51,894 nucleotides of DNA from Enterobacter phage Ec_L1. Shown piece by piece: positions 1-51,894 of the stretch. The notes below the pieces were generated by a model, which worked only from the letters and a program-made list of their open reading frames with translations, was not told the DNA's origin and made no database searches. The position numbers and the translations under genes are program-made. The stretch lies in the sequence record NC_042122.1, one strand, 5' to 3'. How positions within the stretch are numbered: position 1 is the stretch's first letter; the number at the start of each line of letters is the position of its first letter.

Positions 1-353
1 CGTTAGAGTCAAAGCGAAGGTCTGGACGGCAATAGGTTGCTCGGAATCCTTGGCACTTATTCCGGACATAGTCGCGATGAATCGCCATAGCTCCTGACAC
101 AGAAATCATACCACGCTTGCGCCATTCGTAAAGTGTGGCGTGCGAGATCTTAATGGCCTTGACAAGTGCAGCGGGTGAGCCGTAGTATTCAATCACTTTT
201 TCAAGGCGGTGAGCTAATCCGGCCTTTACCTCATCTTTCAGAACGTAATAGCCAGTTGGCTTTTTGCGCGCTTTCTTATCAGCGCCGCGTGAAGTCCCGT
301 TGTTACCGTTGAGAGAGCGCTTATCGACAGCGCCGGATTTAGTCAGTTTCGTC
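1..353 (-). CDS. Partial (3'-truncated by window edge) small HTH DNA-binding protein, Cro/CI/XRE-like
   Basis: Minus-strand ORF starting at the ATG at 353-351 with RBS gaggaaaatatc, and open to the window edge. Helix-turn-helix-like segment GSPAALVKAIKISHATLYEWRKRG. Divergent from the helicase promoter at 368. Confidence 0.45.
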
Positions 354-367
354 ATGATATTTTCCTC

Positions 368-412
368 AATAGCACTTTTTGTTAAACCATTCGTCTTGTT
401 GAGTGTTATTAT
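368..412 (+). promoter_or_regulatory. early promoter cassette P1: AATAGCACTTTTTGTTAAAC, 19-nt spacer, TGtTATTAT
   Basis: 20-bp palindromic element followed by an extended -10; no -35 at 17 bp. Confidence 0.6.
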
Positions 413-450
413 ATCGGAATATTACTGCAAACGTAAGAGATAAATACGCT

Positions 451-2484
451 ATGACTATGAGCATTCAAAAGCAAATCGCCGCTCTTGATCCTGCATACAT
501 GAAGCGAATCAAAGAGCGATTCACATTTGGCGATGTGGTTCCATACGACTACCAGGTTGTGATGTACGGAGAGACGGCTAAGCGTATCGCCAACTATGAG
601 CATCCTTTCTACATCAAGGCTTCAGTTTCTGCTGGTAAGACAGTTGGCTTTGCTATGGTGGCGGCTCAGTGCCAGGTTATGAATCTGCCCATGCTTATTC
701 TTGCTAGACAGGCCGAGATTGTTCAGCAGGATAGCGAAGAGCTTTCAAACTTTGGCGTTAAAAACTCCGTTTATTGCGCCGGACTGAACACCAAATCTGC
801 ATACTTCCCGATCGTTGTTGGCTCTGAGGGTTCGGTGGCTAACGGCCTGGATAAGGCGCTGTCAGACTTCTATCCGATGGTTGTCGGAATTGATGAGTGT
901 CACCAGGTGGATTGGGAAGATCTGGCAGAGGCGATTGAGAACAACGAGTCACGGGAGTTGATGTCAAGAGCTAAAGATAAGCCATTCATGGTTAATGATC
1001 ATCCGGTTCCCGAAGATTACAAGCCTCATGATTTTGACGTTGTTGAGTACGGAACAGGGAGAGCGCAGTACACAATAATAATCATGGAATTGATGCGTCG
1101 TTGCCGTGAGCGGTACGGACGAGAACTTCGAGTCTTTGGGATGACTGGATCTGAATTTCGCGGAGTTGTTCCAATCCTGGTTGAAGATAAGAAACATCGC
1201 GGCTTCTGGCGCGAGCAGGTTACGGACATCAACACATCATACCTTGTTGATTTCGGATCTGTTGTGCCAACAATCTTCGGAGGCACCGATGGACTGAAAT
1301 ACGATCTGGATGAGTTTAAGGCGTCCGGTCAGGACGGAACGGCTGATTTCGGCTCGAAAGAAATGAAAGCAATGGAGAAGAAAATCCATGAATCAGCGAG
1401 CCTGACCAAGCAGATCATGACCAAGGTTGCAGCTATGGCGGAGACCCGTAACGCCGTCCTGATAACTTGCGCGGGGCAGCGACATTGTAAGGAGGCGGCT
1501 GAGTCGTTGCCACCTGGCAGCACTTACGCGATCATTACCGAAAAGACTAACGCCAAGAAGCGACAGCAGATCTTGGATGACGTAAGGGCGGGTAAAATAA
1601 AATACACGTTCCAGGTTATGGCTTTGACTACTGGAGTCAACGTTCCAAACTGGGATTTCAGCGTCATCCTTCGCAAGATCGGGAGCCTGACATTGCTTAT
1701 CCAGTTGCTTGGTAGAGGTATGCGACTGCTCAAAAAGCAACAGATTGAAATGGGGATGGTCAAGAATGACCACCTGGTATGGGACTTTGCCGGAACGATG
1801 GACGAACTCGGACAGCTTTACTTTGATCCGATTCTTGAACAGTACCAATATCAGCGTAAAGGAGACCGCACAAAAGACCAGGAAAAATGCCCTTTATGCG
1901 GGACGATGAATAGTGGGTTTGCTCGCCGCTGTATGCACAGAGACGAACACGGAAACCGTTGTGAGTATTTCTGGAAGTCTCAGATCTGCTCTGATATCGT
2001 CGACAAGAGAACAGGGGCAATCATCAAGAAAGGTTGCGGAACCGAAAATGATGTGGTAGCAAGAGTATGCAGGTGCTGTGACGCAACTCTAATCGATCCT
2101 AACAAGAATCTATCCGGAAAGATGTACACCAAAAACGACTGGTGTGACGTTCTTGATTTCAAGGTCGGGATGACCAAAAGCCAGACTGGAATATTGTATC
2201 ATTACAGGCTTCGTGACGCCGTTGGGGTTGAATTTGACGCTGTAGAGAAGTTCTTTCCAGAGAGCGATAACAAGATCTGTAAGACGCTTTGGCGGACAAA
2301 GGGGGTTACTCCTCACGTAGTCGGAAAGGACAATCGTAACTTGCTCGGACTGACGAAAAACGCCGTCAAGATCATGAGCATGAAACATTTAATTCTCGCC
2401 CCTTCTCGCGTAACTCACAGAAAGAACGGGAAAGGTGAGGACATCATTAGCCGAAAAGATTTTGGAGGGGAAATTGATAACTGA
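451..2484 (+). CDS. SF2 DEAH-box helicase with C-terminal Cys-rich zinc-ribbon region
   Basis: Walker A SAGKTVGF and DECH box GIDECHQV. Helicase C motifs, then several CxxC pairs. Start moved to the ATG at 451 because the listed GTG at 403 lies inside the promoter -10 region. Confidence 0.8.
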   Translation: MTMSIQKQIAALDPAYMKRIKERFTFGDVVPYDYQVVMYGETAKRIANYEHPFYIKASVSAGKTVGFAMVAAQCQVMNLPMLILARQAEIVQQDSEELSNFGVKNSVYCAGLNTKSAYFPIVVGSEGSVANGLDKALSDFYPMVVGIDECHQVDWEDLAEAIENNESRELMSRAKDKPFMVNDHPVPEDYKPHDFDVVEYGTGRAQYTIIIMELMRRCRERYGRELRVFGMTGSEFRGVVPILVEDKKHRGFWREQVTDINTSYLVDFGSVVPTIFGGTDGLKYDLDEFKASGQDGTADFGSKEMKAMEKKIHESASLTKQIMTKVAAMAETRNAVLITCAGQRHCKEAAESLPPGSTYAIITEKTNAKKRQQILDDVRAGKIKYTFQVMALTTGVNVPNWDFSVILRKIGSLTLLIQLLGRGMRLLKKQQIEMGMVKNDHLVWDFAGTMDELGQLYFDPILEQYQYQRKGDRTKDQEKCPLCGTMNSGFARRCMHRDEHGNRCEYFWKSQICSDIVDKRTGAIIKKGCGTENDVVARVCRCCDATLIDPNKNLSGKMYTKNDWCDVLDFKVGMTKSQTGILYHYRLRDAVGVEFDAVEKFFPESDNKICKTLWRTKGVTPHVVGKDNRNLLGLTKNAVKIMSMKHLILAPSRVTHRKNGKGEDIISRKDFGGEIDN

Positions 2485-2902
2485 TAAAGGCGATTACCTG
2501 GAATATTACGAACGCGATCCAAGCGACACGCGAAAGGAGGAGGCGCACCAGAACGAAAGCGCCTCTTGGGTAAAACTTCACTACCCTGAGATCATATTCT
2601 GGCACACGGTCAACGAGGGCAAGAAAACAATCACCCAGGCAGACCGAGATCAGAGAGCCGGATTATTGAAAGGGGTGAGCGATAACGTATTCCTGAATGG
2701 TGTTTGCTACAAATTCCCGTTTGGAGCTATAGAGTTGAAGCGCGTCAATAAGAGCGGGAAAGGAAAGGCCTCACCAGTCAGCGCAGATCAGAAGGAATAC
2801 TTACGGCGCGTCAGGGAAAGGGGAGGTTTCGCCGCCGTCGCTTACGGATCTGAACAATTCAAACTGGCTTTCCTTGATATGATAGGAGAACAGCACGAAT
2901 AG
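2435..2902 (+). CDS. VRR-NUC (PD-(D/E)xK) nuclease domain protein
   Basis: VRR-NUC-like motifs WHTVNEG, GVSDNVFL and AIELKRVNKSGK...SADQKEYL. No internal ATG; probably a GTG or TTG start overlapping the helicase 3' end. Start is uncertain. Confidence 0.5.
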   Translation: MRTSLAEKILEGKLITDKGDYLEYYERDPSDTRKEEAHQNESASWVKLHYPEIIFWHTVNEGKKTITQADRDQRAGLLKGVSDNVFLNGVCYKFPFGAIELKRVNKSGKGKASPVSADQKEYLRRVRERGGFAAVAYGSEQFKLAFLDMIGEQHE

Positions 2903-2933
2903 CTAAAACAGGTGCAATGGAATGCGCTATTAT
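2889..2933 (+). promoter_or_regulatory. early promoter cassette P2 (degenerate element AACAGCACGAATAGCTAAAAC + TATTAT)
   Basis: Element, an 18-nt spacer containing hairpin GTGCA/TGCGC, then a -10. The dam gene follows. Confidence 0.55.
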
Positions 2934-2960
2934 CATCCCATCTTAAACAGGAGATTGATT

Positions 2961-3692
2961 ATGAAAGACGTTGCAGACAAAGACACCCATGACGCTTTTG
3001 TCACTTTTGAACAGCTTGAGCGTGAGAACTTCATCACCAACGCGCTTGTTCCTGGATGCGGTCATTATTCAGCCGTCAAGCCTGAAACATACTATCGCGT
3101 TTCCGGTCATCGTTATTTGGGTAGCAAGACACCTGATATCGTTCGCGACTTGTGGGCTACTGATCGCGAAGTTATTGAGTATATGGAAAAGCGTTTCGGC
3201 AAGTACGATCTTGACGCGGCGGCAAGCGAAAGTAACGCGGTTTGTGAAAAGTTCTACGACGAAAAAACCGACTGCCTGAAACGCTGGTGGGGCAAGAACA
3301 AGCACGTTTGGCTCAACCCTCCATACTCGCACCCTGACGTTTTCGTAAAGAAAGCCATTGAGCAAATGGAGCATGGAAATCAGATTGACATGCTACTGCC
3401 TGGCGATAACTCTACGGCATGGTTCGCTGAAGCTCGCCGTAATGCCGCTGAAATCATCTGGATCGAGGGCGATATTGAAATCGTCGACGGCGTAGAGTAT
3501 GCCAGAACCGGACGGCTATCTTTCATCTCGGCTCTCACCGGAAAGCCAGTTGACGGAAATAACAAAGGCTCTGTGATCTTTATCATGCGAGAGCTTGAAG
3601 AGGGTGAGGAGCAGAAAACTCACTACATCCCAATTACTGAAATTTGCCCAGGCGTAAGCCGCAAGCGTGCTAAGAAACGGAGCGTAAAATAA
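2961..3692 (+). CDS. dam: DNA N6-adenine methyltransferase (phage Dam family)
   Basis: NPPY catalytic motif (WLNPPYSHP). RBS aggagattgatt before the ATG at 2961. The listed start at 2922 would lie inside the promoter -10. Confidence 0.8.
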   Translation: MKDVADKDTHDAFVTFEQLERENFITNALVPGCGHYSAVKPETYYRVSGHRYLGSKTPDIVRDLWATDREVIEYMEKRFGKYDLDAAASESNAVCEKFYDEKTDCLKRWWGKNKHVWLNPPYSHPDVFVKKAIEQMEHGNQIDMLLPGDNSTAWFAEARRNAAEIIWIEGDIEIVDGVEYARTGRLSFISALTGKPVDGNNKGSVIFIMRELEEGEEQKTHYIPITEICPGVSRKRAKKRSVK

Positions 3693-3919
3693 TGAACATC
3701 AACAAAAATCTTTCAAAGTCTGATAAGTGGGCTGTATATCGCGCTCTGGTTGTCCTAGTTCTGGTTGAGGCCGGATATAACAAAGACCATTTCGAGCTTG
3801 CTGATTCGCTTGATATGTCATTCGAGGAGGTGGAGAATATCCCGATTGAAGAATGGCACGCCGTCATCATGAAAGACCTGCACGAGATGATCGCAGATTG
3901 TCCGGAGGACTTTGGATAA
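3692..3919 (+). CDS. hypothetical protein
   Basis: ORF with a TAATG overlap to dam; acidic 75 aa. Confidence 0.45.
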   Translation: MNINKNLSKSDKWAVYRALVVLVLVEAGYNKDHFELADSLDMSFEEVENIPIEEWHAVIMKDLHEMIADCPEDFG

Positions 3920-4161
3920 TGGATATTCGCGAGGGTAGGGCGGCAGTATGGGAGCACGCAAAAGAGTGCGGGATTGATGAAGATATAGCACGAATTGCTA
4001 AACACTTCGACATCAAAGAGATTAATATCTTTACTCCTGGCGACGGCGGAAAACTCACATATTTAAACGAGCGCCCTCGCAAATTCCACAAGATAGCGGT
4101 TGCAGCTAAACCAGAAAAAACGCTTGACCAATATCTCAAAGAGGCAAGAGGCAAAAAATGA
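3919..4161 (+). CDS. hypothetical protein
   Basis: ATG at 3919 overlaps the upstream TAA, suggesting translational coupling. 80 aa. Confidence 0.4.
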   Translation: MDIREGRAAVWEHAKECGIDEDIARIAKHFDIKEINIFTPGDGGKLTYLNERPRKFHKIAVAAKPEKTLDQYLKEARGKK

Positions 4162-4412
4162 ACTTACCAGGCTTGAGTTTTGACGAAACAGTTTACTCCA
4201 TAACCTGGAGGGGGAACATAAAGTTCCGTGAGATTCCTTTTGCTGACTGGTTGCCTCCAGATCACAAGGACGTTATTTGCTACGGCGGCGGTAAAGTTTT
4301 CGAGGCTTACTTATCACCATTATCATGCATGATGGTTCCGTCAGAAAACTCTACTGCGAATCGCGCCTTTGAGCCGTGCGAGCTTGATTACTGGTTGAAA
4401 GAGGTGGAGTAA
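4158..4412 (+). CDS. hypothetical protein
   Basis: ATGA overlap with the upstream gene; 84 aa. Confidence 0.4.
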   Translation: MNLPGLSFDETVYSITWRGNIKFREIPFADWLPPDHKDVICYGGGKVFEAYLSPLSCMMVPSENSTANRAFEPCELDYWLKEVE

Positions 4413-4489
4413 TGCGATACGCTTTGATCCCGTTGGCGACACTAATTGCAGTTGTCGCACTCTTTCAAACCATCATGATTTACAACTAA
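4412..4489 (+). CDS. 25-aa hydrophobic micro-protein (MRYALIPLATLIAVVALFQTIMIYN)
   Basis: TAATG overlap with the upstream stop. Single predicted TM helix. Not in the supplied ORF track because it is shorter than 60 aa. Confidence 0.3.
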   Translation: MRYALIPLATLIAVVALFQTIMIYN

Positions 4490-4498
4490 GGAATAAAC

Positions 4499-5632
4499 AT
4501 GCAACAGAAAATCACAGACGAGCAGTTGATCGCAGAGCGAGAAGCGGGGAAGACTCAGCGACAGATCGCTCAAGAGTACGGCATGAACATCCGAACCATT
4601 GAGCAGCGATGCTCTCGCCTGGCAAAGAAAGGTCACGGTCACGGTAACGCTCACGTATCGAAACATGTTCCGGAAGGGTTCGCCGTCAAAGGAACATCAA
4701 CCATGATTCGTGAGGACGGTACTGAGATTGTCCGTTGGGTTAAGACGGATCAGGATCGCGAAAAGCTGGCTGCAATGATGGACGCCGCTATCGATGCGTT
4801 TTGCATTGAGATCCCACGAGCCAAGCCTCAACCAATGCTTGACGTAAAGTTTGTTGAGGGTCAACTCGCACTATATCCGGTATTCGATCTGCACATTGGC
4901 GCTATGGCTCACAAGCACGAATGCGGAGAGAACTATTCAACAGACATCTCTGAGAAAGTTCTTAAGGACTTCTTTGATTACGCTGTTGAAATCGCACCTA
5001 ACGCAGAGAAAGCGGTTCTGTTAATCGGCGGTGACTTCCTTCACTCTGACGGGCTTGACGCTGTAACACCTGCAAGCGGTCACGTCCTGGATCAGGACTC
5101 TCGTTATGCAAAACTCGTTCACGTCGCTATCCGATCCGTTCGTCGCGCCGTTTCCAAAATGCTTGACAAGCACAACGAAGTTGAGATCCAGATTATTGAG
5201 GGCAACCATGACCAGGCGGGTATGATCTGGCTCCGTGCTGCAATGGCGGCGTTCTATGAGGATGAGCCTCGCGTTAAGGTTGACGTTAGCCCTATGATTT
5301 TACACCGCACGAAATGGGGTAAAACACTGCTCGGTTATACTCATGGTCACACCATGAAAAAAGCTGAGACGCGACTTGCAGCAATGGCTACGGATTTCCG
5401 TGAGGAGTTCGGATCTAGCAAGTACATCTACACCCACTCCGGACACTGGCACCACCAGACAATCACCGAGCATAGCTTGGGTATTGATGAGGTTCACGGT
5501 CAACTCGGAGCTAAGGATGCGTATGCGGCTCGCGGTGGCTGGCGCTCTTACCGTCAGGCTGCTGTCATCGTTTACTCGAAAGAGTTTGGCGAGATTGGTC
5601 GATTCGTGTATCGACCAGAAATGAGCAAGTAA
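4499..5632 (+). CDS. N-terminal HTH domain fused to a calcineurin-like metallophosphoesterase
   Basis: HTH-like TQRQIAQEYGMNIRTIEQRCSRLAKKG. Phosphoesterase motifs GGDFLHSDG, EGNHD, GHTH and GHWHH. RBS aaggaataaac before the ATG. Confidence 0.7.
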   Translation: MQQKITDEQLIAEREAGKTQRQIAQEYGMNIRTIEQRCSRLAKKGHGHGNAHVSKHVPEGFAVKGTSTMIREDGTEIVRWVKTDQDREKLAAMMDAAIDAFCIEIPRAKPQPMLDVKFVEGQLALYPVFDLHIGAMAHKHECGENYSTDISEKVLKDFFDYAVEIAPNAEKAVLLIGGDFLHSDGLDAVTPASGHVLDQDSRYAKLVHVAIRSVRRAVSKMLDKHNEVEIQIIEGNHDQAGMIWLRAAMAAFYEDEPRVKVDVSPMILHRTKWGKTLLGYTHGHTMKKAETRLAAMATDFREEFGSSKYIYTHSGHWHHQTITEHSLGIDEVHGQLGAKDAYAARGGWRSYRQAAVIVYSKEFGEIGRFVYRPEMSK

Positions 5633-5680
5633 ATAACCACCAGGGGCGACTATCGCCCCTTAACCAGGGGAATCATCAAC

Positions 5681-6187
5681 ATGATTTTTGAACCTTACTA
5701 CGACGCTCCAAGAGTTGTTATTTTTGATTACGACGGAACATTATCTGACGGAACTCACCGTCTGCACCTGCTGCCAACGAAAGACCAGCACCTAACGGAA
5801 ACCTGGATTCCCTTTAACGCTGCCTGTGTTGATGATGCTCCAATCCAGGACACCATTGACGTGATGAATGCAATGTATGACGCTGGGTTCTACGTCATCA
5901 TCCTGACTGGTCGAAGTGATCATGTATATGATGAGTCCGTGAAATGGCTGAAGGATAACGGCGCTCGCTATCACCATATTGAGATGCGCAAAAAGACCGA
6001 CAATCGCAGAGACACTATCATCAAGGAGGAGTATTTGCGCGGCATTGGTCTTGAAAATATCGTAGCGGCTTGGGATGATAGCCCGAGTGTTATTGAACAT
6101 CTGCGCGGCCTGGGCCTTACCGTTTACCAGGTTTGCGACTACGGCGACAAACTTCACACCAGAACCGATTTAAACAGAAAGGATTGA
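5681..6187 (+). CDS. HAD-superfamily phosphatase (polynucleotide 3'-phosphatase-like)
   Basis: DxDGT motif VIFDYDGTLSDG. hhhhTGR motif IILTGRSD. C-terminal WDDS acid motif. Confidence 0.6.
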   Translation: MIFEPYYDAPRVVIFDYDGTLSDGTHRLHLLPTKDQHLTETWIPFNAACVDDAPIQDTIDVMNAMYDAGFYVIILTGRSDHVYDESVKWLKDNGARYHHIEMRKKTDNRRDTIIKEEYLRGIGLENIVAAWDDSPSVIEHLRGLGLTVYQVCDYGDKLHTRTDLNRKD

Positions 6188-6191
6188 GATC

Positions 6192-6773
6192 ATGATTATT
6201 ATTCTGAACGCACCAGCCGGAGCCGGAAAAGATACCATTCAGCAAGCAATTGCGGATCTGCATGAGGTTTCACAACTGAGCTTCAAAAAACCAATGTTTG
6301 CTATGGCTAAGGCCATGCTTGGCGATATGGGGTTTGCTGAATTTATGGATGCTTACAATAACCGCGAGCGAAAAGAAAAGCCTCTTGATCTGCTTCACGG
6401 CTCAAGCCCTCGTCAGTTCATGATCTGGTTAAGTGAGAGCGTTATTAAACCGCACTTTGGAGACCAGCATTTTGGGAATCTGCTTTATGACGATTACATA
6501 ATGCACGAGAATGACGGCTACTATGTCGGAGTTGTCAGTGATGGCGGGTTTGAGAGCGAGACCATAGCCTTGATCGAAACTGGCGTTCCGGTTCGCCTGG
6601 TTCGACTACATCGTGACGGCTACACGTTTGCCGGAGACTCTCGCGATTATGTCAACCTGCCGCTCTACGCCAATAGTCCAACGTATGACTACCAGGAGTT
6701 TGACGTGCAGCTAACTGAAGGTTTACCAGTTGTGGCGGCGCTGGATATTCTTTCAATTGTCGGGTTGAAATAG
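6192..6773 (+). CDS. P-loop kinase (dNMP kinase / polynucleotide kinase-like)
   Basis: Walker A NAPAGAGKDT at the N-terminus, resembling phage dNMP kinases. Confidence 0.55.
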   Translation: MIIILNAPAGAGKDTIQQAIADLHEVSQLSFKKPMFAMAKAMLGDMGFAEFMDAYNNRERKEKPLDLLHGSSPRQFMIWLSESVIKPHFGDQHFGNLLYDDYIMHENDGYYVGVVSDGGFESETIALIETGVPVRLVRLHRDGYTFAGDSRDYVNLPLYANSPTYDYQEFDVQLTEGLPVVAALDILSIVGLK

Positions 6774-6813
6774 CACGAATTGCTAAAACTGGCGCAACGG
6801 AATGCGCTATTAT
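6769..6813 (+). promoter_or_regulatory. early promoter cassette P3 (AATAGCACGAATTGCTAAAAC + TATTAT)
   Basis: 18-nt spacer with hairpin GCGCA-acggaa-TGCGC. Leader caacgaaacgaaac. Confidence 0.6.
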
Positions 6814-6852
6814 CTTTTCAACGAAACGAAACACCCAAACAGGAGATACACC

Positions 6853-6957
6853 ATGAAAAACGCAATCAACTACATCCTTTCTACTGCTGGCGGCGTCATG
6901 GTTGTTGGCTTTATGATTTGGGTTATCACTTTGGCTTCTAACTTCAATGGGTTCTAA
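6853..6957 (+). CDS. 34-aa single-TM micro-protein (MKNAINYILSTAGGVMVVGFMIWVITLASNFNGF)
   Basis: Sits directly downstream of promoter cassette P3, the conserved leader and a strong RBS caggagatacacc. Absent from the ORF track because it is shorter than 60 aa. Confidence 0.45.
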   Translation: MKNAINYILSTAGGVMVVGFMIWVITLASNFNGF

Positions 6958-6958
6958 A

Positions 6959-7159
6959 ATGTCAAAATCAATCGCTGTAAAATGCATTCGCAACGATTCT
7001 AAAACACTTCCTTTCGCTGTTAATGGCGTATATAACGCGGAGGATATCGGAGGGCAGTACAAGATCAGTTACATGACTGGCGTTAACACATCAGACTTTA
7101 TTCACGCACCGTTAAATGGTCACTACCTTGAATTTATTCCGGTAGATATTCAGAAGTAA
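6959..7159 (+). CDS. hypothetical protein
   Basis: ATG at 6959 overlaps the upstream TAA (taaaATG). 66 aa. Confidence 0.4.
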   Translation: MSKSIAVKCIRNDSKTLPFAVNGVYNAEDIGGQYKISYMTGVNTSDFIHAPLNGHYLEFIPVDIQK

Positions 7160-7170
7160 AATCAACACTT

Positions 7171-7197
7171 TCCACTACGGGAGCCTTTAGGCTCCCT
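7171..7197 (+). terminator. intrinsic terminator GGGAGCC-ttta-GGCTCCC + T5
   Basis: GC hairpin plus a T-run before the lysis cassette. Confidence 0.6.
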
Positions 7198-7271
7198 TTT
7201 TGCGTTGTTCCATTCCATTCTCTCTTCGGTTATTATTGAACCAACTTTCACCATCAACCAAGGCTAACGTT

Positions 7272-7487
7272 ATGAGAGACTTTATTAACTCTATCGCTGG
7301 CACTGGCGGCGGCGTTACCCTTGGCGGCGCGGCGGCTGGTCAGCTTATCATTGCCGGAATCGGCTTAATCATCATGACTGCTTTTGGAGCCTGGGGCGCA
7401 TATTTGCGCTGGAAGGACTCAAAAGCTCTACACAAGGCACTGGCAAACGGCGACGTGAAAGAGGCCGTCCGGATCAGGAGCAAGTAA
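7272..7487 (+). CDS. holin, pinholin-like (two TMDs, TMD1 Gly/Ala-rich)
   Basis: 71 aa. TMD1 SIAGTGGGVTLGGAAAGQLIIAG and TMD2 IGLIIMTAFGAWGAYL, then a charged C-terminus. Lies immediately upstream of the endolysin. Confidence 0.6.
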   Translation: MRDFINSIAGTGGGVTLGGAAAGQLIIAGIGLIIMTAFGAWGAYLRWKDSKALHKALANGDVKEAVRIRSK

Positions 7488-7970
7488 ATGAACAACATCA
7501 TAAAATCAACGCTAGCTGGCGTCATGCTCGTTACTGCTGGGTTACTCTCCCAGCTTGAGGGAACTCACTATGTCCCATATATCGACATAGCAGGCGTCCC
7601 AACCGTGTGCGAAGGAATCACGGGTTCGGATGTAGTTTGGGGCAAGACATACACCAGGCGAGAGTGTGACAAGCTGTTAGAAAAGCACATCGGCGTTGCT
7701 GCAAGGGCTGTCGATAAAGCTGTCAAGGTTGAAATCCCTGACACCATGCGATCCGCTCTGTATAGCTTCACATTCAACGCTGGTCAAGGAGCTTTCCGCT
7801 CATCAACCCTGTTGCGTTTAACTAACCAGGGGCGTCTATGGGAGGCTTGCGGCGAGTTGCATAAGTGGATTTACTTCTACAACCCAAAAACCGGAAAGAA
7901 AGAGGTCTCGAAAGGCCTGAAAAACCGTCGCGCTGTTGAATATCAATATTGCGTTAAGGATCTGAAATGA
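7488..7970 (+). CDS. endolysin, GH24 lysozyme with N-terminal SAR-like signal-anchor
   Basis: T4-lysozyme-type E-8aa-D-5aa-T catalytic triad (QLEG...YIDIAG...GVPTVCEG). N-terminal weakly hydrophobic Gly/Ala-rich segment [15 protein letters not shown]. Confidence 0.85.
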
Positions 7971-8374
7971 AAAAGACAATCATCGCTTGTTGCGTATCTC
8001 TGGCTTTAGTCGTATCCGGTTGCTCTGCTACGTCTGCTCTGACTGGTCTGATCGGTAGCAAGCCGGATGTCACAGCACAGGCCGGAGCCGAGAATACGAA
8101 ACAAACCCTCGGTCTGAACAGCAAAATTGACCAGTCCAGCAAGTCTGACAACACGATCAAAGACTCTTCTGTCGGGGCGGTTGATAGCTCCAATGCCAAG
8201 CGTGTAAACGCGTCAAGCATTACAGCAGATATGATTAAGGCTGATAAGATCGAGATCCGTAACAACGAGTCTTACGCCTGGGAAATGGCGGCTGGGATGT
8301 TCGTTGTTGGTCTTATGGTTGGCGCTCTCGCAGTAACCATTTACGCGACGCGCAGAAAGAACAAAGGAGCCTAA
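7967..8374 (+). CDS. unimolecular spanin (u-spanin), outer-membrane lipoprotein with C-terminal TMD
   Basis: Lipoprotein signal [20 protein letters not shown]-terminal [19 protein letters not shown] plus RRKNKGA. Same architecture as T1 gp11. Confidence 0.7.
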
Positions 8375-8393
8375 CGGCTCCTTTTTTATACCA
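8360..8393. terminator. bidirectional terminator GGAGCC-taac-GGCTCC + T6 at convergent junction
   Basis: Lies between the plus-strand spanin and the minus-strand gene. A/T runs on both sides. Confidence 0.65.
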
Positions 8394-8637
8394 GGATGTC
8401 AATGTTCTCCGAATCCTTAACAGAGTAAGGGATTCCACACTCAACAGCGTGGATAGTTACCGGACTTGATACCATTATAGGATCTGACGCAAATTCGTAA
8501 CCCATACAGGCAACCAGCGTCGCACATATTGCTCGGTTAACAGCATGGAATGGGACGCAATCAGGCAATTCAACCGTTTCAACCTTGCGCTCATCGGTGC
8601 GAGGATTTGATTTAAAGTTTACGCGATATTGTTTCAT
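8386..8637 (-). CDS. hypothetical protein
   Basis: Start refined to the ATG at 8637 with RBS gagaggtg. The listed TTG at 8667 falls inside the promoter -10. Confidence 0.5.
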   Translation of the reverse strand: MKQYRVNFKSNPRTDERKVETVELPDCVPFHAVNRAICATLVACMGYEFASDPIMVSSPVTIHAVECGIPYSVKDSENIDILV

Positions 8638-8666
8638 GGATAGCACCTCTCGTTTCGATGGAGCCA

Positions 8667-8710
8667 ATATAACAAAACCCGCCGAAGCGGGTTTGACAAA
8701 AAGTGCTATT
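8667..8710 (-). promoter_or_regulatory. early promoter cassette P13 (minus strand) with embedded terminator hairpin
   Basis: AATAGCACTTTTTGTCAAAC, then CCCGCTTCGGCGGG-TTTT, then TGtTATATT. Confidence 0.55.
8678..8695 (-). terminator. terminator hairpin CCCGCTTCGGCGGG + TTTT (inside P13 spacer)
   Basis: UUCG tetraloop hairpin plus a T-run on the minus strand. Confidence 0.55.
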
Positions 8711-8942
8711 CATACAGCTTGACATGAAGAATGCAAACGCCGTCCTCGTCGTTAAGACCGTGCTCAAAGTAACCGCTAGCCCTCATGCTGGTTGTCAGCA
8801 TCGAAAGGAGGGCGCAGTTAAGCCCCTCCCCACTTATCTGGTTCACCGCAACGCACTCTACTATAGAGTCAATTACCGTTTGCGCCTCCATGTAAGGATC
8901 TTGCTCTTTCAATTTCATGCCTCCTGAAAAGATACTCGTCAT
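8706..8942 (-). CDS. hypothetical protein (start uncertain)
   Basis: The ORF overlaps the upstream gene by 74 nt; an internal ATG at 8891 is an alternative start. Confidence 0.3.
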   Translation of the reverse strand: MTSIFSGGMKLKEQDPYMEAQTVIDSIVECVAVNQISGEGLNCALLSMLTTSMRASGYFEHGLNDEDGVCILHVKLYE

Positions 8943-9255
8943 CCAGCTTTCCGATGTTCATCATCTCCTTCATGTAAAGGCTCTCGCTCGCTTCAAGTGA
9001 GTGTAGCTCAAAGTCAAATGGTCTGTTCTCCTTGCTCTTCACCCAAGCCTTTCCTCCGGACATATCCAGATAGCCAAGAGTGCAAAGACGAGGTATAAAC
9101 TCGCGACCAACACAGGCGGCGAATTGTTTAGGAGTAACTCCGGCGCTCCTGGCTAATCGCTCACACTCGCGATGACCAAACACAAACATAGATAGCTCCT
9201 GGCGGGTAAATTCCCGCCGTGACTCTGCGAACCGATACAGATCAAGAATGAACAT
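8869..9255 (-). CDS. hypothetical protein
   Basis: 128-aa ORF immediately downstream of the helicase gene. Confidence 0.45.
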   Translation of the reverse strand: MFILDLYRFAESRREFTRQELSMFVFGHRECERLARSAGVTPKQFAACVGREFIPRLCTLGYLDMSGGKAWVKSKENRPFDFELHSLEASESLYMKEMMNIGKLDDEYLFRRHEIERARSLHGGANGN

Positions 9256-9257
9256 GA

Positions 9258-10838
9258 TTACCCCAGTAGACGAGGGTTAATGTAAACGTCATCACCAATC
9301 AGGCAGACGTACCCTAATCCCTCAAGCCTTGGTAGCAGGTGATCACGAATGCGCTTCGTAACTCCAGACTGACCAAAGAAAGGCTTGATCTTTCGCACAC
9401 CCTCATAGATTGAGCGGAACTTGATCACGCCTTTCGCGTTCTTCCCTCGCTTAACGATGAAGTCAACCAATACCCTCATTTCAGCGTCATCACCAGCATG
9501 ACCAGCCGAGTTAGCGGATGAAAGATAGGTCTTGCTCAGTTCATAGAACATCGCAACCGCCTCCTGCATGGTGTCAAGATCGATCGTCTTTGACTTCTGA
9601 GGATTAGAGTTATCGCTTGACCAGTTCCGGATCACGTGAATTACGGATGCGATTCGAATTGCCTGCTTGTCAAACTTACCCATAGCCCCGCGCAACATCG
9701 TGTGAGAATACTTCCCGCCGTCAGCCAAGTGCGGCTCCATCTCCTGGCGCGCTCGGTTCAGGTACTTCATTGCAGCAGTTCCAACTTTCAGCTTGATATC
9801 TGTCTCGCTCATGATCTCGTGAATCAGCTTGTAGTATTTCGCGACAAGCTCACTGTCGATAGGGGTGTATGTGCTGTTACCCTTCTCGTCAACAAACTTA
9901 CGGCGACCGAGATATGATTCTTCTCGAACCAGCAAGAAACGCTCTGAAACACCGATACCGCGTGAACCAGCCGCCATAATGCCCTCAATCGTCTCGTCCT
10001 GAGCAATGACCGCAATGGCACCCATGGCAACAAAACTCATGTTGTTGTCAGCGTTTGCACGAGCGATAGATACGTGCCCGCTATCCCAGGCCTTAAGGAC
10101 AAGCTCACTGTTCGTTTTCCGGCTCGCGTCCTGGTATGTCATACCAAGAAGGGAGTTAATACTCGTCGCCTCATCGGATATTACCGAGAAGTTGCCTTGA
10201 CGGTTGTTGATTCGCGCCAATCCTTCTGGCGTGGTATCGGATACGGGAAAAACGATGTCGCACATCTTTTCTAACTTCTCCTCCAGATCTTCCAACTCCT
10301 CATAAAGCGAGGCGAGATCGGACTTTGATTTCTCTCCCTTAAGTTCAGTTTTGCAGGCTGAGATCTTAGCCATTAAACGCTTGCGCTCCTTCTTGCGCTG
10401 CTCGTTAATGCGATCAACTTCTGCAATCATTGGTTTGATTGCCATTGAGTTAATGGCTGATTTCCCTGTCGACGGCGGCTGACTGGTCACGACATAAAGT
10501 GATGTTGGCTGGTCTGTTCCGTGATAGTCAACGGTGAATCTCCCCAGCATTGCAGCAGACACGCACGCCAGGAAGTGCATGTATGCGGATGACTCCGGAA
10601 ACTGAACAGAACGCGCCGCGTTAGCAGATAGCTTTCCGACGATGTCCAGATCGTTACCGAGGGAGATTACCGGATATTTATCATTGCCGCCGTCAACGTC
10701 CTTAACTTCCGTCCAGAATGACGAAGAGTGACGATAACCATTAGCCTTGATTGCCACGCGAAGAGGTGAGATCCCCTCATTCTCTGCGATAACAATAATC
10801 TGCTGCGGCGTCATGGTTTGTTGCATGTTGTCAAACAT
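9258..10838 (-). CDS. replicative helicase-like protein, DUF3987 / P4-alpha C-terminal (SF3-like) family
   Basis: Walker A QPPSTGKS and Walker B VISDEAT, separated by a charged coiled-coil insert. 526 aa. RBS aaggagcaaag. Confidence 0.6.
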   Translation of the reverse strand: MFDNMQQTMTPQQIIVIAENEGISPLRVAIKANGYRHSSSFWTEVKDVDGGNDKYPVISLGNDLDIVGKLSANAARSVQFPESSAYMHFLACVSAAMLGRFTVDYHGTDQPTSLYVVTSQPPSTGKSAINSMAIKPMIAEVDRINEQRKKERKRLMAKISACKTELKGEKSKSDLASLYEELEDLEEKLEKMCDIVFPVSDTTPEGLARINNRQGNFSVISDEATSINSLLGMTYQDASRKTNSELVLKAWDSGHVSIARANADNNMSFVAMGAIAVIAQDETIEGIMAAGSRGIGVSERFLLVREESYLGRRKFVDEKGNSTYTPIDSELVAKYYKLIHEIMSETDIKLKVGTAAMKYLNRARQEMEPHLADGGKYSHTMLRGAMGKFDKQAIRIASVIHVIRNWSSDNSNPQKSKTIDLDTMQEAVAMFYELSKTYLSSANSAGHAGDDAEMRVLVDFIVKRGKNAKGVIKFRSIYEGVRKIKPFFGQSGVTKRIRDHLLPRLEGLGYVCLIGDDVYINPRLLG

Positions 10839-10914
10839 CTTTGCTCCTTAGTAGGCGGTGAATATTACACCGCCGATCATAAAACACTATCAGTCAAAAA
10901 GCCAGTTGGGGCGC

Positions 10915-11331
10915 TTACAAATATTTCGCTTCGAAAGTTGTTCCATCAGCGACACTGAAACCTACGTCCTCGCGGTACAGGTTCCACGGGCAACCGTCCT
11001 CATCAAAGATGTAGCCAGCTACACCGCCGAGCGCCCGACCGGAATCGACCTGGTAACGCTTGCCAACCTTGAAGGATTTCTTCATTGGGTTTTTGTGATC
11101 AAGTGACATGCACTTGAGGGTTTTGGTTTTCAGTTCAACGAACGTTGCCGCAACTACTCCGCCACTTGAGATAAAGATGTCACCGCTAACGCCAACAGAC
11201 AGGGCAATTTTTTCCTTTCCTTTGCCGACAGTCACATTCCCCTCATCGTCAACTTTTGCCTTTATCATATGGTTGGCGTTGAATGTTTTAGTCAGTGACA
11301 TTGTGCATTTCAGTTTGATTGACTTAGCCAT
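10915..11331 (-). CDS. hypothetical protein
   Basis: 138 aa; first gene downstream of promoter cassette P14. Confidence 0.5.
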   Translation of the reverse strand: MAKSIKLKCTMSLTKTFNANHMIKAKVDDEGNVTVGKGKEKIALSVGVSGDIFISSGGVVAATFVELKTKTLKCMSLDHKNPMKKSFKVGKRYQVDSGRALGGVAGYIFDEDGCPWNLYREDVGFSVADGTTFEAKYL

Positions 11332-11368
11332 TTTGAGATCCTCTTGTTGTCTCGTTTCGATGGGGCTA

Positions 11369-11412
11369 ATGTAACAAAACCCGCCGAAGCGGGTTTAACA
11401 AAAAGTGCTATT
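11369..11412 (-). promoter_or_regulatory. early promoter cassette P14 (minus strand) with embedded terminator hairpin
   Basis: Roughly 60-bp near-repeat of the P13 module. Confidence 0.55.
11380..11397 (-). terminator. terminator hairpin CCCGCTTCGGCGGG + TTTT (inside P14 spacer)
   Basis: Identical to the hairpin at 8678. Confidence 0.55.
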
Positions 11413-12091
11413 TTCGGTTGGCCTGGAATACGGCGCGAGCGAACCCGCGAGGAGTCAGTGACCGGAGTTGTTTAGTCCTGGCAGACTTTCCGCCGAGGAA
11501 CTTCCAGCCCCAAAAGAACATGATCCCTTCATCCTTCGGTAACTCCATCTTAACTGGCTCCTTGAACCCGTTACCGAACCAAATACAGGTTTTCTTTGTG
11601 TACCCGTCTCGCAATGGCATTTTCGGATGCCAGGAACCCTCACGAGCATCCACGTAATAACCGAAATCACGAGGATGAAAATAAAAGTTCGGCTTACCGA
11701 GCTTGTCCTTGTTCGACATCTTCCCTACCGGATTTTCAATCATCCATGGGATGTTAAGATCCTGGCCGATATTCTTGACAACCTTGGCACACTCAAAAGC
11801 GTAATCCATTTCGTTATCATCGCGCTCGTGCTTAGCGCCGGATTGAGCAAATAGCGTGCAATCAGGGAACCCGAATATAATGTCAGGTCGCGGAATTCCA
11901 AGTAGATCGCACTTGATGAGGAAGTCCTTATCGATCCACATGTTGACGTAACGCACCAGGGGGTGATTCATCTTCACGACATACTCACCATGATTTCCTG
12001 AGTCAGCATTGAAACAGTAAACCGTGTGACCATGCTCCGCCCAGGGTAAACCCATAATTCCGGAGCCGTCGAACAATGACCATACAACCAT
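11408..12091 (-). CDS. DNA (cytosine-5)-methyltransferase-like protein (small orphan C5-MTase)
   Basis: Motif I-like LFDGSG, motif IV-like FPDCTLFAQSG (Cys nucleophile context) and motif VI-like IENPVG. 227 aa. Confidence 0.45.
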   Translation of the reverse strand: MVVWSLFDGSGIMGLPWAEHGHTVYCFNADSGNHGEYVVKMNHPLVRYVNMWIDKDFLIKCDLLGIPRPDIIFGFPDCTLFAQSGAKHERDDNEMDYAFECAKVVKNIGQDLNIPWMIENPVGKMSNKDKLGKPNFYFHPRDFGYYVDAREGSWHPKMPLRDGYTKKTCIWFGNGFKEPVKMELPKDEGIMFFWGWKFLGGKSARTKQLRSLTPRGFARAVFQANRK

Positions 12092-12100
12092 ATTTTCACC

Positions 12101-12364
12101 TCACCAGAAAGGGATACATTCTTTGCAAGCGCCATTCTTCCGGCACTCGTCATTGCAATACGTCATTCCGTCATCGGCAACCATCGTCGGAACTACCGCG
12201 CCACTCTCTGCGATCATATCCATATCGCCAAGAGCATCATCAAGGGTGATCTCTTGAGTTGCAACCTTCTCAGCCCACTCCGGATCTAATCCAGCCTTGC
12301 GAGCTTCATAATAGCGGAATCTCTCTGAACGGTTCATTTTTGTCTCCTGTATGCGGCGGCGCAT
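12101..12364 (-). CDS. hypothetical protein
   Basis: 87-aa ORF with a Cys-rich C-terminus. Confidence 0.4.
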   Translation of the reverse strand: MRRRIQETKMNRSERFRYYEARKAGLDPEWAEKVATQEITLDDALGDMDMIAESGAVVPTMVADDGMTYCNDECRKNGACKECIPFW

Positions 12365-12660
12365 GACTTGCTACAACACAAGCCCCAGCCGCGATCTAAA
12401 TCAGATTTTCGTGCTTCGTATACAACACCGCATCCTTTCGCACAACAAACACGCCTTACCTTTCCATTTTTTAATGTTGGAACGTGCTTAGGATTTTCGC
12501 CTAAAACAGGCTCGGTCTTTCTCCAAAACTGCTGGATTTTTGCCACCTGCTCACCTTCTTCATTCACCAGAATAATTACGGATTTTAATTCGCTGGCGAT
12601 CACATCACAGTGATGAGACTCGCCGTTTATTTCAATGAGAACGCGATCACCAGCTTTCAT
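12334..12660 (-). CDS. hypothetical protein with C-terminal Cys cluster (putative Zn-binding)
   Basis: CCAKGCG...CCSKSC motifs. TAATG overlap with the upstream gene. Confidence 0.45.
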   Translation of the reverse strand: MKAGDRVLIEINGESHHCDVIASELKSVIILVNEEGEQVAKIQQFWRKTEPVLGENPKHVPTLKNGKVRRVCCAKGCGVVYEARKSDLDRGWGLCCSKSCAAAYRRQK

Positions 12661-12890
12661 TATTTCACCTCGGAAATGATTGGGAGCATTTCATTAACCA
12701 AACGGATAGCTGATTCAATGCTAACACGCTTAATTCCCGTTTCGTTATTCTTGCACAAAATAACGCTACCGATACTTGAGCGAGTTATCACCAGGCGCTT
12801 AATATTGTGGCCTTTGCTCGTGCGAATATCAACAGAGCCATTAACAGCTACATTATTCATAATTTCGGTGACGCTGAATTTGTTTGACAT
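12660..12890 (-). CDS. hypothetical protein
   Basis: 76 aa; first gene after promoter cassette P15. Confidence 0.45.
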   Translation of the reverse strand: MSNKFSVTEIMNNVAVNGSVDIRTSKGHNIKRLVITRSSIGSVILCKNNETGIKRVSIESAIRLVNEMLPIISEVK

Positions 12891-12922
12891 CTCATTACCT
12901 TACTGTTTTGTTGGATTGAGTA

Positions 12923-12969
12923 AAGTTTACCGCCTTACTCTATATTTGTCTTTAGCAATTCGTGCTATT
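12923..12969 (-). promoter_or_regulatory. early promoter cassette P15 (minus strand; -10 assignment uncertain)
   Basis: AATAGCACGAATTGCTAAAGAC abuts the upstream stop; the downstream -10 is poorly defined. Confidence 0.4.
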
Positions 12970-13328
12970 TAATCGCGGGTTGTCTTTCCGTCGAAAGCTC
13001 TGAATTTAAAGTTCACTGTTGAATTATAATGTGCTCGCGAATATCCGTCAGGGAAGTTAAACCCAGGCTCAACATAACCAACGAAACATATAAAGTCGCC
13101 GTTGTGGTTGATCAGGTTAATTCCACCATCAGCAAAGCTCAACTTGATTAAATTAGCGTTATCTGCGGCCTTATATCCCTGAGGGAAGAATCGATCACAC
13201 GCCGCGATAATCTCAGCTTTCTGCAATTCCAATATCTCAGCGGTTGTTCTCTCAACGGCATCGGAAACAGATCTCACAGTCTCAACCGGAGCGTAATATA
13301 GAGAGATACTTACGTTTACATTTTTCAT
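12969..13328 (-). CDS. hypothetical protein
   Basis: 119 aa; its stop codon abuts promoter cassette P15. Confidence 0.5.
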   Translation of the reverse strand: MKNVNVSISLYYAPVETVRSVSDAVERTTAEILELQKAEIIAACDRFFPQGYKAADNANLIKLSFADGGINLINHNGDFICFVGYVEPGFNFPDGYSRAHYNSTVNFKFRAFDGKTTRD

Positions 13329-13564
13329 TCAACCACCTCGAACTTTGCAACGCCAGGTATTAACCAAACCCCAGCAGGCCAGCCGGAAATGACAATGAAG
13401 TCACCGCCTGTTTTCTTTTGACGCTCACCCTTGACAACAAACTCATTCGGGATCTGCTTGCCGTCAACAGTTAAAGGCGTGGCCTCATAAGTTTCCTTCT
13501 CCTTAAAAGGAGTCAGGATCTTCTTGTCTGTCGACGCGATTACGCGAACACATTTGAGTTTCAT
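13325..13564 (-). CDS. hypothetical protein
   Basis: 79 aa; 4-nt overlap with its neighbours. Confidence 0.45.
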   Translation of the reverse strand: MKLKCVRVIASTDKKILTPFKEKETYEATPLTVDGKQIPNEFVVKGERQKKTGGDFIVISGWPAGVWLIPGVAKFEVVE

Positions 13565-13812
13565 AATTTGCGCCCCTCGTCAATGAAGCATTCAAGAAAT
13601 ACGCTCTTATCTTCAACGTCAAGCGTTGAATGGTTGAGCCATTCGATCACAGTGCCAAGCTGAACGTTATCGGCGTAAGCCTGGCGACCTTCGTTGCAAA
13701 GGTCAACCGAGTTAACAACCGGAGCCTCTACAGTAATTTTTTCTGCCTGAACATCCCAGGATGAGCCAAGGATGCAAGCAGTTGCGATAATGATTGCGGT
13801 GATACGTTTCAT
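13561..13812 (-). CDS. small secreted/periplasmic protein (signal peptide, two Cys)
   Basis: N-terminal signal MKRITAIIIATACILGSSWDVQA with an AXA cleavage site. 60-aa mature part. Confidence 0.5.
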   Translation of the reverse strand: MKRITAIIIATACILGSSWDVQAEKITVEAPVVNSVDLCNEGRQAYADNVQLGTVIEWLNHSTLDVEDKSVFLECFIDEGRKL

Positions 13813-13820
13813 GATTTACC

Positions 13821-14000
13821 TCACTTAGCGAATTTTCTGAGAGCATTGGTGAATTTGTCTTTACTGTTGGCTGACTTAACAACCCCGCCAGTTCTTGATT
13901 TGAACTCAGCTTTTGCAGCGGACAGTGACCATCCGTGAACATCTACAAGGTCAGCAACTTCTAAGGCGATTTTCTTTACTTCTTTGATGTCCAGTTTCAT
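13821..14000 (-). CDS. hypothetical protein
   Basis: Start refined to the ATG at 14000, directly downstream of promoter cassette P16 and the leader caacgaaacataggagagacacc. Confidence 0.45.
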   Translation of the reverse strand: MKLDIKEVKKIALEVADLVDVHGWSLSAAKAEFKSRTGGVVKSANSKDKFTNALRKFAK

Positions 14001-14028
14001 GGTGTCTCTCCTATGTTTCGTTGAGATA

Positions 14029-14073
14029 ACTATACCAAAGCCAGTCAGATCTGTTTTAGCAATTCGTGCTATT
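14029..14073 (-). promoter_or_regulatory. early promoter cassette P16 (minus strand)
   Basis: AATAGCACGAATTGCTAAAAC, 18 nt, TGgTATAGT, then leader caacgaaaca. Confidence 0.6.
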
Positions 14074-14117
14074 TGGAAAGGCGGCGCGGAACATCCGCCT
14101 TTAATGTTTTTGACCAT

Positions 14118-14378
14118 TCAGGCGAAACGTCTTGCTTTCTTCACTCCTTTAAACCGGATGCCGGAGCAAAGCAACTCAGGCCTTACCGATGCGTTGAACC
14201 ATCGACCGGAATGAACCTGGCGAATGTACTCCTCACAGATCTGATTGTTGGTCTGATTCATTGGGATGTACTCCCACCACTTGCGATAACTATTCCAGCG
14301 ATACACAAGAGGCTGGCTATCGCTACAGAAGAAAGTCCCTTGAGTTCCTTCGAAGATAACACCGTCAACGCGATTCAT
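14118..14378 (-). CDS. hypothetical protein
   Basis: 86 aa, Trp-rich. Confidence 0.45.
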   Translation of the reverse strand: MNRVDGVIFEGTQGTFFCSDSQPLVYRWNSYRKWWEYIPMNQTNNQICEEYIRQVHSGRWFNASVRPELLCSGIRFKGVKKARRFA

Positions 14379-14788
14379 TAAATTTCCTCCGGCCAGTACA
14401 TTTTAGTGCGACGAACCTTGATATCTCCGATCCGCTTCATGGTTGATTCGATATGATGAACGGATGAGATCGCAAGTTGCCACAACTTAAGACTCCGATC
14501 CCACACGAACGAATTACCCGCAATGACAGCGAAATCTAATCCGCTCGCTGATTGGTACAGTACGCCATGGAATTTGGCGTTAACCACCTGCATGATCATA
14601 TCAACAGTGCGGCTGATGAATGCCGCCTGACCGATCGCGTTGCCCGTTGTGTAAACCTTGCGCCGAACCAACTCCCAATTCCATGACACGACAACCTCAG
14701 TGTGACCGATTGAGTTGTGATTGCGCTGCACGTCAATACCATGCTCAAGCGCTTCATTAATCGCCAGTGACAGAAAATAGTTTTTCAT
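14378..14788 (-). CDS. hypothetical protein
   Basis: 136-aa ORF. Confidence 0.5.
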   Translation of the reverse strand: MKNYFLSLAINEALEHGIDVQRNHNSIGHTEVVVSWNWELVRRKVYTTGNAIGQAAFISRTVDMIMQVVNAKFHGVLYQSASGLDFAVIAGNSFVWDRSLKLWQLAISSVHHIESTMKRIGDIKVRRTKMYWPEEI

Positions 14789-14988
14789 TTGCCTTGCTCC
14801 TCAATAGCGGCGTCAATTCGTGCCTGTGTTACCGGATGGTTAACCGCACGCCAAACATATCGGCAGTGCTGATCAAGTCGATTAGTCTTGACGGTGTAAA
14901 AGCACTCACCGCTTGCATACTTCATACGGGAATACTCACGCTCGCCAATCGTGACAAATACGAGCTTTGATTCGTTGTTGGTGATCAT
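14785..14988 (-). CDS. hypothetical protein
   Basis: 67-aa ORF. Confidence 0.4.
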   Translation of the reverse strand: MITNNESKLVFVTIGEREYSRMKYASGECFYTVKTNRLDQHCRYVWRAVNHPVTQARIDAAIEEQGK

Positions 14989-15170
14989 TTCTTGCTCCTG
15001 TTATATTCAGCCCCAGCCGCTACCGACTCGGATAAGTAAGTATGACCGCAAGCGCATTCGCACACATAACGCTTGCCCTTCATTTTCAGAACGCGAACCT
15101 GATCCCGAACGCCGCACTTGACGCAACGGAGTGATGACGCGTGAGAGGTTGAACTCATTTCTTGCTCCAA
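14985..15170 (-). CDS. small zinc-ribbon protein
   Basis: CVKCG...CECACGH Cys pairs. Confidence 0.45.
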   Translation of the reverse strand: MEQEMSSTSHASSLRCVKCGVRDQVRVLKMKGKRYVCECACGHTYLSESVAAGAEYNRSKK

Positions 15171-15358
15171 CGTTCGTTAGCCTGGATGGAATACATCTCG
15201 TCGAGAAACACCTCTTTACGGCGAGCCTTAAGCGCAACTTCAAACGGTGCCAGGTCAAGACCACAATCACGAAGGTAGTTCTTTGCGTGCTTCATGGTGA
15301 ATGTCTGACAAGCGTACTCGGCGTAAGCTGCCGCGTGTGCAATGTTAGGTGCTTTCAT
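15155..15358 (-). CDS. hypothetical protein
   Basis: Start refined to the ATG at 15358 with RBS aaggagacatctc. The listed GTG at 15400 lies upstream of the -10 of P17. Confidence 0.45.
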   Translation of the reverse strand: MKAPNIAHAAAYAEYACQTFTMKHAKNYLRDCGLDLAPFEVALKARRKEVFLDEMYSIQANERWSKK

Positions 15359-15386
15359 GAGATGTCTCCTTGTTTCGATGGGGTAA

Positions 15387-15430
15387 TGATAGCGCATCAC
15401 CCCGAACGCGTTTTAACAAAAAGTGCTATT
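15387..15430 (-). promoter_or_regulatory. early promoter cassette P17 (minus strand)
   Basis: AATAGCACTTTTTGTTAAAAC, 17 nt, TATCAT. Hairpin GGGGT..ACCCC around the -10. Confidence 0.5.
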
Positions 15431-15671
15431 GAACCGGATCACCATCAAGCAACTCAGTTACAGCGTCAACGATGCAATGAGCTTGGGTTTGAGGCTTAAA
15501 ACCAGCCTTGACGATACGCCATTTCTTACCGCCGCAATGCTCAACCTTTAACTGCTTATCGCCACGCTTAACGCGGAAGTATTTGCGTTCAAGCATACCC
15601 TCCGTGAATGTAGCCCCAACAACTACGCCATTGTCAGTGGCAAAATCGATCGCGCCTTGAATAGTTACCAT
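15426..15671 (-). CDS. hypothetical protein
   Basis: RBS ggaggcgcatc; first gene after P18. Confidence 0.5.
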   Translation of the reverse strand: MVTIQGAIDFATDNGVVVGATFTEGMLERKYFRVKRGDKQLKVEHCGGKKWRIVKAGFKPQTQAHCIVDAVTELLDGDPVQ

Positions 15672-15698
15672 GATGCGCCTCCTATGTTCCGATGAGAT

Positions 15699-15744
15699 GA
15701 TTATGCACCATTCGAGCCTGATTGGTTTAGCAAAAAGTGCTATT
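15699..15744 (-). promoter_or_regulatory. early promoter cassette P18 (minus strand; leftward promoter of divergent control region)
   Basis: AATAGCACTTTTTGCTAAAC, 19 nt, TGcATAATC. Confidence 0.55.
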
Positions 15745-15929
15745 TCTCGCAGAGTGTCAAAATGACTATATTGTTGCTGTATTGTTCATGATCTCATAAC
15801 ACTGTTGCTCATATAGCAATAGTGATTGTTGCTGTGATTGCAAAAGTCGACTCTCATTATTGCCTGATATGCATTAAGTTGAGAGGGGTAGAGATGGTGT
15901 TTCGCTGTTCGCCTGGTGCTCGTGGAAAT

Positions 15930-16465
15930 TTCTGTGGAGGATTTGGGGAAAGTTACGGAGGATTTTTCGGACTCAATGCAGCGAACCATTCAGAGATAAC
16001 GCTCATCGTTTCCCCTCCCTGGTGTGCGTGATGTGCTGCGGAGGGTTGCGGAGGATTACGGAGGATTTGCAATTCGGCTCTAGCCCTTGGTGCGTCTGGT
16101 CTGCGAGAGATTTACGCCGGATAATGTCGATTTTTGTGCTGGGGCTGGTATATGTATACATAGAGAAATGATGTGAAAGTGATGTGCTCATACACGTAGA
16201 GAAAAAATGCAATAGTCCAATAATCCGCATAATCCTCCGTAAACTATGAAGAGAGAGACATATACCAATAGAGTAATATAGTAATAATATATATAAAAAC
16301 CCTTATATTACATATATATATAGTATTATTATATACTATTGTATATGAGTTGCTTGGTCATAAAATGAGCTGATTTTACGGAGGATGGTTCCGGCGCAAT
16401 CCTCCGCGATTTAACTAAGTACATGATTTACAAGGCCGCATTTACGGAGGATTTTTTCCGCAAAA
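15930..16465. repeat. iteron cluster A: about 9 copies of (A/G)CGGAGG(A/G)TT in both orientations, flanking a roughly 90-bp AT-rich core (16258-16350); candidate replication origin
   Basis: Tandem block gcggagggttgcggaggattacggaggatt at 16038-16067. Inverted pair at 16381-16412. AT-rich tract with polypurine/polypyrimidine runs. No credible coding capacity. Confidence 0.6.
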
Positions 16466-16483
16466 ACACGTAAAACCGCCCAA

Positions 16484-16528
16484 AATAGCACTTTTTGCTA
16501 AAACAGCACCCCTGGCTTTTGGTATTAT
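16484..16528 (+). promoter_or_regulatory. early promoter cassette P4 (AATAGCACTTTTTGCTAAAAC + TGgTATTAT)
   Basis: Rightward promoter of the divergent control region. Confidence 0.6.
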
Positions 16529-16564
16529 TATCTCAACGAAACGAAAGGCACAAAGGAAAACGTC

Positions 16565-16843
16565 ATGAAACTTAAGCGCGAAGCAATCAAACTCGGTAGC
16601 GAATACAACGGCAAGTGGAACTTTGTCATCATGGATAACGACGCCGAGAAGATCGAAGTTGTTGAAGAGGCGCTTTGTGCAATGGATACTGGCTTCTCCC
16701 TCGGTGGCGAAGAGAAAACCTGGGGCGACTACTGCGACCAATGCCCTTGCTATGAAGATGGTTATGGCTCCGGCTTCTGGATTGAGATCGAAGATGTTCC
16801 AGCATTCAAAGAAGCATACAAGGCCGCGAAGAAATCCATCTGA
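16565..16843 (+). CDS. small acidic protein (possible DNA-mimic-type accessory protein)
   Basis: 92 aa, about 24% Asp/Glu. First gene rightward of the control region. Its stop TGA abuts the next promoter cassette. Confidence 0.5.
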   Translation: MKLKREAIKLGSEYNGKWNFVIMDNDAEKIEVVEEALCAMDTGFSLGGEEKTWGDYCDQCPCYEDGYGSGFWIEIEDVPAFKEAYKAAKKSI

Positions 16844-16886
16844 TAGCACGAATTGCTAAACATGAGCCGGAGCAATCCGGCATAAT
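16842..16886 (+). promoter_or_regulatory. early promoter cassette P5
   Basis: Element, hairpin GCCGGA-GCAA-TCCGGC, then CATAAT. Confidence 0.6.
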
Positions 16887-16916
16887 GCACCCATACCAAC
16901 CAGTGAGGAAAGAGAA

Positions 16917-17246
16917 ATGGCATACCAGGACAAAAGAATCGAGATCGTAGAGAAGGCTGAGGAAATTCACAATCAGGTGCGACTTGCCAGAAAGATGGGT
17001 GTCAGCAACAAGGATATTATCCTTGGCATCGTTGAACAGCACAGCCCTATCAACGTTCGATACGTCGCTTTCATGGTTGAGACTGGACTGTTCGCCTTGC
17101 ACGGATATGGTCATCAATTCTTTAACTACATCAGCGATAAAAAGATGGCATACCAGGCCGCTAACCCTGTCGGGGTGAGCCGATCCGGTTTCATCGTTGA
17201 CCACGAGGATTTCACGCGATTCATCCTGGATAGCACGAATTGCTAA
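16917..17246 (+). CDS. hypothetical protein
   Basis: 109 aa; its 3' end runs through the next promoter element, with the stop TAA being the CTAAAAC of the motif. Confidence 0.5.
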   Translation: MAYQDKRIEIVEKAEEIHNQVRLARKMGVSNKDIILGIVEQHSPINVRYVAFMVETGLFALHGYGHQFFNYISDKKMAYQAANPVGVSRSGFIVDHEDFTRFILDSTNC

Positions 17247-17273
17247 AACTCCTGATCGGGGCTATGCCATAAT
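17229..17273 (+). promoter_or_regulatory. early promoter cassette P6
   Basis: Element, 18 nt, then TGcCATAAT inside hairpin GGGGCT/AGCCCC. Confidence 0.6.
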
Positions 17274-17304
17274 AGCCCCACTGAAACGAAACGAGGATTA
17301 AATC

Positions 17305-17499
17305 ATGATTCAGATCAACCAGACAACAAGCACCCTGGAGGCTATCTCCGCACTCCGCAAACTGGCTGACATGCTGGAAAGCAAGAGCGCATTTCTCTTA
17401 AGCGGAGAGGTCAACGACAGGCGCAACTATTGCGAAGGTCGCACAATCAGCATCGACATCTCAGTATTCACCGATTCAGATGAGGAGATTTGCATATGA
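17305..17499 (+). CDS. hypothetical protein
   Basis: 64-aa ORF. Confidence 0.45.
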   Translation: MIQINQTTSTLEAISALRKLADMLESKSAFLLSGEVNDRRNYCEGRTISIDISVFTDSDEEICI

Positions 17500-17687
17500 T
17501 TAGCGCTGAGGCCTGGGTGTTCCGAGCGGGGTTCTATGCAAAAATCGGATTTGATTTCTACATCTGGCACCCAATCAAGAAGATTTGGATCAGAATCTAC
17601 TGGCTTTGTGGCAACACTTACGAAAGGGCGCGTTGCAATCGCAAGTTAATGAAGGTCAAGATCCTGCTAGAAAAGATCCGACTATAG
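17496..17687 (+). CDS. hypothetical protein
   Basis: ATGA overlap with the upstream gene; the stop TAG is the TAG of the next promoter motif. Confidence 0.4.
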   Translation: MISAEAWVFRAGFYAKIGFDFYIWHPIKKIWIRIYWLCGNTYERARCNRKLMKVKILLEKIRL

Positions 17688-17727
17688 CACTTTTTGCTAA
17701 ACGCCGCCCGACGCAATCGGGCATAAT
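17683..17727 (+). promoter_or_regulatory. early promoter cassette P7 (TTTTT-centre variant)
   Basis: Element, hairpin GCCCGA-cgcaa-TCGGGC, then CATAAT. Confidence 0.6.
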
Positions 17728-17757
17728 GCAGTTACACCAAACAAACGGAGCAATACC

Positions 17758-18051
17758 ATGAAAAAGAAAACCAACCTCGTTCGCGTTCGTCTACTCACTG
17801 ACGGATATTTCCGTGACAGCGACAATCTGAAAGTATGGCTCAAGCCTCGCACCTTCCCTGTTATCGTCAACGCTGAGATTGTGAAGTCTGAAAGCGGGTT
17901 GCCAGTTTTCGCAAAAGTGCCAATGTCCGAATGCGTTGCTATCGGCATGAATCCGGCAATCTTTGGTAACGGCCTGGAAGGGTGCGGATTGTCCTGGGCG
18001 CTGCATGAGGTTGATGACCTGTGCGGCAACCCTGAAGCTGAGATCCTGTAA
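17758..18051 (+). CDS. hypothetical protein
   Basis: 97 aa; RBS ggagcaatacc. Confidence 0.5.
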   Translation: MKKKTNLVRVRLLTDGYFRDSDNLKVWLKPRTFPVIVNAEIVKSESGLPVFAKVPMSECVAIGMNPAIFGNGLEGCGLSWALHEVDDLCGNPEAEIL

Positions 18052-18278
18052 TGGCACGCCGTCAAGTAACCTGCACGTGTGGAGCGTATAGTTTCCCGCA
18101 TCGGTTCGGTGGCGGCAAGTGTGACGGCCTGGTCATCGTGATAGCGGCGGCGGGGTCATCCCACTGCCACTATTGCCATTTGAATAATAACGGCTGTGAA
18201 GTGATTAAGGGTCAGGAGCATCCGCGAGAGTGTCCGGCTGTTGTTGACTTCTGCGAATATAACGAGGTGAAACTATGA
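18051..18278 (+). CDS. Cys-rich small protein (putative Zn-binding)
   Basis: 11 Cys in 75 aa. Confidence 0.45.
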   Translation: MARRQVTCTCGAYSFPHRFGGGKCDGLVIVIAAAGSSHCHYCHLNNNGCEVIKGQEHPRECPAVVDFCEYNEVKL

Positions 18279-18475
18279 AAACCTTCGAAACCAAAGAGTA
18301 CCATGACGAGGACGGCGACGGCTTAACTGTTGACTGCCACGACACGCACGTCGAGATCATGACCTGGAGCACTACGGGGTGCGGTGTATTCTCCGATCCG
18401 AAAGTGTTGCGTGAAATTGCCGCTCAACTGGTACGCGGCGCGGAAGAACTGGAGCGAATCAATGAAAAAGGTTGA
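18275..18475 (+). CDS. hypothetical acidic protein
   Basis: 66 aa, ATGA overlap. Confidence 0.4.
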   Translation: MKTFETKEYHDEDGDGLTVDCHDTHVEIMTWSTTGCGVFSDPKVLREIAAQLVRGAEELERINEKG

Positions 18476-18728
18476 CAAGGGATTATCCTTATTTGCTGCC
18501 TTGGCTATCGTGGCTGCTGTAATCGGCGGGGCTACAGTGTCCGAGGGATATCGCATTCACAAGCTGGTGAACAGCGTCGATGATGAAGGAAAAGTTATCT
18601 GTGCTCTGACTGGTAACGAGCGAACGCGAAACACTACGGTTATTGTAGGAAAGCTGATTCTACCTGAAACTGTCGAGGAGCAAGAATATTATTGCGCCCC
18701 AGGTAAATTCTACTGGGTTGCGAAATAG
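18462..18728 (+). CDS. membrane-anchored small protein (N-terminal signal-anchor)
   Basis: ATG at 18462. N-terminal hydrophobic segment LSLFAALAIVAAVIGGATV. Confidence 0.45.
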   Translation: MKKVDKGLSLFAALAIVAAVIGGATVSEGYRIHKLVNSVDDEGKVICALTGNERTRNTTVIVGKLILPETVEEQEYYCAPGKFYWVAK

Positions 18729-18768
18729 CACGAATTGCTAAACCTTCCGCAAGGCCATTTGCTAAAGT
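18724..18768 (+). promoter_or_regulatory. early promoter cassette P8
   Basis: Element, 19 nt, then TGcTAAAGT inside hairpin GGCCA/TGGCC. Confidence 0.55.
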
Positions 18769-18809
18769 GGCCTTATTGAAGCAACAGCAACCAATCAGAG
18801 GAAATTAGC

Positions 18810-19124
18810 ATGCAAGTATTCGTTAAGCTCGTCGATACGTATTACATGGCCGCGCAAGGTATGGATGGTGTAATCGTCAAAGGTGAAACCTTAAGCTCGC
18901 ATCCGGATTACGCGGCAAAGCCTGGAGATTCAGTTTTCGTGGACATCCGTGACATGCGACCGTTCATGCGTCCTGAACATCATCATCTGTGTGACGAATG
19001 GCTTGATAAGCCCATGCGTTACCTTTACACCATCCCAGGGGTGTACGACACAAGAGCGACGTGTGATGTTGTAGATAACCCGTTCGCGCACTGGAACACA
19101 CTCAAGAGCGGCGAACTCCACTAA
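18810..19124 (+). CDS. hypothetical protein
   Basis: 104-aa ORF. Confidence 0.5.
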   Translation: MQVFVKLVDTYYMAAQGMDGVIVKGETLSSHPDYAAKPGDSVFVDIRDMRPFMRPEHHHLCDEWLDKPMRYLYTIPGVYDTRATCDVVDNPFAHWNTLKSGELH

Positions 19125-19182
19125 GACGATAAACCACCAGGGGAGAATTTACTCCCCTCACAAAGCGATAGAGGGCGTTTAA

Positions 19183-19500
19183 ATGGCATCAAAAATCAAC
19201 GTAAATCCTAAGCACCACGATTTGAAGATTGCTCCCGAGCATTTCCGCAACGTGTGCCTGGGGCTGAAAACGGCGGAGTACCGTCGCAATGACCGCAACT
19301 TTGAGCAGTTTGATATTATCCGATTGCGCGAGTATGACAACGGGCATACGGGTAATGAGGTTTCCGCTGTGATCTCTCACGTCCTGGATCTGGATGAGTT
19401 TCACAAGCTAAGCGGTGATGAGTTCCAGATCGGCTATGTGGTTCTGTCAATCCAGTTAATCAACGGGAGCCGGAAATGCGCCACTACAGAATTGCAGTAA
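19183..19500 (+). CDS. ASCH-like / DUF3850-like protein
   Basis: HDLKIAPEHF...LKTAEYRRNDRNFEQFDIIRLREY matches the ASCH/DUF3850 fold pattern from memory; weak. Confidence 0.4.
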   Translation: MASKINVNPKHHDLKIAPEHFRNVCLGLKTAEYRRNDRNFEQFDIIRLREYDNGHTGNEVSAVISHVLDLDEFHKLSGDEFQIGYVVLSIQLINGSRKCATTELQ

Positions 19501-19691
19501 TCGAAACCACAACGGCGTTTGGCGATCCGGTAAAGCGATACGCCATTCAGTTGCGCGTTGCGTTCTTCTGGTGGGTGACGGTAGAGATTTGCGGCTCACT
19601 ATTCCAGGCTCGCTACTGGCTGAACGAGAGCAAGGCTCCCATTCGAAAAGAGCGAATCATCAAGGTCATTGAGAATAGCACGAAAAGCTAA
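19476..19691 (+). CDS. hypothetical protein
   Basis: Overlaps the upstream gene; ORF runs into the next promoter motif. Confidence 0.35.
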   Translation: MRHYRIAVIETTTAFGDPVKRYAIQLRVAFFWWVTVEICGSLFQARYWLNESKAPIRKERIIKVIENSTKS

Positions 19692-19718
19692 AACATCCAG
19701 GCGTGGTATTGCTATAGT
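19674..19718 (+). promoter_or_regulatory. early promoter cassette P9 (CGAAAAGCTA variant)
   Basis: Element, 18 nt, TGcTATAGT, followed by the palindrome GTGAGATCAC. Confidence 0.55.
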
Positions 19719-19747
19719 GAGATCACACCAAACGAGAGGATTCGAAC

Positions 19748-19978
19748 ATGATCGTAAAGAATAAGTTAGGCGACTACCACGTCAGCGACAAAACCGTAGA
19801 GCATGGTTTTGGCTGGGGCGGCGGTATCTACTTTCGCACCAAATCAGGAAAGTGGAAGTTTAACGGCATTGGTCAGCCAGTAGCCAACGCTCAAGAGGTC
19901 GACAAGAACGACATCAACCAGGAAACTAAACTCCCATGGGGCTTAGATCCAGAAACTTACCAGAAGGTGGAATCATGA
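19748..19978 (+). CDS. hypothetical protein
   Basis: 76 aa; RBS gagaggattcgaac. Confidence 0.45.
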   Translation: MIVKNKLGDYHVSDKTVEHGFGWGGGIYFRTKSGKWKFNGIGQPVANAQEVDKNDINQETKLPWGLDPETYQKVES

Positions 19979-20292
19979 AACTGTTATGTGTCAACTCACC
20001 AGTGAAAGGCCTCATCAAAGAGGGTAAGGCTTACGACATCGCTAACGAAAGCAGCGCGGCGACAACCAAAGTCATCTTTGACGAATTCGGCGTCCCGCTC
20101 TACCTGAATCCGGTCCCTGGCTCTGCTGGCCTGTATCAATCACGACTCGGTAACGGCGTGTTCCTGTTCCGCATGGTTGACAGCAGCTTCGAAAAGCACC
20201 AGAAGAAGCTACGCAACGAGCGCCGGATTGAGCTTGCGATCCTGTTCGCTGGCGCAATCCTGGTAACGGCTTACATGTTAATGCAGGGGTAA
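19974..20292 (+). CDS. hypothetical protein with C-terminal TM helix
   Basis: ATGA overlap; C-terminal IELAILFAGAILVTAYMLM. Confidence 0.45.
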
Positions 20293-20295
20293 ACG

Positions 20296-20586
20296 GTGGA
20301 CGGCGAAAACATGCGCTTTTACCCTTCCACGGCTGGAGGGGTTAAAACTCACTACATGCACGACTTGCCGCCAGGCATGACGATGAAACGTATTCGCGAG
20401 GTTGGCAAGGAGTACGCAAAGAACGCGGGGCTACAGTTCAAAGCCAAGAAGATCAGAGGCCGCAACCTCCTGGTCATTCGGATGAGCTTCGTCCCCTGGT
20501 TGATGGATGACTTCTCTTTTGCAGATGGGGTTAAGGGTTGTCAGTGTGACGCGTGCGAGCGCTGGTATAAAGAATCCGGCAAATAG
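20296..20586 (+). CDS. hypothetical protein
   Basis: Start is ambiguous (GTG at 20296 or ATG at 20311). C-terminal CQCDAC. Confidence 0.4.
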   Translation: MDGENMRFYPSTAGGVKTHYMHDLPPGMTMKRIREVGKEYAKNAGLQFKAKKIRGRNLLVIRMSFVPWLMDDFSFADGVKGCQCDACERWYKESGK

Positions 20587-20626
20587 CACGAATTGCTAAA
20601 ACGGGATGCTCGCTGACTGGTATATT
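20582..20626 (+). promoter_or_regulatory. early promoter cassette P10
   Basis: Element, 18 nt, then TGgTATATT inside hairpin GGGATG/CATCCC. Confidence 0.6.
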
Positions 20627-20658
20627 GTGTTCATCCCAACACGAAAGAGAAATTCAAA

Positions 20659-20907
20659 ATGATGAGACATGCTGAAGTATTACATATGGTGACTAAATCT
20701 ATCGCTGACGACAGCCAGGTCATTATTAACTTCAACCAAACCATGTCAAAGGGTATCGCGTGTATAACCATCGAAAGCGATATCGTGGCTGGACTTACAG
20801 CAAAGATAATCGCAACAGGAACCCACTGGGACGGCGAGCCAATTACGCCGGAAAAGGCATGTGAGTATATTTACATGCATTCATCAGCCATTACGGAGAT
20901 TATTTAA
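20659..20907 (+). CDS. hypothetical protein
   Basis: 82-aa ORF. Confidence 0.45.
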   Translation: MMRHAEVLHMVTKSIADDSQVIINFNQTMSKGIACITIESDIVAGLTAKIIATGTHWDGEPITPEKACEYIYMHSSAITEII

Positions 20908-20908
20908 C

Positions 20909-21421
20909 ATGAAAGAAAAATACATGCGCGCAACATCCGTTTCATTCGTCGCACCATACACGATGAACGGATTCACGGCTGGCAAGCGCTACTTCTCTAA
21001 CGAGGGCGCGTATATCTGGCAGCGAGAAAACGGAGACGTTTACGGAATTAGCCGGACTGGTGTTACTGACGATGACGGTCAAGATCGCGTTGTCTGCCTG
21101 GTTGAGACAAGCATTTTCAACGGTGAAACGCTCGTTGCTCGAATCGAACACGAGTATGACGAAAACGCCGTAATCCGTAAGCGCAACCGCTATCGCCACA
21201 TGGTCATTAACGCCTTTGCTATGTATGCCCGTCGCTGGTGGAACATGAGCAAGAAACAGGCTCGTGCCTGGGGTCGCATGCATGCGGAGCCGTTCTTCTA
21301 CAATGATGGTTCTCTCGTTGAGGACACGATCGTAAGCGACTATGTCGACTCGGCTAAGTTGTGGGAAGTGGATCAAGAGCTTTTCAACGATGCTGTTTAC
21401 GAAGAAATGTCATGCTGGTAA
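20909..21421 (+). CDS. hypothetical protein
   Basis: ATG at 20909 overlaps the upstream stop (taacATG). 170 aa. Confidence 0.5.
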   Translation: MKEKYMRATSVSFVAPYTMNGFTAGKRYFSNEGAYIWQRENGDVYGISRTGVTDDDGQDRVVCLVETSIFNGETLVARIEHEYDENAVIRKRNRYRHMVINAFAMYARRWWNMSKKQARAWGRMHAEPFFYNDGSLVEDTIVSDYVDSAKLWEVDQELFNDAVYEEMSCW

Positions 21422-21465
21422 ATAGCACGAATTGCTAATCTTGCGCGAGGTCATTTTGCTATAGT
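21421..21465 (+). promoter_or_regulatory. early promoter cassette P11
   Basis: Element, 19 nt, then TGcTATAGT inside hairpin GGTCA/TGACC. Near-duplicate of the P8 cassette and leader. Confidence 0.55.
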
Positions 21466-21505
21466 GACCTCATTAAAGCAAAGCAACCAATCAGAGGAAA
21501 CACCC

Positions 21506-22234
21506 ATGAAATTATCACTCAAAGCACTCGCAACCAACCGAATCAACGGATCTGTAACGGCGTTCAAAACCTACCCAGTCTTAAATGACGTGCTGGCAAA
21601 CCTGACGGATTCGGGGTATTGGTTCATCAACGATAACGGTGAAAAGCAGTTCGCATATAAGTTTGCAGTTAAAGACGGATTCAGCGATCCGAAAAAACAA
21701 TACAGCTTTGAGCTTGCGCTACAGGTTGACACCTTGCAAGAAACGATCAACTCAGATGTAAAGGCAGCAATCACAAATGCATGTCGTTCCGGTGGTCACA
21801 TTTACGATAAATTCCGTAGCGGGATGTACTCACTTGGCGGTCACTTTGGAGGACTGGCGACAACCCACAAGTCAATCGTTGGGTCTGAAAAAGATTCATT
21901 CAATGTCTGTGACGCGGATGGAAACGTGAGAGTTCAGATCGGTAAGATTAAACCCGCTCAGAGCGTTAAAGAGGATGAGCGTGACGCGGCGGTTGTCGAA
22001 CTCGACAAGCACCTCCCAGCATACCGCCGATCTGATAAAGGTTTCAACCTGGTAGATAGCATCGCGTGGCTCGGAAAACTGAACACGGCTCACGCGTCGG
22101 ATTGCCAGAAATATGAGGGAATTCTTGAGGATTTGATGGAGGCGTTCGATATTCGAACCATTGACGGACTCAAGCATTTCGCCTCTAACCTGAAACGCTC
22201 CGCAGACATCATCGATACAGTTCGCAAGAAATAG
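21506..22234 (+). CDS. hypothetical protein
   Basis: ATG at 21506 with RBS cagaggaaacaccc. The listed upstream extension would overlap the promoter. Confidence 0.5.
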   Translation: MKLSLKALATNRINGSVTAFKTYPVLNDVLANLTDSGYWFINDNGEKQFAYKFAVKDGFSDPKKQYSFELALQVDTLQETINSDVKAAITNACRSGGHIYDKFRSGMYSLGGHFGGLATTHKSIVGSEKDSFNVCDADGNVRVQIGKIKPAQSVKEDERDAAVVELDKHLPAYRRSDKGFNLVDSIAWLGKLNTAHASDCQKYEGILEDLMEAFDIRTIDGLKHFASNLKRSADIIDTVRKK

Positions 22235-22274
22235 CACGAAAAGCTAAAACAATGCCGGAGCAATCCGGCATAAT
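22230..22274 (+). promoter_or_regulatory. early promoter cassette P12
   Basis: Element, hairpin GCCGGA-GCAA-TCCGGC, then CATAAT. Same hairpin as P5. Confidence 0.6.
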
Positions 22275-22304
22275 GAACTCATCGAAACAAACGGAGCTAT
22301 AGAG

Positions 22305-22538
22305 ATGAGCAAGGCACAATATAAACTGATTCAGATCGTGAACGTAGAATCTCGCTTTGATGATTATAGTCTCACGCTTCACGAGTGCGGGATTGAGGTT
22401 AACGAAAGATTTTACGCTGACGTTTACGGCGGTGGCACTGCCTGGATTCGCGCAAAGCGTGACAATGCTGACAAAAGCATTCTTGCAGGCGACAACCTTT
22501 CAGTTGACTTTGGCGATTATATCGAGGTGGCAGAGTGA
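22305..22538 (+). CDS. hypothetical protein
   Basis: 77 aa; RBS ggagctatagag. Confidence 0.45.
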   Translation: MSKAQYKLIQIVNVESRFDDYSLTLHECGIEVNERFYADVYGGGTAWIRAKRDNADKSILAGDNLSVDFGDYIEVAE

Positions 22539-22816
22539 AAATCATCTGGGTTCACACGTACGAAACAGGAACGGCAACCAATCGGAAAACGGTTGATAGC
22601 GTGCATCACGTATACAACGAGGCGCTTGAGCAGCAAACGCTACTCGGCGGCACGGTTGAGGAGTTCAACCAAATGCCAACGATTGCATGGTTCCGCGAGC
22701 AGTACCTACAGCAGCCAAAGCCGGAGCCGGAGCTTGTGCAAACTTTTGGTCGCGGGTTGCGCGGCAACAGTGCCAAATGTATCATGGTCGACTTTAACGA
22801 CGGAGAGAATGAATGA
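22535..22816 (+). CDS. hypothetical protein (GTG start)
   Basis: 93 aa; GTGA overlap. Confidence 0.4.
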   Translation: MKIIWVHTYETGTATNRKTVDSVHHVYNEALEQQTLLGGTVEEFNQMPTIAWFREQYLQQPKPEPELVQTFGRGLRGNSAKCIMVDFNDGENE

Positions 22817-23184
22817 AACTGACTATCAATATGCCAGCAAGTGCGATCTATATGGCTCACACCGCGCCAAGCGTTGAAGGTTCCGCGTGTGTCCTGGTTC
22901 ACTTTGACCGCTATGGAGTTCCTCGCTCTTTGATGTCAGGGACATTTGGCGAATCTACTTTCTTAGACATCCCTGATGATGTCTGGATTGGCAGCGATTT
23001 CCATTGTCACATGGTTGCCAGCTATGAGCCAGATCACAAGAGGATTTCTCGCCGAACCATTAAACGCATCATCAAGCACTGGCAGCGAAACGCTGACATC
23101 TGCAATAATGCGGAATTCGCTGGAAATCTCTCGGTTGTATTGTCCTGGTACGGCGGTTTCGTACCAAGCCCACAAAACAAATAA
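22813..23184 (+). CDS. hypothetical protein
   Basis: 123 aa; ATGA overlap. Confidence 0.45.
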   Translation: MKLTINMPASAIYMAHTAPSVEGSACVLVHFDRYGVPRSLMSGTFGESTFLDIPDDVWIGSDFHCHMVASYEPDHKRISRRTIKRIIKHWQRNADICNNAEFAGNLSVVLSWYGGFVPSPQNK

Positions 23185-23250
23185 TTTTCACCATAGTTTA
23201 AAGCGCCTCAATCGCATTGTGAGAGGCGTAAATTTAAGAGGTATGTTTTT

Positions 23251-23481
23251 ATGTTTGGACTGTCAGAAGCACACTGGAACATTGTCAAGCGATCCGCTCG
23301 CGGCCTTAACGACGCGGTCAGTGAGCTACCAAAAGCAGACCGAAAGAAAGAGGCCATTGTGATTGAGGTTATCACCAAACATCACAAGCCAGTTGAAACT
23401 TTAATTGACCGATACAAATTCGTCTGGACTGCTGGTTATTTGGCTGGGCGAGTCGGCAGCAAGGAGAACGATTATGAGTAA
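23251..23481 (+). CDS. hypothetical protein
   Basis: 76-aa ORF. Confidence 0.45.
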   Translation: MFGLSEAHWNIVKRSARGLNDAVSELPKADRKKEAIVIEVITKHHKPVETLIDRYKFVWTAGYLAGRVGSKENDYE

Positions 23482-23671
23482 GATCAAGAAGGGTGACATC
23501 ATCAAGTGTGTAACATCTTTGATGGATGGTTGCTTTATGGCTGGGTGTGAGTATCCGGTCGAGAAGGTTGACTCAGACGGTTTCGCTTTTGTGTACAACG
23601 ATAACGGCGAGCAATGCGCGATCGACTACCCTCACGATCCTGATTACGGAAAGTTTGAAAAAGTAGATTGA
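23474..23671 (+). CDS. hypothetical protein
   Basis: ATG at 23474 with RBS aaggagaacgatt; 65 aa. Confidence 0.4.
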   Translation: MSKIKKGDIIKCVTSLMDGCFMAGCEYPVEKVDSDGFAFVYNDNGEQCAIDYPHDPDYGKFEKVD

Positions 23672-23696
23672 CGGCATCATCCCTGACTGGTACATT
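23668..23696 (+). promoter_or_regulatory. sigma70-type promoter TTGACG-17-TGgTACATT
   Basis: -35, 17-nt spacer and an extended -10. Lies in a 158-bp non-coding region. Confidence 0.45.
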
Positions 23697-23829
23697 AACA
23701 ACCGTAGACAGAAGAGGCGCTTACATGCGCAACTTGCCGAGAAAGGCGACATAAAATAAATCGGGCATCCGTGAATGCGTAGACGCCGGGGGGAGTCGTA
23801 ACCCCCAACCATTCAGAGGAGATTGACGA

Positions 23830-24015
23830 ATGCTTTACGACGTCAAAATCACAATCCGCAAGCTAGGCCGAGCGTGCGCCACTTGCAAGCAAGATCTCGT
23901 TGGTCAGTTTGAAGCTGACTCAGCAGAAGGAGCGGTCAAGGCCGCAAAAGATAGCGTGAGCGTCGATTGGGATACTCACCAGGCGTTAATTAACTATGTA
24001 AGGAAATCATCATGA
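23830..24015 (+). CDS. hypothetical protein
   Basis: 61 aa; RBS cagaggagattgacga. Confidence 0.4.
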   Translation: MLYDVKITIRKLGRACATCKQDLVGQFEADSAEGAVKAAKDSVSVDWDTHQALINYVRKSS

Positions 24016-24377
24016 TTACTACGATCCTGTTGTGCATTATCTTCTTTGTTTGCGGCGGCGGCTTAACCTTCCTCGCCGTTGCTGCTGGAATCCATGAGTG
24101 TGCTAAAGATGGTGTGTTAGCGGCAGCGTTCTACTCAGAAAAGCGTGGTCGCTGGGAGGTGCTCGGTAGCTACCTGACGGTAGCAGGAAAGATCAGCAAA
24201 ATCCTACGATCTAACGAGGCAGTAGAAAAGCTGCATTACGTAGAGCTTGAACCCACACCAAAGAAAAGCAAAGAGTCATTAAGCAAGCGTTTCAAAGTGA
24301 AGTTGGGCATCAAGCGATCCGGTAAAGGCTGGCGACTTGGCAAGAACAAGTCGGGCAACTTCAAGCAAAGTGAATAA
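24012..24377 (+). CDS. hypothetical membrane protein (N-terminal TM)
   Basis: N-terminal ILLCIIFFVCGGGLTFLAVAAGI; basic C-terminus. Confidence 0.45.
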   Translation: MITTILLCIIFFVCGGGLTFLAVAAGIHECAKDGVLAAAFYSEKRGRWEVLGSYLTVAGKISKILRSNEAVEKLHYVELEPTPKKSKESLSKRFKVKLGIKRSGKGWRLGKNKSGNFKQSE

Positions 24378-24384
24378 AAACTAA

Positions 24385-24405
24385 CCCGCTTCGGCGGGTT
24401 TTTTT
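24385..24405 (+). terminator. intrinsic terminator CCCGCTTCGGCGGG + T7 ending the accessory array
   Basis: The same hairpin again, now on the plus strand with a strong T-run. Confidence 0.7.
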
Positions 24406-24416
24406 TCGTCTGCAAT

Positions 24417-24425
24417 CTGGTATAA
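24417..24425 (+). promoter_or_regulatory. extended -10 promoter TGgTATAAT for packaging/late operon
   Basis: Perfect TGnTATAAT, 10 nt after terminator 24385-24405 and 28 nt before the TerS ATG. Confidence 0.55.
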
Positions 24426-24452
24426 TCAGGCAACCAACAAAGGAGCGCAAAA

Positions 24453-24983
24453 ATGAAAGACATCAAGAGCGCAAACGAGCGCATTACAGAGCGCGGCAAC
24501 TTCAAAGAGTTGTACCGCAAAAAGTATGGTGAGGTGATCTCAAGAACCAAGAGCATAACTCCAGAGCAGCTATTTGAGATGGGGGTCGCTTATTTCGAGT
24601 GGGCTGAGGCGAACCATATCAAAGCTGCTGAAACCGCATCATTCCAGGGTGAGGTTAGCGAAAGCCTGGTTCACAAGGTTCGCGTTTTCACGATCAACGG
24701 ATTCGCGCTGTTCGCTGGTTGCACCCTGAACACCCTGAACAGATATCGATCTGAACCAGGTTATGCCGAGGTGATGGAGTTCATCGACTCCGTTGTTTAT
24801 GAGCAGAAATTCCAGCTTGCAGCCAACGGCATGGTCAACCCTGGCTTTATTGGTAAAGACCTGGGAATCGACAAGCCAGCAAATATCACGGTTGAAACAG
24901 TAGCCAGCGCACAAAGCAATGCTGTTGGCACGGTTGAACAGCAGATGGAGCAGGCAGTTTCCAATGTGCTTAACAGCCTGTAA
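24453..24983 (+). CDS. putative terminase small subunit
   Basis: 176-aa ORF immediately upstream of TerL. Preceded by a terminator and an extended -10 promoter. Confidence 0.5.
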   Translation: MKDIKSANERITERGNFKELYRKKYGEVISRTKSITPEQLFEMGVAYFEWAEANHIKAAETASFQGEVSESLVHKVRVFTINGFALFAGCTLNTLNRYRSEPGYAEVMEFIDSVVYEQKFQLAANGMVNPGFIGKDLGIDKPANITVETVASAQSNAVGTVEQQMEQAVSNVLNSL

Positions 24984-24992
24984 GGAGGCTCT

Positions 24993-26555
24993 ATGTTACT
25001 GTGGGAAGATATGACCGCACAGGAAAAACTTGCGGTCAAGATGATGAGCAAGCACTCGTTTGAGAAGATGATCCGGATCTGGTTCCAGTTGCAACAGGCG
25101 CAAAAGTTCCTTCCAAACTGGCACCATTTATGGCTATGTCACGAGGTTGAGGAAATTATTGCAGGCCGAAGGGGTAACACGATCTTTAACGTCACCCCAG
25201 GCTCCGGTAAAACGGAGGTGTTCTCTATACACCTCCCTGTATACTCAATGATAAACCTCAAGAAGGTTCGAAACCTTAACATATCGTTTGCTGACAGTCT
25301 GGTTAAACGAAACTCAAAACGAGTGAGGGAAATCATCGCCTCTAAAGAGTTCCAGGAGCTATGGCCTTGCAAGTTTGCAACGTCAAAGGATGACGAAATC
25401 CAGATCCTAAACGGTGACGATAAGGTTTGGTTTGAGCTTATATCAAAGGCGGCTGGCGGTCAGATCACAGGCTCGCGCGGCGGCTATATGACTGATGGTT
25501 TTTCCGGCATGGTTATGCTTGACGATATCGACAAGCCTGACGACATGTTTTCAAAGGTAAAGCGCGAGCGAACTCACACGCTTTTGAAAAACACCATTCG
25601 ATCACGACGCATGAAGGACTCAACCCCAATCATCGCAATCCAGCAGCGGCTACACGCGCAGGACTCCACCTGGTTTATGATGAATGGCGGCATGGGTATA
25701 GAGTTTGACCAGATTTCGATCCCAGCCCTCGTAACGGAGGAATACGGCGAATCTCTACCTGACTGGTTGAAACCTCATTTCGTTAAAGACGTCTTGAGTT
25801 CGGAGTTCGTTGAAATTGACGGCGTTAAGCATTACTCATTCTGGCCTGAAAAGGAAAGCGTTCACGATCTCATAGCGTTGCGCGAGGCTGACCTTTACAC
25901 GTTTGAATCGCAGTACCAGCAGCGCCCTATTGCGCTCGGCGGCTCCGTGTTTAATGCGGATTGGTGGACGTATTACGGACACTCACTGGAAGCGCATGAG
26001 CCATACCCTGAAAAATGGGAGTACCGATTCATAACGGCGGATACCGCTCAGAAGAAAGGCGAGCTTAATGACTACTCGGTCTTTATCCTGTGGGGTCGCA
26101 AGGGTGATAAGGTCTACTTCATCGACGGCGTAAGGGGTAAGTTTGACGCGCCGGAATTGAGGACTGAGTTTGAGGCGTTCGTTAAAAAGTGCTGGCGTGA
26201 CAACAAGGCACAAGGCGTGCTACGTAAAATCTACGTAGAGGACAAAGCGAGCGGTACGGGTTTGATTCAGGATATGGAGAAGAAGCTCCCGATCAAGATC
26301 ACACCGCTACAGCGTGATAAGGACAAGGTTACTCGCGCGATGGATGCTCAGCCAGTTATCAAGGCTGGTCGCGTAGTATTGCCTGAATCTCACCCTATGC
26401 TTGCCGAGTTCGTTGCGGAGCACAGCGCTTTCACGTATGATGATACACACCCACACGACGACATCGTTGATAACACGATGGATGCAGTGAACGAGGAGCT
26501 TAACATTGCGAGCGATCCTGTCGCACGAATGAAGCGACTCGCTGGGATGAAATAA
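24993..26555 (+). CDS. terL: terminase large subunit
   Basis: 520 aa. Walker A-like TPGSGKTE and Walker B-like VMLDDID. Strong RBS taaggaggct. Located upstream of the portal gene. Confidence 0.8.
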   Translation: MLLWEDMTAQEKLAVKMMSKHSFEKMIRIWFQLQQAQKFLPNWHHLWLCHEVEEIIAGRRGNTIFNVTPGSGKTEVFSIHLPVYSMINLKKVRNLNISFADSLVKRNSKRVREIIASKEFQELWPCKFATSKDDEIQILNGDDKVWFELISKAAGGQITGSRGGYMTDGFSGMVMLDDIDKPDDMFSKVKRERTHTLLKNTIRSRRMKDSTPIIAIQQRLHAQDSTWFMMNGGMGIEFDQISIPALVTEEYGESLPDWLKPHFVKDVLSSEFVEIDGVKHYSFWPEKESVHDLIALREADLYTFESQYQQRPIALGGSVFNADWWTYYGHSLEAHEPYPEKWEYRFITADTAQKKGELNDYSVFILWGRKGDKVYFIDGVRGKFDAPELRTEFEAFVKKCWRDNKAQGVLRKIYVEDKASGTGLIQDMEKKLPIKITPLQRDKDKVTRAMDAQPVIKAGRVVLPESHPMLAEFVAEHSAFTYDDTHPHDDIVDNTMDAVNEELNIASDPVARMKRLAGMK

Positions 26556-26596
26556 CCAGAGGGGCGAAAGCCCCTCATTATCAAAGAGGGCACCAA

Positions 26597-27883
26597 ATGA
26601 AAAAGGTAAAGTCAGACGGTTATAACCAAGTATTTGGCAGCGATGACGGATCTGAGGGTTGCGGTATTGTCTCATTCCTTGGGACGGGAACGACTGCTCA
26701 AGATCCGCTTGTTGCTTTTTATTACGAAAACAACATTGCACGACGCATCGTTGATGTGATTCCTGAGGAGATGGTCGCGCCTGGGTTCAAGGTTAACGGG
26801 ATCAGTGATAACGACGCTTTTCAGTCCGAATGGACTGCCAAAAAACTTGACGCTCAGATTATTGACGCTCTTTGTTGGTCTCGTTTGTTTGGTGGCGCTG
26901 CTATACTGGCTATGGTTAATGACAGGCGTAGCCTCAAATCCGCAGTCGGTCAGGGTGCTCTTGAATCTGTTCGGGTTTACGATAAAACTCAGATCGAGAT
27001 CGCAGAGAAGGAAAAGAACCCTCGAAACGTTCGGTTCGGCCTGCCTAAGATGTACACCATCAAGCCGGAGGAGGGTCTTGAGTTTGACGTTCATTACAGC
27101 CGCCTGCACATCCTGGACGGCGATCGAATCCCAAACAAGCTGCGAAAGGATCTTAATGGTTGGGGTGTCAGTGTATTATCTCCGGATCTGGTAAAGGCCA
27201 TTAAAGACTATTCAAACTGTCATTTCCTGGCTACCGAGCTTTTGAAGCGCAAGCAACAAACGGTATGGAAAGCTAAAGACCTTGCAGCGCTTTGTGATGA
27301 CAACGATGGCATGTACGCCGCTCGCCTGCGGCTGGCTCAAGTTTCCGAAAACTCCGGAGTAGGTAAGCCAGTAGGTATTGACGCAGACGACGAGGAGTAC
27401 AACATCCTTAATAGTGACATAACTGGCGTGCCTGAGTTCATGGTCATGAAAATGGATCGCATCGTTGAATTGTGCGGCATCCATGAAATCATCATCAAGA
27501 ACAAAAACACTGGCGGCGTAAGCGCGAGCCAAAACACAGCATTGCAGACCTTCTATAAGCTGATCGAGCGCAAGCGCAAAGATGATCTTCAACCAATCCT
27601 TGAATTCCTCTTGGGATTCCTTCTTAATACGGAGGAATGGTCAGTTGAGTTTGAGCCGTTATCAATTCCGTCCGATAGCGAGAAAGCGAAAATCCTCAAG
27701 GATAACGCCGAGTCAGTTAGCAAGCTGGTAACAGATCAGGTTATGGATACGGAAGAGGCTCGCGAAACACTCGACAACATGAACCTCGGACTTAAATTTA
27801 AGACTGGCTCTCCCAAGCTACCATCACGGGAAGAGGTGAAGAAACAGCAGGCGCAGGAGAAAGAGAATGAGGATAATTCCTAA
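26597..27883 (+). CDS. portal protein
   Basis: 428 aa; sits between TerL and the MuF-like head morphogenesis gene. Confidence 0.6.
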   Translation: MKKVKSDGYNQVFGSDDGSEGCGIVSFLGTGTTAQDPLVAFYYENNIARRIVDVIPEEMVAPGFKVNGISDNDAFQSEWTAKKLDAQIIDALCWSRLFGGAAILAMVNDRRSLKSAVGQGALESVRVYDKTQIEIAEKEKNPRNVRFGLPKMYTIKPEEGLEFDVHYSRLHILDGDRIPNKLRKDLNGWGVSVLSPDLVKAIKDYSNCHFLATELLKRKQQTVWKAKDLAALCDDNDGMYAARLRLAQVSENSGVGKPVGIDADDEEYNILNSDITGVPEFMVMKMDRIVELCGIHEIIIKNKNTGGVSASQNTALQTFYKLIERKRKDDLQPILEFLLGFLLNTEEWSVEFEPLSIPSDSEKAKILKDNAESVSKLVTDQVMDTEEARETLDNMNLGLKFKTGSPKLPSREEVKKQQAQEKENEDNS

Positions 27884-28619
27884 CTGGCGCTTTCCTGAAT
27901 CAAGCGAGCGGCAATTAAGCCGCTCCTTACAGGAGGCAACAAAAGAATCCATGATCCTGATGCGTGAACGACTCGACTCATTGAAGTTTGACGCGGAAGA
28001 GTCGGAGATCGCACAGGCTGAGGAGGATTTAGAGGCGGAGATTCTTGCCATATTCCTTAGCGTAGCTTTCGGGCTTTACGCCATAGGCCGGACGATTTAC
28101 CGATTCAACTCCCAGCAATGGCTTGCAATTGCGATCGCATCTGGCGGGAAGGACAACGCCGCCGTGATGACTCTCGAAAGGTTCGGGGCGAATGAGCAAG
28201 AGCCTTGGTTTAAGCAAAAAATTGACCTGTGGGAAGGTACGGCAAGGAATAGCATAACCAAGCTGGCGAAAGACATCGTCGCTGACTGGTCAACAAACGT
28301 CAGAGTTGAGGCGATGAAAGGCGCAAGCCGGAAAGAAGTAGACGCCACAATCGAAAAGCGTTACGCAATATATGGAAGCTGGTCAAAGAATCGCGCTAGT
28401 GGTATTATTGGCACGTTCAACTCCATGCTCATGAAGCAACGACTTTATGACGCTGGGGTTGCATTCTATATCTGGCGCGGCAAGATGGACGATCGCGAAA
28501 GGGAATCTCATATTCTCCTGGAGGGTGTAAAGCGCTCCGTGTTTGGTGAGGGGATATTCCCTGGCGAGGAGTACGGTTGTCGTTGCTGGGCTGTTCCATA
28601 TTGGGGAGATAAAAAATGA
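27867..28619 (+). CDS. head morphogenesis protein (Mu gpF / SPP1 gp7-like)
   Basis: 250 aa. Mu_F-like C-terminal segment YIWRGKMDDRERESHILLEGV. Located right after the portal. Confidence 0.55.
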   Translation: MRIIPNWRFPESSERQLSRSLQEATKESMILMRERLDSLKFDAEESEIAQAEEDLEAEILAIFLSVAFGLYAIGRTIYRFNSQQWLAIAIASGGKDNAAVMTLERFGANEQEPWFKQKIDLWEGTARNSITKLAKDIVADWSTNVRVEAMKGASRKEVDATIEKRYAIYGSWSKNRASGIIGTFNSMLMKQRLYDAGVAFYIWRGKMDDRERESHILLEGVKRSVFGEGIFPGEEYGCRCWAVPYWGDKK

Positions 28620-29755
28620 AGAAGCAACGCTATGATAGCGTAAAGGTAAAGGCGCGATTCGATGAAAACGGCTTTCTTGTCGACACTCCAATCGTTGCCC
28701 GCATCGGTGCGCAGACTTACTATAAAGCCGACGGAACGCCGCGAGTAGAGTTCCGACCTGCATCCGAAGTGTTCAAAGCTGAATCGCTGGCTACCTATCA
28801 GGGCAAGCCGATTACTCTCGGTCACGTCACCGTTAGTAGCAAAAATGCCAAGGGTGTTGTCGTGGGATCTTGTTCTGGTGCTGGCGTACCTGCCGGAAAC
28901 GGGGTTGAGGTTCCGGTAACGGTTTACGATGGTGAGGCAATCGCCAAGGCCAAGAAGAAGATCGCAGCCGAATTGTCTGTAGGCTATACCTCGGTGGATA
29001 TTGAGGAACCTGGTTGGGGTTGTAACGAGACTGGCGAATACATCCTTGATAAGGACAAGAATGATTCAGATCACATTCCGGCGTCGTGGGTTCGCTTTGA
29101 TGCGTTGCAGACTGAGATCACAGTTAACCATGTGGCTATGGTTTTCCGTGGTCGCGCTGGTATCGCTAAATTAAACCTTGATAGTGAGCAGGAGTTCCCG
29201 TATGATGAGCTTGTTCCTAACAAAACTGATGAGGATTTGGAAATGAAAAAAATCAAGATTGACGGTGTTGAGTATGAGGTTCCGGTTCAGGTAGCTGCTG
29301 CTCTTGAAAAGGCTGACGCTGCTGTTTCTGGCATCTCCGTAAAAGTCGACGCGGCTGTCGACGCTGCTGTTGCTGTAATCACGGCGGAGCGAGATCAGCT
29401 TAAAGCAAAGGTTGACTCAATCCCAAGCATGATTGAAGAAGCGCTGGAAAAGGCCAAGACCGATGAGGCCGCGCTTGTTGCGCTGGTAGCTACAGCGGCA
29501 GACTTCGGCGTTAAAGCTGACGGGATGGACGCCAAAGCGATCAAGCTGGCGGTAATCAAAGAGGCATCCGGCATCGACGCTAGCGACAAAGATGACGCGT
29601 ATATCGACGCATCGTTTGATTTTGCCGTTAAGTCTGATAAAATGGCACTACAGCGAATCGCTGTAAACGGAAAAGAAAATTCCGACAAGAACGACAAAAA
29701 CGACAAAGACGACGCTGACGAGATCCCTAACCCTCAGAATCGTTTCCGTAAGTAA
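28616..29755 (+). CDS. putative scaffolding / prohead protease-like protein with Ala/Asp-rich coiled C-terminus
   Basis: 379 aa. C-terminal low-complexity AAVDAAVAV...DKNDKNDKDDADE. Position before the capsid genes. Confidence 0.45.
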   Translation: MKKQRYDSVKVKARFDENGFLVDTPIVARIGAQTYYKADGTPRVEFRPASEVFKAESLATYQGKPITLGHVTVSSKNAKGVVVGSCSGAGVPAGNGVEVPVTVYDGEAIAKAKKKIAAELSVGYTSVDIEEPGWGCNETGEYILDKDKNDSDHIPASWVRFDALQTEITVNHVAMVFRGRAGIAKLNLDSEQEFPYDELVPNKTDEDLEMKKIKIDGVEYEVPVQVAAALEKADAAVSGISVKVDAAVDAAVAVITAERDQLKAKVDSIPSMIEEALEKAKTDEAALVALVATAADFGVKADGMDAKAIKLAVIKEASGIDASDKDDAYIDASFDFAVKSDKMALQRIAVNGKENSDKNDKNDKDDADEIPNPQNRFRK

Positions 29756-29809
29756 TACCGATCAGGGAGGGTAACTCCTCCCTAAAAATCCAAATCAAGG
29801 AGAAATATC

Positions 29810-30337
29810 ATGGCTCTAATTCGTGCATCTTATACGGTTCATCGTGGTCAGGCTTACGTAGGTCAGATTGCTGATACCTCTCTTTACAACATCGACGGCG
29901 CTTGCGCTGCTGACGGTTCTGTTCCTATTGGTATCCCAGTAGCAGTTCAGGAAGTTCAGCCTATCGAAGGTCACAAGGTTGTTAAGCTGGCTGTTGATAA
30001 CTCACTTCCAGTGCTGGGCGTAACAATCATGTCACACTCAAACTCCCCTGCTGGCTCATACGACGACGGCACCGCAGTTAACGTAATGACTCACGGTCGA
30101 GTGTGGGTTCAGGCGTCAAATGACCTGACTGAAGAGCAGGCGGCATTTGACAAGGTTGTTTCGTTTGACAGCAATGGCGTTGTCGTTGACGGCGGCGCTG
30201 TTAAGACTGGTTATAAGTTCACTGGCGAGATCCTACAGGGTCAGCAGGAACCAGGCGGTCAGCCTTTCAAGCTGGTTAAAATTCAGGTTCTGCAATCAGT
30301 TGCAGCACCTTCAACTGGCGGCGGTACTGGAGAGTAA
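29810..30337 (+). CDS. head-associated structural protein (possible decoration protein)
   Basis: 175 aa; strong RBS caaggagaaatatc. Gly-rich C-terminus. Lies between the scaffold and the major capsid gene. Confidence 0.4.
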   Translation: MALIRASYTVHRGQAYVGQIADTSLYNIDGACAADGSVPIGIPVAVQEVQPIEGHKVVKLAVDNSLPVLGVTIMSHSNSPAGSYDDGTAVNVMTHGRVWVQASNDLTEEQAAFDKVVSFDSNGVVVDGGAVKTGYKFTGEILQGQQEPGGQPFKLVKIQVLQSVAAPSTGGGTGE

Positions 30338-30342
30338 TTAAA

Positions 30343-30360
30343 GGGGCGAAAGCCCCTTTT
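30343..30360 (+). terminator. terminator GGGGC-gaaa-GCCCC + TTTT
   Basis: GNRA-loop hairpin plus T-run. The same hairpin without a T-run occurs at 26559-26576. Confidence 0.55.
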
Positions 30361-30379
30361 CTGATAACACAAATAACTG

Positions 30380-30407
30380 TTGACCGTTTAACAAAAAGTG
30401 CTATTAT
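30380..30407 (+). promoter_or_regulatory. canonical sigma70 promoter TTGACC-16-TATTAT for major capsid gene
   Basis: -35 and -10 at the right spacing. Overlaps a reverse-oriented copy of the 20-bp element. Confidence 0.6.
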
Positions 30408-30457
30408 AGAGCCGTGCTCAGCCAAACGGCTCTATCAACCTAAAGAGGATAATCATC

Positions 30458-31411
30458 ATGACGATGAAACTTGATTCATTCGAACAGAACGACATTGTAA
30501 ACGGCCTCCGTAAGATGGGCGTTGAAGCAGACAAATGCGACCAGTTAGGTATTTGGACTGTTAACCAGTTGAAGCAGACGCTAAAGCGCCAATACGAAGC
30601 GATGTATCCAGAGACTTCCGCGCTCAAGCTGTTCCCAGTGACAACCGAACTCGCTCCGACAACCACTAACTTTGAGTATCTCAAGTTTGACGGCGTAGCA
30701 ATGGCGAAAATCATCGCTGACTATACCGATGACCTGCCAACTGTTGAAGCGATGTCAAGCGTTGAAACTGGCCGCGTTCACCGCCTCGGTAACGCCTGGT
30801 TAATCTCTATCGACGAGATCAAAACTGGCGCTGCAATGGGTAACAGCCTGTCAGACCGCAAAGCTACCCTAGCTCGCGAAGCTCACGAAACACTGGTTAA
30901 TAAGCTGGTATTCAAAGGCTCCAAGCCACACAAAATCGTAAGCGTGTTCGATCACCCGAACATTTCCCGAATCACTTCAGCGCCTGGCGCGTGGGCTGAT
31001 CCGGAAAAAGCAAGCGAAGAGTTGACCGACCTGATTGAGAAAATCGAAACCGTTACAAACGGCCTGCACCGTGTGACAGACATCGTAATTCCTCCTTCTC
31101 AGCGTCGACTGCTGGCTAAGCGTATGCCTGAGACCACGATGACCTATCTGGACTGGTTCAAGTCTCAGAACAACGGCATCGAAATTACTTCCATCGCGGA
31201 ACTGGAAGATATTGACGGCGCTGGCACTAAAGCGGTATTGGCTTACGAAAAATCTCCGATGAACATGTCCATCGAGATTCCGGAAGCGTTTAACATGCTG
31301 CCAATGCAGCCTAAAGACCTGCACTTTAAAGTTCCTTGCACCTCTAAAGCAACAGGCCTGATCGTGTATCGCCCTCTGACCATGGCAATGCTCATCGGCG
31401 TAGGTAAGTAA
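30458..31411 (+). CDS. major capsid protein
   Basis: 317 aa. Canonical sigma70 promoter, a 10-bp-stem 5' hairpin, a strong RBS aaagaggataatcatc and a downstream terminator, consistent with the most highly expressed head gene. Confidence 0.65.
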   Translation: MTMKLDSFEQNDIVNGLRKMGVEADKCDQLGIWTVNQLKQTLKRQYEAMYPETSALKLFPVTTELAPTTTNFEYLKFDGVAMAKIIADYTDDLPTVEAMSSVETGRVHRLGNAWLISIDEIKTGAAMGNSLSDRKATLAREAHETLVNKLVFKGSKPHKIVSVFDHPNISRITSAPGAWADPEKASEELTDLIEKIETVTNGLHRVTDIVIPPSQRRLLAKRMPETTMTYLDWFKSQNNGIEITSIAELEDIDGAGTKAVLAYEKSPMNMSIEIPEAFNMLPMQPKDLHFKVPCTSKATGLIVYRPLTMAMLIGVGK

Positions 31412-31416
31412 TAGAA

Positions 31417-31446
31417 AGCCCCTGATTAATTTCAGGGGCTTTTTTG
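31417..31446 (+). terminator. intrinsic terminator AGCCCCTGA-ttaat-TCAGGGGCT + T6 after major capsid gene
   Basis: 9-bp stem plus a T-run. Confidence 0.7.
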
Positions 31447-31463
31447 TTGACTATTCAATTCCT

Positions 31464-31469
31464 ATAATG
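31464..31469 (+). promoter_or_regulatory. -10-like TATAAT downstream of capsid terminator
   Basis: Position only. Confidence 0.3.
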
Positions 31470-31511
31470 GTAATCTACAGACCTCAACAACAAATGACGA
31501 AGGAGTCAAAA

Positions 31512-31877
31512 ATGGCTGGTTTAACCAAAGAGCAGAAAGCAGAACGAGCGGCGGCAGCAGCGGCAGCGGCGGCAGCGGAAACCGTAACCATTCCTGAGAA
31601 TGAGTTGCCTCGCGAAAATCACAAGATCGTTATCCTTGTTCATGGCCTTGTGCGAATCGGTAAAGAGGATTTCGTAACAGACGATGTTGTAGAAATCACT
31701 GACGAGCAATTGCATTCACAGGCGATCAAATATCTGTTCGTTAAAGGTTTCGTTGAGTTCCTGGATGCTCGCGATAAGACTCGCGAATACGTGAAAGAAA
31801 TCCGCTCCGGCAGCCGAATCAAAGAGCAACCAGAAAAGACGGTTGAGGAACTCGAAAAGGGCGCTGAAATCAAGTAA
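31512..31877 (+). CDS. hypothetical head/neck protein
   Basis: ATG at 31512 with RBS aaggagtcaaaa; poly-Ala N-terminal stretch. Confidence 0.45.
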   Translation: MAGLTKEQKAERAAAAAAAAAAETVTIPENELPRENHKIVILVHGLVRIGKEDFVTDDVVEITDEQLHSQAIKYLFVKGFVEFLDARDKTREYVKEIRSGSRIKEQPEKTVEELEKGAEIK

Positions 31878-31882
31878 CCTAA

Positions 31883-31910
31883 CGGGGCGCTACGGCGTCC
31901 CTTTTTTTTA
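31883..31910 (+). terminator. terminator GGGGCGC-tac-GGCGTCCC + T8
   Basis: Hairpin with one G.U wobble plus a T-run. Confidence 0.55.
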
Positions 31911-31924
31911 ACTGGAGAAAAGTT

Positions 31925-32335
31925 ATGAACGATTACCAGGAAATTTTAGTCATCATGCGCCGACTGGCTCCGCCTCTCAACAGCGTTCCAGATGAACTAT
32001 TGACGGCTTGGGTTGAGCTTGCAAGCATGTTTGTTTGTGGTCACAAGTTCAAGGATAAATACCCGCAAGCCCTCGCGCTATACACCATGCATCTTATGTT
32101 CCTTGACGGAGCGATGAAAACGGAAGATGAGGACGTTGAAAGCTATTCACGCCGGACAACGGAATATTCCCTGAGCGGTGAGTTTACTGAACGTTTCGCG
32201 AGTATCTCAAGCGAAAACCAGTCAGGGAAGGTGATTCGCTCAACACCTTGGGGCAAGATGTACGAGATCCTAAATAAGAAAATGGGCGGCGGTTTCGGAC
32301 TCATCACCGGATTTAAGAAGGGAGGTTGCCGATGA
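31925..32335 (+). CDS. head-tail connector-like protein
   Basis: 136 aa; located in the head-tail joining block. Confidence 0.4.
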   Translation: MNDYQEILVIMRRLAPPLNSVPDELLTAWVELASMFVCGHKFKDKYPQALALYTMHLMFLDGAMKTEDEDVESYSRRTTEYSLSGEFTERFASISSENQSGKVIRSTPWGKMYEILNKKMGGGFGLITGFKKGGCR

Positions 32336-32706
32336 ACTATAAGCACATTCAGAAAATGGCTACTGCTGGGATCAATCGATTCTCAGACGATAATGGATGG
32401 TTTGACATCATAATTAGCGGCGGCGGCAAGAAAGTGATTGGCGGAAAAGAGGTTGTGATTCCGGAGGAGCGTAGCGTCATCAAGGGTGCTGTTCGTGACG
32501 TAAATGATCGTGACGTCAATGGCGATTCAATTCGTGCTGGTGACAAGCGCGGATTCTTCACTTGCGATCAGGAGATCAAGCAGGGGATGAGGATAATCAT
32601 TGATGGTGAGGCTTACACTGTCGTCAACGCCAGGCCAATAAAGCCAACTGGTACTGTCGTGGCGTATCGACCAATACTAAGACGCGTGGCGGTGGCAAAT
32701 GGCTAA
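32332..32706 (+). CDS. head-tail joining protein
   Basis: ATG at 32332 with RBS gggaggttgcc. Confidence 0.4.
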   Translation: MNYKHIQKMATAGINRFSDDNGWFDIIISGGGKKVIGGKEVVIPEERSVIKGAVRDVNDRDVNGDSIRAGDKRGFFTCDQEIKQGMRIIIDGEAYTVVNARPIKPTGTVVAYRPILRRVAVANG

Positions 32707-33127
32707 TTACACAATAAAGCAGTTTCACAGCACGGTTGACGAGTGGATTAAGGCGGCTGAGAACAACCTGTTTGAGGTTGTGAAAATAGCCTGCTCAGAC
32801 ATACACCGAGACCTTGTTATGAATTCTCCGGTCGATACAGGGCGCTTCCGTGGCAACTGGCAAATCACTTACAACCACATGCCACTTTACGCCCTGAACC
32901 AGTATGACAAAGAGGGCGCGAAAACTATCGCGGAAGGTCAGAGGGTGCTCAACCTTTTCGGTAAAGGATCCGGCATAACGACTATCTATTTTTCTAACAT
33001 GCTCATCTACGCTAACGCGTTGGAGTACGGTCATTCAAAACAGGCTCCGGCTGGCGTTCTTGGTATCGTCGCTGTCAGGTTGAGATCGTACTTTGCGAAG
33101 GCGGTGAGAGAAGCGAGGGCTAAATAA
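32699..33127 (+). CDS. tail component (HK97 gp10-like)
   Basis: 142 aa; position only. Confidence 0.4.
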   Translation: MANYTIKQFHSTVDEWIKAAENNLFEVVKIACSDIHRDLVMNSPVDTGRFRGNWQITYNHMPLYALNQYDKEGAKTIAEGQRVLNLFGKGSGITTIYFSNMLIYANALEYGHSKQAPAGVLGIVAVRLRSYFAKAVREARAK

Positions 33128-33531
33128 TGCACTTTGAACTATATGAGGCAAGCGCCGAGTTTGTTGCGTCAATCATCCAGGACAGTGACAACCTTGTCGC
33201 CTGGGAGAACATCGCTTTCACTCCTCCGGCTGATGGATCTGAGTATTACCGATTCAACTACAAGGAGGCCGACACGGTTACAACTTCACTTGATCGCAAG
33301 TGCGCCTATTTTGTCGGAATGGTTCAGGTAGATGTTGTGTTTTCGCCTGGCTCCGGCATTAGTGTAGCAAGAAAATTAGCGGCTGATGTTGCAAAAAGTG
33401 CTATCGATGGTACAATGCTTTCGACAGGTTATATTTTATCTCGTGGGGCGGTTCATCCCGCCCAGAAATCAGACACGGGCTGGTTTATTCCGGTTCGGTT
33501 CTATGTTCGATGTGAAACAAAAGGAGCATAA
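33127..33531 (+). CDS. tail completion / terminator-like protein
   Basis: 134 aa. Contains an internal extended -10 promoter for the next gene. Confidence 0.4.
   Translation: MHFELYEASAEFVASIIQDSDNLVAWENIAFTPPADGSEYYRFNYKEADTVTTSLDRKCAYFVGMVQVDVVFSPGSGISVARKLAADVAKSAIDGTMLSTGYILSRGAVHPAQKSDTGWFIPVRFYVRCETKGA
33388..33416 (+). promoter_or_regulatory. intragenic extended -10 promoter TGgTACAAT (upstream of major tail gene), preceded by GCAAAAAGTGCTAT half-element
   Basis: Same TGGTACAAT nonamer as the tail-fibre promoter at 45453. Lies inside CDS 33127-33531. Confidence 0.45.
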
Positions 33532-33532
33532 C

Positions 33533-34189
33533 ATGCACTTACCTAACGGTTCTCAAATCTTTGTTGAAAACACTCGTGATACAGAGGTCGCAGTTTCAGC
33601 AATCACCAACTCTACTTCTCCGGTTTTTACCGTCGCTGATGGTACTAAGTTTAAAGCTGGTGATTACGTTCTGGTCACTTTCGCAAGCTGGGCGGCTCTT
33701 ACCAACCGCGTTGTGCGAGTCAAGAGCATCGCAGAAAACAAGCTGACGATCGAGGGGTTCGATTCATCCGACACCAACAAGTATCCTGCTGGCGCAACCG
33801 CAACAGTCGTCAAGATCGTAACTTGGGTTGAAATCCCATGCGTTCAAGATCTGGCTCAGGAAGGTGGTGAGCAGCAGTTCTATAACTACCAGTGTCTGGC
33901 AGATGACCGAGAGCAGCAGTTACCGACTTTCAAGTCAGCGGTTTCACTGACTTATACTTTCGCTCACGAATACGACAACCCGATCTATCCGGTTCTGTCG
34001 AAAGCTGAGGATTCAGGCGAAGTTAAAGCACTCCGCATGTTCATCCCTAAAGCTAAAGAAATGCGCATGTATTCCGGCGTGCTGTCGTTCAACGACATCC
34101 CTCAGACCACTATGAACGAGATGGAAACCGTCTCTCTCTCCGTGGCTCTGAAAGGCAAGTTCGAATCAGTTCCGGCTGAGTCAGTGTAA
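33533..34189 (+). CDS. major tail protein
   Basis: 218 aa. ATG at 33533 with RBS aaggagcataac. Directly upstream of the G/GT chaperone pair. Confidence 0.6.
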   Translation: MHLPNGSQIFVENTRDTEVAVSAITNSTSPVFTVADGTKFKAGDYVLVTFASWAALTNRVVRVKSIAENKLTIEGFDSSDTNKYPAGATATVVKIVTWVEIPCVQDLAQEGGEQQFYNYQCLADDREQQLPTFKSAVSLTYTFAHEYDNPIYPVLSKAEDSGEVKALRMFIPKAKEMRMYSGVLSFNDIPQTTMNEMETVSLSVALKGKFESVPAESV

Positions 34190-34195
34190 AATTAA

Positions 34196-34225
34196 GGGGG
34201 AGCTATTGCTCTCCCTTTTCTTTTG
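34196..34225 (+). terminator. terminator GGGGGAGC-tatt-GCTCTCCC + TTTTCTTTT after major tail gene
   Basis: Hairpin plus a T-rich run. Confidence 0.6.
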
Positions 34226-34232
34226 TGTATAA
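34222..34232 (+). promoter_or_regulatory. -10 TATAAT after terminator, followed by conserved CAACGCAACGAAAC leader (G/GT-TMP operon)
   Basis: The tgtgTATAAT and leader motif are shared with the early cassettes. Confidence 0.4.
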
Positions 34233-34269
34233 TCAACGCAACGAAACAACAAACCACTGGAGTAAATGA

Positions 34270-34597
34270 AATGGCTAAGATGAAACTCACTATCAAAAAA
34301 CGTCCTAACTTCAATCTGAAACTTGAGTTGCAAATGCCGGATACTGATGATCTGGCAGTGGTTAACCTCACTGTTGAGCACCGCAAGGCCAAAGAGCTTG
34401 GCGCTCTGTTTAATGCCCCTCCAGAGGAGCGACTTGATGACGTTACGTTCTTCAAAGAGTTCGTTAAGGGCTGGGATCTGGAAGAGGAGTTTAACGACGA
34501 GAACATTCGCGAGGTGATCGAGTGGTTCCCTAACATCATGGTAACGTTCACTTACGAATACATGAAAGCCCTGACTGGTCAACGCGTAAAAAACTAA
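34270..34597 (+). CDS. tail assembly chaperone (lambda gpG-like)
   Basis: 109 aa. Ends at the slippery A_AAA_AAC heptamer immediately before the tape measure gene. Confidence 0.65.
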
Positions 34598-34920
34598 AAC
34601 GGGCTATTTTCTTACTTCATCAAAAGCCACCAACAGATGCGGAGCTTGAGGCGGCAGGCTTCACCCGCGCTGATTATGAGGATGACGAGGACAATCTTGA
34701 GGAGGTCATTTTCTCTGAGGAAATGGCTCAATCTTGGGAGTTGTTCTCAGCTATGTCAACCCAGTGGAGATACGCTCCAAGCGGGGTTATCACTGGTCTT
34801 GATTATAATGTCTTTCCAATGCTGGCAAAACTCTATAAAATAGAGGACGAGGAAATAGCCTTTGAAGATATACGCGTCCTTGAGCGTGCAACGCTTGAGA
34901 TAGCACAACAAAGCAAATAG
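34270..34920 (+). CDS. tail assembly chaperone GT-like fusion produced by programmed -1 frameshift near 34588-34594
   Basis: The -1 frame is open from 34594 to 34920 and is continuous with the G reading frame after slippage on gtA AAA AAC. This is the classic lambda G/GT arrangement. Confidence 0.55.
34588..34594 (+). other. programmed -1 ribosomal frameshift slippery heptamer A_AAA_AAC (G/GT)
   Basis: The zero-frame stops 1 codon downstream; the -1 frame is open for 109 further codons. Confidence 0.55.
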
Positions 34921-34958
34921 CGCTCCTCGTGGGCGCTTTTTTTATACCTGGAGGTTTT

Positions 34959-37907
34959 ATGTCTGAAAATCAAATCGCTGGCTTGAGTATGTCAGTGGAC
35001 GTAAGCCAGGTGAATGATGCAGCTAAATCATTAGCCAACTTTAAGCAGGCGAACAACGAGACAAAGCGAAGCGTTGAGGATCTTGCGGCGGCTGAGGCAA
35101 TGGCGCGAGCCAAAGCCAAGGCACTTAAAGAAGAGCAGGAAAAATTAGCGGCTGAAACACGTGAGCTTAAGCGAGGCCTTGACGGTATCGTGAAGTCAAT
35201 CGATCCGACTGCTGGAAAGATGCAAAAGCTAGCCGAGGCAGCTCGACAGTTAGACCGAGCCTGGGAAAAGGGAATAGTTCCGGACAAAGAGTTTTTCCGC
35301 CTCGGTGAGGTCATCGATAACCAGTCAGCGAAGCTACGCAACGCACAGCTTGCTCTAACTGAGGAAGGTCGAGCGGCGATTGAAAACTCAAAGGCCAAGC
35401 AGCGAGCTACCAGCGCGAGCAAGTCATTCCTGGACAGCCTGAAAGAGCAGGCAGAAACGACAGGGATGAGCAAGATCGAATTGCTTGAGTACAAAGCCGC
35501 ACAGATGGGAGTTAGCCAGCAGGCCGCGCCGTTAATCGCAAAGCTGAACCAGCAGAGTAAGGCGATGGGGGTTGCAGGGTTGAGCGCCGGACGTTATCGA
35601 ATGGCTATGCAACAATTGCCTATGCAGATCACTGACGTTGTGACCTCACTGGCATCCGGTATGCCTATCTGGTTGGTTGCAATCCAGCAGGGCGGTCAGA
35701 TCAAAGACAGCTTTGGCGGCGTGAGCAACACGTTCAAACTTCTGTTACAGCAAATCACGCCTTTGCGCGTGGCAATGGTTGGGTTCGTTAGTGCGCTGGC
35801 TGGGGTGGCTCTTTCAGCTTATGACGCATACAAGGCGAATCGGCAGTTTGAAACGTCACTCATCATGACTGGTAATTATGCGGCGGCATCAACCGGACAG
35901 CTTGCGGCTCTTACGGAAGAGTTAAACAAGAACAGCCTTTCGACAATCGGCGCTCTTGATAAAGTAGCGGCTACGCTTGCGGGGTCTGGTAAGTATACGC
36001 TGAACCAGATCAAGCAGATCACGGCGGTAACGGCGGATTGGTCAGAGGTTACAGGTGAATCTACGGACAAAATCATCGGTTACTTTGATGACATCGCAAA
36101 AGATCCGGTTAAGGGGCTTGCTAAGCTGAATGAACAATTCAACTTCTTAGATAAGGGTCAGTTGACCTACATCTCAACCCTGGAAAAAACCAAAGGGAAA
36201 ACCGCAGCGGTGACTGAGGCGACAAGACTTTTCGCTGACGTGATGGAAGATCGAATCGGCAAGATAGCAGACTCCGCGACTCCACTTGAACAGATGTGGA
36301 CTAGCATTAAAAAATGGTCTGCTGACGCCTGGCGTTGGGTTGGTGATCATACGATTGGCGCTCTCAACCTGATCACTGACGTTGTGGCAGGCACGATCGA
36401 ACAGGTTCAATATCTGCTTAACTCAGGTGATAGCCTGATTCGTGGTTTCGTTTTGTCTGCTCAGGAAGCATTTCAGAAAATCCCTGGGTTCAAATCCATT
36501 GGACAGGATGCAATTGCGCAAAACAAAAAGATTCTGGCTGACAACGAGGAGACTAACAAGAAACTCCTGAAGTCAATCGCTGAGCGTGACGCACGAATCC
36601 GTAAGGGTGAAATGGGTTACATCGAGGCGGCTAAGAAACGCGGCGAAATGGATAAGCAGTATGCAGCGGAAACAAAGGACGCGGTACGCAAAGAGGCTGA
36701 GGAGTTAGCCAAAAAGAACGCGGTAAGGAAAAAAGGCGTTGCTGATGGTGTTAAAGTTTCCGAGCAGTACCAGGCTGAACTACTGGCTCTTGAGGCTCAG
36801 CTTAAAGTTCTACAGGATCACAAGGCGCTTGACGACAAGATTTCACAGCAGCGTAAAACCTACTGGAATGACGTCGCTAAATTCCAGATCCTTGAGCAGG
36901 CAGCAAAGACCAGGACGCTTACGGCAGATGAGAAATCACTGTTAGCTAATAAGTCGATCATCCTCGCCTACTCAGAGCAGAAAGCACTGCTTGGTGATAA
37001 GATCGTAAGCCAAGAGCGAATGAACGCCTTGCTCGACAAGAGCGCCAAGACGATTCTTGAGCTTGATCAGAAAATGGCTGCAATGGACGCAACTAAAGGA
37101 ATGGGCGACATGGCTAAGCGCCGAGCCGATGAGATTGCCAAGATGAAAGCCGACTGGGAAAAGGGCGGCGGTAGTCTTGACGATAAAGCCTATCAGGACA
37201 TGGAGAAGAAGCAGCAGGACTACTACAAGCGAGAGGACGCATTACGCTCTGATTGGTTGGCTGGTGCTGAGAGTGGTTTCGCTACGTGGGCGGAGAACGC
37301 TGGCAACATGTATGCTCAGACAGGTGCTATAGCGCAAGCGACCATGGAGGGAATGACGGACGAGATCACAAACTTCGTTACCACTGGCAAGGCTGATTTT
37401 GCTGACTTCACAGCAAACATCCTGAAGATGATCTCCAAGATGCTTGTTCAAATGGCGTTGCTTAACGCTATGAAAGCGGCATTTGGTGGTACGGCTTTCG
37501 GTGCTGGTATGGGGTGGACGAGTCACGCAAACGGCGGTGTTGTTGGTAACGGTTTCGCACGCGGCGGATACACTGGCGACGGTGGCAAGTATGAGCCAGC
37601 CGGAATTGTTCACCGTGGAGAGTTCGTTTTCACCAAGGAGGCAACTAAGCGAATCGGAGTTGGCAACCTGCACAGGATGATGAGGGGCTACGCGAATGGA
37701 GGCGTTGTTGGTGGTTCTTCTTCTGGCGGTGGCGGATCAGGTAATGGCGTTGTCGTTGGTATCGGTGATGTTAATATCAACGGAATGGGTGGAATCGACC
37801 AGTCAGCAGCCAAGGGCATGGAACAGGGAGTTAAACAGATTGTTCTGGATGTTCTCACCAGAGAGTGCAGCCAGGGCGGGCGAATCTATCAGCTTGTTAA
37901 GGGGTAA
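34959..37907 (+). CDS. tail tape measure protein
   Basis: 982 aa. Coiled-coil N-terminal half, hydrophobic middle and Gly-rich C-terminus. Sits downstream of G/GT. ATG at 34959 with RBS ctggaggtttt. Confidence 0.85.
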   Translation: MSENQIAGLSMSVDVSQVNDAAKSLANFKQANNETKRSVEDLAAAEAMARAKAKALKEEQEKLAAETRELKRGLDGIVKSIDPTAGKMQKLAEAARQLDRAWEKGIVPDKEFFRLGEVIDNQSAKLRNAQLALTEEGRAAIENSKAKQRATSASKSFLDSLKEQAETTGMSKIELLEYKAAQMGVSQQAAPLIAKLNQQSKAMGVAGLSAGRYRMAMQQLPMQITDVVTSLASGMPIWLVAIQQGGQIKDSFGGVSNTFKLLLQQITPLRVAMVGFVSALAGVALSAYDAYKANRQFETSLIMTGNYAAASTGQLAALTEELNKNSLSTIGALDKVAATLAGSGKYTLNQIKQITAVTADWSEVTGESTDKIIGYFDDIAKDPVKGLAKLNEQFNFLDKGQLTYISTLEKTKGKTAAVTEATRLFADVMEDRIGKIADSATPLEQMWTSIKKWSADAWRWVGDHTIGALNLITDVVAGTIEQVQYLLNSGDSLIRGFVLSAQEAFQKIPGFKSIGQDAIAQNKKILADNEETNKKLLKSIAERDARIRKGEMGYIEAAKKRGEMDKQYAAETKDAVRKEAEELAKKNAVRKKGVADGVKVSEQYQAELLALEAQLKVLQDHKALDDKISQQRKTYWNDVAKFQILEQAAKTRTLTADEKSLLANKSIILAYSEQKALLGDKIVSQERMNALLDKSAKTILELDQKMAAMDATKGMGDMAKRRADEIAKMKADWEKGGGSLDDKAYQDMEKKQQDYYKREDALRSDWLAGAESGFATWAENAGNMYAQTGAIAQATMEGMTDEITNFVTTGKADFADFTANILKMISKMLVQMALLNAMKAAFGGTAFGAGMGWTSHANGGVVGNGFARGGYTGDGGKYEPAGIVHRGEFVFTKEATKRIGVGNLHRMMRGYANGGVVGGSSSGGGGSGNGVVVGIGDVNINGMGGIDQSAAKGMEQGVKQIVLDVLTRECSQGGRIYQLVKG

Positions 37908-37909
37908 TT

Positions 37910-38260
37910 ATGGCACTTGAAACTTTTACCTGGTGTACTCAGGTTCAAAACAACGGGGGCGCTGGGAGCGTCTCCGACAACGTGAGAGGGATTCAATTCG
38001 GTAACGGGTTCCGGCAGTTGGCAACGGCTGGGTTGAACACGATCCGAAGGGAGTTCAACATTGTGTATGGTGGTAGCAAGTGGGAGGATGTTTATAACTT
38101 CCTTACCAGGCATACATACAAGCCATTCATATGGAAAGCACCTGATGGAAAGTTAGGAATCTTCACGGTCAAGAGCGGCTCCATCGCTATGAGGCCGATA
38201 AAGGATGGAATGCTTGAGGTCACTTGCCAGGTAAGCGAGGAGTTCACAAGCGCACGATAA
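37910..38260 (+). CDS. minor tail protein (lambda gpM-like)
   Basis: 116 aa immediately after the TMP. Confidence 0.55.
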   Translation: MALETFTWCTQVQNNGGAGSVSDNVRGIQFGNGFRQLATAGLNTIRREFNIVYGGSKWEDVYNFLTRHTYKPFIWKAPDGKLGIFTVKSGSIAMRPIKDGMLEVTCQVSEEFTSAR

Positions 38261-38296
38261 GCTAAAAGGTCGCCTTTCGGGGTGGCCTTTTTTATT

Positions 38297-38302
38297 GTAC
38301 AA
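38297..38302 (+). promoter_or_regulatory. -10-like TACAAT downstream of terminator-like hairpin
   Basis: Position only. Confidence 0.3.
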
Positions 38303-38332
38303 TGTTCGAACCATTTAACAGGAGGTCTTGAC

Positions 38333-39088
38333 ATGACACCGAAAATTAGTGAGAAGTTTGTTAACTGCCTGCAAAAACTTTATCCTGGAGAAATACTCAC
38401 CCTCGTTGAGGTTGACGGAACTCGCTTCGGGGCGCAGGTGTACCGATTCCACAACGAGAATATCCAGTTCACACAGGAAGAGTTACTCCTTGCCTCTTCA
38501 ACCGGATCTCTTCCAGACAAGGTTATTCGATTCAACGGCAACGAGTTCGGCGGTCGTCCTTTCGGCCTTTCCGGTTTCACGATGTCCAGTGACGGGACTC
38601 CTGACAAGCCTCAGTTAACCCTGTCGAATATTGATTCGCAGGTTTCAGCGTTAATCCGTTCCTACAACGGTATGATGCAAGCCAAGGTTACGATCTGGAT
38701 TATCGTTCGAGATCTTCTTAAAGATGACTGGACGGTTGACGAGGGTGATTTCCGCAGGCTGGTTTACTACATCGAGCGACCAAACTACTGCGACCACACT
38801 CGCGCCACGTTTGATCTAACGTCTCCATATGATATGGATGGGATCATGATACCTGGGCGCTTATCTCAGAGTGTTTGCTACTGGGCGCAACGTGGATGGT
38901 ACAAGAGCGGAAAGGGCTGCATGTACAACGGAGAAAACGGTTACTTTGACAAGGATGGAAACCAGGTTTCAGATCCTTCTCAAGACTTCTGCCCTGGCAC
39001 TGTCAGCGCTTGCAAGCTAAGATATGGGACTGGAGAGCTTGACTTCGGCGGTTGCGCTGCCGCATCCATCATAAGGAGGAAATCATAA
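38333..39088 (+). CDS. minor tail protein (lambda gpL-like)
   Basis: 251 aa with a C-terminal Cys cluster. RBS caggaggtcttgac. Confidence 0.6.
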   Translation: MTPKISEKFVNCLQKLYPGEILTLVEVDGTRFGAQVYRFHNENIQFTQEELLLASSTGSLPDKVIRFNGNEFGGRPFGLSGFTMSSDGTPDKPQLTLSNIDSQVSALIRSYNGMMQAKVTIWIIVRDLLKDDWTVDEGDFRRLVYYIERPNYCDHTRATFDLTSPYDMDGIMIPGRLSQSVCYWAQRGWYKSGKGCMYNGENGYFDKDGNQVSDPSQDFCPGTVSACKLRYGTGELDFGGCAAASIIRRKS

Positions 39089-39834
39089 TGCTACAGCCAA
39101 AAATTAATCTGCACATTTTCCAGCACGCCAAAGAGGTATACCCTAACGAGTGTGCGGGATTGATTACGCAAAAATCTCGCGTACAGAAGTACCACAGGAT
39201 CGACAACGTAAGCAAAACTCCTGAGGAACATTGTGAACCAGATCCCCAGCAATATGGCGAGGTTGTTCTTTGGGCTGAGGAGAACGGTCATGAAATTATC
39301 GGGTTCGTTCACTCCCATACAGGGGATGGGGCAACCACATTGCCGAGCGCACACGATCTGTGCATGTGCAATGAGTTCAAGATCCCGTTTGTGATTGTCA
39401 GCATTCCAGAGGGTGATTTGCGAATTGTTGAACCAAAGGACATGCCTCTGACTGGTCGCCCGTGGTCTCTTGGGTCTTATGACTGCTGGGGTTTGATTAT
39501 GGCTTTCCATGAGCTTCACGGCGTCAAACTTAATGATTTCCGTAAACCATACGAATGGTGGAAGGAAGGAGAAAACCTTTACCAGGATAACTACCTCAAA
39601 GAGGGGTTCATCCCCGCCGATGGTCGAGATCCTGTATTTGGTGATATGATAATCTTCCAGCTACAGGCTGACGTTTGGAACCATGCAGGGATATTTGTTG
39701 GTGACAACCAAATATTACATCATGCGTTTGGAAAGTTATCGCGTAGAGACATATATTCAGGCTGGTACGAACAGCACAAGGTAATGATTTGCAGACATAA
39801 GGATCTGAGTTATGACATCACTCAAACGTATTAA
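39088..39834 (+). CDS. tail tip assembly protein (lambda gpK-like): JAB/MPN + NlpC/P60 domains
   Basis: JAMM-like FVHSHTGDG...SAHD. NlpC/P60 Cys-His (YDCWGL...H). RBS ataaggaggaaatcata with a TAATG overlap. Confidence 0.75.
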   Translation: MLQPKINLHIFQHAKEVYPNECAGLITQKSRVQKYHRIDNVSKTPEEHCEPDPQQYGEVVLWAEENGHEIIGFVHSHTGDGATTLPSAHDLCMCNEFKIPFVIVSIPEGDLRIVEPKDMPLTGRPWSLGSYDCWGLIMAFHELHGVKLNDFRKPYEWWKEGENLYQDNYLKEGFIPADGRDPVFGDMIIFQLQADVWNHAGIFVGDNQILHHAFGKLSRRDIYSGWYEQHKVMICRHKDLSYDITQTY

Positions 39835-40411
39835 ATTGACCGGATCACTCGGAAAGCGGTTCGGCGTTTTTCATGAGCTAGCCATTGACTCATTCACTGA
39901 GGGAATCCGCGCTCTATCATCACAGGTAGAGGGGTTCAGGGATTTCATGAACAGTGAGGTCGGGCAGAGAATGAGGTTCGCCTTATTCGTAGACGGAAAA
40001 AACATCGGACTGTCAGACGACAGAGCGTTTAAGTGCGCAAAGGAAATACGAATTATTCCGGTTCCAACTGCATCAAAGAGCGGCGGGCTGCTAAACATTG
40101 TGATCGGTGCTGCCATTATGGTTGCGGCTTTCTACACTGGAGGCGCTTCACTTGCTGCTATGGGTGCTCTATCCTCAGCGGCTTTTATGGCTGGCGGTGC
40201 CATGGTTCTTGGTGGTGTTACGCAAATGCTTTCTCCGCAGCCAGGAGGAATGGACATGTCACCTAAGTCAGCGTCAAACACTCCGTCTTATGCATTCGGC
40301 GGCGCGGTTAACACAAGTGCGGCAGGATACCCCCTGGCGCTACCGTATGGTGAAAGAACAAACGGCGGTGCTGTTTGGTCTGCTGGTGCTTATGCAGAGG
40401 ATATAGCCTAA
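39812..40411 (+). CDS. tail assembly protein (lambda gpI-like)
   Basis: 199 aa with a Gly/Ala-rich hydrophobic C-terminal half, as in gpI. Confidence 0.6.
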   Translation: MTSLKRIKLTGSLGKRFGVFHELAIDSFTEGIRALSSQVEGFRDFMNSEVGQRMRFALFVDGKNIGLSDDRAFKCAKEIRIIPVPTASKSGGLLNIVIGAAIMVAAFYTGGASLAAMGALSSAAFMAGGAMVLGGVTQMLSPQPGGMDMSPKSASNTPSYAFGGAVNTSAAGYPLALPYGERTNGGAVWSAGAYAEDIA

Positions 40412-40415
40412 TTAA

Positions 40416-40450
40416 GTCAATGCCTCCTATGGTATAGGGGGCTTTTTTTG
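40416..40450 (+). terminator. terminator hairpin + T7 before J
   Basis: cctcctat-ggt-atagggggc followed by ttttttt. Confidence 0.5.
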
Positions 40451-40452
40451 TT

Positions 40453-40458
40453 TATAAT
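40453..40458 (+). promoter_or_regulatory. -10 TATAAT downstream of terminator, upstream of J
   Basis: Position only. Confidence 0.35.
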
Positions 40459-40485
40459 GGGCGCTCTATTAATGGAGGGTCAGTT

Positions 40486-43400
40486 ATGGCTAAAATCATT
40501 TCAGCCCGTAAGGGTGGCGGCAGCAAGCCGCATCAACCTCGCGAGATGGATGACAACCTAATCTCACGCGACAAAATCAAGATCTTACTTGCTCTCTCTG
40601 ACGGCGAAGTTGACGAGGAGTTTTCCCTCAAAGATTTGCTGTTCGACGACGTTCCGGTTGTCGGGGCTGACGGCACAGTAAACTACCCAAACGTGAGCGC
40701 TGAGTTTCGAAGCGGAACTCAGACTCAATCGTACATCCCAGGGTTTACTGAGTCCAACAATGAGGTGACGGTACAGCGTGACGTTTCGACGGAAACACCT
40801 TACGTTATCAGCGTAACCAATCAGGTTCTTAGCGCCATTCGAATCCGAATGATGACGGATCGAATTGCTCACACCAAGGATAACGGAGACACCGTAGGCT
40901 GGAATGTTGAATACCGTTTTGACATGGCTGTGAATGGCGGCGCTTATGAGGAAGTAACTCGCACGGTCTTTGAGGGTAAGAACACGAGCGGATACGATCG
41001 CTCAATTCGAATCAACTTGCCAGAGTCTTACCAGCAGGTTCTGATCCGAGTGGTGCGACTGACTCCGGATGACAACAGCGACAGGACTCAAAGCAAGTTC
41101 AGGGTTCAGAGTTACAGTGAGGTCATTGACGCCAAGTTTCGATATCCTCTAACCGCGTTGCTTTTCGTTGAGTTTGATTCCGACTTGTTCCCGAATCAGT
41201 TGCCGACAATATCGGTCAAGAAGAAATGGAAAAAGATTCAAGTTCCGGTTAACTATGATCCGGTAGCTCGAACTTACTCCGGCTCCTGGAATGGCATGTT
41301 TAAAACGGCGTGGTCGAATAACCCCGCGTGGGTTCTGTATGACCTGATCATGAATCAGCGCTATGGACTTGATCAGAAGGAGTTAGGCATTGACGTAGAT
41401 AAGTGGAGCCTCTACGAGGTTGCTCAATACTGCGATCAGATGGTTCCAGACGGACACGGCGGTCAAGAACCGCGTTACTTGTGTGACATGGTTGTTCAGT
41501 CGCAAGTTGAGGCTTACAGGCTCATTCGTGATGTGTGCTCAATCTTCCGTGGTATGTCGTTCTACAACGGCGAAAGCCTGTCAATCGTCATCGACAAGCC
41601 TCGCGATCCGGTTTATCTGTTCACGAATGACAACGTTGTAGATGGTGCTTTTGCTCGCGTGTTTGCGTCAGAGAAAAGCATGTACACGAGTGTTAACGTG
41701 ATGTTTGATGACCGTGAGAACATGTATAACCAGGACGTAGAGCCTGTGTTTGACAACGAGGCATCTCGTAGATTCGGTAACAACCCGACAGACATCACAG
41801 CGATCGGATGCACTCGACGTAGTGAGGCTAACCGCCGTGGGCGCTGGATTATCAAGACGAACCTCAGAAGCACCACGGTTAACTTTGCGACTGGTCTTGA
41901 GGGTATGATTCCGATGATTGGCGACGTGATCGCGGTGTCGGATAACCACTGGCAACACAACATCATGTATAACCTTTCCGGTCGATTGATGGAAGTTTCA
42001 GGGGTTCAGGTGTTCACGTCATTCCGAGTTGACGCAAGACCAGGTGACTTCATTATCGTTAACAGGCCTGACGGCAAACCGCAGAAGCGAACAATTTCTC
42101 GCGTTTCCTCTGACGGTAAAACGATAACACTGAACGTAGGTTTCGGGTTCTCTGTTCAGCCTGACGCTGTTTTCGCAATTGAACGATCAGACCTGACGTT
42201 TGAGCAGTATGTTGTTACCAAGATCGAGAAGGGCGACGGCGATGAGGAGTTTGTTCACCGCATCACGGCGATTGAATACGATCCAACCAAATATGACGCC
42301 ATTGACTATGGTGTTGTGATTGACCAGCGACCAACGAGCATTGTTGATCCTGACCACCTCAAAGCGCCGGAGAACGTTAAGATCTCATCTTTCTCTCGCG
42401 TGGTTCAGGGGATGAGCGTTGAAACGATGGTTGTTAACTGGGACAAGGTTCAGTATGCGAATCGCTATGAAATGCAGTGGCGAAAGGATAGCGGGAACTG
42501 GAACAACACCCCACAGACGGCGGCGACAGAGATTGACGTCGAGGGCATTTACTCCGGAGTTTACGAGGTAAGGGTTCGGGCAGTGTCGGCAGCGGGTAAC
42601 GTTTCCCCATGGTCAGAGATTGAGGTTAAATCCCTGACTGGTAAAACTGGCAAGCCTAACAAGCCTATCAACCTCACTGCTACTGATGACGAAGTGTTCG
42701 GGATTCGCGTTAAATGGGGTATGCCTGACGGATCAGGTGATACAGCATACATTGAGTTGCAGCAGGCTCCGGATGATAATGCAGGTGGATATTTGCCGGA
42801 GGCGGCGACACTGGTTAGCATGGTTCCCTACCCACAACATGAATACTGGCACAGCGTTTTACCAAGTGGTTTCATTAACTGGTATCGCGTAAGGGCTGTT
42901 GACAAGATCGGTAACGTGTCGGACTGGACTGATTTTGTAAGGGGTATGGCTACGGATGACGTGGACAAGATTGGAGAGGTTGTCAAGATTGAGTTTGAAG
43001 AGACGGAAGGATTCAAGGAGTTGAAAAAAACCGTTGACGAGTTAATCGGTCAGCTTGACGAGCAAAGCGAGGAACTCAAAGAGACTGGCGACACCATGAA
43101 GGATTACGGTTCTAAGCTCAGGGCACAAGCCGAGGCTGATATTGAGAACGCACTAGCGAACAATACAGACGTTATCCGGATGACCAAGGAGAACGGGAAG
43201 AGAAAAGCAGAGTTCAGATTCGCCGTTAATCTGGTTGCTACAGAGAGTGAAGCGAGAGCCGAGGCTATCTCTAAACTTTCAGCGCAGTTTGACGAGGAAA
43301 TTGGGGCGGCTGTAACCAGAATGGATCAGGCAATCGCGGCGGAGGGTGAGGCGCGAGCGAAAGCAATTGCTGACCTTAAGGCTCAGATCGACGACGATGT

Positions 43401-44388
43401 TGTTGCTCAGATTACAACCGTTCAGGAGGCATTGGCTAAGGAAACTGAGACTCGCGTAACGCAGTACCAGGAAATGACTGCTCGAATGGGTAAGGCGGAA
43501 GGTAGCATCACCAACAACGCAACTGCTATCGTGACGGAGAAAGAGGCGAGGGTTCAGCAGTACAACCAACTCAACTCTAAGATCGACACGAACCAGACTC
43601 AGACGAACGCAAGTATCGGGAGACTTGACCAGGCGATCACGGATGAGAAGAACGCAAGGGTTAGCCAGTACAACGAGCTAAACGCAAGCGTGAAGAGTGT
43701 CGACACGAAAGTTGATGGACAGGTTAAGCGTCTTGACCAGGCTATTGTTGATGAGCGTAACGCTCGCGTGACTTCTGTTAACCAGGTTACTGCAACCGCT
43801 AACGCGGCTCAGTCAACCGCTAACACAGCGAACGGTAAAGCAGATCAGGCAAATACGAAAGCTGGACAGGCTCAAACGACAGCTAACCAGGCGCAGGCAA
43901 CGGCAAGCACGAAGCTGGACGCAAACGCAAGCACTAGCGGAGCAGTAAACGCCTCTTACACTGTCAACCTTGGAGTGAGGATGCAGGATGGGAAGCAGGT
44001 TAACGCTGGCATGATGGTAGACATTACCGGAACGACAGCAGCGCCAAAAGGAAGGGTTTTCTTTAACGTAGATCAGTTTGCTGTTGGTAGGGTTTCTGGT
44101 GGCAAGATTGTTTCAATGCCATTCTTTATGGAAGGTAACTCGGTTTATATGCAGAACGCTTTCATCAAGAACGGGTCAATTGACAACGCCAAAATCGGTA
44201 GTTTTATCCAGTCAAACAACTACGTAGCTAACTCTGCTGGTTGGCGTCTTGATAAGAACGGCACGTTTGTTAACTTTGGTTCTACTGCAAACGAAGGTTC
44301 AATGAAGCAAGACAACCAGACAATTACAGTTAGAGATAAAAACGGAAGGGTAAGAGTTCAGATTGGACGAATCACTGGCGTGTGGTAA
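40486..44388 (+). CDS. tail tip / host-specificity protein (lambda gpJ-like)
   Basis: 1300 aa downstream of K and I. FN3-like middle region and an internal roughly 40-aa repeat region. Confidence 0.85.
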   Translation: MAKIISARKGGGSKPHQPREMDDNLISRDKIKILLALSDGEVDEEFSLKDLLFDDVPVVGADGTVNYPNVSAEFRSGTQTQSYIPGFTESNNEVTVQRDVSTETPYVISVTNQVLSAIRIRMMTDRIAHTKDNGDTVGWNVEYRFDMAVNGGAYEEVTRTVFEGKNTSGYDRSIRINLPESYQQVLIRVVRLTPDDNSDRTQSKFRVQSYSEVIDAKFRYPLTALLFVEFDSDLFPNQLPTISVKKKWKKIQVPVNYDPVARTYSGSWNGMFKTAWSNNPAWVLYDLIMNQRYGLDQKELGIDVDKWSLYEVAQYCDQMVPDGHGGQEPRYLCDMVVQSQVEAYRLIRDVCSIFRGMSFYNGESLSIVIDKPRDPVYLFTNDNVVDGAFARVFASEKSMYTSVNVMFDDRENMYNQDVEPVFDNEASRRFGNNPTDITAIGCTRRSEANRRGRWIIKTNLRSTTVNFATGLEGMIPMIGDVIAVSDNHWQHNIMYNLSGRLMEVSGVQVFTSFRVDARPGDFIIVNRPDGKPQKRTISRVSSDGKTITLNVGFGFSVQPDAVFAIERSDLTFEQYVVTKIEKGDGDEEFVHRITAIEYDPTKYDAIDYGVVIDQRPTSIVDPDHLKAPENVKISSFSRVVQGMSVETMVVNWDKVQYANRYEMQWRKDSGNWNNTPQTAATEIDVEGIYSGVYEVRVRAVSAAGNVSPWSEIEVKSLTGKTGKPNKPINLTATDDEVFGIRVKWGMPDGSGDTAYIELQQAPDDNAGGYLPEAATLVSMVPYPQHEYWHSVLPSGFINWYRVRAVDKIGNVSDWTDFVRGMATDDVDKIGEVVKIEFEETEGFKELKKTVDELIGQLDEQSEELKETGDTMKDYGSKLRAQAEADIENALANNTDVIRMTKENGKRKAEFRFAVNLVATESEARAEAISKLSAQFDEEIGAAVTRMDQAIAAEGEARAKAIADLKAQIDDDVVAQITTVQEALAKETETRVTQYQEMTARMGKAEGSITNNATAIVTEKEARVQQYNQLNSKIDTNQTQTNASIGRLDQAITDEKNARVSQYNELNASVKSVDTKVDGQVKRLDQAIVDERNARVTSVNQVTATANAAQSTANTANGKADQANTKAGQAQTTANQAQATASTKLDANASTSGAVNASYTVNLGVRMQDGKQVNAGMMVDITGTTAAPKGRVFFNVDQFAVGRVSGGKIVSMPFFMEGNSVYMQNAFIKNGSIDNAKIGSFIQSNNYVANSAGWRLDKNGTFVNFGSTANEGSMKQDNQTITVRDKNGRVRVQIGRITGVW

Positions 44389-44395
44389 TATTTCG

Positions 44396-44425
44396 GGACT
44401 GCTTTAGCAGTCCCATTTTTTTTGG
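44396..44425 (+). terminator. intrinsic terminator GGGACTGC-ttta-GCAGTCCC + T8 after J
   Basis: Perfect 8-bp stem. Confidence 0.7.
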
Positions 44426-44437
44426 AGGTTAATTATT

Positions 44438-44752
44438 ATGGCTGAATACGGTGTTGCAACGTGGGACGGTAATGGAAAAGCTAACAACTACGGCATAAAG
44501 CCAGTTAGCGTAAGCGGATCTTTGTCTCTATCAAGCGGTCAAAAATCAGGTTCTTACTCAGTGATTGTCCCGCCAGGCTGCAAGCTAACGTACTTCCAAG
44601 TGTCAAATGACGCAAACTACACAACTCAGAGGAGGAAGATAAACATAAGTGGTGGAAATGTGTCTATTACCGGAGTTTCAGATACTGATTATTCTGCAAA
44701 CACAGAACCCGCAATAGCGGCTTTCCTTATATTTCAGATAGAGGCTTCTTAA
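44438..44752 (+). CDS. hypothetical tail-associated protein (paralog of next gene, MAEYGV N-terminus)
   Basis: 104 aa; RBS tggaggttaattatt. Confidence 0.45.
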   Translation: MAEYGVATWDGNGKANNYGIKPVSVSGSLSLSSGQKSGSYSVIVPPGCKLTYFQVSNDANYTTQRRKINISGGNVSITGVSDTDYSANTEPAIAAFLIFQIEAS

Positions 44753-45418
44753 ATGGCTGATTATGGTGTTTTACTATCAACGACAAGCGGTGGAGTGTGG
44801 GTTACTCCAGAAAGCACCCCCATAGCATTACAGGCGAAGAAAACAGCTACATTACAGGCAACCTCAGGGTTTAACGTGAAAATATCTCACACCTTTCCCG
44901 CAGGGAAACCAGTGATACCCTTCGTCCATGTTACTGCTGAGTGCGAGATAACCTCATCAATAAGTGGAAATGTTATAACCATTGATTTCCTTAGGCCTAC
45001 AGCCAACGGTGTTGCGGAGGTGTACTTCTTTAGTATATTCCCACAAACAAAACCTCAATACGGCTTAGCCGTTTGGGATGCGTCTGGTGTTTTGGTTCTA
45101 ACAAATGAAACCAGAACTCTTACAGACGTTGAGAGGATTGGCACACCAGGAGTGGAAAGTTCAGGCTACAACATAAATGTGACAAGATCCGGTAAGTGGG
45201 CTTGCATACCTGGAATGCTTGGATTGATAACAGGCGTAATATCAACTGGTATGCCAAGGCCTTACCAGGCAATATACAAAACAATAGCCTTAAGGGAGGG
45301 AGCTAACACGAGGATAAAAGCTAGACCTCAATCAGCCCCAGGAGGTCCGATCCAAAACGTCATGTACAGCAATATGAGAAATTCCATAATGGCAATAAAC
45401 GTTGCTAACTATGATTAA
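44753..45418 (+). CDS. hypothetical tail-associated protein (MADYGV N-terminus)
   Basis: 221 aa; shares its N-terminal motif with the upstream ORF. Confidence 0.45.
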   Translation: MADYGVLLSTTSGGVWVTPESTPIALQAKKTATLQATSGFNVKISHTFPAGKPVIPFVHVTAECEITSSISGNVITIDFLRPTANGVAEVYFFSIFPQTKPQYGLAVWDASGVLVLTNETRTLTDVERIGTPGVESSGYNINVTRSGKWACIPGMLGLITGVISTGMPRPYQAIYKTIALREGANTRIKARPQSAPGGPIQNVMYSNMRNSIMAINVANYD

Positions 45419-45419
45419 G

Positions 45420-45441
45420 CGCCTACGGGCGCTTTTTTTGT
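45420..45441 (+). terminator. terminator GCGCC-tac-GGGCGC + T7
   Basis: Hairpin plus a T-run before the tail fibre promoter. Confidence 0.6.
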
Positions 45442-45452
45442 TTCTTACTCAA

Positions 45453-45484
45453 TGGTACAATAGCGTTTAGCAAAATGTGCTATT
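45453..45484 (+). promoter_or_regulatory. extended -10 promoter TGgTACAAT for tail fibre gene plus reverse-oriented element copy in leader
   Basis: Follows terminator 45420-45440. GTTTAGCAAAATGTGCTATT lies between the -10 and the RBS. Confidence 0.5.
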
Positions 45485-45504
45485 AATAAAATGAGGGCTT
45501 GACA

Positions 45505-47961
45505 ATGGCAATTTACAGAAAAGGTGAAGCGTCGCTGGCTGCTGATGGAACCGTGACAGGATACGGGACAACCTGGAAAGATCAGCTTGCTCTGATTCGA
45601 ATTGGGGCGACTGTCGTTTTCCTGAGCGGTAACGAAATTGGAGCTATAGGCACCATCTCAGCGATCGTTTCCGACACTCAGATCCAGACAATCCAGACGG
45701 ATGGGGCTACCGTTTCACGCGGTAAGTATTTCATCCTCCTGCATGACTCACTAACGGTTGACGGCCTGGCACAAAACGTCGCTGAGACACTCCGTTACTA
45801 CCAGTCAAGCGAAACAGAAATCGCTGAGGCTATGGATTATTTTAAAACGTTCGATTGGGAGAAATTTGAGGCCATCGCTAAGGGCGTTAAAACGAACGCT
45901 GAGGCGGCGAAAGTTTCAGAGACCAATGCCAAGGCTAGCGAGACGAACGCCAAGCAGAGCGAGAGCGCGGCATCCTCAAGCAAGAATGCGGCGGCTGCTT
46001 CTCAGGCGGCAGCTAAAACCTCTGAGACAAACGCTAAAACCTCTGAGACGAACGCCAAGGCAAGCGAGAATGCGGCTAACGGCAGCAAGGTAGCGGCGGC
46101 TGGATCAGCTACGGCAGCGGACAACTCAGCTAAAGCGGCGGCATCTTCACAGGCAGCGGCTAAGACCAGTGAGACTAACTCAAAGTCGTCTGAGACAAAC
46201 GCAAAGTCTAGCGAAAACGCAGCACTGCAAAGCAAGAACGCGGCGGCTGGTTCGGCAACTGCGGCTAAGACCTCAGAGACTAACGCCAAGTCCTCAGAGA
46301 CAAAGGCCAAGACTTCAGAGACTAACTCAAAAACCTCTGAGACCAATGCCAAGAACTCTGAGATTAACGCTGAAAACTGGGCTAAGAGCGTGAATCCCGC
46401 TAACCTGGCTCAACTGGACGCCGAAAACACGTTCCAGAAAAAGCAGACATTCAATAACACGATCCAGCTTGCTTCAAGCTATGCGATCCCGATGGTTATT
46501 CAGAGCGCTAACCCGACAATTAGATTCAATGAAACCGATAAGCCGTCTGGAGCACCTGATTACGCTCTCGTTTTCGACGGTGGAAACTTCAGGATTCAGA
46601 AGGAAGATGGTGGAGGTGAAAACATCCTTTCTTATGATCGCATAAGTAACACCGTTACGCTTTCGAAGGGTGGATTTGCTGACAAGGCTGGTACTCGTAA
46701 TAACCTGGATCTTGGGACTGGTAACACGCCAGAATTTGGTGGGCTTTACTTGACTGGAGGAAGTCTTGAAGTTAGACGCTATAGCGACGACTCCGCTCCT
46801 TCCGGTTCTCTTGTTGCTCGCCGAGCAAGAGCCAATGGAACAACGATTGTTTCCAGTGAAATGCGAGCCAACCCAAACGGATCTGTTGAATGGATTAAAC
46901 GAGATGCTGGCGGAACACCTAGAAGCATCTCGCTTTCTGAAAATAATGAGGTCGTCTTTAACGGGCTTGTGCTTGCTCCGCCAAACATTGAAATTGGCAA
47001 GGCGAACAGTGCTGGGACGTCTTACATCGACCTGCACTATGACGGAACGAAGAACTATGACTATTCTGCGAGAATCTCATGCGATGGTATGAACCGCGAG
47101 CAATCCGGTTATGGAAACTTGAGGTTCAACGCCGGATTTATGTCGTTCTCTGCTCCTGGCGGTCATCGATTTGACTATCAGACGACTTTTATTAACGATG
47201 GAGCACCGATTGTGTCGCAGGCAAGGTCAAATGGTCAGTCATCATACTTGCTATTTAAAGATGGAGCTTCGAATTACGGATATGTCGGTTTTCCTTCTGC
47301 TGCATCCAAAGATATTACGCTTTATAACTACACAACCGATAAGGGAATTAAGGTTTCTGATAAATTCTACGCTGATAACATGGACGCACAAATCGGCGGT
47401 AACATTATGTGCTACGGTTCGAGCGTATATGTTCGTGGCGGATCAGGTGCAAGCAATACTCACTTATGGCTTGCCAACAATGCAGGAAGAAACAGGGCGG
47501 TGTTTTTCGCGAACGACAATTTCTCCTGGAACATTCGAGCAGATAACGGCGCTTCGGGAGCGAGTGGTCAGGCCTTGTCATTCAACGGATCTACTGGTGA
47601 GGCAAGGGCGACGACATTCACAAACACATCTGACGAGCGCGCTAAATTCTGGATCAAGCCAGTAACAAGCGCCCTTGATAAGATTTGCTCACTGCGCGGG
47701 GTAACTTACTCAATGCACCCAACGCTGCAAAGTACGGTTAGAAATGCTGGAGTAATCGCTCAGGACGTTCGCAAGGTTCTTCCGGAGGCGGTGAAGGAGG
47801 GGAATCATAAGGATGTGCTTGATAAAAACTGTCAAGTTGTTGAGAATCCTTTATCTCTTGACTACAACGCACTTGCGGCTTTATATGTTGAGGCGATCAA
47901 GGAGTTGAAAACCGAAATTGACGCACTTAAGGAAGAGGTTAAAGCACTGAAAGGAGAGTAA
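45505..47961 (+). CDS. tail fibre protein with SETNAK heptad-repeat shaft and C-terminal intramolecular chaperone (peptidase S74-like)
   Basis: ATG at 45505 with RBS tgagggcttgaca. About 20 TSETNAK-type heptads. C-terminal DERAKFWIKPV...LDYNALAALYVEAIKELK, typical of autocleaving chaperone domains. Confidence 0.8.
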   Translation: MAIYRKGEASLAADGTVTGYGTTWKDQLALIRIGATVVFLSGNEIGAIGTISAIVSDTQIQTIQTDGATVSRGKYFILLHDSLTVDGLAQNVAETLRYYQSSETEIAEAMDYFKTFDWEKFEAIAKGVKTNAEAAKVSETNAKASETNAKQSESAASSSKNAAAASQAAAKTSETNAKTSETNAKASENAANGSKVAAAGSATAADNSAKAAASSQAAAKTSETNSKSSETNAKSSENAALQSKNAAAGSATAAKTSETNAKSSETKAKTSETNSKTSETNAKNSEINAENWAKSVNPANLAQLDAENTFQKKQTFNNTIQLASSYAIPMVIQSANPTIRFNETDKPSGAPDYALVFDGGNFRIQKEDGGGENILSYDRISNTVTLSKGGFADKAGTRNNLDLGTGNTPEFGGLYLTGGSLEVRRYSDDSAPSGSLVARRARANGTTIVSSEMRANPNGSVEWIKRDAGGTPRSISLSENNEVVFNGLVLAPPNIEIGKANSAGTSYIDLHYDGTKNYDYSARISCDGMNREQSGYGNLRFNAGFMSFSAPGGHRFDYQTTFINDGAPIVSQARSNGQSSYLLFKDGASNYGYVGFPSAASKDITLYNYTTDKGIKVSDKFYADNMDAQIGGNIMCYGSSVYVRGGSGASNTHLWLANNAGRNRAVFFANDNFSWNIRADNGASGASGQALSFNGSTGEARATTFTNTSDERAKFWIKPVTSALDKICSLRGVTYSMHPTLQSTVRNAGVIAQDVRKVLPEAVKEGNHKDVLDKNCQVVENPLSLDYNALAALYVEAIKELKTEIDALKEEVKALKGE
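45915..46375 (+). repeat. 21-bp tandem DNA repeats encoding TSETNAK heptads in tail fibre gene
   Basis: About 20 imperfect copies of tctgagacNaacgcNaaR. Confidence 0.7.
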
Positions 47962-47990
47962 AAGAAAGCCCCCATATGGGGGCTTTTTTA
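47962..47990. terminator. bidirectional terminator AGCCCCCATATGGGGGCT flanked by A5/T5 (tail fibre + / ssb - convergence)
   Basis: Palindromic 18-mer with A-run and T-run flanks. Confidence 0.7.
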
Positions 47991-48425
47991 TTAGAACGGG
48001 ATATCGTCGTCGAAATCCATTGGTGGGTTGTTTTGAGGCTTAGGCTTGCTTTGCTGCTGTCGCTGTTGCTGGTTTCCTTGTGGCTGTTGTGGCTCGCCCC
48101 AGCCGCCGCTCTGCTGTTGTGATCGCTGACTGAAGATCAGTTGGGCGAATCCGGCTGGCTGCAACGTTACATACGTCGTGCCATTGTGATCTCGGATATT
48201 TGTTTTTAACTGATCGCATTGAACCGTAATCACCTTCCCAACCTGGAACGCGTCGCGATACCAGTTTAGTAGGCCGTCAGTCTTTGCGTTGAAAAAGAAC
48301 GTGTAGTTCGTATACTCTCGCGTACCTTCACGGTTCTTGTAAGACTCGCTCAACTCAACGATGAACGTTGTTTCGTTGTGGATGCGAGGCTCTTTCCGGA
48401 TCTCGCCAGTAATGATATGTGGCAT
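47991..48425 (-). CDS. ssb: single-stranded DNA-binding protein
   Basis: OB-fold N-terminus, Gln/Gly-rich linker and a C-terminal acidic tail ending DFDDDIPF. Confidence 0.9.
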   Translation of the reverse strand: MPHIITGEIRKEPRIHNETTFIVELSESYKNREGTREYTNYTFFFNAKTDGLLNWYRDAFQVGKVITVQCDQLKTNIRDHNGTTYVTLQPAGFAQLIFSQRSQQQSGGWGEPQQPQGNQQQRQQQSKPKPQNNPPMDFDDDIPF

Positions 48426-48469
48426 GATTAACTCCTGATTGGTTGGCGGCTTTCGCCGCCTATTTTGAT

Positions 48470-49141
48470 TTAATCGAAGCTCTCAATATTTTGAGGCTCA
48501 GGTTGTTTTTTGGTTTCAGGTTCGGATTTTACCGCATCCTTTGACTTGCTTACAACTTTCTTTTGAACAGCAGCAAAACCTCCATTAGTGCCAACAGTCA
48601 ATGAGGCTTTACGCTTCTCATAATGCTCCTGAATAATAGGCTTATCGACTGGGCTTGAAGCGCCCCATGCCTTTTTGAACTGCTCTGCGAGTTCTTCCAT
48701 ATTTTCACATTTGTCAAGTCGCTTATTCCAGTCCTTGGCGCTCATTACGGCAACCTGTGCGTCATCGTCTGCCTGAGACAAACCAAGAGCAGAAACAAGA
48801 CCGTATCGACGGGCATAAGTGAAAGCCGATCCCATACCTTGAGGGTCAGCCTTTACTACAGGGAGCACCGTTAGGTATGAAATGAACTGTCCTGAAACAT
48901 GCCGGATTGTGGTAATAACGCGAATTTCTTTGCTGTTACTCTCCTCCGTCATCGACTGCTCAATCATGAGCATCTCACTTTCAAGAGGTGGCGTAACGGT
49001 ATCAAGGACGCTGTCGAGGGTCGCATACTTACCCTTGCCAGCACCTCCGTTAATCTTGTCTTTCAGAACCTTAACGAATTTCTGACGCGCCCTGAATATG
49101 GCTGGGAATAACTCGCTGGTCATGTTTGATTGCATTTTCAT
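48470..49141 (-). CDS. ssDNA-annealing recombinase (Erf/Rad52-like SSAP)
   Basis: 223 aa. Conserved-looking FTYARRYGLVSALGL block. Positioned between the exonuclease and SSB genes. Confidence 0.55.
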   Translation of the reverse strand: MKMQSNMTSELFPAIFRARQKFVKVLKDKINGGAGKGKYATLDSVLDTVTPPLESEMLMIEQSMTEESNSKEIRVITTIRHVSGQFISYLTVLPVVKADPQGMGSAFTYARRYGLVSALGLSQADDDAQVAVMSAKDWNKRLDKCENMEELAEQFKKAWGASSPVDKPIIQEHYEKRKASLTVGTNGGFAAVQKKVVSKSKDAVKSEPETKKQPEPQNIESFD

Positions 49142-49200
49142 GTATTTTTCCTTCTGATTGTTTCAGGTGGCAGTATATCACCGCCACCAACAAAAAGCCA

Positions 49201-50247
49201 TTAGTTATCTTGAGTGAATAACTCCTTAAACTGATACTTGACAAATTCAGGAGTTGGCAGAACAACCTCATCGGCGTTGTTTTCATAGCTAGGCCAAACG
49301 TCATGCTTCACACATTCAGAGAAAACATGAATCACGCTTGTGTACTGCTGTCGACCAATGGCTAACTGCTCATTTGTCATGGTGAACCCAAGCGGAAGAT
49401 ATGGGACTTTCTTTTCCTGAGCAAGGAATCGTATAACGATCGGTCGAGTCTCCTCAAATGCAGCCTTGAACAGATCTCTCTGTAGAGCCATCTTTAAGTA
49501 ATAGCCCAGGTTAAACGCGTGACGCGCAAAATCAGACGGCTTCACACTCTGAGTGGTCTTGTAATCAGTTATTACAACAATCTCAGGGTTAATATCAGGA
49601 TCGTAGCCATATTTTTTGATTAACTCCGGATCGGTTATTGTGTCTACGTGGTCAAGTCGAACCTTAACCTTAACCCCGAAAATGATCCCAAAGATTGATA
49701 TCTCACGCAATGCCGTATGGCTGTTTATCGTTGCGGCATGGCGAGGTATGTTAAGCAGCGTTTGGCGCATGTACTTGCAGGCGTCGTAATCCTCAGCCTT
49801 TACAAGCTCCTTACCTTCATGCTTTGCATTCCACTCAGCCAACATCTCTTCAAGCCACAACACATTGACCTCAATGTCGTTCTTTGCCGCCATAACCAGC
49901 AATTCAGGATAACCCTTTCCACTTGTACCAATCAGGCCGCATGCTTTCAGCTTGGAAGCGAGAGCGGATTGGCTTGTGATGCAGTCTTTGATCTCGCCAG
50001 CCATAACACCGCGAGCGTAAAGGCTATCGAACTTCTCAACCTCCAGCATCATGGTATGCGACTGTGTTCCGAATGCAAGAGCCTTACTCAATTCTCTGAT
50101 CCTGAATTTCCAGTCTGCCGGACATGTGGCATGAATATCAGCGAGAGAAGAACCTGAGACGTATTCTGAAACCCAACCCTCTGAGGCGTGGTATTCGTCG
50201 TTTGTCATTTCCTCGTTGAGGAAGTATTGAAAGCGAGGCTGTTCCAT
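49201..50247 (-). CDS. RecE/RecB-family PD-(D/E)xK exonuclease
   Basis: VVITDYKTT motif. Start refined to the ATG at 50247 with RBS aaaaggagtcatac. The listed start at 50295 lies upstream of the promoter -10. Confidence 0.7.
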   Translation of the reverse strand: MEQPRFQYFLNEEMTNDEYHASEGWVSEYVSGSSLADIHATCPADWKFRIRELSKALAFGTQSHTMMLEVEKFDSLYARGVMAGEIKDCITSQSALASKLKACGLIGTSGKGYPELLVMAAKNDIEVNVLWLEEMLAEWNAKHEGKELVKAEDYDACKYMRQTLLNIPRHAATINSHTALREISIFGIIFGVKVKVRLDHVDTITDPELIKKYGYDPDINPEIVVITDYKTTQSVKPSDFARHAFNLGYYLKMALQRDLFKAAFEETRPIVIRFLAQEKKVPYLPLGFTMTNEQLAIGRQQYTSVIHVFSECVKHDVWPSYENNADEVVLPTPEFVKYQFKELFTQDN

Positions 50248-50278
50248 GTATGACTCCTTTTGTGTGCGTGTGCGATGC

Positions 50279-50320
50279 AGTATACCCGATCTCATTCGTT
50301 GCGTTTAGCAAAAAGTGCTC
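50279..50320 (-). promoter_or_regulatory. early promoter cassette P19 (minus strand; exo-SSAP-ssb operon)
   Basis: GAGCACTTTTTGCTAAAC, 18 nt, TATACT, RBS aaaaggag. Confidence 0.55.
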
Positions 50321-50327
50321 ATTTTTA

Positions 50328-50795
50328 CTCAACGGAGGATTGCGGAAATTTACGGAGGATTCAAAAACAGCCTCCAGGCCTTGGTGTTACTGGCCTAAAC
50401 GACAATCTACGCCGGAAAATGTCGATTTTTGCGCTCTATAGATACCAAATTCACCAAAAACAGGCATGAAAAAAGATCCGACAACACAATAATCAACATA
50501 ATCCTCCGTAAATAAATAATACATACTACACATATAATAATAATATCTATATATATTAGATACTTATGTATGTCTAAAGGTTGAAAATAGCTCATTATTT
50601 GAGCGATTTTTGCGGAGGATTGATCCGGCGTAAATTCCGCAAATTCTGTAAGTGACTGATTTTGTTGAATGCAATTGCGGAGGATTTTTCGTTAAATCTC
50701 CCTTAAATCCGGCTTGTTTAAGTTTGTTAAATCTTTTTGTGGAGGATTGCGGAGGATTGCGGAGGGTTTACGGAGGGTTTACGGAGGATTTTTCC
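50328..50795. repeat. iteron cluster B: about 10 copies of the same GGAGGATT iteron (five tandem at 50739-50790, 10-11 bp period) plus AT-rich core (50500-50575); paralog of cluster A
   Basis: Shares non-iteron blocks with A: TACGCCGGA(T/A)AATGTCGATTTTTG(T/C)GC and ATAATCCTCCGTAAA. Confidence 0.6.
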
Positions 50796-50796
50796 G

Positions 50797-50825
50797 GCGT
50801 AAAAAAACCCGCCGAAGCGGGTTAG
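50797..50825 (-). terminator. terminator CCCGCTTCGGCGGG + T7 after primase gene (minus strand)
   Basis: Fourth copy of the same hairpin. Confidence 0.65.
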
Positions 50826-51760
50826 TTTTTGCGGTTGATTAAGACAAGTGGATCGTAAAGCGCTCGCTTGCAACCCGACTTGAATCCTGACTGGTCACTG
50901 TTTGGAATGATAACCTTTAACTCTCGGTCATCTGCCATATAAAGCGTATCTAAGTCATTAGACGGGCAAGCAACCCTCAACTCTCGCTCTCCTGTATACC
51001 TGTAAGCAACGATCTCAAGGTTGCTCGGTTCGATACAAGCCCAGCACTCCTGGCCTGTTGCATTATGAACCCTAACGGCGTCATACCACGAGTTGACCAG
51101 ATAGATCGCCTTATCAGTGCTGCCGACCTTTATCACCGCGCCTCGAGTGTAATCCTTGGCGTAGAACCGATCATTTCCGAGTTCATCTATGATCAGTAGG
51201 TTGCAAAACTCGTCGTCGAGTTCTTCACCCTGAACAAGCTGCATCGGGAGTACGTGAAAAACGCTCTCATCTCCATTCTCAAGGGTTTTCACACCCACAT
51301 CGAATGATTCACCTATAAGACCTTCAAAAATCGTTAGCGGAGTTTGTGCTCGCTTTTCGGTGCGGTCTAATATCGCCTGGCACTTGTCATGCTCCGCCGT
51401 AGCCCCGAATGAATAGCCTGGGTCTTTTGCAGCCCTCTTGTTCTGTTTGATAACGTACTCTTGCGGAACCTTTCCGAGGAATCGACCAAGAATGTTAATG
51501 CACTCGCTGTAAGGCTCTCCGGATAACTTCATCAACCAACCGATCCCCTTATCAGCGCCGCAATTATTGCAGTACGCCCAACCATCACCAACCTTGTTAT
51601 CTTTTTTATTCGTCCAACGAAATCTATCCTTACCTCCGCAGTGAGGGCAATCCTGGTGCTTGCCGTTGAAGTATTTCGAATTCAGGCCGCAAATGCTTTG
51701 CAATGCGTCCTGCCACATGTTGGACATGTACGGGATCACGTCCTCCTCTTGATACATCAT
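50822..51760 (-). CDS. DNA primase (zinc-finger CxxC...CxxC N-terminal domain, P4-alpha/primase-like)
   Basis: DCPHCGGKDRFRW...CNNCG zinc finger. The listed start at 51799 lies inside the promoter -10. Real start is probably ATG 51760, 51757 or 51727; start uncertain. Confidence 0.55.
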   Translation of the reverse strand: MMYQEEDVIPYMSNMWQDALQSICGLNSKYFNGKHQDCPHCGGKDRFRWTNKKDNKVGDGWAYCNNCGADKGIGWLMKLSGEPYSECINILGRFLGKVPQEYVIKQNKRAAKDPGYSFGATAEHDKCQAILDRTEKRAQTPLTIFEGLIGESFDVGVKTLENGDESVFHVLPMQLVQGEELDDEFCNLLIIDELGNDRFYAKDYTRGAVIKVGSTDKAIYLVNSWYDAVRVHNATGQECWACIEPSNLEIVAYRYTGERELRVACPSNDLDTLYMADDRELKVIIPNSDQSGFKSGCKRALYDPLVLINRKN

Positions 51761-51797
51761 CACTTTTATATTCTCCAAAATAGAAACGGGCGCGATC

Positions 51798-51843
51798 ATA
51801 ATAACCGCGCCCGCTTGGGATTGCTTAGCTTTTTGTGCTTATT
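51798..51843 (-). promoter_or_regulatory. degenerate early promoter cassette P20 (minus strand; primase)
   Basis: AATAAGCACAAAAAGCTAAGC, about 19 nt, TTATTAT, enclosed in hairpin GGGCGCG/CGCGCCC. Confidence 0.4.
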
Positions 51844-51894
51844 TCACCACTCTCAACATCTCACGCCGATCGCATCGTGTGGTAAGAGCCTTTC

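Follow-up and report, generated by a model that had tools for sequence, protein, structure and literature searches.

The minus-strand early array of Enterobacter phage Ec_L1 raises the question of how the transcript of one gene could be ended, and that of the next begun, within a single short repeat. The window analysed here (NC_042122.1, 51,894 nt) is the complete, circularly permuted genome of this T1-like member of the Drexlerviridae. The near-exact repeat of about 60 bp noticed by the first-pass annotation was recovered as two 63-nt minus-strand modules with 94% identity, at 8648-8710 (module 1) and 11350-11412 (module 2), while the remaining cassettes of the array are merely 60-71% identical to them. 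The reading of their sub-parts also held, these being, in order, AATAGCACTTTTTGT(C/T)AAAC, CCCGCTTCGGCGGG, TTTTGT, TA(T/C)ATT and a leader with CCATCGAAACGAGA. In each module, the upstream ORF ends at a stop codon within the upstream element; next come a hairpin with a 5-bp GC stem and UUCG loop (-12.8 kcal/mol), UUUUGU, an extended -10 and, 7 nt on, a predicted start. As had been proposed, the promoter spacer, from the upstream element to the -10, harbours the hairpin and U-run, which are encoded on the same strand as the upstream genes. The hairpin lies 13-15 nt past the upstream stop codon, and about 11-13 nt separate the predicted 3' ends from the predicted new start downstream.

In module 1, the upstream element ATAGCACTTTTTGTCAAAC (8691..8709, minus) is an exact, forward-oriented match to the marbox consensus and contains the TAG (8708-8706) that ends a 78-aa ORF (8706..8942). 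The putative terminator hairpin AAACCCGC-UUCG-GCGGGUUU (8675..8694, minus; GC core 8678-8691, MFE -12.8 kcal/mol) takes its A-tract from the AAA of the element. Behind it lie TTTTGT and TATATT (8666..8677, minus; hexamer 8671-8666, TG at -15/-14), with 7 U in the 9 nt that follow the GC core; this stretch appears to supply both the terminator's U-rich tail and the -10 of the promoter. The discriminator and leader, CC-ATCGAAACGAGAGG with A 8659 as predicted +1 (8638..8661, minus), carry an RBS ahead of the ATG at 8637 of an 83-aa ORF (8386..8637, minus; phrog_30053, unknown function), and the array-end terminator AAAGGAGCCGTTAGGCTCCTTT plus GTTCTTTCTG lies at 8363..8384 (minus). In module 2, the element ATAGCACTTTTTGTTAAAC (11393..11411, minus), again an exact marbox match, holds the TAG (11410-11408) of a DNA methyltransferase ORF (11408..12091), with the hairpin at 11377..11396 (minus; GC core CCCGCUUCGGCGGG 11380-11393, MFE -12.7 kcal/mol) and TTTTGT plus TACATT at 11368..11379 (minus; hexamer 11373-11368). 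Its leader (11332..11363, minus) has A 11361 as predicted +1 (ATCGAAACGAGA...), then the RBS AAGAGGA and ATG 11331 of a 138-aa ORF, with a DUF3987 helicase gene next. Both promoters have the extended -10 TGnTAYATT and lack a -35 hexamer.

The hairpin is reused elsewhere in the genome. Four copies of CCCGCTTCGGCGGG are present, where 0.01 would be expected from shuffles, at 8678-8691 and 11380-11393 (minus), 24385-24398 (plus) and 50808-50821 (minus), with folding energies of -12.4 to -13.0 kcal/mol for all of them. Of the two copies outside the modules, the first-pass annotation had located that at 24385 (plus) correctly, while the one given as 50797 (minus) was off by 11. Its view of them as ordinary terminators was supported; both have 7-8 U right behind the stem and are located at the ends of transcription units. 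The plus-strand copy, AAAAACTAACCCGCTTCGGCGGG plus T8 (24376..24426), ends the plus-strand early array and is followed by TGGTATAAT (24418-24426) ahead of ORFs 24453..24983 and 24993..26555, the positional counterparts of the terminase genes of T1; the minus-strand copy, AAAAACTAACCCGCTTCGGCGGG plus T7 (50801..50830), lies directly 3' of a primase-like ORF (50822..51799). The hairpin with its U-run was found in 725 phage records, and the phAPEC8 record annotates it as 'terminator'. Compared with phage Phc, module 1 and its 83-aa ORF form a precise insertion between stop codon and terminator, the array-end terminator of Phc sitting directly after the 78-aa ORF; homologues of the 83-aa ORF occur in SRT8, IME-JL8 and BrunoManser. 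This travelling of module 1 with its gene, together with the 725 records, agrees with the description of the hairpin as a portable part. The one cassette that Phc has is chimeric: it joins window cassettes 15728 and 15414 through a crossover located in the leader.

The modules belong to a larger family. The window holds 21 cassettes, 11 of which fold at -9.6 kcal/mol or better, and the remark that other cassettes carry different spacer hairpins was correct. The use of a TTTTT-centre element, ascribed to the whole minus-strand array, applies to four of its six cassettes (8694, 11396, 15414, 15728); those at 12953 and 14057 are GAATT. Phasing is fixed, with a -10-like hexamer at the identical offset in 238 of 320 distinct element sites (1.09 Mb), and the consensus reads TnTGnTATAAT-N5-CA, then an RBS, the CA being conserved 7 nt past the hexamer (247 cassettes). 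Cassettes point toward the gene just downstream in the minus array (6/6), in the plus early array (9/9), and at 370, 6771 and 50306; the element copies at 30389 and 45468 run antisense to late genes. A stable hairpin is present in 70% of 228 distinct cassettes, most of which have no U-run.

The upstream element, earlier taken for some unspecified substitute for a -35, instead matches a class II marbox. The consensus AYnGCACnnWnnRYYAAAY, as quoted in PMC3709825, has 10 exact matches against 0.03 expected, and the TTTTT variant agrees at 15/15 positions with GCAHWWWWTGYYAAA, a marbox motif given in PMC6900184. The element resembles a binding site of the host stress regulators MarA/SoxS/Rob, and this is a more novel point than the placing of a terminator in a promoter. 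In class II promoters a forward marbox overlaps the -35 (PMC6900184, PMC12052159). The cassettes share with E. coli micF the forward consensus marbox overlapping the -35 position and the same layout, a 19-mer, 19 nt, the -10 hexamer, 7 nt and +1; the micF spacer, unlike those of the phage modules, has no hairpin. The micF promoter is reportedly class II and Rob-bound. Host marboxes are degenerate, with one promoter to a gene, in contrast to about 20 near-consensus copies per phage genome (predicted sites). Rob is mostly sequestered when cells are uninduced (PMC12052159).

Several features suggest that the hairpin works as a terminator. Its stem covaries among relatives, with compensated changes in NBD2 (CCCTC/GAGGG) and BEBK14 (CCAGC/GCTGG), and in IMG/VR contigs the loop is UACG or the stem GCCC/GGGC, with TTTTG behind in every case. 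U-rich -10 hexamers are restricted to the terminator-type hairpin class (13 distinct cassettes, 3.77 T per hexamer, 13/13 starting with T), whereas in 81 cassettes with a hairpin abutting the -10 the hexamer is no richer in U than in hairpin-less cassettes. In the terminator-type class the GC core ends at offset 32-33 versus 38-39 in other hairpins, that is 5-6 nt earlier, leaving room for exactly U4. The cassette stems have more G.U than A.C pairs, which suggests that they are selected as sense RNA: 100 to 51 in 147 distinct stems of types A, B and terminator type, versus 119 to 189 in the shuffled control. A working terminator would fit the shared hairpin at two ordinary terminators, the compensatory stem changes and the class-specific U-rich hexamers. 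Termination efficiency may be partial, as the uninterrupted U-run of the modules is 4 nt and the stem core 5 bp, and module 2 fails a simple terminator scan if A-U pairs are counted into the stem. TTTG ahead of the -10 is also common among hairpin-less cassettes, so the promoter alone accounts for some of the U-run. The relatives L003 and L010 have an A.G mismatch in the stem, thus maintenance of the hairpin is not universal.

We therefore regard it as probable, from the sequence features, that host RNA polymerase reads each module as a terminator and a promoter combined in one cassette. RNAs started at the cassettes lying upstream in the minus array (15728, 15414, 14057, 12953) would run past the TAG inside the element, upon which the CCCGC-UUCG-GCGGG hairpin would form in the upstream transcript and the RNA would be let go in the UUUUGUUAU tract, within the extended -10 of the next promoter. 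A new transcript would begin about 11-13 nt further, at the conserved CA 7 nt past the hexamer, with host MarA/SoxS/Rob (or RamA in Klebsiella and Enterobacter) probably replacing the contact of sigma region 4 with a -35. As no particular sequence seems to be needed in the 19 bp from element to -10, this DNA would be free to encode an RNA hairpin.

The hairpin might instead be selected in RNA mainly for another role, such as, in common with the U-poor hairpins of sister cassettes, 3'-end protection of the upstream message after processing, weak attenuation or as an RNase target, with TTTTG a part of the T-rich extended -10. This is a possible but rather unlikely reading; it would suit the 70% of cassettes that have a stable hairpin and mostly no U-run, the TTTG(G/T) found in hairpin-less cassettes too, and T1, where the -10 lies within the hairpin found at the orthologous site ahead of the helicase operon, and a U-run is lacking. 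However, it leaves aside the shifted GC core with space for exactly U4, the restriction of T-rich hexamers to this hairpin class and the identical hairpin serving twice as a canonical terminator in the same genome. A role of the inverted repeat as DNA, as a cruciform or a palindromic protein site tuning the promoter, would be in keeping with the phasing of the hairpins to the -10, and the PeSL authors speculated on a DNA-binding protein targeting stem-loops (PMC2839356). We consider it highly improbable, since a duplex or cruciform predicts no G.T/A.C asymmetry, while the sense strand favours G.T two to one, contrary to the shuffles, and since pairing is kept while stem sequences vary freely among cassettes, which argues against a sequence-specific protein site. 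Just as improbable is a recent duplication or gene conversion, with a hairpin not maintained by function. It would explain the high identity of the two modules across 63 nt compared with other cassettes, and the location of module 1 within an insertion relative to Phc, yet the architecture recurs with altered, still paired stems in distant genera (Vilniusvirus, Warwickvirus, IMG/VR contigs) and a 76-nt query around module 1 was mostly matched in 204 phage records.

It is also unlikely, somewhat more so than the non-terminator RNA role, that the element is bound by a phage protein and not by host MarA/SoxS/Rob. The candidate would be a Cro-type regulator like T1 ST23, which has a weak P22_Cro HTH match and whose homologue in the window is encoded by a gene spanning the window ends. 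The element core TAGCA-N5-TGCTA, as seen in the GAATT variant, forms an inverted repeat (5-N5-5) whose half-sites are spaced by one helical turn. However, the right half varies (TGCTA, TGTTA, TGTCA) just as the marbox RYY permits, whereas no variation occurs in the left half or in the flanking AAA, and both modules keep 3-4 of 5 palindromic positions yet fit the marbox in full. In spacing and orientation the cassettes equal micF, and early promoters have to fire before phage proteins exist. Testing of 30 window ORFs plus T1 ST23 (31 proteins) and a tblastn search with MarA as query revealed no AraC-type protein.

The composite terminator-promoter design is not unique, and the first-pass description of an 'unusually compact' unit is overstated. 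Promoter-early stem-loop (PeSL) cassettes of the T4-type phages RB49 and phi1 (Arbiol et al. 2010, PMC2839356) have stem-loops that terminate or attenuate upstream transcription and lie mostly between -35 and -10, or overlap the -10. They too are repeated intergenic cassettes in which an early promoter is combined with a stem-loop, they flank small genes of unknown function that are gained and lost by inter-cassette recombination, and PeSL mini-circles resemble the Phc chimera in the leader crossover. In contrast, they belong to myoviruses, not Drexlerviridae siphoviruses; their promoters are strong sigma-70 ones with -35, -10 and an AT-rich upstream region, unlike the marbox-like element and extended -10 without -35 described here; and their stems are typically G-run/C-run, not a 5-bp core with UUCG loop and explicit U4 run. 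The GenBank record of T1 (NC_005833) likewise annotates three terminators (38973-39001, 39998-40024, 41980-42007) that are spacer hairpins of same-family cassettes, each with a T-rich -10 and discriminator behind it; the promoter overlap is missing from the record because it annotates no promoters. Unlike those of the Ec_L1 modules, these hairpins lie directly against the -10, and a separate U4 run is absent. Morons are promoter-gene-terminator insertions of lambdoid phages. Module 1 with its 83-aa ORF is similarly a self-contained expression unit, present here and absent from Phc; morons, however, are independent of a conserved flanking cassette, whereas here the family-wide repeat cassette is probably the substrate for gene exchange. 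In bacteria, a preprint (bioRxiv 10.64898/2026.08.19.745784) claims extensive coupling of the initiation and termination sites of adjacent genes, the phage arrangement being similar in that respect. In Ec_L1, the 63-bp unit packs stop codon, putative terminator and the predicted promoter of the next gene into one stretch.

The repeat described on the minus strand in the first-pass annotation was recovered by a repeat finder as two 63-nt copies of 94% identity, module 1 (8648-8710) and module 2 (11350-11412), in which a TAGCAC-type upstream element is followed by a CCCGC-UUCG-GCGGG hairpin, four U residues and an extended -10. Minus strand 8710-8647 reads AATAGCACTTTTTGTCAAACCCGCTTCGGCGGGTTTTGTTATATTGGCTCCATCGAAACGAGAGG and minus strand 11412-11349 reads AATAGCACTTTTTGTTAAACCCGCTTCGGCGGGTTTTGTTACATTAGCCCCATCGAAACGAGACA. 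The modules are part of a minus-strand array of six cassettes (upstream element, 19-bp spacer, extended -10 and leader), the remaining members of which are 60-71% identical to them. The TTTTT-centre form of the element, previously ascribed to the array, was present in four of the six cassettes, whereas the other two carry GAATT. Module 2 lies between the DNA methyltransferase gene (11408..12091) and a 138-aa ORF, beyond which is a DUF3987 helicase gene, and module 1, at the 3' end of the array, separates a 78-aa ORF from an 83-aa one. In both, the upstream ORF terminates at the TAG inside the element, 13-15 nt ahead of the stem. The genes and promoters upstream have the same orientation, which places each hairpin 3' of a stop codon in the transcript and out of the way of a terminating ribosome.

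This use of the element as a stop codon extends to at least eight cassettes (TAG at 8706-8708, 11408-11410, 15426-15428, 6771-6773, 17685-17687, 18726-18728, 20584-20586 and 22232-22234); in others the stop is the TAA of GCTAAA or lies immediately 5' of the element. The element can therefore be read as a stop signal in two frames.

The hairpin sequence CCCGCTTCGGCGGG occurs four times in the window against 0.01 expected, at 8678-8691, 11380-11393 and 50808-50821 on the minus strand and at 24385-24398 on the plus strand. The position previously annotated as 50797 was 11 nt off. The folding energy of the four copies ranges from -12.4 to -13.0 kcal/mol; in the modules the GC-rich stem is extended by A-U pairs, with the AAA of the element serving as its A-tract (MFE -12.7 and -12.8 kcal/mol, z -2.4 and -2.9). 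The copies at 24385 and 50808 have U-runs of 7-8, share an identical 30-bp context (AAAAACTAACCCGCTTCGGCGGGTTTTTTT) and both lie at the ends of transcription units, and the hairpin with its U-run is present in 725 phage records, among them phAPEC8, whose annotation calls it a terminator. The modules have UUUUGUUAU (module 1, 7/9 U) or UUUUGUUAC (module 2, 6/9 U) 3' of the stem, with only four consecutive U, and the distal portion of this U-tract is the -10 hexamer itself; module 2 fails a simple terminator scan. Read on the plus strand, the hairpin has UUUGACAAAAAG 3' of it, with just three U, and a terminator of that polarity was rejected.

Pairing in the stem is retained through compensatory changes in a small sample of relatives, namely CCCTC/GAGGG in NBD2, CCAGC/GCTGG in BEBK14 and GCCC/GGGC in two IMG/VR contigs (L047 and L103). 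Some IMG/VR contigs have a UACG loop, and two relatives (L003 and L010) carry an A.G mismatch in the stem. A search of IMG/VR with the module pattern matched five loci, and no known RNA families or tRNAs were found. Transcripts terminated in the modules would have 3' ends some 11-13 nt 5' of the predicted new start, close to the restart distance of about 15 nt estimated before. That the modules both terminate and initiate transcription is in our view probable, and the core of the earlier proposal, a terminator embedded in a promoter and carried as a portable cassette, is supported as far as sequence evidence reaches.

A further promoter-like sequence was noted beside the plus-strand copy of the hairpin. 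At 24418-24426, 11 nt past the terminator that closes the plus-strand early array, TGGTATAAT is a consensus extended -10 lacking the upstream element, and probably drives ORFs 24453..24983 and 24993..26555, the positional counterparts of the T1 terminase genes.

The promoter part of the cassettes was analysed in the window and across the family. TAGCAC-N5-G(C/T)(T/C)AA occurs in 21 oriented copies in the window, 17-18 of which have a -10-like hexamer exactly 22 nt past the 15-mer core. The family sample comprised 120 IMG/VR loci with the TTTTT form of the element (at least 120 match the element alone) and several GenBank phages; its 1.09 Mb contained 320 distinct element sites, with a hexamer at the same offset in 238 and one base less in 23. 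Since the loci had been picked by the element and not by the hexamer, the phasing of the -10 is an independent result. The family consensus, AATAGCAC-N5-GYTAAAA/C, 18-19 variable nt, TnTGnTATAAT, N5, CA, tcgaAAC, a ribosome-binding site and ATG, is that of an extended -10 promoter with its predicted start at the conserved A. The modules conform to this, with TG at -15/-14 and A and T at the second and sixth positions of the hexamer (TGTTATATT and TGTTACATT). No canonical -35 hexamer was found 16-18 bp from the -10, and TTGCTA or TTGTCA within the element, considered as a -35, would stand 22 bp from it.

The element itself resembles the marbox, the site of the host regulators MarA, SoxS and Rob. 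Exact matches to the consensus AYnGCACnnWnnRYYAAAY (quoted in PMC3709825) number 10 against 0.03 expected, both modules included, and the TTTTT variant agrees at 15/15 positions with the marbox motif GCAHWWWWTGYYAAA quoted in PMC6900184. A class II site is a forward marbox that overlaps the -35 position with its centre between -36 and -55; in the cassettes the 19-mer is centred at -41 and extends from about -50 to -32, counted from the predicted start. In E. coli K-12 the start of the annotated MicF RNA is preceded by ACAGCACTGAATGTCAAAA, 19 nt, TAGAAT and 7 nt to +1, a spacing identical to that of the phage cassettes; micF belongs to the class II promoters on which Rob, MarA and SoxS act. The element has both the sequence and the geometry of a marbox, from which we infer binding by host factors. 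All 21 oriented copies in the window, as a separate observation, fit the marbox consensus, on the plus strand at 369-387, 3985-4003, 6771-6785 and from 16486-16500 to 22232-22246, and on the minus strand, beyond the modules, at 12953-12967, 14057-14071, 15414-15428, 15728-15742 and 50306-50320. The fuller proposal, that this is a putative working class II marbox at which host MarA, SoxS, Rob or RamA, together with the extended -10, would drive some 20 early and middle promoters in each Drexlerviridae genome, is put forward tentatively, at slightly under even chances. In the literature covered, which excluded most subscription papers, the T1 and Rtp genome papers among them, we found nothing tying marboxes or Rob to T1, T1-like phages or Drexlerviridae.

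A phage-encoded activator was considered as well. An AraC-type HTH was absent from the 31 proteins tested, comprising a subset of 30 ORFs of the window (Pfam and PHROGs) and T1 ST23 (Pfam), and tblastn with MarA gave nothing below E = 0.18, leading us to reject a phage-encoded MarA-like activator. Alternatively, the TAGCA-N5-TGCTA core of the element might be bound by a phage Cro-type dimer rather than by host factors. T1 ST23, annotated as a 'transcriptional regulator', has a weak P22_Cro-type HTH match, and a homologue of 54% identity over 130 aa is encoded on the minus strand across the two ends of the window (1-337 and about 51842-51894), showing that the window is a circular permutation of the whole genome. 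Against such a dimer, however, the right half of the element varies exactly as RYY prescribes while GCAC and AAA stay fixed, and early promoters have to fire ahead of any phage protein synthesis.

Marboxes in reverse orientation were observed at two further promoters. One, at 30386-30404, occupies the 16-nt spacer of TTGACC-16-TATTAT (30380-30407), a plus-strand promoter close to consensus and situated just 3' of a terminator (30340-30363) and ahead of a 317-aa late gene at 30458, and the same layout is present in T1 (15043-15086) upstream of the major head gene. This placement suggests that the factor activating the early promoters may repress this late one. The other lies within 45419-45483 on the plus strand, ahead of an 820-aa ORF, where a terminator (GCGCC-TACG-GGCGC and T7) is followed by the extended -10 TGGTACAAT (45453-45461) and a reverse marbox (45465-45483) at about +1 to +16.

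Hairpins are a general property of the cassettes. Stable ones were found in 11 of the 21 window cassettes, and 70% of 228 distinct cassettes, related sequences and so not independent events, fold at -9 kcal/mol or lower in the 38-nt stretch from the AAA of the element to 10 nt beyond the hexamer, as against 7% of shuffles and 17% of random windows from the same loci. Their ends keep register with either the -10 or +1: in 81 cassettes the core stops at the first base of the -10, and in 91 it encloses the -10 in its loop and stops at about +1. In a further class, to which the two modules belong and which has TTTTG after the stem, the GC core ends at offset 32-33, leaving room for TTTTG(T), and the hexamers are T-rich (mean 3.77 T) and without exception T-initial. 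Cassettes with -10-abutting hairpins favour CATAAT, and their downstream U-richness shows no excess over that of hairpin-less cassettes (Mann-Whitney p = 0.65); this class is therefore not selected as canonical terminators, and the idea that all spacer hairpins are such terminators was rejected for it and retained for the TTTTG class. In many cassettes, among them 15414 (minus) and 17231, 18726 and 21423 (plus) of the window, an 8-10 bp hairpin encloses the -10 in its loop and its 3' arm extends to about +1. Among phages the stems of these -10-enclosing hairpins diverge widely in sequence with pairing retained, G.U being about twice as frequent as A.C.

Across 147 distinct stems, again drawn from related sequences and not independent, G.U exceeded A.C by 100 to 51, compared with 119 to 189 in shuffles and a composition-predicted ratio of 1.22. 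The stems are thus selected in the sense-strand RNA, and the asymmetry also disfavours a DNA cruciform or a protein palindrome. Because a cassette's own start is 3' of its hairpin, the hairpin-bearing RNA could only be read-through from upstream.

The arrangement has a precedent in the PeSL (promoter-early stem-loop) cassettes of the T4-type phages RB49 and phi1, in which an early promoter carries a stem-loop, mostly located in the -35/-10 spacer or overlapping the -10, that acts as a terminator and mediates gene shuffling (PMC2839356). The window cassettes are likewise repeated and intergenic, their stem-loops lie in the spacer 3' of the upstream element or overlap the -10, and they likewise flank variable small genes that appear to have been gained and lost by recombination between cassettes. 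In contrast to PeSLs, whose promoters have a sigma-70 consensus -35 and -10 and an AT-rich upstream region, they are without a -35, the promoter type differs, and the phage is T1-like (Drexlerviridae) and not T4-type. In the GenBank record of T1, three annotated rho-independent terminators (38973-39001, 39998-40024 and 41980-42007) coincide with spacer hairpins of marbox cassettes, and promoters are not annotated. A 2026 preprint claims that promoter-terminator coupling is widespread in bacteria (bioRxiv 10.64898/2026.08.19.745784). The 'unusually compact' unit of the first-pass annotation is thus not unprecedented, and the modules represent a variation on an established design. What appears to be new is the promoter type, a putative class II marbox combined with an extended -10; since such a promoter would need no -35, its spacer would be free to carry a terminator.

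Traces of cassette-mediated gene gain and loss were apparent on comparison with the closest record, which is about 89% identical and belongs to Enterobacter phage Phc of the genus Eclunavirus. Compared with Phc, window 8390-8706, made up of module 1 and the 83-aa ORF, is an insertion that fits exactly between the 78-aa ORF's stop codon and the terminator closing the array. The nearest sequence to module 1 is the Phc copy of module 2 (93.7%), and SRT8 homologues of the 83-aa ORF sit behind a cassette with a different spacer. The 81-aa ORF 15426..15671 has a cassette on each side in the window and is absent from Phc, where a single cassette (9130-9203 of the Phc locus) is chimeric between window cassettes 15728 and 15414, the crossover falling in the leader CATCGRAAC. 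Further indels between the two phages, at 13814-13993 and about 14801-14985, start beside cassettes or leaders. Small ORFs at these two positions and at 15426-15671 are missing in Phc and bounded by cassettes or cassette leaders. Over cassette 15414, dozens of Klebsiella phages that otherwise have little nucleotide similarity to the 8-kb region share a 72-bp stretch at about 93% identity.

A second repeat, ATCCTCCG(C/T)AA, has 17 sites in the window against 1.55 expected. It clusters in the divergent early control region (15953-16452) and at 50350-50789, downstream of the 50808 terminator, where five sites stand in tandem at 10-11 bp spacing (50737-50789). These may be regulator or replication sites.

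If the modules function as proposed, 44 bp hold a stop codon, an activator site, an intrinsic terminator and a -10, a natural and very compact insulator-plus-promoter part that would illustrate why activator-dependent promoters devoid of a -35 can host RNA structure in the spacer. The promoter/stem-loop cassette logic of T4-type phages has its counterpart in an unrelated siphovirus family, with the same signs of cassette-mediated gene shuffling. If the marbox reading is true, the 19-bp spacer would have been taken over for sense-strand RNA hairpins, which in the two modules would be full intrinsic terminators, and the reverse marboxes in or just past two late promoters (30386-30404 and 45465-45483) could hold the late genes off until replicating phage DNA titrates the host factor out, tying phage timing to the antibiotic and oxidative stress regulon of the host. 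A phage family widely used in therapy and as a model, infecting E. coli, Klebsiella and Enterobacter, would in that case depend on, or respond to, the multidrug-resistance and stress regulators of its hosts.

Follow-up and report, generated by a model that had tools for sequence, protein, structure and literature searches.

Twin iteron and AT-rich modules are candidate replication origins in the T1-like phage Ec_L1

T1 belongs to the seven classic T phages, and the Drexlerviridae are common in phage therapy collections and common, too, as laboratory contaminants. Where do phages of this kind begin to replicate their DNA? Our search of the literature for a T1-like replication origin or iterons found none described; the paper on phage SU57 reports that no origin was found (PMC7718038), and the 2024 re-annotation of TLS states that there are no iterons anywhere in the TLS genome (PMC11447400). 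The question is raised by a non-coding gap in Enterobacter phage Ec_L1. The whole stretch of DNA that we analyzed (NC_042122.1, 51,894 nt; hereafter the window) is a complete T1-like siphovirus genome (Drexlerviridae), and it is circularly closed because a 136-aa gene reads across the window junction (355..1 into 51894..51839, minus strand). Its closest relative in GenBank is Enterobacter phage Phc, of the genus Eclunavirus. An initial annotation, made from the letters alone, had read a gap between divergent gene cassettes as an origin that depends on an initiator protein. The layout on which this reading was built proved to be real, highly non-random, duplicated and family-wide, and as an origin it is partly supported by what the sequence suggests. 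GC skew was of no help in this analysis: it switches sign at this gap and tracks gene orientation, and as a mirror of gene orientation and transcription it carries no origin information, so we dropped it as an origin marker.

The gap had been described as ~890 bp of non-coding DNA and measures 893 bp (gap A, Table 1). The homologous gap in Phc is without an annotated feature, and in gap A we found neither convincing internal promoters nor a conserved open reading frame. Within it, module A spans ~15930-16460, with an iteron cluster at 15934-16453. About nine iterons had been counted, and nine is the number that we obtained, made up of seven exact copies of CGGAGGRTT and two with one mismatch. 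They lie at 15934 (+), 15955 (+), 16038, 16048 and 16058 (all +), 16231 (-), 16378 (+), 16398 (-) and 16444 (+). The tandem triple among them was confirmed as described, and so was the inverted pair to the right of the core, for which our coordinates are 16378-16407. The AT-rich core is also real and provides the least stable 60-bp and 100-bp duplexes of the genome (z = 6.9 and 7.0). The polypurine run that had been assigned to it amounts to merely ~13 nt (GAAGAGAGAGACA, 16249-16261).

Table 1 Genes, promoter elements and repeat features of the Ec_L1 window
Feature	Position	Strand	Remarks
SNF2-type helicase gene	403-2484		Pfam/PHROGs
DUF3987 helicase gene	9258-10838	-	Pfam; candidate initiator; modeled MCM-like AAA+ core and C-terminal winged helix (aa 450-520)
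Non-coding gap A	15672-16564		893 bp; between leftward ORF 15426-15671 and rightward DUF5417 gene 16565-16843
Leftward T1-like 21-nt promoter-associated element AAATAGCACTTTTTGCTAAAC	15725-15747	-	Left bound of gap A
Separate left stretch	15760-15916		ATTGTTGCTGT twice (15770, 15825), hairpin 15800-15824, conserved block 15878-15916
Iteron pair GTGGAGGATT, ACGGAGGATT	15934-15964	+	21 bp apart; kept in Phc and L123
Three tandem iterons	16038-16067	+	Spacing 10 bp
24-bp box TACGCCGGATAATGTCGATTTTTG, copy 1	16113-16136	+	One of only two in the genome; kept in Phc and L119
Inverted iteron	16231-16240	-	Touches left edge of AT core A
AT-rich core A	16258-16355		Candidate DNA-unwinding element; up to 89% AT over 70 bp; z = 6.9
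Inverted iteron pair around TCCGGCG box (16390-16396)	16378-16407		Right of core A; matching arrangement in module B
Rightmost iteron of module A	16444-16453	+	~30 bp upstream of rightward promoter element
Rightward 21-nt promoter element (16483-16503) and extended -10 TGGTATTAT (16520-16528)	16483-16528	+	
SSB gene	47991-48425		
Erf gene	48470-49141		
PD-(D/E)XK exonuclease VIII-like gene	49201-50295	-	
Non-coding gap B	50296-50821		Holds paralogous module B; between end of primase gene and exonuclease VIII operon
Leftward promoter element of exonuclease VIII-Erf-SSB operon	50305-50323	-	
Two iterons with a degenerate copy in between	50332-50361	+	
24-bp box TACGCCGGAAAATGTCGATTTTTG, copy 2	50408-50431	+	
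Inverted iteron	50500-50509	-	Abuts AT core B
AT-rich core B	50508-50579		86% AT; second least stable duplex in the genome; z = 6.2
Iteron 50612, TCCGGCG box 50624-50630, degenerate inverted copy, iteron 50677	50612-50686	+	
Five tandem iterons	50739-50790	+	Spacing 10, 10, 11 and 11 bp; four in Phc, the fifth being an alignment gap
Bidirectional terminator hairpin	50806-50823		Ends regulator-primase operon
Zn-ribbon primase gene	50822-51799	-	Directly upstream of module B in the Ec_L1 lineage
Cro-like helix-turn-helix protein gene, 136 aa (homologue of T1 gp23)	5' part 1..355, 3' part 51839..51894	-	Spans window junction

The earlier label "region A" implied a second region of which the origin claim made no use. 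Such a region is present, and it is essential to the argument: module B, at ~50330-50800 with an iteron cluster at 50332-50790, is a paralogue of module A, and in each module iterons stand on both sides of a ~90-bp core of 86-89% AT. The two modules (~450 bp) align collinearly with a mean column identity of 71% and many indels. Both begin with outer iterons, followed by the 24-bp box, an inverted iteron and the AT core, and continue to the right of the core with an iteron, the TCCGGCG box, an inverted iteron and further iterons. The iterons next to the cores face in opposite directions, from 16231 (-) on the left to 16378 (+) on the right in module A and from 50500 (-) to 50612 (+) in module B. 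The genome's only two copies of the 24-bp box, TACGCCGGAWAATGTCGATTTTTG, are those at 16113 and 50408, one per module.

We then compared these features with the rest of the genome. Exact CGGAGGRTT occurs 16 times in 51.9 kb, compared with 0.74 expected, and all 16 copies fall in clusters A and B; chance repeats are excluded because none of 100 shuffled sequences reached 16 copies. With up to one mismatch there are 9 iterons in A and 10 in B, and the density is 15.7 per kb within the modules versus 0.06 per kb elsewhere. Cores A and B are the only 70-bp stretches of the genome with at least 83% AT, and by nearest-neighbor duplex energy they score z = 6.9 and 6.2 versus 3.2 for the next segment. 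Each module of the genome accordingly combines the two marks of an iteron-type origin, a motif cluster beyond chance and an adjacent AT-rich element of low stability. Nearly every iteron position is kept in Phc and in the metagenomic relatives L050 and L123, the one exception seen being the tandem array of module B. In gap A, 85 of 90 iteron columns (94%) were invariant among three relatives versus 547 of 803 other columns (68%; Fisher p = 7e-9). Iteron columns in gap B were conserved no better than their surroundings (85% versus 86%), the whole region being uniformly conserved.

DNA-level homology was useless beyond the genus, since blastn with A and B recovered Phc alone among GenBank phages and nothing among plasmids. 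A scan of IMG/VR for the iteron tandem CGGAGGRTTNCGGAGGRTT returned 10 contigs, none of which shares a protein with the window, and we discarded them as chance or unrelated matches. We examined the architecture across the family in 80 Drexlerviridae loci centered on the SNF2 helicase and 24 centered on the DUF3987 helicase, taking the AT maximum over the whole 12-22-kb locus. The most AT-rich 70-bp window lay 222-346 bp (median 265) upstream of the exonuclease VIII start in all 65 loci that contain the exonuclease. Each helicase-centered locus that reached 4-6 kb upstream had exactly one AT core, in the divergent gap A, and the complete genomes of T1 and TLS have exactly two cores each, at homologous places. 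Module B goes with the exonuclease VIII operon in all lineages and not with the primase gene, which in T1 and TLS is ~5 kb off. While this architecture is conserved among relatives, the sequence of the iteron tracks the lineage: the repeat is CGGAGGATT in Ec_L1, ATCTTAC in Webervirus/F20, TAACA-type in T1, TGTTC/GAACA in TLS and many others, and AAAGTGCGG in L086. There are at least five iteron types, and in each lineage the modules are enriched for the repeats by 20- to 260-fold. Those around the TLS cores contradict the published statement that TLS lacks iterons (PMC11447400). A core motif is common to both gaps in the Ec_L1 lineage, T1 and Webervirus, and in most other paired contigs the similarity between the gaps is weak; distant lineages have a single TGCGGAGG-like box next to the core. 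Intermediate relatives carry two repeat types together, the CGGAG core being accompanied by AATCCTGTTTTTT in L119 and by TGTATGT in L122, and AATCCT/CCGTAA in the window corresponds to AATCCTGTTTTTTCCTCCGTAA in L119. A conserved architecture whose iteron changes with the lineage implies a binder that co-evolves with it.

Which protein might that be? Pfam and PHROGs assigned the replication genes of Ec_L1 to DUF3987, the Zn-ribbon primase, the SNF2-type helicase and the Cro-like helix-turn-helix family. The initial annotation had proposed the DUF3987 helicase and the primase as binders. The helicase stays a candidate on the strength of its predicted fold. Its structural model is confident (pLDDT 88, pTM 0.86), the top 50 PDB matches in a Foldseek search with the model were all MCM subunits, and residues 450-520 are modeled as a winged helix, a domain that ranks second in variability among 450 windows of 77 aa. 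Three lineages whose iterons differ have almost the same putative recognition helix in this protein. For the primase, nothing points to site-specific binding. In T1-like phages its match to a 667-position PHROG primase profile covers the N-terminal half of the profile, and in the GenBank record of T1 it is compared to alpha proteins of the P4 family. Missing from the proposed list was the Cro-like 136-aa protein, whose gene closely precedes the primase gene on the same strand and whose family is confined to ~50-kb contigs of T1-like phages. Its model has an all-alpha Cro fold (best match Xfaso-1 Cro, TM 0.76 on the target), with a basic N-terminal arm and a Cys-rich tail. Of 116 windows, the one with the helix-turn-helix ranks third in variability, and the recognition helix starts with the most variable column of the protein, where 10 different residues occur. 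At the sequence level, searching PDB chains with the helicase or the Cro-like protein yielded marginal matches only, which made the fold search necessary. We aligned the Cro-like protein, the primase and the helicase over 20 iteron classes, including the intermediates L119, L121 and L122, and computed the entropy of each column. The DNA-binding domains were the fast-evolving parts of the helicase and the Cro-like protein, a pattern confounded by phylogeny, and the relatives that keep CGGAG (L119 and L122) have the same or a similar Cro recognition helix. The argument from variability is a weak one, since control proteins contain single columns that are just as variable. No lineage-specific repeats other than the iterons were found in the loci examined that the variable surfaces could track.

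Gap A consists of module A and a separate stretch at its left side, and the early transcription units that flank it are divergent. The 21-nt element at its borders was described for TLS (PMC11447400) and is constant across lineages. In Ec_L1 it takes the form of the dyad TAGCA-N5-TGCTA, and because a -10-like hexamer, often of the extended type, follows ~20 nt on, it behaves like a promoter class. Since the flanking promoters point outward, the transcriptional activation that had been suggested to help open the core is not obviously available. A short direct repeat, ATTGTTGCTGT, had likewise been counted as part of the origin; its two copies exist, at 15770 and 15825 and not at 15767 and 15823, yet they belong to the separate stretch at 15760-15916 and show no conservation in Phc. 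The block at 15878-15916 in this stretch has a conserved counterpart at T1 55-95. Both the T1 and the TLS record open within the homologue of 15760-15880, at a distance of ~190-200 bp from AT core A and amid a run of short GATT/GATG repeats. In the T1 record, position 1 is also where an annotated terminal repeat of 2.8 kb begins, and for TLS the pac site had been placed by restriction mapping. These starts are what could make gap A as a whole the pac region, its repeats serving as binding sites for the small terminase. For the iteron module we regard this as very unlikely: a pac site should be unique and lie at the physical end of the first-packaged genome, whereas the iteron/AT module occurs twice, with copy B far from the mapped ends, and the mapped ends themselves fall outside the module. 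It is the left stretch that this position makes the pac candidate; judged by homology, it is probably pac-proximal and separate from the iteron module. Still less probable, to the point of being negligible, is that the gap houses a non-coding RNA gene or a small protein gene, or that its repeats arose by chance. Conservation of 15878-16250 with Phc and an SD-like sequence with an ATG at 15884-15896 would fit a gene. However, the frame after this ATG is broken in Phc, modules A and B differ by many indels, no promoter stands out over shuffle controls, and the best matches in Rfam 15 score 17-22 bits against gathering thresholds of 50-56. We rejected coding sequence in the gap, as the open reading frames translate the iterons themselves and the frame is lost in Phc, and we rejected a non-coding RNA, as no Rfam family comes near its gathering score.

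Alternatively, the iterons could be sites through which the Cro-like protein controls the adjacent promoters, with the AT tract playing an architectural part, for example as bent DNA. This reading is compatible with an origin, and we hold it to be the main rival and a real, if minor, possibility. The element at 50305-50323 has iterons 50332 and 50352 directly upstream, iteron 16444 lies 30 bp upstream of 16483, and PHROGs calls the Cro-like family "transcriptional regulator"; the modeled fold of the protein is that of a true Cro, and its recognition helix is hypervariable. A regulatory role would also account equally well for the link between module B and the exonuclease VIII operon, which holds in 65 of 65 loci irrespective of the neighbor on the other side. 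A Cro-type operator array, however, would have dyad sites that overlap the core promoter. No iteron overlaps a promoter element or a -10, most are 100-500 bp from any promoter, and the copies run mostly head-to-tail at 10-11 bp spacing in place of the dyads expected of a Cro dimer, the sole dyad being the one inverted pair per module. Nor do operators need a 90-bp melting minimum of 86-90% AT, present exactly twice per genome across the family. The modules could also act solely in recombination or fork processing, supplying the RecE/Erf concatemer pathway as hot spots or as barriers occupied by protein, and have no part in initiating replication themselves. Module B always adjoins the exonuclease VIII-Erf-SSB operon, and SPP1 oriR has been proposed to be a fork barrier bound by gp38 (PMC6316719). 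We find this improbable, as it requires another origin, while nothing comparable to these repeats or to the AT tract exists elsewhere in the genome, and a fork barrier needs no unwinding element.

Iterons that flank an unwinding-type AT core, duplicated and lineage-specific, are what an initiator-dependent origin predicts, and we read A and B as replicator elements because their layout matches two known cases. In SPP1, a pac-type siphovirus, oriL and oriR are two similar modules of direct repeats with an AT-rich unwinding element, among the strongest AT islands of the genome (PMC6316719). In the proposed model one module fires while the other halts forks and so brings about a switch to recombination-dependent concatemer synthesis by an exonuclease, an annealing protein and SSB (PMC6316719). 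Ec_L1 likewise has two similar, collinear modules of repeats and a putative unwinding element (71% identity), one of which adjoins the exonuclease VIII-Erf-SSB operon. By contrast with SPP1, which has gp38, the loader gp39 and the DnaB-type helicase gp40, T1-like phages have a helicase that is MCM-like in its model, the Zn-ribbon primase and the Cro-like protein, and whereas oriL lies inside gene 38, both Ec_L1 modules are intergenic. The origins of SaPIs (staphylococcal pathogenicity islands; pri-rep-ori replicons) have 6-12 short iterons around a central AT-rich region, with at least two per side that face opposite ways. Initiation there falls to a self-loading helicase of the SF3 or the MCM-like SF6 class, whose C-terminal winged helix recognizes the iterons, and the primase is separate or fused (PMC9371898). 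The opposite-facing iterons around the cores of Ec_L1 are of this type, as is the predicted combination of an MCM-like helicase core and a C-terminal winged helix. A SaPI has a single ori immediately downstream of rep, with iterons of 5-6 nt. Ec_L1, by contrast, has two modules and iterons of 9-10 nt, and its helicase gene is 5-6 kb from A and ~10 kb from B; module B follows the primase gene in Ec_L1 and does not do so in T1 or TLS.

Satellite P4 and phage lambda provide more distant comparisons. P4 has two separate cis regions, ori and crr, with the same short iteron, TGTTCACC, bound by the alpha protein, a single polypeptide with primase, helicase and origin-binding functions; to our knowledge, crr has no AT-rich core of its own. 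The TGTTC-type iterons of many T1-like lineages are reminiscent of TGTTCACC, whereas the Ec_L1 iteron is unrelated to it. In T1-like phages there is no single SF3-class polypeptide of the P4 kind: these functions are divided over several genes, the helicase has an MCM-like modeled fold, and both modules have an AT core. The lambda origin lies inside the O gene in a single copy, with iterons on one side, and recruits host DnaB via P. It too places an iteron array beside an AT-rich unwinding region, and that array is read by a phage-encoded initiator. No homologues of lambda O or P were found in Ec_L1, where Pfam finds other families.

We put the probability at roughly 0.6 that A and B, as their sequence suggests, are a pair of initiator-dependent origins, or an origin and an auxiliary site as in SPP1 oriL/oriR. 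Each module is built on an easily melted AT core of ~90 bp, flanked on both sides by copies of a lineage-specific iteron of 9-10 bp that in Ec_L1 reads (A/G)CGGAGG(A/G)TT. One inverted iteron abuts the core, tandem arrays with 10-11-bp phasing are found farther out, and the modules share the 24-bp box and the inverted TCCGGCG motif. A phage-encoded, sequence-specific protein may coat the iterons and melt the core, the phage helicase and primase would then enter, and the host polymerase would carry out synthesis. The most likely candidate for the binding protein is the MCM-like DUF3987 helicase, which might act through its C-terminal winged helix like the Rep helicases of SaPIs; the Cro-like protein could bind alone or together with the helicase. 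Both modules may fire, or one may fire and the other serve as a second binding site, as proposed for SPP1.

A bolder version, offered as speculation and in our judgment unlikely to hold in full, has the two sister origins divide the labor. One would fire theta replication, and the module on the exonuclease side would be a programmed fork barrier, held by the same initiator, that switches replication to recombination-driven concatemers; specificity would be set by the helicase winged helix and a Cro-like partner that co-evolve. Such a protein pair would explain the two repeat types side by side in intermediate lineages and the fusion-like look of the 10-bp iteron of Ec_L1. If true, this would be an MCM-type initiator system of a bacterial virus with a dedicated specificity subunit.

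An origin composed of iterons and an unwinding element is textbook as a kind. What is new is the twin organization throughout the family, the lineage-specific iterons and the MCM-like helicase with a variable winged helix. On present sequence comparisons, the twin modules are the best candidates yet for the replication origins of T1-like phages, with precise, testable coordinates in every member of the family. The differences between genera amount to natural swaps of specificity that can be used in binding experiments, and the structural model points to a likely MCM-type self-loading helicase system in a coliphage. The modules may also be of use for the rational orientation of genomes, for engineering or attenuating therapeutic phages and for T1-based replicons.

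Modules A and B, the paralogous iteron clusters proposed as replication origins, each carry one of exactly two genome copies of a 24-bp box, TACGCCGGAWAATGTCGATTTTTG, with an inverted TCCGGCG on the opposite side of the core. CGCCGGA-type boxes recur in several further lineages. The boxes shared by the two modules may form a second protein-binding site. The iterons themselves vary among relatives. The tandem array has five copies in the window (50739-50790) versus four in Phc, its closest GenBank relative (3439-3480), indicating that copy number differs even among close relatives. In three intermediate relatives (L119, L121 and L122), the modules combine CGGAG-type repeats with AATCCTGTTTTTT or TGTATG-type repeats, and AATCCTGTTTTTTCCTCCGTAA of L119 reads like the window iteron AATCCTCCGTAA interrupted by an insertion.

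We also considered the stretch to the left of module A. At a distance of about 190-200 bp from AT core A, the GenBank records of T1 and TLS both begin among clustered short repeats of the GATT, GATG and TGTG kind. In the window, the homologous place, 15760-15880, holds two copies of ATTGTTGCTGT and a hairpin (15800-15824), and is a candidate pac region distinct from the iteron module. The ends of the window are an arbitrary cut: a Cro-like gene crosses the junction, and the window is therefore a circularly closed (permuted) complete genome. The block GTTGAGAGGGGTAGAGATGGTGTTTCGCTGTTCGCCTGG (15878-15916) is kept in Phc, in the metagenomic close relative L123 and in T1 (positions 55-95). It contains a Shine-Dalgarno-like sequence and an ATG; in Phc, the frame that follows is interrupted beyond about 9 codons.

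Coordinates of features in the window and in related phages
Feature	Genome	Positions	Remark
24-bp box	window	16113-16136; 50408-50431	conserved in Phc and the more distant L119
Inverted TCCGGCG	window	16390-16396; 50624-50630	
Two-repeat-type module	L119	11431-12009	
Two-repeat-type module	L122	7069-7872	
Two-repeat-type module	L121	11428-12084	
Short-repeat run at record start	T1	48790-48836 plus 1-60	
Short-repeat run at record start	TLS	49880-49902 plus 1-60	
Cro-like gene	window	1-355 plus 51839-51894	minus strand; 136 aa
21-nt repeat (examples)	window	369(+), 6770(+), 14072(-), 15743(-), 16485(+), 17230(+), 20583(+), 22231(+)	
Hairpin AACCCGCTTCGGCGGGTT	window	8660-8690; 11365-11390; 50806-50823	

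Finally, the T1-like 21-nt repeat, a TAGCA-N5-TGCTA dyad with two spacer variants (CTTTTT and CGAAT), is present at about 22 sites in the window, all of them intergenic. In every case its orientation matches the direction of transcription, and approximately 20 nt after it lies a -10-like hexamer, frequently of the extended type (TGGTATTAT, TGGTATAGT, TGCTATAGT). A recurrent hairpin, AACCCGCTTCGGCGGGTT, is located between the 21-nt element and its -10 in two of its three occurrences; the third copy (50806-50823) is a bidirectional terminator after the primase gene, and it shares with other phages a 31-bp match of 100% identity that takes in its flank. The 21-nt repeat and its downstream hexamer look like a phage-specific promoter class, a reading that bears on a question left by the 2024 re-annotation of TLS (PMC11447400).

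Follow-up and report, generated by a model that had tools for sequence, protein, structure and literature searches.

A repeated 21-bp element and its promoter cassettes in Enterobacter phage Ec_L1 and other T1-like phages

The repeat element and its cassettes in Ec_L1

The sequence examined is that of Enterobacter phage Ec_L1 (NC_042122.1), and the whole stretch of 51,894 nt is termed the window here. The motif TAGCA-N5-TGCTA has 13 exact matches in the window (0.04 expected). With up to three mismatches, AATAGCAC-N4-TGCTAAAAC is found 21 times (0.08 expected), and AATAGCACNNNNTGCTAAAAC also gives 21 matches, a count reached by no shuffle (0.08 expected). A weight-matrix scan detects 22 strong copies, and weak ones at 33405(-), 38248(+), 51842(-) and 3298(+). 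The repeated 21-nt motif is confirmed as a genuine feature of Ec_L1. An initial annotation had listed about 20 copies of a 20-nt motif. The repeat is real and every one of the 20 coordinates is right to within 2 nt, but the true length is 21 nt and the copies at 3984(+), 30405(-) and 45484(-) had been overlooked. Cassettes and cassette-like copies are as follows.

368-419, plus: helicase operon cassette; element 368-388 with T-type centre, 18-bp spacer, TGt-TATTAT at 407-412, A at 419
2889-2940, plus: adenine methyltransferase gene cassette; element AACAGCACGAATAGCTAAAAC, TATTAT at 2928-2933
3984-4035, plus: cassette-like copy within the open reading frame 3853-4161; TAATAT 18 bp downstream, T at +1
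6769-6820, plus: cassette before small genes and the holin, endolysin and spanin genes
8659-8710, minus: cassette; terminator-like hairpin AAACCCGCTTCGGCGGGTTT in the spacer
11361-11412, minus: cassette of gene 10915-11331; same spacer hairpin as in the 8659-8710 cassette
12917-12969, minus: cassette; 19-bp spacer, hexamer TAAACT
14022-14073, minus: cassette; TGg-TATAGT; homology with phage Phc ends just downstream
15379-15430, minus: cassette; TATCAT, with hairpin stem arms either side of the -10
15693-15744, minus: cassette; CATAAT
16484-16535, plus: DUF5417 gene cassette; TGg-TATTAT; first of the plus-strand accessory array
16842-16893, plus: cassette; CATAAT, spacer hairpin ccggagcaatccgg
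17229-17280, plus: cassette; TGc-CATAAT, hairpin ggggct/agcccc around the -10
17683-17734, plus: cassette; CATAAT
18724-18775, plus: cassette; TGc-TAAAGT, hairpin aaggcc/ggcctt around the -10
19674-19725, plus: cassette; TGc-TATAGT, right half-site AGCTA
20582-20633, plus: cassette; TGg-TATATT
21421-21472, plus: cassette; TGc-TATAGT, hairpin gaggtca/tgacctc around the -10
22230-22281, plus: cassette; CATAAT; last forward one before the structural gene block
50272-50322, minus: RecE-like exonuclease gene cassette; 17-bp spacer, hexamer TATACT
51791-51842, minus: weak A-type copy before the primase gene, ATAAGCACAAAAAGCTAAGCA, matrix score 9.1; 18 bp from TATTAT

Of the 21 promoter-type copies, 19 have exactly 18 bp between the 21-mer and the -10 hexamer, one has 17 bp and one has 19 bp; the distance had been given as 17-20 nt, and is near-fixed as claimed although the real range is tighter. 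The hexamer is preceded by TGn in 10 of these copies, and the base 7 nt past it is A in 18. On the assumption that transcription starts at this base, the dyad centre lies at -42, and the class II activator geometry proposed earlier is supported by the fixed spacing. In 21 copies the 5′ end of the element is followed, after 72-86 nt, by a start codon that has a Shine-Dalgarno sequence. The cassette-like copy at 3984-4035, which is identical in Phc, may serve 4158-4412 and 4499-5632 as an internal promoter. Cassettes precede nearly all non-structural transcription units. The element is not confined to an early regulon, as had been described: these units include that of the lysis genes, and a second class of copies overlaps or adjoins late-gene promoters or ribosome-binding sites.

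The two halves of the element are unequally conserved. The left half, ATAGCAC, is invariant, and the right half occurs as TGCTA, TGTTA or AGCTA, with GCAAC or GCCAA in divergent phages. Orientation with respect to transcription is strict. A dimeric factor had been proposed, but a symmetric dimer is doubtful, since it fits the asymmetric conservation and strict orientation poorly. The centre is CGAAT, CTTTT or A-rich, and its type goes with the base at position 15, C or T (Fisher p = 3e-7). Both sub-classes recognized initially, possibly two temporal classes, are real, but the A-rich centre adds a third, and the reported association of centre type with strand is present in Ec_L1 and its close relative Phc and nowhere beyond them. 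The centre of the helicase cassette is T-rich in 6/6 genomes.

Conservation, spacing and exchange among T1-like phages

A 21-nt repeat, aaATAGCACnnnTTGnTAAAA, with A, T and G sub-groups was published in 2024 for phage TLS and noted in T1, Rtp and Rogue1, its function being left open (PMC11447400). The element itself is therefore not new but is the published T1-like direct repeat, and the initial annotation, which was not aware of such an element in T1-like phages, is corrected on this point. It is present in all nine T1-like sequences scanned, of which six genomes, from six genera, were surveyed in full. A [T/C]A...T hexamer, whose chance rate is ∼3% at any one offset, lies 17-19 bp downstream of 101 of the 116 strong copies in these six genomes, and at exactly 18 bp in 89. 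The element and the 18-bp gap are conserved across distant genera, and absence or random spacing in related phages, raised initially as a check, is not what is found. In every genus, the copy at core genes such as those of the helicase, primase and capsid occupies an unchanged position. Between Ec_L1 and Phc the element is identical at 292 of 294 positions and the flanks at 82-88%, which suggests selection on the element. The cassettes are standard promoter cassettes of T1-like phages (Drexlerviridae).

The general plan consists of the 21-bp element from -52 to -31, a variable 18-bp spacer, a -10 hexamer usually with G at -14 (73/89 promoters, 82%), a conserved C at -1 and A at +1 (77/89, 87%), and an A/C-rich leader (AUCGAAAC...), with the start codon ∼76 nt from the 5′ end of the element. 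A full TGn extended -10 is found in ∼44% of promoters, and these might fire without an activator. The -35 region reads AAA(A/C)Cn. Its best -35 match at 16-18 bp is at most 3/6 in 82 of 89 promoters and 2-3/6 in 81, consistent with the original description of promoters without a -35 box. Three scans of the window for conventional sigma-70 promoters showed no enrichment (23 found vs 24.4 expected, 22 vs 18.5 and 11 vs 13.0); in TLS, likewise, only three were found (PMC11447400).

It is possible, if unlikely, that host RNA polymerase reads the element directly, either through the alpha subunits at an UP-like enhancer or by using TTGnTA as a displaced -35 box, in which case the cassettes would be strong constitutive promoters. 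An element that is invariant across genera whose proteins are just 50-60% identical is expected of a conserved reader. TTG is fixed, and the three positions after it change in divergent phages (TTGCAA, TTGCCA, TTGCCT), as in a -35 hexamer; the centre and flanks are A/T-rich, and the frequent G at -14 would give partial independence of a -35 box. However, TTGnTA is 22 bp from the -10, well beyond the working spacer range of sigma-70; the initial annotation had judged its TTGCTA too distant, and this is borne out. The best-conserved bases are G/C (AGCAC and the G at -38), unlike UP-element consensus sequences, and CATAAT with neither TG nor a -35 box should be very weak alone. UP elements were also proposed by the TLS authors (PMC11447400).

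Spacers often contain a hairpin that terminates the preceding transcription unit, and in roughly 30-40% of cassettes a terminator-like hairpin directly follows the element. This could point to a palindrome that acts in RNA, where a 5-bp stem with a pentaloop, resembling a boxB hairpin, would be bound in read-through transcripts by a processing or antitermination factor ahead of the spacer hairpin. At position 15 the most frequent change, from C to T (61 C, 25 T), retains a G-U pair with the invariant G5. Nevertheless, no double compensatory change is seen, the variants T13A and T3C disrupt pairs, Rfam gives no family match, the predicted start site of each cassette is downstream of its element and the fixed distance to the -10 is left unexplained; a role in RNA is highly improbable.

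Comparison with Phc reveals that 8 of 18 homology breakpoints fall inside cassettes (8.7% expected, P = 7e-5), with genes swapped directly after intact cassettes. Because they are near-identical, cassettes probably double as recombination joints for accessory-gene exchange. The same observations, together with the linked sub-families of centre type and position 15, would also suit a 21-mer that chiefly serves the recombination or mobility of selfish gene cassettes, kept by exchange and with no regulatory reader; the PeSL cassettes of T4 are a precedent (PMC2839356, PMC4122927). A need for homology, however, explains neither the -10 register, G-14 and A+1 nor the fixed places of the core helicase, primase and capsid copies. 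As the main function recombination is quite improbable, and it is better seen as a second role.

Late-gene copies and the Cro-like regulator

The other 15 of the 116 copies lack promoter geometry, and all are just upstream of virion or packaging genes. Their positions vary (within the spacer of a promoter, across a start site or directly next to a ribosome-binding site), several overlap conventional promoters, and the full asymmetric 21-mer is conserved here as well. The late-gene and weak copies of Ec_L1 and the features of the regulator locus are listed below.

30380-30407, plus: conventional sigma-70 promoter of the major capsid gene, TTGACC-16-TGcTATTAT; reversed element 30385-30405 occupies the spacer and runs into the -10
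45453-45484, plus: extended -10 of the tail-fibre gene, TGgTACAAT at 45453-45461; reversed element 45464-45484 directly after, at about -2 to +19
38248-38268, plus: weak copy, score 17.5, without promoter geometry; overlaps the terminator before a minor tail gene at 38333
33385-33405, minus: weak copy within a gene, score 15.1; probably a chance match or a remnant
1-355 (5′ part, ATG at 355) and 51839-51894 (3′ end), minus: Cro-like regulator gene, 136 amino acids; the reading frame runs across the window ends
408-413, minus: -10 of the regulator gene's own promoter (P_reg), TATAAT; overlaps the helicase -10 of the other strand

The capsid arrangement is also found in Phc, T1, TLS and AAS23, and that of the tail-fibre gene in Phc, Rtp, L128 and T1. 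Such varied placement relative to promoters speaks against direct reading by polymerase and, with retention of the whole 21-mer, would favour a trans-acting factor over polymerase alone.

P_reg has a TATAAT-class -10 and a -35 match of 3-5/6 at 16-18 bp in 8/8 phages checked; the -35 box of Ec_L1 is weak (3/6). A reversed element lies at about +13 to +33 of its transcript. In the TLS paper P_reg is listed independently as P57, one of the three published sigma-70 promoters (PMC11447400).

The late-gene and P_reg copies are in classic repressing positions, and the TLS authors raised the analogy of stoperators (PMC11447400). A pure repressor site, where cassettes fire unaided, as TGn in many of them might allow, and a phage protein later silences them or blocks read-through, is nonetheless improbable. 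It offers no reason for the exact 18 bp to the -10 in ∼100 promoters that always lack a -35, and one repressor on both early cassettes and late promoters yields no temporal order.

Every T1-like genome examined encodes the Cro-like regulator, and no other HTH regulator turned up among those core proteins that were scanned. Its predicted core is an all-alpha Cro fold (pLDDT 88.6; TM 0.74 to Xfaso-1 Cro). Unrelated loci with isolated motif copies do not encode the regulator. In the divergent phage L018, cassettes are kept and the regulator is without its conserved N-terminal segment. Of the two binders suggested initially, the Cro/CI-like protein stands as a reasonable candidate, but the canonical base-contact residues of its recognition helix (72, 73, 76 and 77) differ among Ec_L1, T1, TLS, Rtp and AAS23, whereas the DNA site is constant. 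The HTH-phosphoesterase (4499-5632) is unlikely as binder or regulator, since it is an SbcD/Mre11-type exonuclease (phrog_704).

A highly conserved host reader, or homogenisation through recombination, might instead account for the constancy of the element between genera. A host DNA-binding protein, with Lrp the leading guess, would already be present at infection and might be borrowed as activator and late-gene repressor. The T-type core TAGCACTTTTTGCTA agrees at 13/15 positions, and the G-type core at 11/15, with the E. coli Lrp consensus, yAGhAwATTwTdCTr (PMC5554404), the 5+5+5 layout being shared. However, an invariant C here takes position 6, where the Lrp site calls for A or T, and conserved flanks of the element lie outside the site. 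Among 5426 E. coli genomes, just 423 have near-exact 21-mers, and these sit in accessory islands rather than at core promoters. Moreover, the mutations of classical T1-resistant strains lie in the receptor/uptake genes fhuA (tonA) and tonB rather than in lrp or another dispensable regulator. A borrowed host protein seems a long shot.

Proposed mode of action

Because an element is fixed 18 bases upstream and a normal -35 box is lacking, a DNA-binding factor probably activates the genes of these ∼20 Ec_L1 promoters. Bound at a site centred at -42, it would recruit host sigma-70 RNA polymerase, the element substituting for the -35 box. As the same element is in occluding positions at late promoters, filling the capsid spacer and covering the tail-fibre start site, one factor might both turn on non-structural genes and hold down late promoters. 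There is about an even chance that a sequence-specific factor acts in both ways, with the 136-amino-acid Cro-fold protein as its likeliest candidate. The conventional promoter of the regulator gene should be usable by host polymerase unaided, and since its -10 overlaps that of the helicase cassette and its transcript crosses the element, autoregulation is proposed. Late promoters might be released, to speculate, by titration of the factor through replicating binding sites. Searchable literature yielded no transcription-start, binding or expression data for any T1-like phage. The mode of activation proposed for the cassettes is that of CRP at galP1, lambda CI at PRM and Mor/C at phage Mu promoters.

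The repeat and its promoter cassettes

Judged from sequence comparison, the repeat element of Ec_L1 is real, functional and family-wide, yet it is not new. In the window, the dyad TAGCA-N5-TGCTA has 13 exact matches against 0.04 expected, and the 21-mer AATAGCACNNNNTGCTAAAAC has 21 matches at three mismatches or fewer against 0.08 expected. A scan with a weight matrix made from the copies themselves detects 22 strong and four weak sites. All 20 coordinates in the initial annotation are correct to within 2 nt, and copies at 3984 (+), 30405 (-) and 45484 (-) are to be added to them. The accompanying statement that no such element had been described in T1-like phages is wrong. Ec_L1 is a T1-like phage of the Drexlerviridae, most closely related to Enterobacter phage Phc (genus Eclunavirus), and the consensus of its element is identical to a 21-nt direct repeat, aaATAGCACnnnTTGnTAAAA, reported in the 2024 re-annotation of phage TLS (PMC11447400). 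The TLS repeats were sorted by their centre into A, T and G groups, and similar repeats were noted in T1, Rtp and Rogue1 (PMC11447400). In TLS itself no more than three conventional sigma-70 promoters were identified, and its authors suggested that the repeats might be stoperators, enhancer sites or UP elements (PMC11447400). The Ec_L1 element fits this family: besides the sequence, it shares the orientation with transcription, a distance of ~76 nt to start codons and the A/T/G sub-groups, and it is present in ~20 copies per genome in a Drexlerviridae host genome. New with respect to the TLS paper are the fixed 18-bp link to a -10 hexamer, the absent -35 box, the conserved +1 and the copies at late promoters. 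A literature search on T1-like phages found no paper with start-site mapping, a transcriptome or binding data.

Of the 21 promoter-type copies of the window, 19 have a -10-like hexamer 18 bp past the 21-mer and the remaining two have it at 17 or 19 bp; 10 of the 21 show a full TG at -15/-14. A start codon with a ribosome-binding site lies 72-86 nt from the 5′ end of the element, on the same strand, in 21 copies. Conventional sigma-70 promoters are not enriched anywhere in the window.

The element was found in every relative scanned, i.e., Phc, T1, Rtp, TLS, Pantoea phage AAS23 and parts of three metagenomic relatives. A full survey of six genomes gave 116 sites above the score threshold. A hexamer [T/C]A...T (A at -11, T at -7) is situated exactly 18 bp downstream of 89 of these, and at 17 or 19 bp from 12 more, a total of 101/116 (87%) at 17-19 bp. 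When the 89 exact-18-bp promoters are aligned in register, the element occupies -52 to -31, with its dyad centre at -42. Positions A-50, A-48, G-47, C-46, A-45, C-44, T-40, G-38, A-35 and A-34 are nearly invariant, and the centre is variable and A/T-rich. G is present at -14 in 73 of the 89 and a full TG at -15/-14 in 39; the -10 consensus is TAtaaT. The predicted +1, exactly 7 nt past the hexamer, is A in 77/89, C is frequent at -1, and the leader starts with AUCGAAAC. An A/C-rich leader, AUCGAAAC(G)A, with few G or U, is conserved in all cassettes (the element with its spacer, -10 and predicted start) from +1 to ~+12 and spans the predicted start site through to the ribosome-binding site.

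A -35 box is absent from these promoters. At 16-18 bp, TTGACA is matched at best at 2-3/6 positions in 81 of the 89 and at no more than 3/6 in 82, and the sole TTG of the element is 22 bp from the -10. With the dyad centre at -42 and a poor -35, the class II activator geometry proposed in the initial annotation is sound and extends beyond published work; beyond the geometry, we infer a mechanism and a binder. Host RNA polymerase might instead read the element without an extra factor. An invariant element and the TTG pattern would agree with this reading, but the 22-bp spacing, the G/C-rich invariant bases and the copies at late genes do not, and we consider it unlikely; if true, it would constitute an unusual mode of promoter recognition.

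Several known promoter types were compared with the element and rejected. UP elements have an A/T-rich consensus between -60 and -38, are read by the alpha-CTD and carry no invariant G/C; here the bases of highest conservation are G-47, C-46, C-44 and G-38, and the element extends to -31. As a sigma-54 promoter, AGCAC-N3-TTGC is 2 bp too short relative to GGCAC-N5-TTGC and its first G is replaced by A; the start would be expected ~12 nt after the GC, and the conserved -10 and +1 are ~37 nt further downstream. The reverse complement, GTGCTATT, resembles TGnTAT, but the T required at -7 of an antisense promoter is found in only 17/89 forward copies (19%), and such a promoter is therefore not functional there.

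Between Ec_L1 and Phc the element is identical at 292/294 positions and its flanks at 82-88%, which rules out a recent repeat expansion, the circumstance that the initial annotation had set against a functional site. In the six genomes, the type of centre (positions 9-12) is linked to C or T at position 15 (Fisher p = 3e-7): G-type copies, with the centre CGAAT, have 37 C and 2 T, and the T-rich T-type copies 16 C and 22 T. By this linkage the cassettes fall into two or more lineages or affinity classes. The C/T variant keeps a G-U pair, the single observation in favour of an element acting as an RNA hairpin, a reading that we regard as extremely improbable. Searches for known RNA families and tRNAs found none.

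Hairpins outside the element are present in ~37 of 87 cassettes; in 22 they lie within the spacer and in 15 they enclose the -10. The spacer hairpins are G+C-rich and end exactly at the -10 (e.g., 8672-8689, 16863-16880 and 22251-22268 in the window), so the -10 doubles as the T-tract of a terminator that serves the upstream gene; in the T1 record spacer hairpins are annotated as terminators. Spacer stems differ but still pair between Ec_L1 and Phc (at 2889, gcgca/tgcgc vs ccgga/tccgg). The other 15 cassettes, against a mean of 5.3 and at most 14 in 2000 shuffles, display a 6-bp inverted repeat around the -10; its 5′ arm occupies spacer positions 7-12, and the six bases past the hexamer form its 3′ arm. 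It is found at 18751-18774, 21448-21471 and 17256-17279 in the window, with equivalents in T1, TLS and Rtp and at least 11 distinct stem sequences, and it would form solely in read-through RNA or melted DNA. A sigma-32 -10 (CCCCAT) just past the hexamer was rejected as a product of the hairpin arms and the CA start, with a variable spacer and no conserved -35 partner. Across the structural region (20001-51894), terminator-like hairpins also outnumber those of shuffled sequence about twofold (39 vs 20.4 and 22 vs 11.4).

Copies at virion genes and the control region

The 15 of 116 sites in the six genomes that do not have promoter geometry are all directly upstream of virion or packaging genes. 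With this second class of copies, the description of the regulon as early, made in the initial annotation, is weakened.

Features of the window at late genes and at the regulator gene
30380-30407: near-consensus capsid promoter TTGACC-16-TGcTATTAT, the spacer filled by the reversed element
45453-45461: conserved extended -10 TGgTACAAT of the tail-fibre gene, the reversed element directly after it (~-2 to +19)
1-355 and 51839-51894, minus strand: ORF of the regulator, a single ORF running across the window ends

The capsid promoter has an equivalent with the reversed element in Phc, T1, TLS and AAS23. In Rtp (L123, 12500-12540) the capsid promoter, TTGCGT-16-TGtTATAAT with a consensus extended -10, is found without the full reversed element, and the arrangement is thus not universal. 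The tail-fibre arrangement is repeated in Phc, Rtp, T1 and a further comparison sequence (L128). At the tail-tip (J) gene of T1 and TLS, a hexamer (TATAAT or TACAAT) is followed after 13 nt by a forward A-type copy that adjoins the start codon. A protein bound at the capsid, tail-fibre or J-gene copies would block polymerase. One conserved 21-mer at such different positions is unexplained by polymerase alone, and this is the chief argument in favour of a separate DNA-binding factor. That the element is a repressor site only seems improbable to us; it would leave the fixed upstream register unexplained.

A candidate for this factor is the Cro-like HTH protein, termed here the regulator, whose gene is back to back with the helicase cassette in 8/8 phages checked. 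The protein comprises 136 amino acids in Ec_L1, belongs to phrog_2856 and has a weak match to P22 Cro. Its ORF matches a full-length database protein at 99% identity and spans the window ends, which means that the window is a complete, circularly permuted genome. The promoter of the regulator gene, P_reg, has a TATAAT-class -10 that is perfect in five of eight phages, and at 16-18 bp a -35 with 3-5/6 matches (TTGAAT in T1, TTGACT in TLS, TTAACA in AAS23; only 3/6 in the window). Host polymerase should therefore be capable of expressing the regulator unaided. In TLS, P_reg is P57, one of the three promoters accepted by the TLS authors (PMC11447400). The P_reg -10 (408-413, minus strand) overlaps the -10 of the helicase promoter on the opposite strand (407-412), and the predicted transcript runs through the reversed element at ~+13 to +33; with both features, autoregulation is possible. 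A further sequence, TTGACA-18-TAGTAT (10/12), is found at 159-188 (+), within the regulator gene on the opposite strand and facing the helicase cassette.

The structure of the regulator is predicted with confidence (pLDDT 88.6), and the predicted core matches all-alpha Cro proteins, those of Xfaso-1 (TM 0.74) and N15. It is the only HTH regulator among the core genes scanned, which represent part of the core proteins, and no further DNA-binding domain was found among the core proteins scanned. Of the two binders put forward in the initial annotation, this protein is kept as a candidate, and the HTH-phosphoesterase is weakened, being an SbcD/Mre11-type exonuclease. Variation in the recognition helix nevertheless argues against the regulator as the probable binder: the usual base-contact residues (72, 73, 76 and 77) of the modelled protein differ among Ec_L1, T1, TLS, Rtp and AAS23, and the element is the same. 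Invariant residues are found elsewhere, in an N-terminal DKRxxNGNNGxxR segment of low model confidence and in a C-terminal region, GFRA...RPD..FD.NG...C. The genomes that carry the most divergent homologues (48%, 53% and ~35% identity) still have the same element. One of these, the divergent IMG/VR contig L018 (49,990 bp), encodes at 163-460 a short homologue of ~35% identity in which the N-terminal DKRxxNGNNG segment is missing; AGCAC, TTTTTG and the 18-bp spacing persist in the cassettes of this contig, whereas their right halves are degenerate. The constant parts of the element are the left half, ATAGCAC, and the TTG. The right half-site varies and the orientation is strict, so a simple symmetric dimer is doubtful; the initial proposal of a dimeric factor loses ground accordingly.

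Host Lrp was also weighed as the binder. The published Lrp consensus, yAGhAwATTwTdCTr, is matched at 13/15 positions by the T-type core and at 11/15 by the G-type core. Lrp is nonetheless quite unlikely given an invariant mismatch at site position 6 and the fact that no core E. coli site resembles the element. To our knowledge, classical T1 resistance maps solely to receptor and uptake genes, which also speaks against Lrp.

A more far-reaching reading, which we put forward as rather improbable, is that the entire timing programme of a virulent phage family depends on one invariant asymmetric 21-bp site and a single factor, through activation, blocking and titration. From -42, the factor would activate ~20 promoters that have no -35 box. 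It would block polymerase at a few conventional promoters, those of the capsid, the tail fibre and its own gene, and the late switch would come about as the factor is titrated by replication of a genome with ~25 sites. As the canonical recognition residues of the candidate are not conserved, an unusual reading of DNA by the factor is proposed.

From a published repeat without an assigned function, the present analysis derives a precise, testable promoter model with defined positions, a named candidate regulator and a proposed link between early activation and late repression. The additions made here are the exact promoter architecture, the separation of copies in activating from those in occluding positions, the conventional promoter of the regulator gene and the cassettes as recombination joints. 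T1 is a classic coliphage, and T1-like phages are common in phage-therapy collections. Should this model prove right, a compact set of ~50-bp promoter cassettes is under one controlling factor, which would aid annotation and engineering of T1-like phages and help to account for the swapping of accessory genes.

Mosaicism and distribution

Ec_L1 and Phc are 85-88% identical over ~90% of the structural and replication regions, and ~25% of the accessory-gene region matches. Eight of the 18 homology breakpoints between them fall inside cassettes, where 8.7% is expected (P = 7e-5), and genes have been swapped directly after intact cassettes. At 14073 and 16842, for example, the cassette is kept and the downstream gene is unrelated in Phc. 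A second role of the cassettes as recombination joints is supported by these data. That the element is mainly a recombination signal, a reading for which the breakpoints and a resemblance to T4 PeSL cassettes speak, is very unlikely, since the fixed register would go unexplained.

The most widely shared stretch of the accessory region 16000-23000 is the DUF5417 gene with its cassette (16476-16861), which is found in ~300 phage records of Klebsiella, Escherichia and Shigella at 84-87% identity; neighbouring genes are unmatched. In a pattern scan of a viral collection, multi-copy loci with promoter geometry were, among the matches listed, mostly on ~46-53 kb contigs or fragments. A host regulon using the site was rejected, as no more than 423 of the 5426 E. 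coli genomes carry near-exact 21-mers, and these are located in islands. High-scoring copies are found in E. coli accessory islands of strain PK6 (L127, NZ_CP042588; 2473-2521) and 503025 (L126; 2504-2524). One E. coli island has two element copies back to back, 7 bp apart; in the other, the copy is 174 nt upstream of an AlpA-like HTH gene and beside an integrase remnant. No homologue of the regulator was found in either L126 or L127.

Comparison with known systems

Class II promoters, e.g., CRP at galP1, FNR, and lambda CI at PRM, share with the cassettes a site near -42 over the -35 position, a weak or absent -35 and extended -10 features. They differ in that the Ec_L1 site is asymmetrically conserved, strictly oriented and present in ~20 near-identical copies per 52-kb genome; by analogy an activator would bind there, and in Ec_L1 this activator is a candidate only.

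The middle and late promoters of phage Mu are activated by Mor and C. They form a regulon of -10-only promoters with an imperfect dyad over the -35 region and a small phage HTH activator. Ec_L1 likewise has a -10-only phage regulon with a dyad over the -35, and its HTH activator is a candidate. The two systems are unrelated in sequence and in protein family: the Ec_L1 candidate, the regulator, has a predicted Cro fold and gives no match to the Pfam Mor family.

T4 middle promoters (MotA/AsiA) also have a -35 replaced by a phage box that contains TGCT, which in Ec_L1 is part of TTTGCTAAA. The MotA box, tTGCTTtA, is centred at -30, ~12 bp (11-13) from the -10. A MotA-box promoter was rejected for Ec_L1, where 23 bp separate the TGCT (-39 to -36) from the -10, and MotA and AsiA had no match among the 16 window proteins scanned against Pfam.

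In T4-type phages, PeSL cassettes consist of early-promoter-plus-hairpin repeats around small accessory genes (PMC2839356, PMC4122927). The Ec_L1 cassettes are similar in that a repeated promoter and hairpin flank accessory genes at mosaic boundaries. The sequences are unrelated, in Ec_L1 the hairpin is either inside the spacer or around the -10, and it is the upstream 21-mer that is conserved rather than, as in PeSL, the -35 and -10 boxes.

In mycobacteriophage L5, to which the TLS authors refer, stoperators are many asymmetric, oriented sites across transcription units, as are the sites described here. Stoperator-like in the Ec_L1 family are the late-gene and P_reg copies, placed where a bound protein would block polymerase. 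L5 stoperators are located inside transcribed regions and stop elongation once a repressor has bound them. Here, that pattern is seen only for the P_reg copy and the 15 copies at late genes; 87% of the copies are at a fixed upstream promoter position. Ec_L1 also differs from L5 in that it is virulent, with no known repressor.

Follow-up and report, generated by a model that had tools for sequence, protein, structure and literature searches.

Results

Organization of the cassettes

The window, a 51,894-nt stretch of DNA from Enterobacter phage Ec_L1 (NC_042122.1), is that of a T1-like (Drexlerviridae) phage and carries ~20 repeated early-promoter cassettes. Each is composed, in order, of a 21-nt repeat (aaATAGCACnnnTTGnTAAAA), variable nucleotides, a (TG-)extended -10, CA(+1), a leader, an SD and an ATG, with the stop codon of the upstream gene located in or at the repeat. 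The repeat spans about -52 to -31 and is followed by ~13 nt without sequence conservation, the (T)G-extended -10, and 6 more unconserved nt ahead of CA(+1). A TAnnnT hexamer was found 20-21 nt 3' of the repeat in 17 of 18 exact or near copies, and the variable stretch between the 17-mer repeat and the -10 comprises 20 nt, not 18-19 nt as initially annotated. The information profile consists of the repeat, a spacer near zero, G at -14, the -10 and C-1/A+1, with values of ~0 at the positions of the hairpin arms (-18..-6 and +6..+10). Conservation within the cassette is lowest in the hairpin sequences, the spacer has a comparatively high G+C content, and the leader directly 3' of the helix is A/C-rich, unstructured and conserved. 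We infer that the repeat is an upstream promoter element and that the repeat/-10 module has promoter activity; the start sites are predicted, ~7 nt after the hexamer.

No one helix is common to all cassettes, and two classes were distinguished. In class A, pairing is internal to the spacer, and the helix abuts the -10 or ends at its first bases, often with a C(UNCG)G or GNRA tetraloop, as in the canonical example CCCGC-TTCG-GCGGG-TTTTGT. Class A tails contain 4.3 T in 8 nt, and several (AUAAUG...) are poor U-tracts. In class B, pairing is between the spacer and the 6 nt that separate the -10 from +1, which leaves the -10 in the loop; this class makes up two thirds of the significant hairpins (59/89) and is without a U-tract (1.5 T in 8 nt). 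Stems are G+C-rich with 5-13 pairs, arm spacing ranges from 3 to >13 nt, and loop sizes and helix positions vary widely. Helix 3' ends peak at the start of the -10 and at -1, with 37% of helices running a few nt beyond the predicted start, and a C at position 1 of the -10 preferentially closes the helix (10/18 vs 23/108, p 0.007). Individual features are given below, where DR denotes the 17-mer repeat and Phc is the phage used for comparison.

2891..2940 (+): cassette; DR 2891-2907 (CAGCACGAATAGCTAAA); class A hairpin 2911-2928, in which two pairs are G·U; -10 TATTAT 2928-2933; Phc orthologue stem with two G-C/C-G swaps
6771..6820 (+): cassette; DR 6771-6787; class A hairpin 6790-6809, then TTATCTTTTC; -10 TATTAT 6808-6813; z -4.2; terminator-like, flagged by the terminator scan
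8659..8708 (-): cassette; DR 8692-8708; canonical intrinsic terminator CCCGC-TTCG-GCGGG 8678-8691, followed by TTTTGT that runs into the -10; -10 TATATT 8666-8671
11361..11410 (-): cassette; DR 11394-11410; terminator CCCGC-TTCG-GCGGG-TTTTGT at 11380-11393, the sequence shared with 8659..8708 (-); -10 TACATT 11368-11373
12917..12967 (-): cassette; DR 12951-12967; class B hairpin 12918-12940 (GAGTAAGG...CTTTACTC); -10 TAAACT 12924-12929; z -4.0; compensatory A-U to G-C change in the Phc orthologue
15379..15428 (-): cassette; DR 15412-15428; class B hairpin 15380-15403 (GGGGTGATG...CATTACCCC); -10 TATCAT 15386-15391; MFE -14.2, z -2.5
15426..15671 (-): 81-codon ORF between cassettes 15742(-) and 15428(-)
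15693..16535: divergent first cassettes, 15742(-) with DR 15726-15742 and 16486(+) with DR 16486-16502; repeat and -10, but no significant hairpin (z +0.34 and +0.67); no co-directional ORF upstream of either
16844..16893 (+): cassette; DR 16844-16860; class A hairpin 16866-16881 with a GNRA loop, its last C being the first base of the -10; -10 CATAAT 16881-16886; predicted start ~16893; MFE -11.9, z -3.4, antisense z -0.9
17231..17280 (+): cassette; DR 17231-17247; class B hairpin 17258-17279 (GGGGCTAT...ATAGCCCC, 8 bp); -10 CATAAT 17268-17273, partly in stem and loop; predicted start ~17280; MFE -15.4, z -4.05
17685..17734 (+): cassette; DR 17685-17701; class A hairpin 17706-17722; -10 CATAAT 17722-17727; predicted start ~17734; MFE -10.7, z -1.6; Phc orthologue differs in the loop only
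18726..18775 (+): cassette belonging to A2, the covarying subfamily; DR 18726-18742; class B hairpin 18751-18774 (AAGGCCATTT...AAGTGGCCTT, 10 pairs, G·U among them); -10 TAAAGT 18763-18768; predicted start ~18775; MFE -14.2, antisense -9.8
19676..19726 (+): cassette; DR 19676-19692; weak class B helix 19703-19726; -10 TATAGT 19713-19718; window MFE -5.7, z 0.07; orthologous helix intact in Phc (10 pairs, -12.1 kcal/mol)
20584..20636 (+): cassette; DR 20584-20600; long-range class B helix 20604-20636 (GGGATG...CATCCC); -10 TATATT 20621-20626; MFE of the 39-nt region -12.6, p 0.024; Phc orthologue MFE -11.6
21423..21472 (+): cassette, paralogous to 18726 and showing compensatory changes from C-G to U-A; DR 21423-21439; class B hairpin 21447-21471 (GAGGTCA...TGACCTC); -10 TATAGT 21460-21465; predicted start ~21472; MFE -12.9, z -3.6
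22232..22281 (+): cassette; DR 22232-22248; class A hairpin 22252-22271 (ATGCCGGA-GCAA-TCCGGCAT, 8 bp); -10 CATAAT 22269-22274; predicted start ~22281; MFE -14.1, z -4.9; Phc orthologue ATGCCGCC-GAAA-GGCGGTAT, in which two pairs are exchanged and the loop keeps the GNRA type
51788..51840 (-): cassette on the upstream side of the primase gene; DR 51824-51840; class B hairpin 51788-51812 (GGGCGCGG...CGCGCCC) enclosing the -10, then GTTTCTATTTT, together a true terminator as judged by sequence; -10 TATTAT 51798-51803; MFE -17.8 (36-nt region), -22 to -24 (wider regions)

Hairpins exceed chance and their pairing is under selection

The initial annotation held that the spacer between the upstream element and the -10 almost always forms a hairpin. 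The hairpins it listed are present at its coordinates or at most 1 nt away: GCCGGA-GCAA-TCCGGC at 16866-16881 (16865-16880 in that annotation) and again at 22254-22269, GCCCGA-CGCAA-TCGGGC at 17706-17722, GCGCA/TGCGC at 6792-6807, GGGGCT/AGCCCC at 17258-17279 (previously 17257-17279), GGCCA/TGGCC at 18753-18772, and the helix at 51788-51812. The hairpins are real but not confined to the spacer, as the 21-nt spacer folded alone is only weakly significant (Z = -2.2), and most helices enclose or overlap the -10, with their ends at the predicted start site. "Almost always" was too strong, with a clear hairpin in 12-14 of about 20 genuine window cassettes.

For 18 window cassettes, folded over 39 nt from the end of the repeat to 12 nt past the -10, the summed MFE was -171.8 kcal/mol vs -101.8 +/- 8.7 in dinucleotide shuffles (Z = -8.0), and the longest perfect stems summed to 98 vs 74.7 +/- 3.4. 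The family set of 128 non-redundant cassettes from 8 Drexlerviridae genomes gave a summed MFE of -1342 vs -677 +/- 24 in shuffles (Z = -27.5), with z < -2 in 62% of cassettes; random 36-nt windows of the Ec_L1 genome had a mean z of -0.13, with 5.6% at z < -2. The excess of hairpins over chance is thereby confirmed, although p-values here and below are optimistic because the cassettes are related by descent.

Covariation, which had been claimed for the cassettes at large, is found within homologous subsets. Because the helices do not share one register, covariation between columns was not significant in a single alignment of all cassettes (best z 3.7 of 780 pairs), and the R-scape-type test that had been proposed for all cassettes would have failed; an alignment of 44 representatives likewise gave a best column-pair z of 2.7, which is not significant. 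In the 13-member subfamily A2, by contrast, 117/117 cells are paired with double changes in 5/9 pairs, and the covariation score of 0.493 vs 0.169 +/- 0.034 was matched by 0/500 shuffles; slid controls were 40-53% paired. Among 44 orthologue pairs, defined by downstream sequence alone, differences occur at 37/641 stem sites vs 73/679 unpaired sites (Fisher p 0.0013), and 4 double changes keep pairing while 0 break it. Pairing in the cassette helices is under selection.

Strand specificity and dependence on the upstream ORF

The sense fold is more stable than the antisense fold in 101 vs 26 cassettes (p 2e-14), with a composition effect excluded, and in 33 vs 10 of 44 representatives at <60% identity (p 2e-5). 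G·U pairs number 141 vs 67, an excess that is due in part to the conserved T-rich bases of the extended -10 and -10 and that without them is significant on small numbers (19 vs 6). Internal mismatches in a strand-symmetric helix search are G·T in 54 cases vs A·C in 7, and at non-promoter positions 19 vs 6, though composition favors A·C 1.7:1. Loops of 4 nt are GNRA/UNCG in 14/18 sense and 0/18 antisense cases.

Strong hairpins are restricted to cassettes whose repeat marks the end of a co-directional ORF. The 96 cassettes with such an ORF have a mean z of -2.97, an MFE of -12.0 and z < -2 in 74%, compared with -1.1, -5.5 and 24% in the 29 cassettes without one (p 4e-6 and 1e-9), a group that contains some spurious or intragenic repeat matches. 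This supports a hairpin that serves the upstream transcript, and together with the G·U pairs and sense-only GNRA/UNCG loops it favors the earlier suggestion of a weak attenuator or RNA 3'-end stabilizer for the upstream gene. Since folds, G·T mismatches and tetraloops are strand-specific and hairpins are strong after a co-directional ORF, these four results point to a structure acting as sense-strand RNA, not as a DNA cruciform.

Comparison with phage Phc

Eight of the 22 breakpoints in homology between the window and Phc lie inside cassettes, which make up 6.3% of the region (p 4e-5). The 81-codon ORF at 15426..15671 (-) is missing from Phc, where one chimeric cassette is found instead; it is a cassette-bounded one-gene indel, with the crossover in the conserved leader, outside the hairpin.

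Discussion

The best reading of these data, and in our estimation a reasonably probable one, is that of composite promoter and terminator/attenuator cassettes, analogous to the promoter-early stem-loops (PeSLs) of the T4-like phages RB49/phi1, PST and nt-1 (PMC2839356; PMC4122927). The hairpin most likely stops or caps transcripts from the preceding gene; termination or attenuation is what we infer for it, as is the identity of the repeat's reader. The cassette would be a maximally compact intergenic module in which two unconserved stretches have been selected to pair with themselves (class A) or with each other (class B). The helix would form in read-through RNA from the upstream gene, and the cassette's own transcript would start just 3' of the helix and so be free of it. 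The U-tract of class A would be provided by the extended -10 and -10, both U/A-rich, which creates an intrinsic terminator/attenuator inside the next promoter; class B, which has no U-tract, would probably act more weakly, through attenuation or pausing, or else cap the 3' end of the upstream mRNA. In the GenBank records of SA32RD and T1, such hairpins are annotated as rho-independent terminators, and Table S1 of the TLS paper places rho-independent terminator T62 directly after DR12 (PMC11447400). "Terminator" may be wrong for the majority class, since class B is without a U-tract and would terminate poorly by E. coli rules.

Alternatively, the hairpins could be non-terminating RNA 3'-end caps, to which 3' exonucleases trim back once read-through RNA has been cut endonucleolytically within the A/C-rich leader, or once transcription has terminated further downstream, thereby stabilizing the upstream mRNA. 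This rests on the same strand-specific, upstream-ORF-dependent evidence as termination/attenuation and is a better fit for class B because of its missing U-tract, with a conserved, unstructured, A/C-rich leader just 3' of the helix. We consider it possible but rather unlikely, given the textbook terminators with U-tracts within class A and a processing step that has no support in the data; the GNRA/UNCG loops are typical of terminators, though equally good for caps. A further alternative is an inverted repeat that acts in DNA, where the -10 would be presented, or positioned relative to the repeat, by a cruciform, as suggested initially, or by a single-strand hairpin, in an N4-like or supercoil-sensing manner. 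N4 early promoters, with hairpins of 5-7 bp, are a precedent, and the helix geometry is tied to promoter landmarks, with 3' ends peaking at the -10 start and -1. Both strands of a cruciform must pair, yet antisense folds are weaker in 101/127 cassettes, G·T mismatches outnumber A·C (54 vs 7) and special tetraloops occur in the sense orientation only. The first promoters of the divergent units, which share repeat and -10 with the other cassettes, also have no hairpin; loop size and helix placement are widely variable; and class A helices are located 5' of the stretch that melts in the open complex, all of which makes this explanation quite improbable.

It is likewise very doubtful that the hairpins are mainly recombination substrates, with cassette and stem-loop forming a module-shuffling hotspot and structure selected for that rather than for transcription. 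The enrichment of breakpoints in cassettes, the clean one-gene indel between two of them and the precedent in PeSLs speak in its favor, and the repeated cassettes do appear to be recombination joints for gene shuffling as well, as in T4-type PeSLs. However, the indel crossover lies in the conserved leader and not in the hairpin, the hairpins offer poor homology because they are the least conserved part of the cassette, and recombination in DNA predicts neither strand asymmetry nor dependence on an upstream ORF. Scarcely any weight can be given to inverted repeats that are chance products of the G+C-rich spacer or operators for a second factor, as initially suggested, here a dimeric DNA-binding one. 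Inverted repeats near the -10 are common among operators, but the arms here have no common sequence, which makes an operator unlikely, and their spacing of 3 to >13 nt also counts against one; composition was controlled by dinucleotide-preserving shuffles (Z -27.5), and the compensatory changes fit neither.

The intergenic 21-nt direct repeat of T1-like phages (aaATAGCACnnnTTGnTAAAA) in the TLS paper is the same element, with the same orientation, start-codon distance and A/T/G sub-types of central bases (PMC11447400). There the repeat is treated alone, as a possible stoperator, enhancer site or UP element, with neither a fixed-distance -10 nor a hairpin reported and with terminators T62 (after DR12) and T57 (after DR10) unlinked to it (PMC11447400). 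The cassette hairpins resemble intrinsic terminators of enterobacteria and their phages in the G+C-rich stem of 5-13 pairs, frequent GNRA/UNCG loops, sense-strand specificity, position just after a co-directional ORF, U-rich tail in class A, and annotation as such in several GenBank records of relatives. They differ in that the tail is the extended -10 and -10 of the next promoter, often imperfect, and in that the class B majority is without any U-tract. Protective stem-loops at 3' termini, which are REP-like or the trimmed ends of Rho-dependent transcripts, are similarly stable, without a U-tract and just downstream of ORFs; the hairpins described here belong to no sequence family and sit within a promoter.

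A promoter-hairpin arrangement is known from T4-like phages, as PeSLs, and has not been described for T1-like phages. The present cassettes differ from PeSLs in belonging to another family, the Drexlerviridae siphoviruses, and in having no canonical -35, with a T1-type 21-nt repeat and a mostly TG-extended -10 instead; the TTGCTA of the repeat is 5 bp too far upstream for a -35 (22-bp gap). No poly-G/poly-C stems were noted in them. In both systems, the cassettes are set in regions full of small ORFans, a host-type promoter is combined with a stem-loop that varies in sequence and position and lies mostly between the upstream element and the -10 or overlaps the -10, the stem-loop has a proposed role as terminator/attenuator for upstream transcription, and cassettes are found at indel/replacement boundaries between related phages (PMC2839356; PMC4122927).

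The repeat and its cassette

The Ec_L1 genome is complete (51.9 kb, circularly permuted) and belongs to a T1-like siphovirus of the Drexlerviridae, to which, in the phage collection, only Enterobacter phage Phc (Eclunavirus) is closely related (~85-90% identity across two thirds of the early half). The 16-mer TAGCACGAATTGCTAA, the "element" of the initial annotation, has 16 matches at ≤3 mismatches against 0.42 expected. It corresponds to the 21-nt direct repeat (DR) aaATAGCACnnnTTGnTAAAA, which has been reported in TLS, T1, Rtp and Rogue1 and whose role was posed as an explicit open question (PMC11447400). Like the DRs of TLS, the window's repeats have the consensus aaATAGCACnnnTTGnTAAAA, are intergenic, run along transcription and lie ~76 nt before a start codon. 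Of the initial 18 copies, collected without using the hexamer as a filter, 17 have a TAnnnT hexamer (TATTAT, CATAAT, TATAGT or similar) 20-21 nt past the repeat, and a Shine-Dalgarno (SD) sequence and ATG follow 25-40 nt beyond it.

Searches of viral contigs with a degenerate repeat pattern returned mostly chance single matches, and whole genomes from the phage collection were used instead. A relaxed scan gave 20-22 cassettes in the window and 128 non-redundant cassettes in eight genomes of four genera (the window, Phc, T1, SA32RD, cp17, KLPN2, TH21 and TH30). Cassettes are named here by the window coordinate of the repeat's outer end and the strand. In a hexamer-anchored information profile, the repeat occupies -52..-31 in promoter coordinates and is followed by 13 positions with essentially zero conservation, a retained G at -14 (a TG-extended -10) and the -10 itself; 3' of the -10 come 5-6 weakly kept positions, C-1/A+1 and an A/C-rich leader (CATCGAAACGAG and variants). 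Conservation of T at positions 1 and 3 of the -10, and of the TG-motif G, emerged without being imposed by the search. A sigma-70-type -10 is found at a fixed place within a repeated intergenic motif, and we infer that the cassettes are promoters. They have no canonical -35 (TTGACA, 16-18 bp from the -10), since the repeat's TTG(C/T)TA is 22 bp away from the -10; the -35 position reads AAAAc. The cassettes were missed by a consensus promoter scan. Full-text literature searches yielded nothing relevant on the repeat sequence or on transcription starts in Drexlerviridae, and the SU57 paper does not mention the cassettes.

We regard the repeat as a sequence element and not a structural part; an RNA or DNA helix within it was ruled out, since its palindromic arms, compared across 40 variants, never changed in a compensatory way. 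In all eight cassettes between 16862 and 22269 the upstream gene has its stop codon inside the repeat or ≤3 nt away, the repeat supplying the TAG of aTAGCAC or the TAA of GCTAAA, and an upstream open frame ends at the repeat in 96 of 125 cassettes. The repeats at 16844, 17231, 17685, 18726, 19676, 20584, 21423, 22232 and 6771 close the upstream gene in two reading frames, so that a newly inserted gene would be closed by the cassette itself. Pfam identifies helicase, Dam, primase and exonuclease among the genes of the cassette region; the Phc genes neighbouring cassettes are all annotated "hypothetical protein". The structural (late) half of the window (24000-48000) has no repeat cassettes and has ordinary terminators between genes (e.g. 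~34905-34935), which makes the cassettes specific to early, replication and lysis genes.

Hairpins in the cassettes

Every helix listed in the initial annotation, which described a stem-loop between the element and the -10 of most cassettes, was found in the sequence, give or take 1 nt. The 21-nt spacer alone gave a marginal folding signal across 18 window cassettes (Z -2.2). Over the 39 nt from the repeat end to 12 nt past the -10, the summed minimum free energy (MFE) of the same cassettes was -171.8 against -101.8 +/- 8.7 for dinucleotide shuffles (Z -8), and the summed longest perfect stem had a Z of +6.8. Random 36-nt windows of the same genome had a mean z of -0.13, with 5.6% below -2. 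The observation is thus confirmed and holds family-wide: the summed MFE of the 128 cassettes was -1342 against -677 +/- 24 (Z -27.5), z was < -2 in 62%, and 44 representatives with <60% mutual identity had a mean z of -2.25 (p = 3e-9). A search of the whole window against Rfam at the gathering threshold gave 0 matches.

The 89 significant hairpins fall into two classes. In class A (30/89), both arms lie within the spacer and the 3' arm finishes on the first bases of the -10. In class B (59/89), the spacer finds its partner in the stretch separating the -10 from +1, which places the -10 in the loop or inner stem. Helix 3' ends peak at 0..+3 and at +11, counted from the first -10 base, and the class B peak lies one base ahead of the predicted start. 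Two stretches of the cassette are devoid of sequence information, and it is precisely these that the arms fill.

Hairpins in the window, by class and 3' tail
6790-6809, class A, canonical U-tract; helix followed by UUAUCUUUUC
8678-8691, class A, canonical U-tract
11380-11393, class A, canonical U-tract
16866-16881, class A
17706-17722, class A
22252-22271, class A
12918-12940, class B
15380-15403, class B
17258-17279, class B
18751-18774, class B
21447-21471, class B
51788-51812, class B, canonical U-tract; helix followed by GUUUCUAUUUU

The 8 nt after the stem contain a mean of 4.3 T in class A and 1.5 in class B, where ~5 or more U in the 8 nt directly after the stem was taken as the U-tract of an intrinsic terminator. 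The tails at 6790-6809 and 51788-51812 are textbook-like, and cassettes 8708(-) and 11410(-) contain a sequence with the form of a textbook terminator, AAA-CCCGC-UUCG-GCGGG-UUUUGU-UAUAUU. Where the -10 has C for T at position 1, that C preferentially closes the helix (10/18 vs 23/108), which suggests a trade-off in which a stabler stem weakens the -10 to some extent.

The promoter of cassette 14071(-) is free of hairpins. Within the 47 nt that separate the upstream stop codon (14118-14120) from the repeat, however, there is a terminator-like one at 14076-14101 (-), AAAGGCGG...CCGCCTTT, and the same job seems to be done there 5' of the repeat.

Strand dependence and the RNA reading

Four independent observations point to the hairpin acting as sense-strand RNA. 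The sense fold is the stabler one in 101 cassettes and the antisense fold in 26 (p = 2e-14; 33 vs 10 among the 44 representatives), while shuffles show no sense bias (+0.18 kcal/mol). Internal single mismatches are G·T in 54 cases and A·C in 7, as counted by a helix search that scored Watson-Crick pairs only and is strand-symmetric; outside the extended -10 and -10 the counts are 19 and 6, where composition favours A·C by 1.7 to 1. Among the four-base loops of class A (n=18), 10 are GNRA and 4 UNCG on the sense strand, against 0 on the antisense strand and ~5% expected by chance. Lastly, the hairpin depends on the upstream gene. In the 96 cassettes where a co-directional upstream frame (≥50 codons) ends at the repeat, the mean z is -2.97, the mean MFE is -12.0 and 74% have z < -2; for the 29 without such a frame the values are -1.1, -5.5 and 24%, respectively (p = 4e-6 and 1e-9). 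The latter group comprises first promoters of divergent units, among them the window's 15742(-) and 16486(+), together with intragenic or spurious copies.

These observations bear on the roles proposed in the initial annotation, namely an RNA attenuator or 3'-end stabiliser for the upstream gene, a DNA cruciform loosely resembling the hairpin promoters of N4-type phages, or an operator for a second factor. A structure intrinsic to the promoter, whether cruciform, N4-like hairpin or operator, should ignore the upstream gene and be strand-symmetric, and the hairpin does neither. An N4-type hairpin or cruciform would have to form in DNA, on the template strand for N4 and on both strands for a cruciform, and would be expected at every promoter with a fixed position and a small loop, whereas helix positions vary and loops range from 3 to >13 nt; the bias of the observed hairpins to the sense (non-template) strand and their absence from the first promoters of transcription units count against this reading as well. 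Strand asymmetry and upstream-gene dependence thus leave both the cruciform and the operator unsupported. The RNA attenuator or stabiliser is supported by the sense-strand signatures and the dependence on an upstream open reading frame.

Two further RNA functions were considered and rejected. RNase III needs roughly two helical turns, and the helices, at 5-13 bp, are probably too short for the enzyme. A nut/boxB-like antitermination site, with GNRA-like loops after a boxA-like TGCTAAA, seems unlikely because the loops vary in sequence and size and the site recurs ~20 times.

Covariation

The initial annotation took the base pairing to be maintained by compensatory changes. This is clear within homologous sets and absent from a column-pair test over all cassettes: a single anchored alignment of the 128 cassettes, or of the 44 representatives, contained no significant complementary column pair, and RNAalifold found no consensus structure in an ungapped alignment of 22 mixed class B cassettes. 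Both results follow from the lack of a common register among the helices, which makes an R-scape-type test on all cassettes the wrong tool. Single-linkage clustering of cassette cores was useless for counting events, as 100 cassettes fell into one family through their common -10 and leader.

Window cassettes 18726 and 21423 belong to a subfamily of 13 members, in which 9 pairs are paired in 117/117 cells, as compared with 40-53% in slid controls. Five of these pairs have changed on both sides, one of them appearing as CG, UG, GC, UA and AU, and the covariation score of 0.493 (0.169 +/- 0.034 in shuffles) was matched by 0/500 shuffles. A second set consisted of 44 orthologous pairs, assigned solely from the 46 nt that follow the core; here 37/641 stem sites differ against 73/679 unpaired sites (p = 0.0013). 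All 4 double changes keep the pair; single changes keep it in 12 cases and break it in 19, 10 of the latter coming from two orthologue pairs whose whole core was exchanged for a different sequence with its own hairpin.

Hairpin arms in the window and in Phc
2911-2928, window GGUGCA/UGCGC(U), Phc ACCGGA/UCCGG(U)
22252-22271, window AUGCCGGA-GCAA-UCCGGCAU, Phc AUGCCGCC-GAAA-GGCGGUAU

Proposed function

Most likely, it is read-through RNA from the upstream gene that carries the helix, the cassette's own RNA being predicted to begin just 3' of it. A G+C-rich sense-RNA hairpin immediately 3' of a gene is as expected of an intrinsic terminator, and class A looks like one, its U-tract putatively supplied by the extended -10 and -10 of the next promoter. 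Class B, which has no U-tract (1.5 T in 8 nt), is regarded as a probable weaker attenuator or pause, or a 3'-end cap, and is the main weakness of the label "terminator". In GenBank, 11 terminator features of SA32RD coincide with cassettes, and T1 has one such hairpin annotated at 41978-42000; in TLS, terminator T62 directly follows DR12 (PMC11447400). The sources for these three phages call the hairpins rho-independent terminators and draw no link to the repeat or the promoter.

At its 3' end the repeat has a conserved TAAAA, which forms an A-tract ahead of class A hairpins, so that the opposite strand reads hairpin and then TGTTTTAGC (8675-8694, 11377-11396, 22252-22271 and 16866-16881). A simple scan calls antisense-strand terminators at these four class A sites, and some cassettes may therefore stop transcription in both directions.

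A terminator within the next promoter could conceivably serve as a polymerase relay along the array, although we think this improbable. RNA polymerase freeing the upstream transcript at the hairpin would stay on the -10/+1 of the next cassette and re-initiate there without ever leaving the DNA, and the 21-nt repeat would be the recapture signal. Post-termination retention and re-initiation by E. coli RNA polymerase are documented (PMC11364550). If the relay were true, the small genes of a tandem array of ~10 cassettes would each be expressed as a separate short mRNA, with a single pool of captured host polymerase used over and over.

Comparison with PeSLs and recombination

The closest described system is the promoter-early stem-loop (PeSL) of T4-like phages, in which ORFans are shuffled by inter-PeSL recombination (PMC2839356, PMC4122927); for RB49, a reporter showed a terminator/attenuator effect of the PeSL stem-loop on upstream transcription. 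Excised PeSL mini-circles can be detected by inverse PCR. The T1-type stem-loop is predicted to terminate or attenuate upstream transcription, with indirect support from the sense-strand RNA signatures and the dependence on an upstream open frame. It too is of variable sequence and lies between an upstream box and the -10, overlaps the -10 or ends just ahead of the start site, and T1-type cassettes also appear to recombine, giving indels and replacements between related phages. Unlike PeSLs, they have the T1-specific repeat in place of a -35 box and belong to an unrelated phage family, for which reasons we treat them as PeSL-like and not as PeSL members. On the features testable here, recombination included and the -35 box excepted, they appear to match PeSLs.

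Eight of 22 homology breakpoints between the window and Phc fall inside cassettes, which make up 6.3% of the early region (p = 4e-5). Phc has one chimeric cassette where the window has two around an 81-codon ORF (15426-15671), the crossover of this one-gene indel lying within the shared leader. Between the conserved cassettes 16844 and 17685 the genes are wholly different (790 nt in the window, 1609 nt in Phc); the replaced module (16894-17684, against 47678-49287 of the Phc record) begins close to one cassette's start site and stops at base 1 of the following repeat.

In T4-like phages the principle is already established. What appears new is that the fixed distance from the repeat to the extended -10, with a strand-specific RNA hairpin tied to the upstream gene, turns the question left open for TLS (PMC11447400) into a concrete model, in which the T1-like repeat marks a promoter with a built-in terminator/attenuator, both activities being predicted. 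The PeSL concept would extend from T4-like myoviruses to an unrelated siphovirus family, which suggests convergence on compact promoter-terminator cassettes as a means of expressing and shuffling small early genes. Practical gains would be very compact insulated expression parts and, for hundreds of Drexlerviridae genomes employed in phage therapy, better annotation.

Additional observations

The leader, which begins at the predicted +1, is A/C-rich, conserved and unstructured (CATCGAAACGAG, ACACCAAACGAG; TTATTGAAGC...AACCAATCAGAGGA in one subfamily) and lies ~7-20 nt past each -10, for example at 15379-15366 (-), 17280-17295 and 11361-11348 (-). It is common to cassettes of all eight genomes, holds the crossover of the cassette indel, and could be a translation enhancer or a processing site.

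Repeat-like copies also occur at odd sites, one within an ORF (in Phc too) and two in the late/tail region, and have no convincing -10, SD or hairpin; three intragenic copies are likewise mentioned for TLS (PMC11447400).

Repeat-like copies at odd sites
3986-4002 (+)
33387-33403 (-)
45467-45482 (-)

The window is permuted with respect to the Phc record, window position 1 corresponding to Phc 31945. The window ends (1-355 and 51840-51894) split a homologue of the Phc "putative transcriptional regulator" gene (P22 C2-like in the T1 annotation). This gene, immediately upstream of cassette 51840(-), is a candidate for the protein that reads the repeat.
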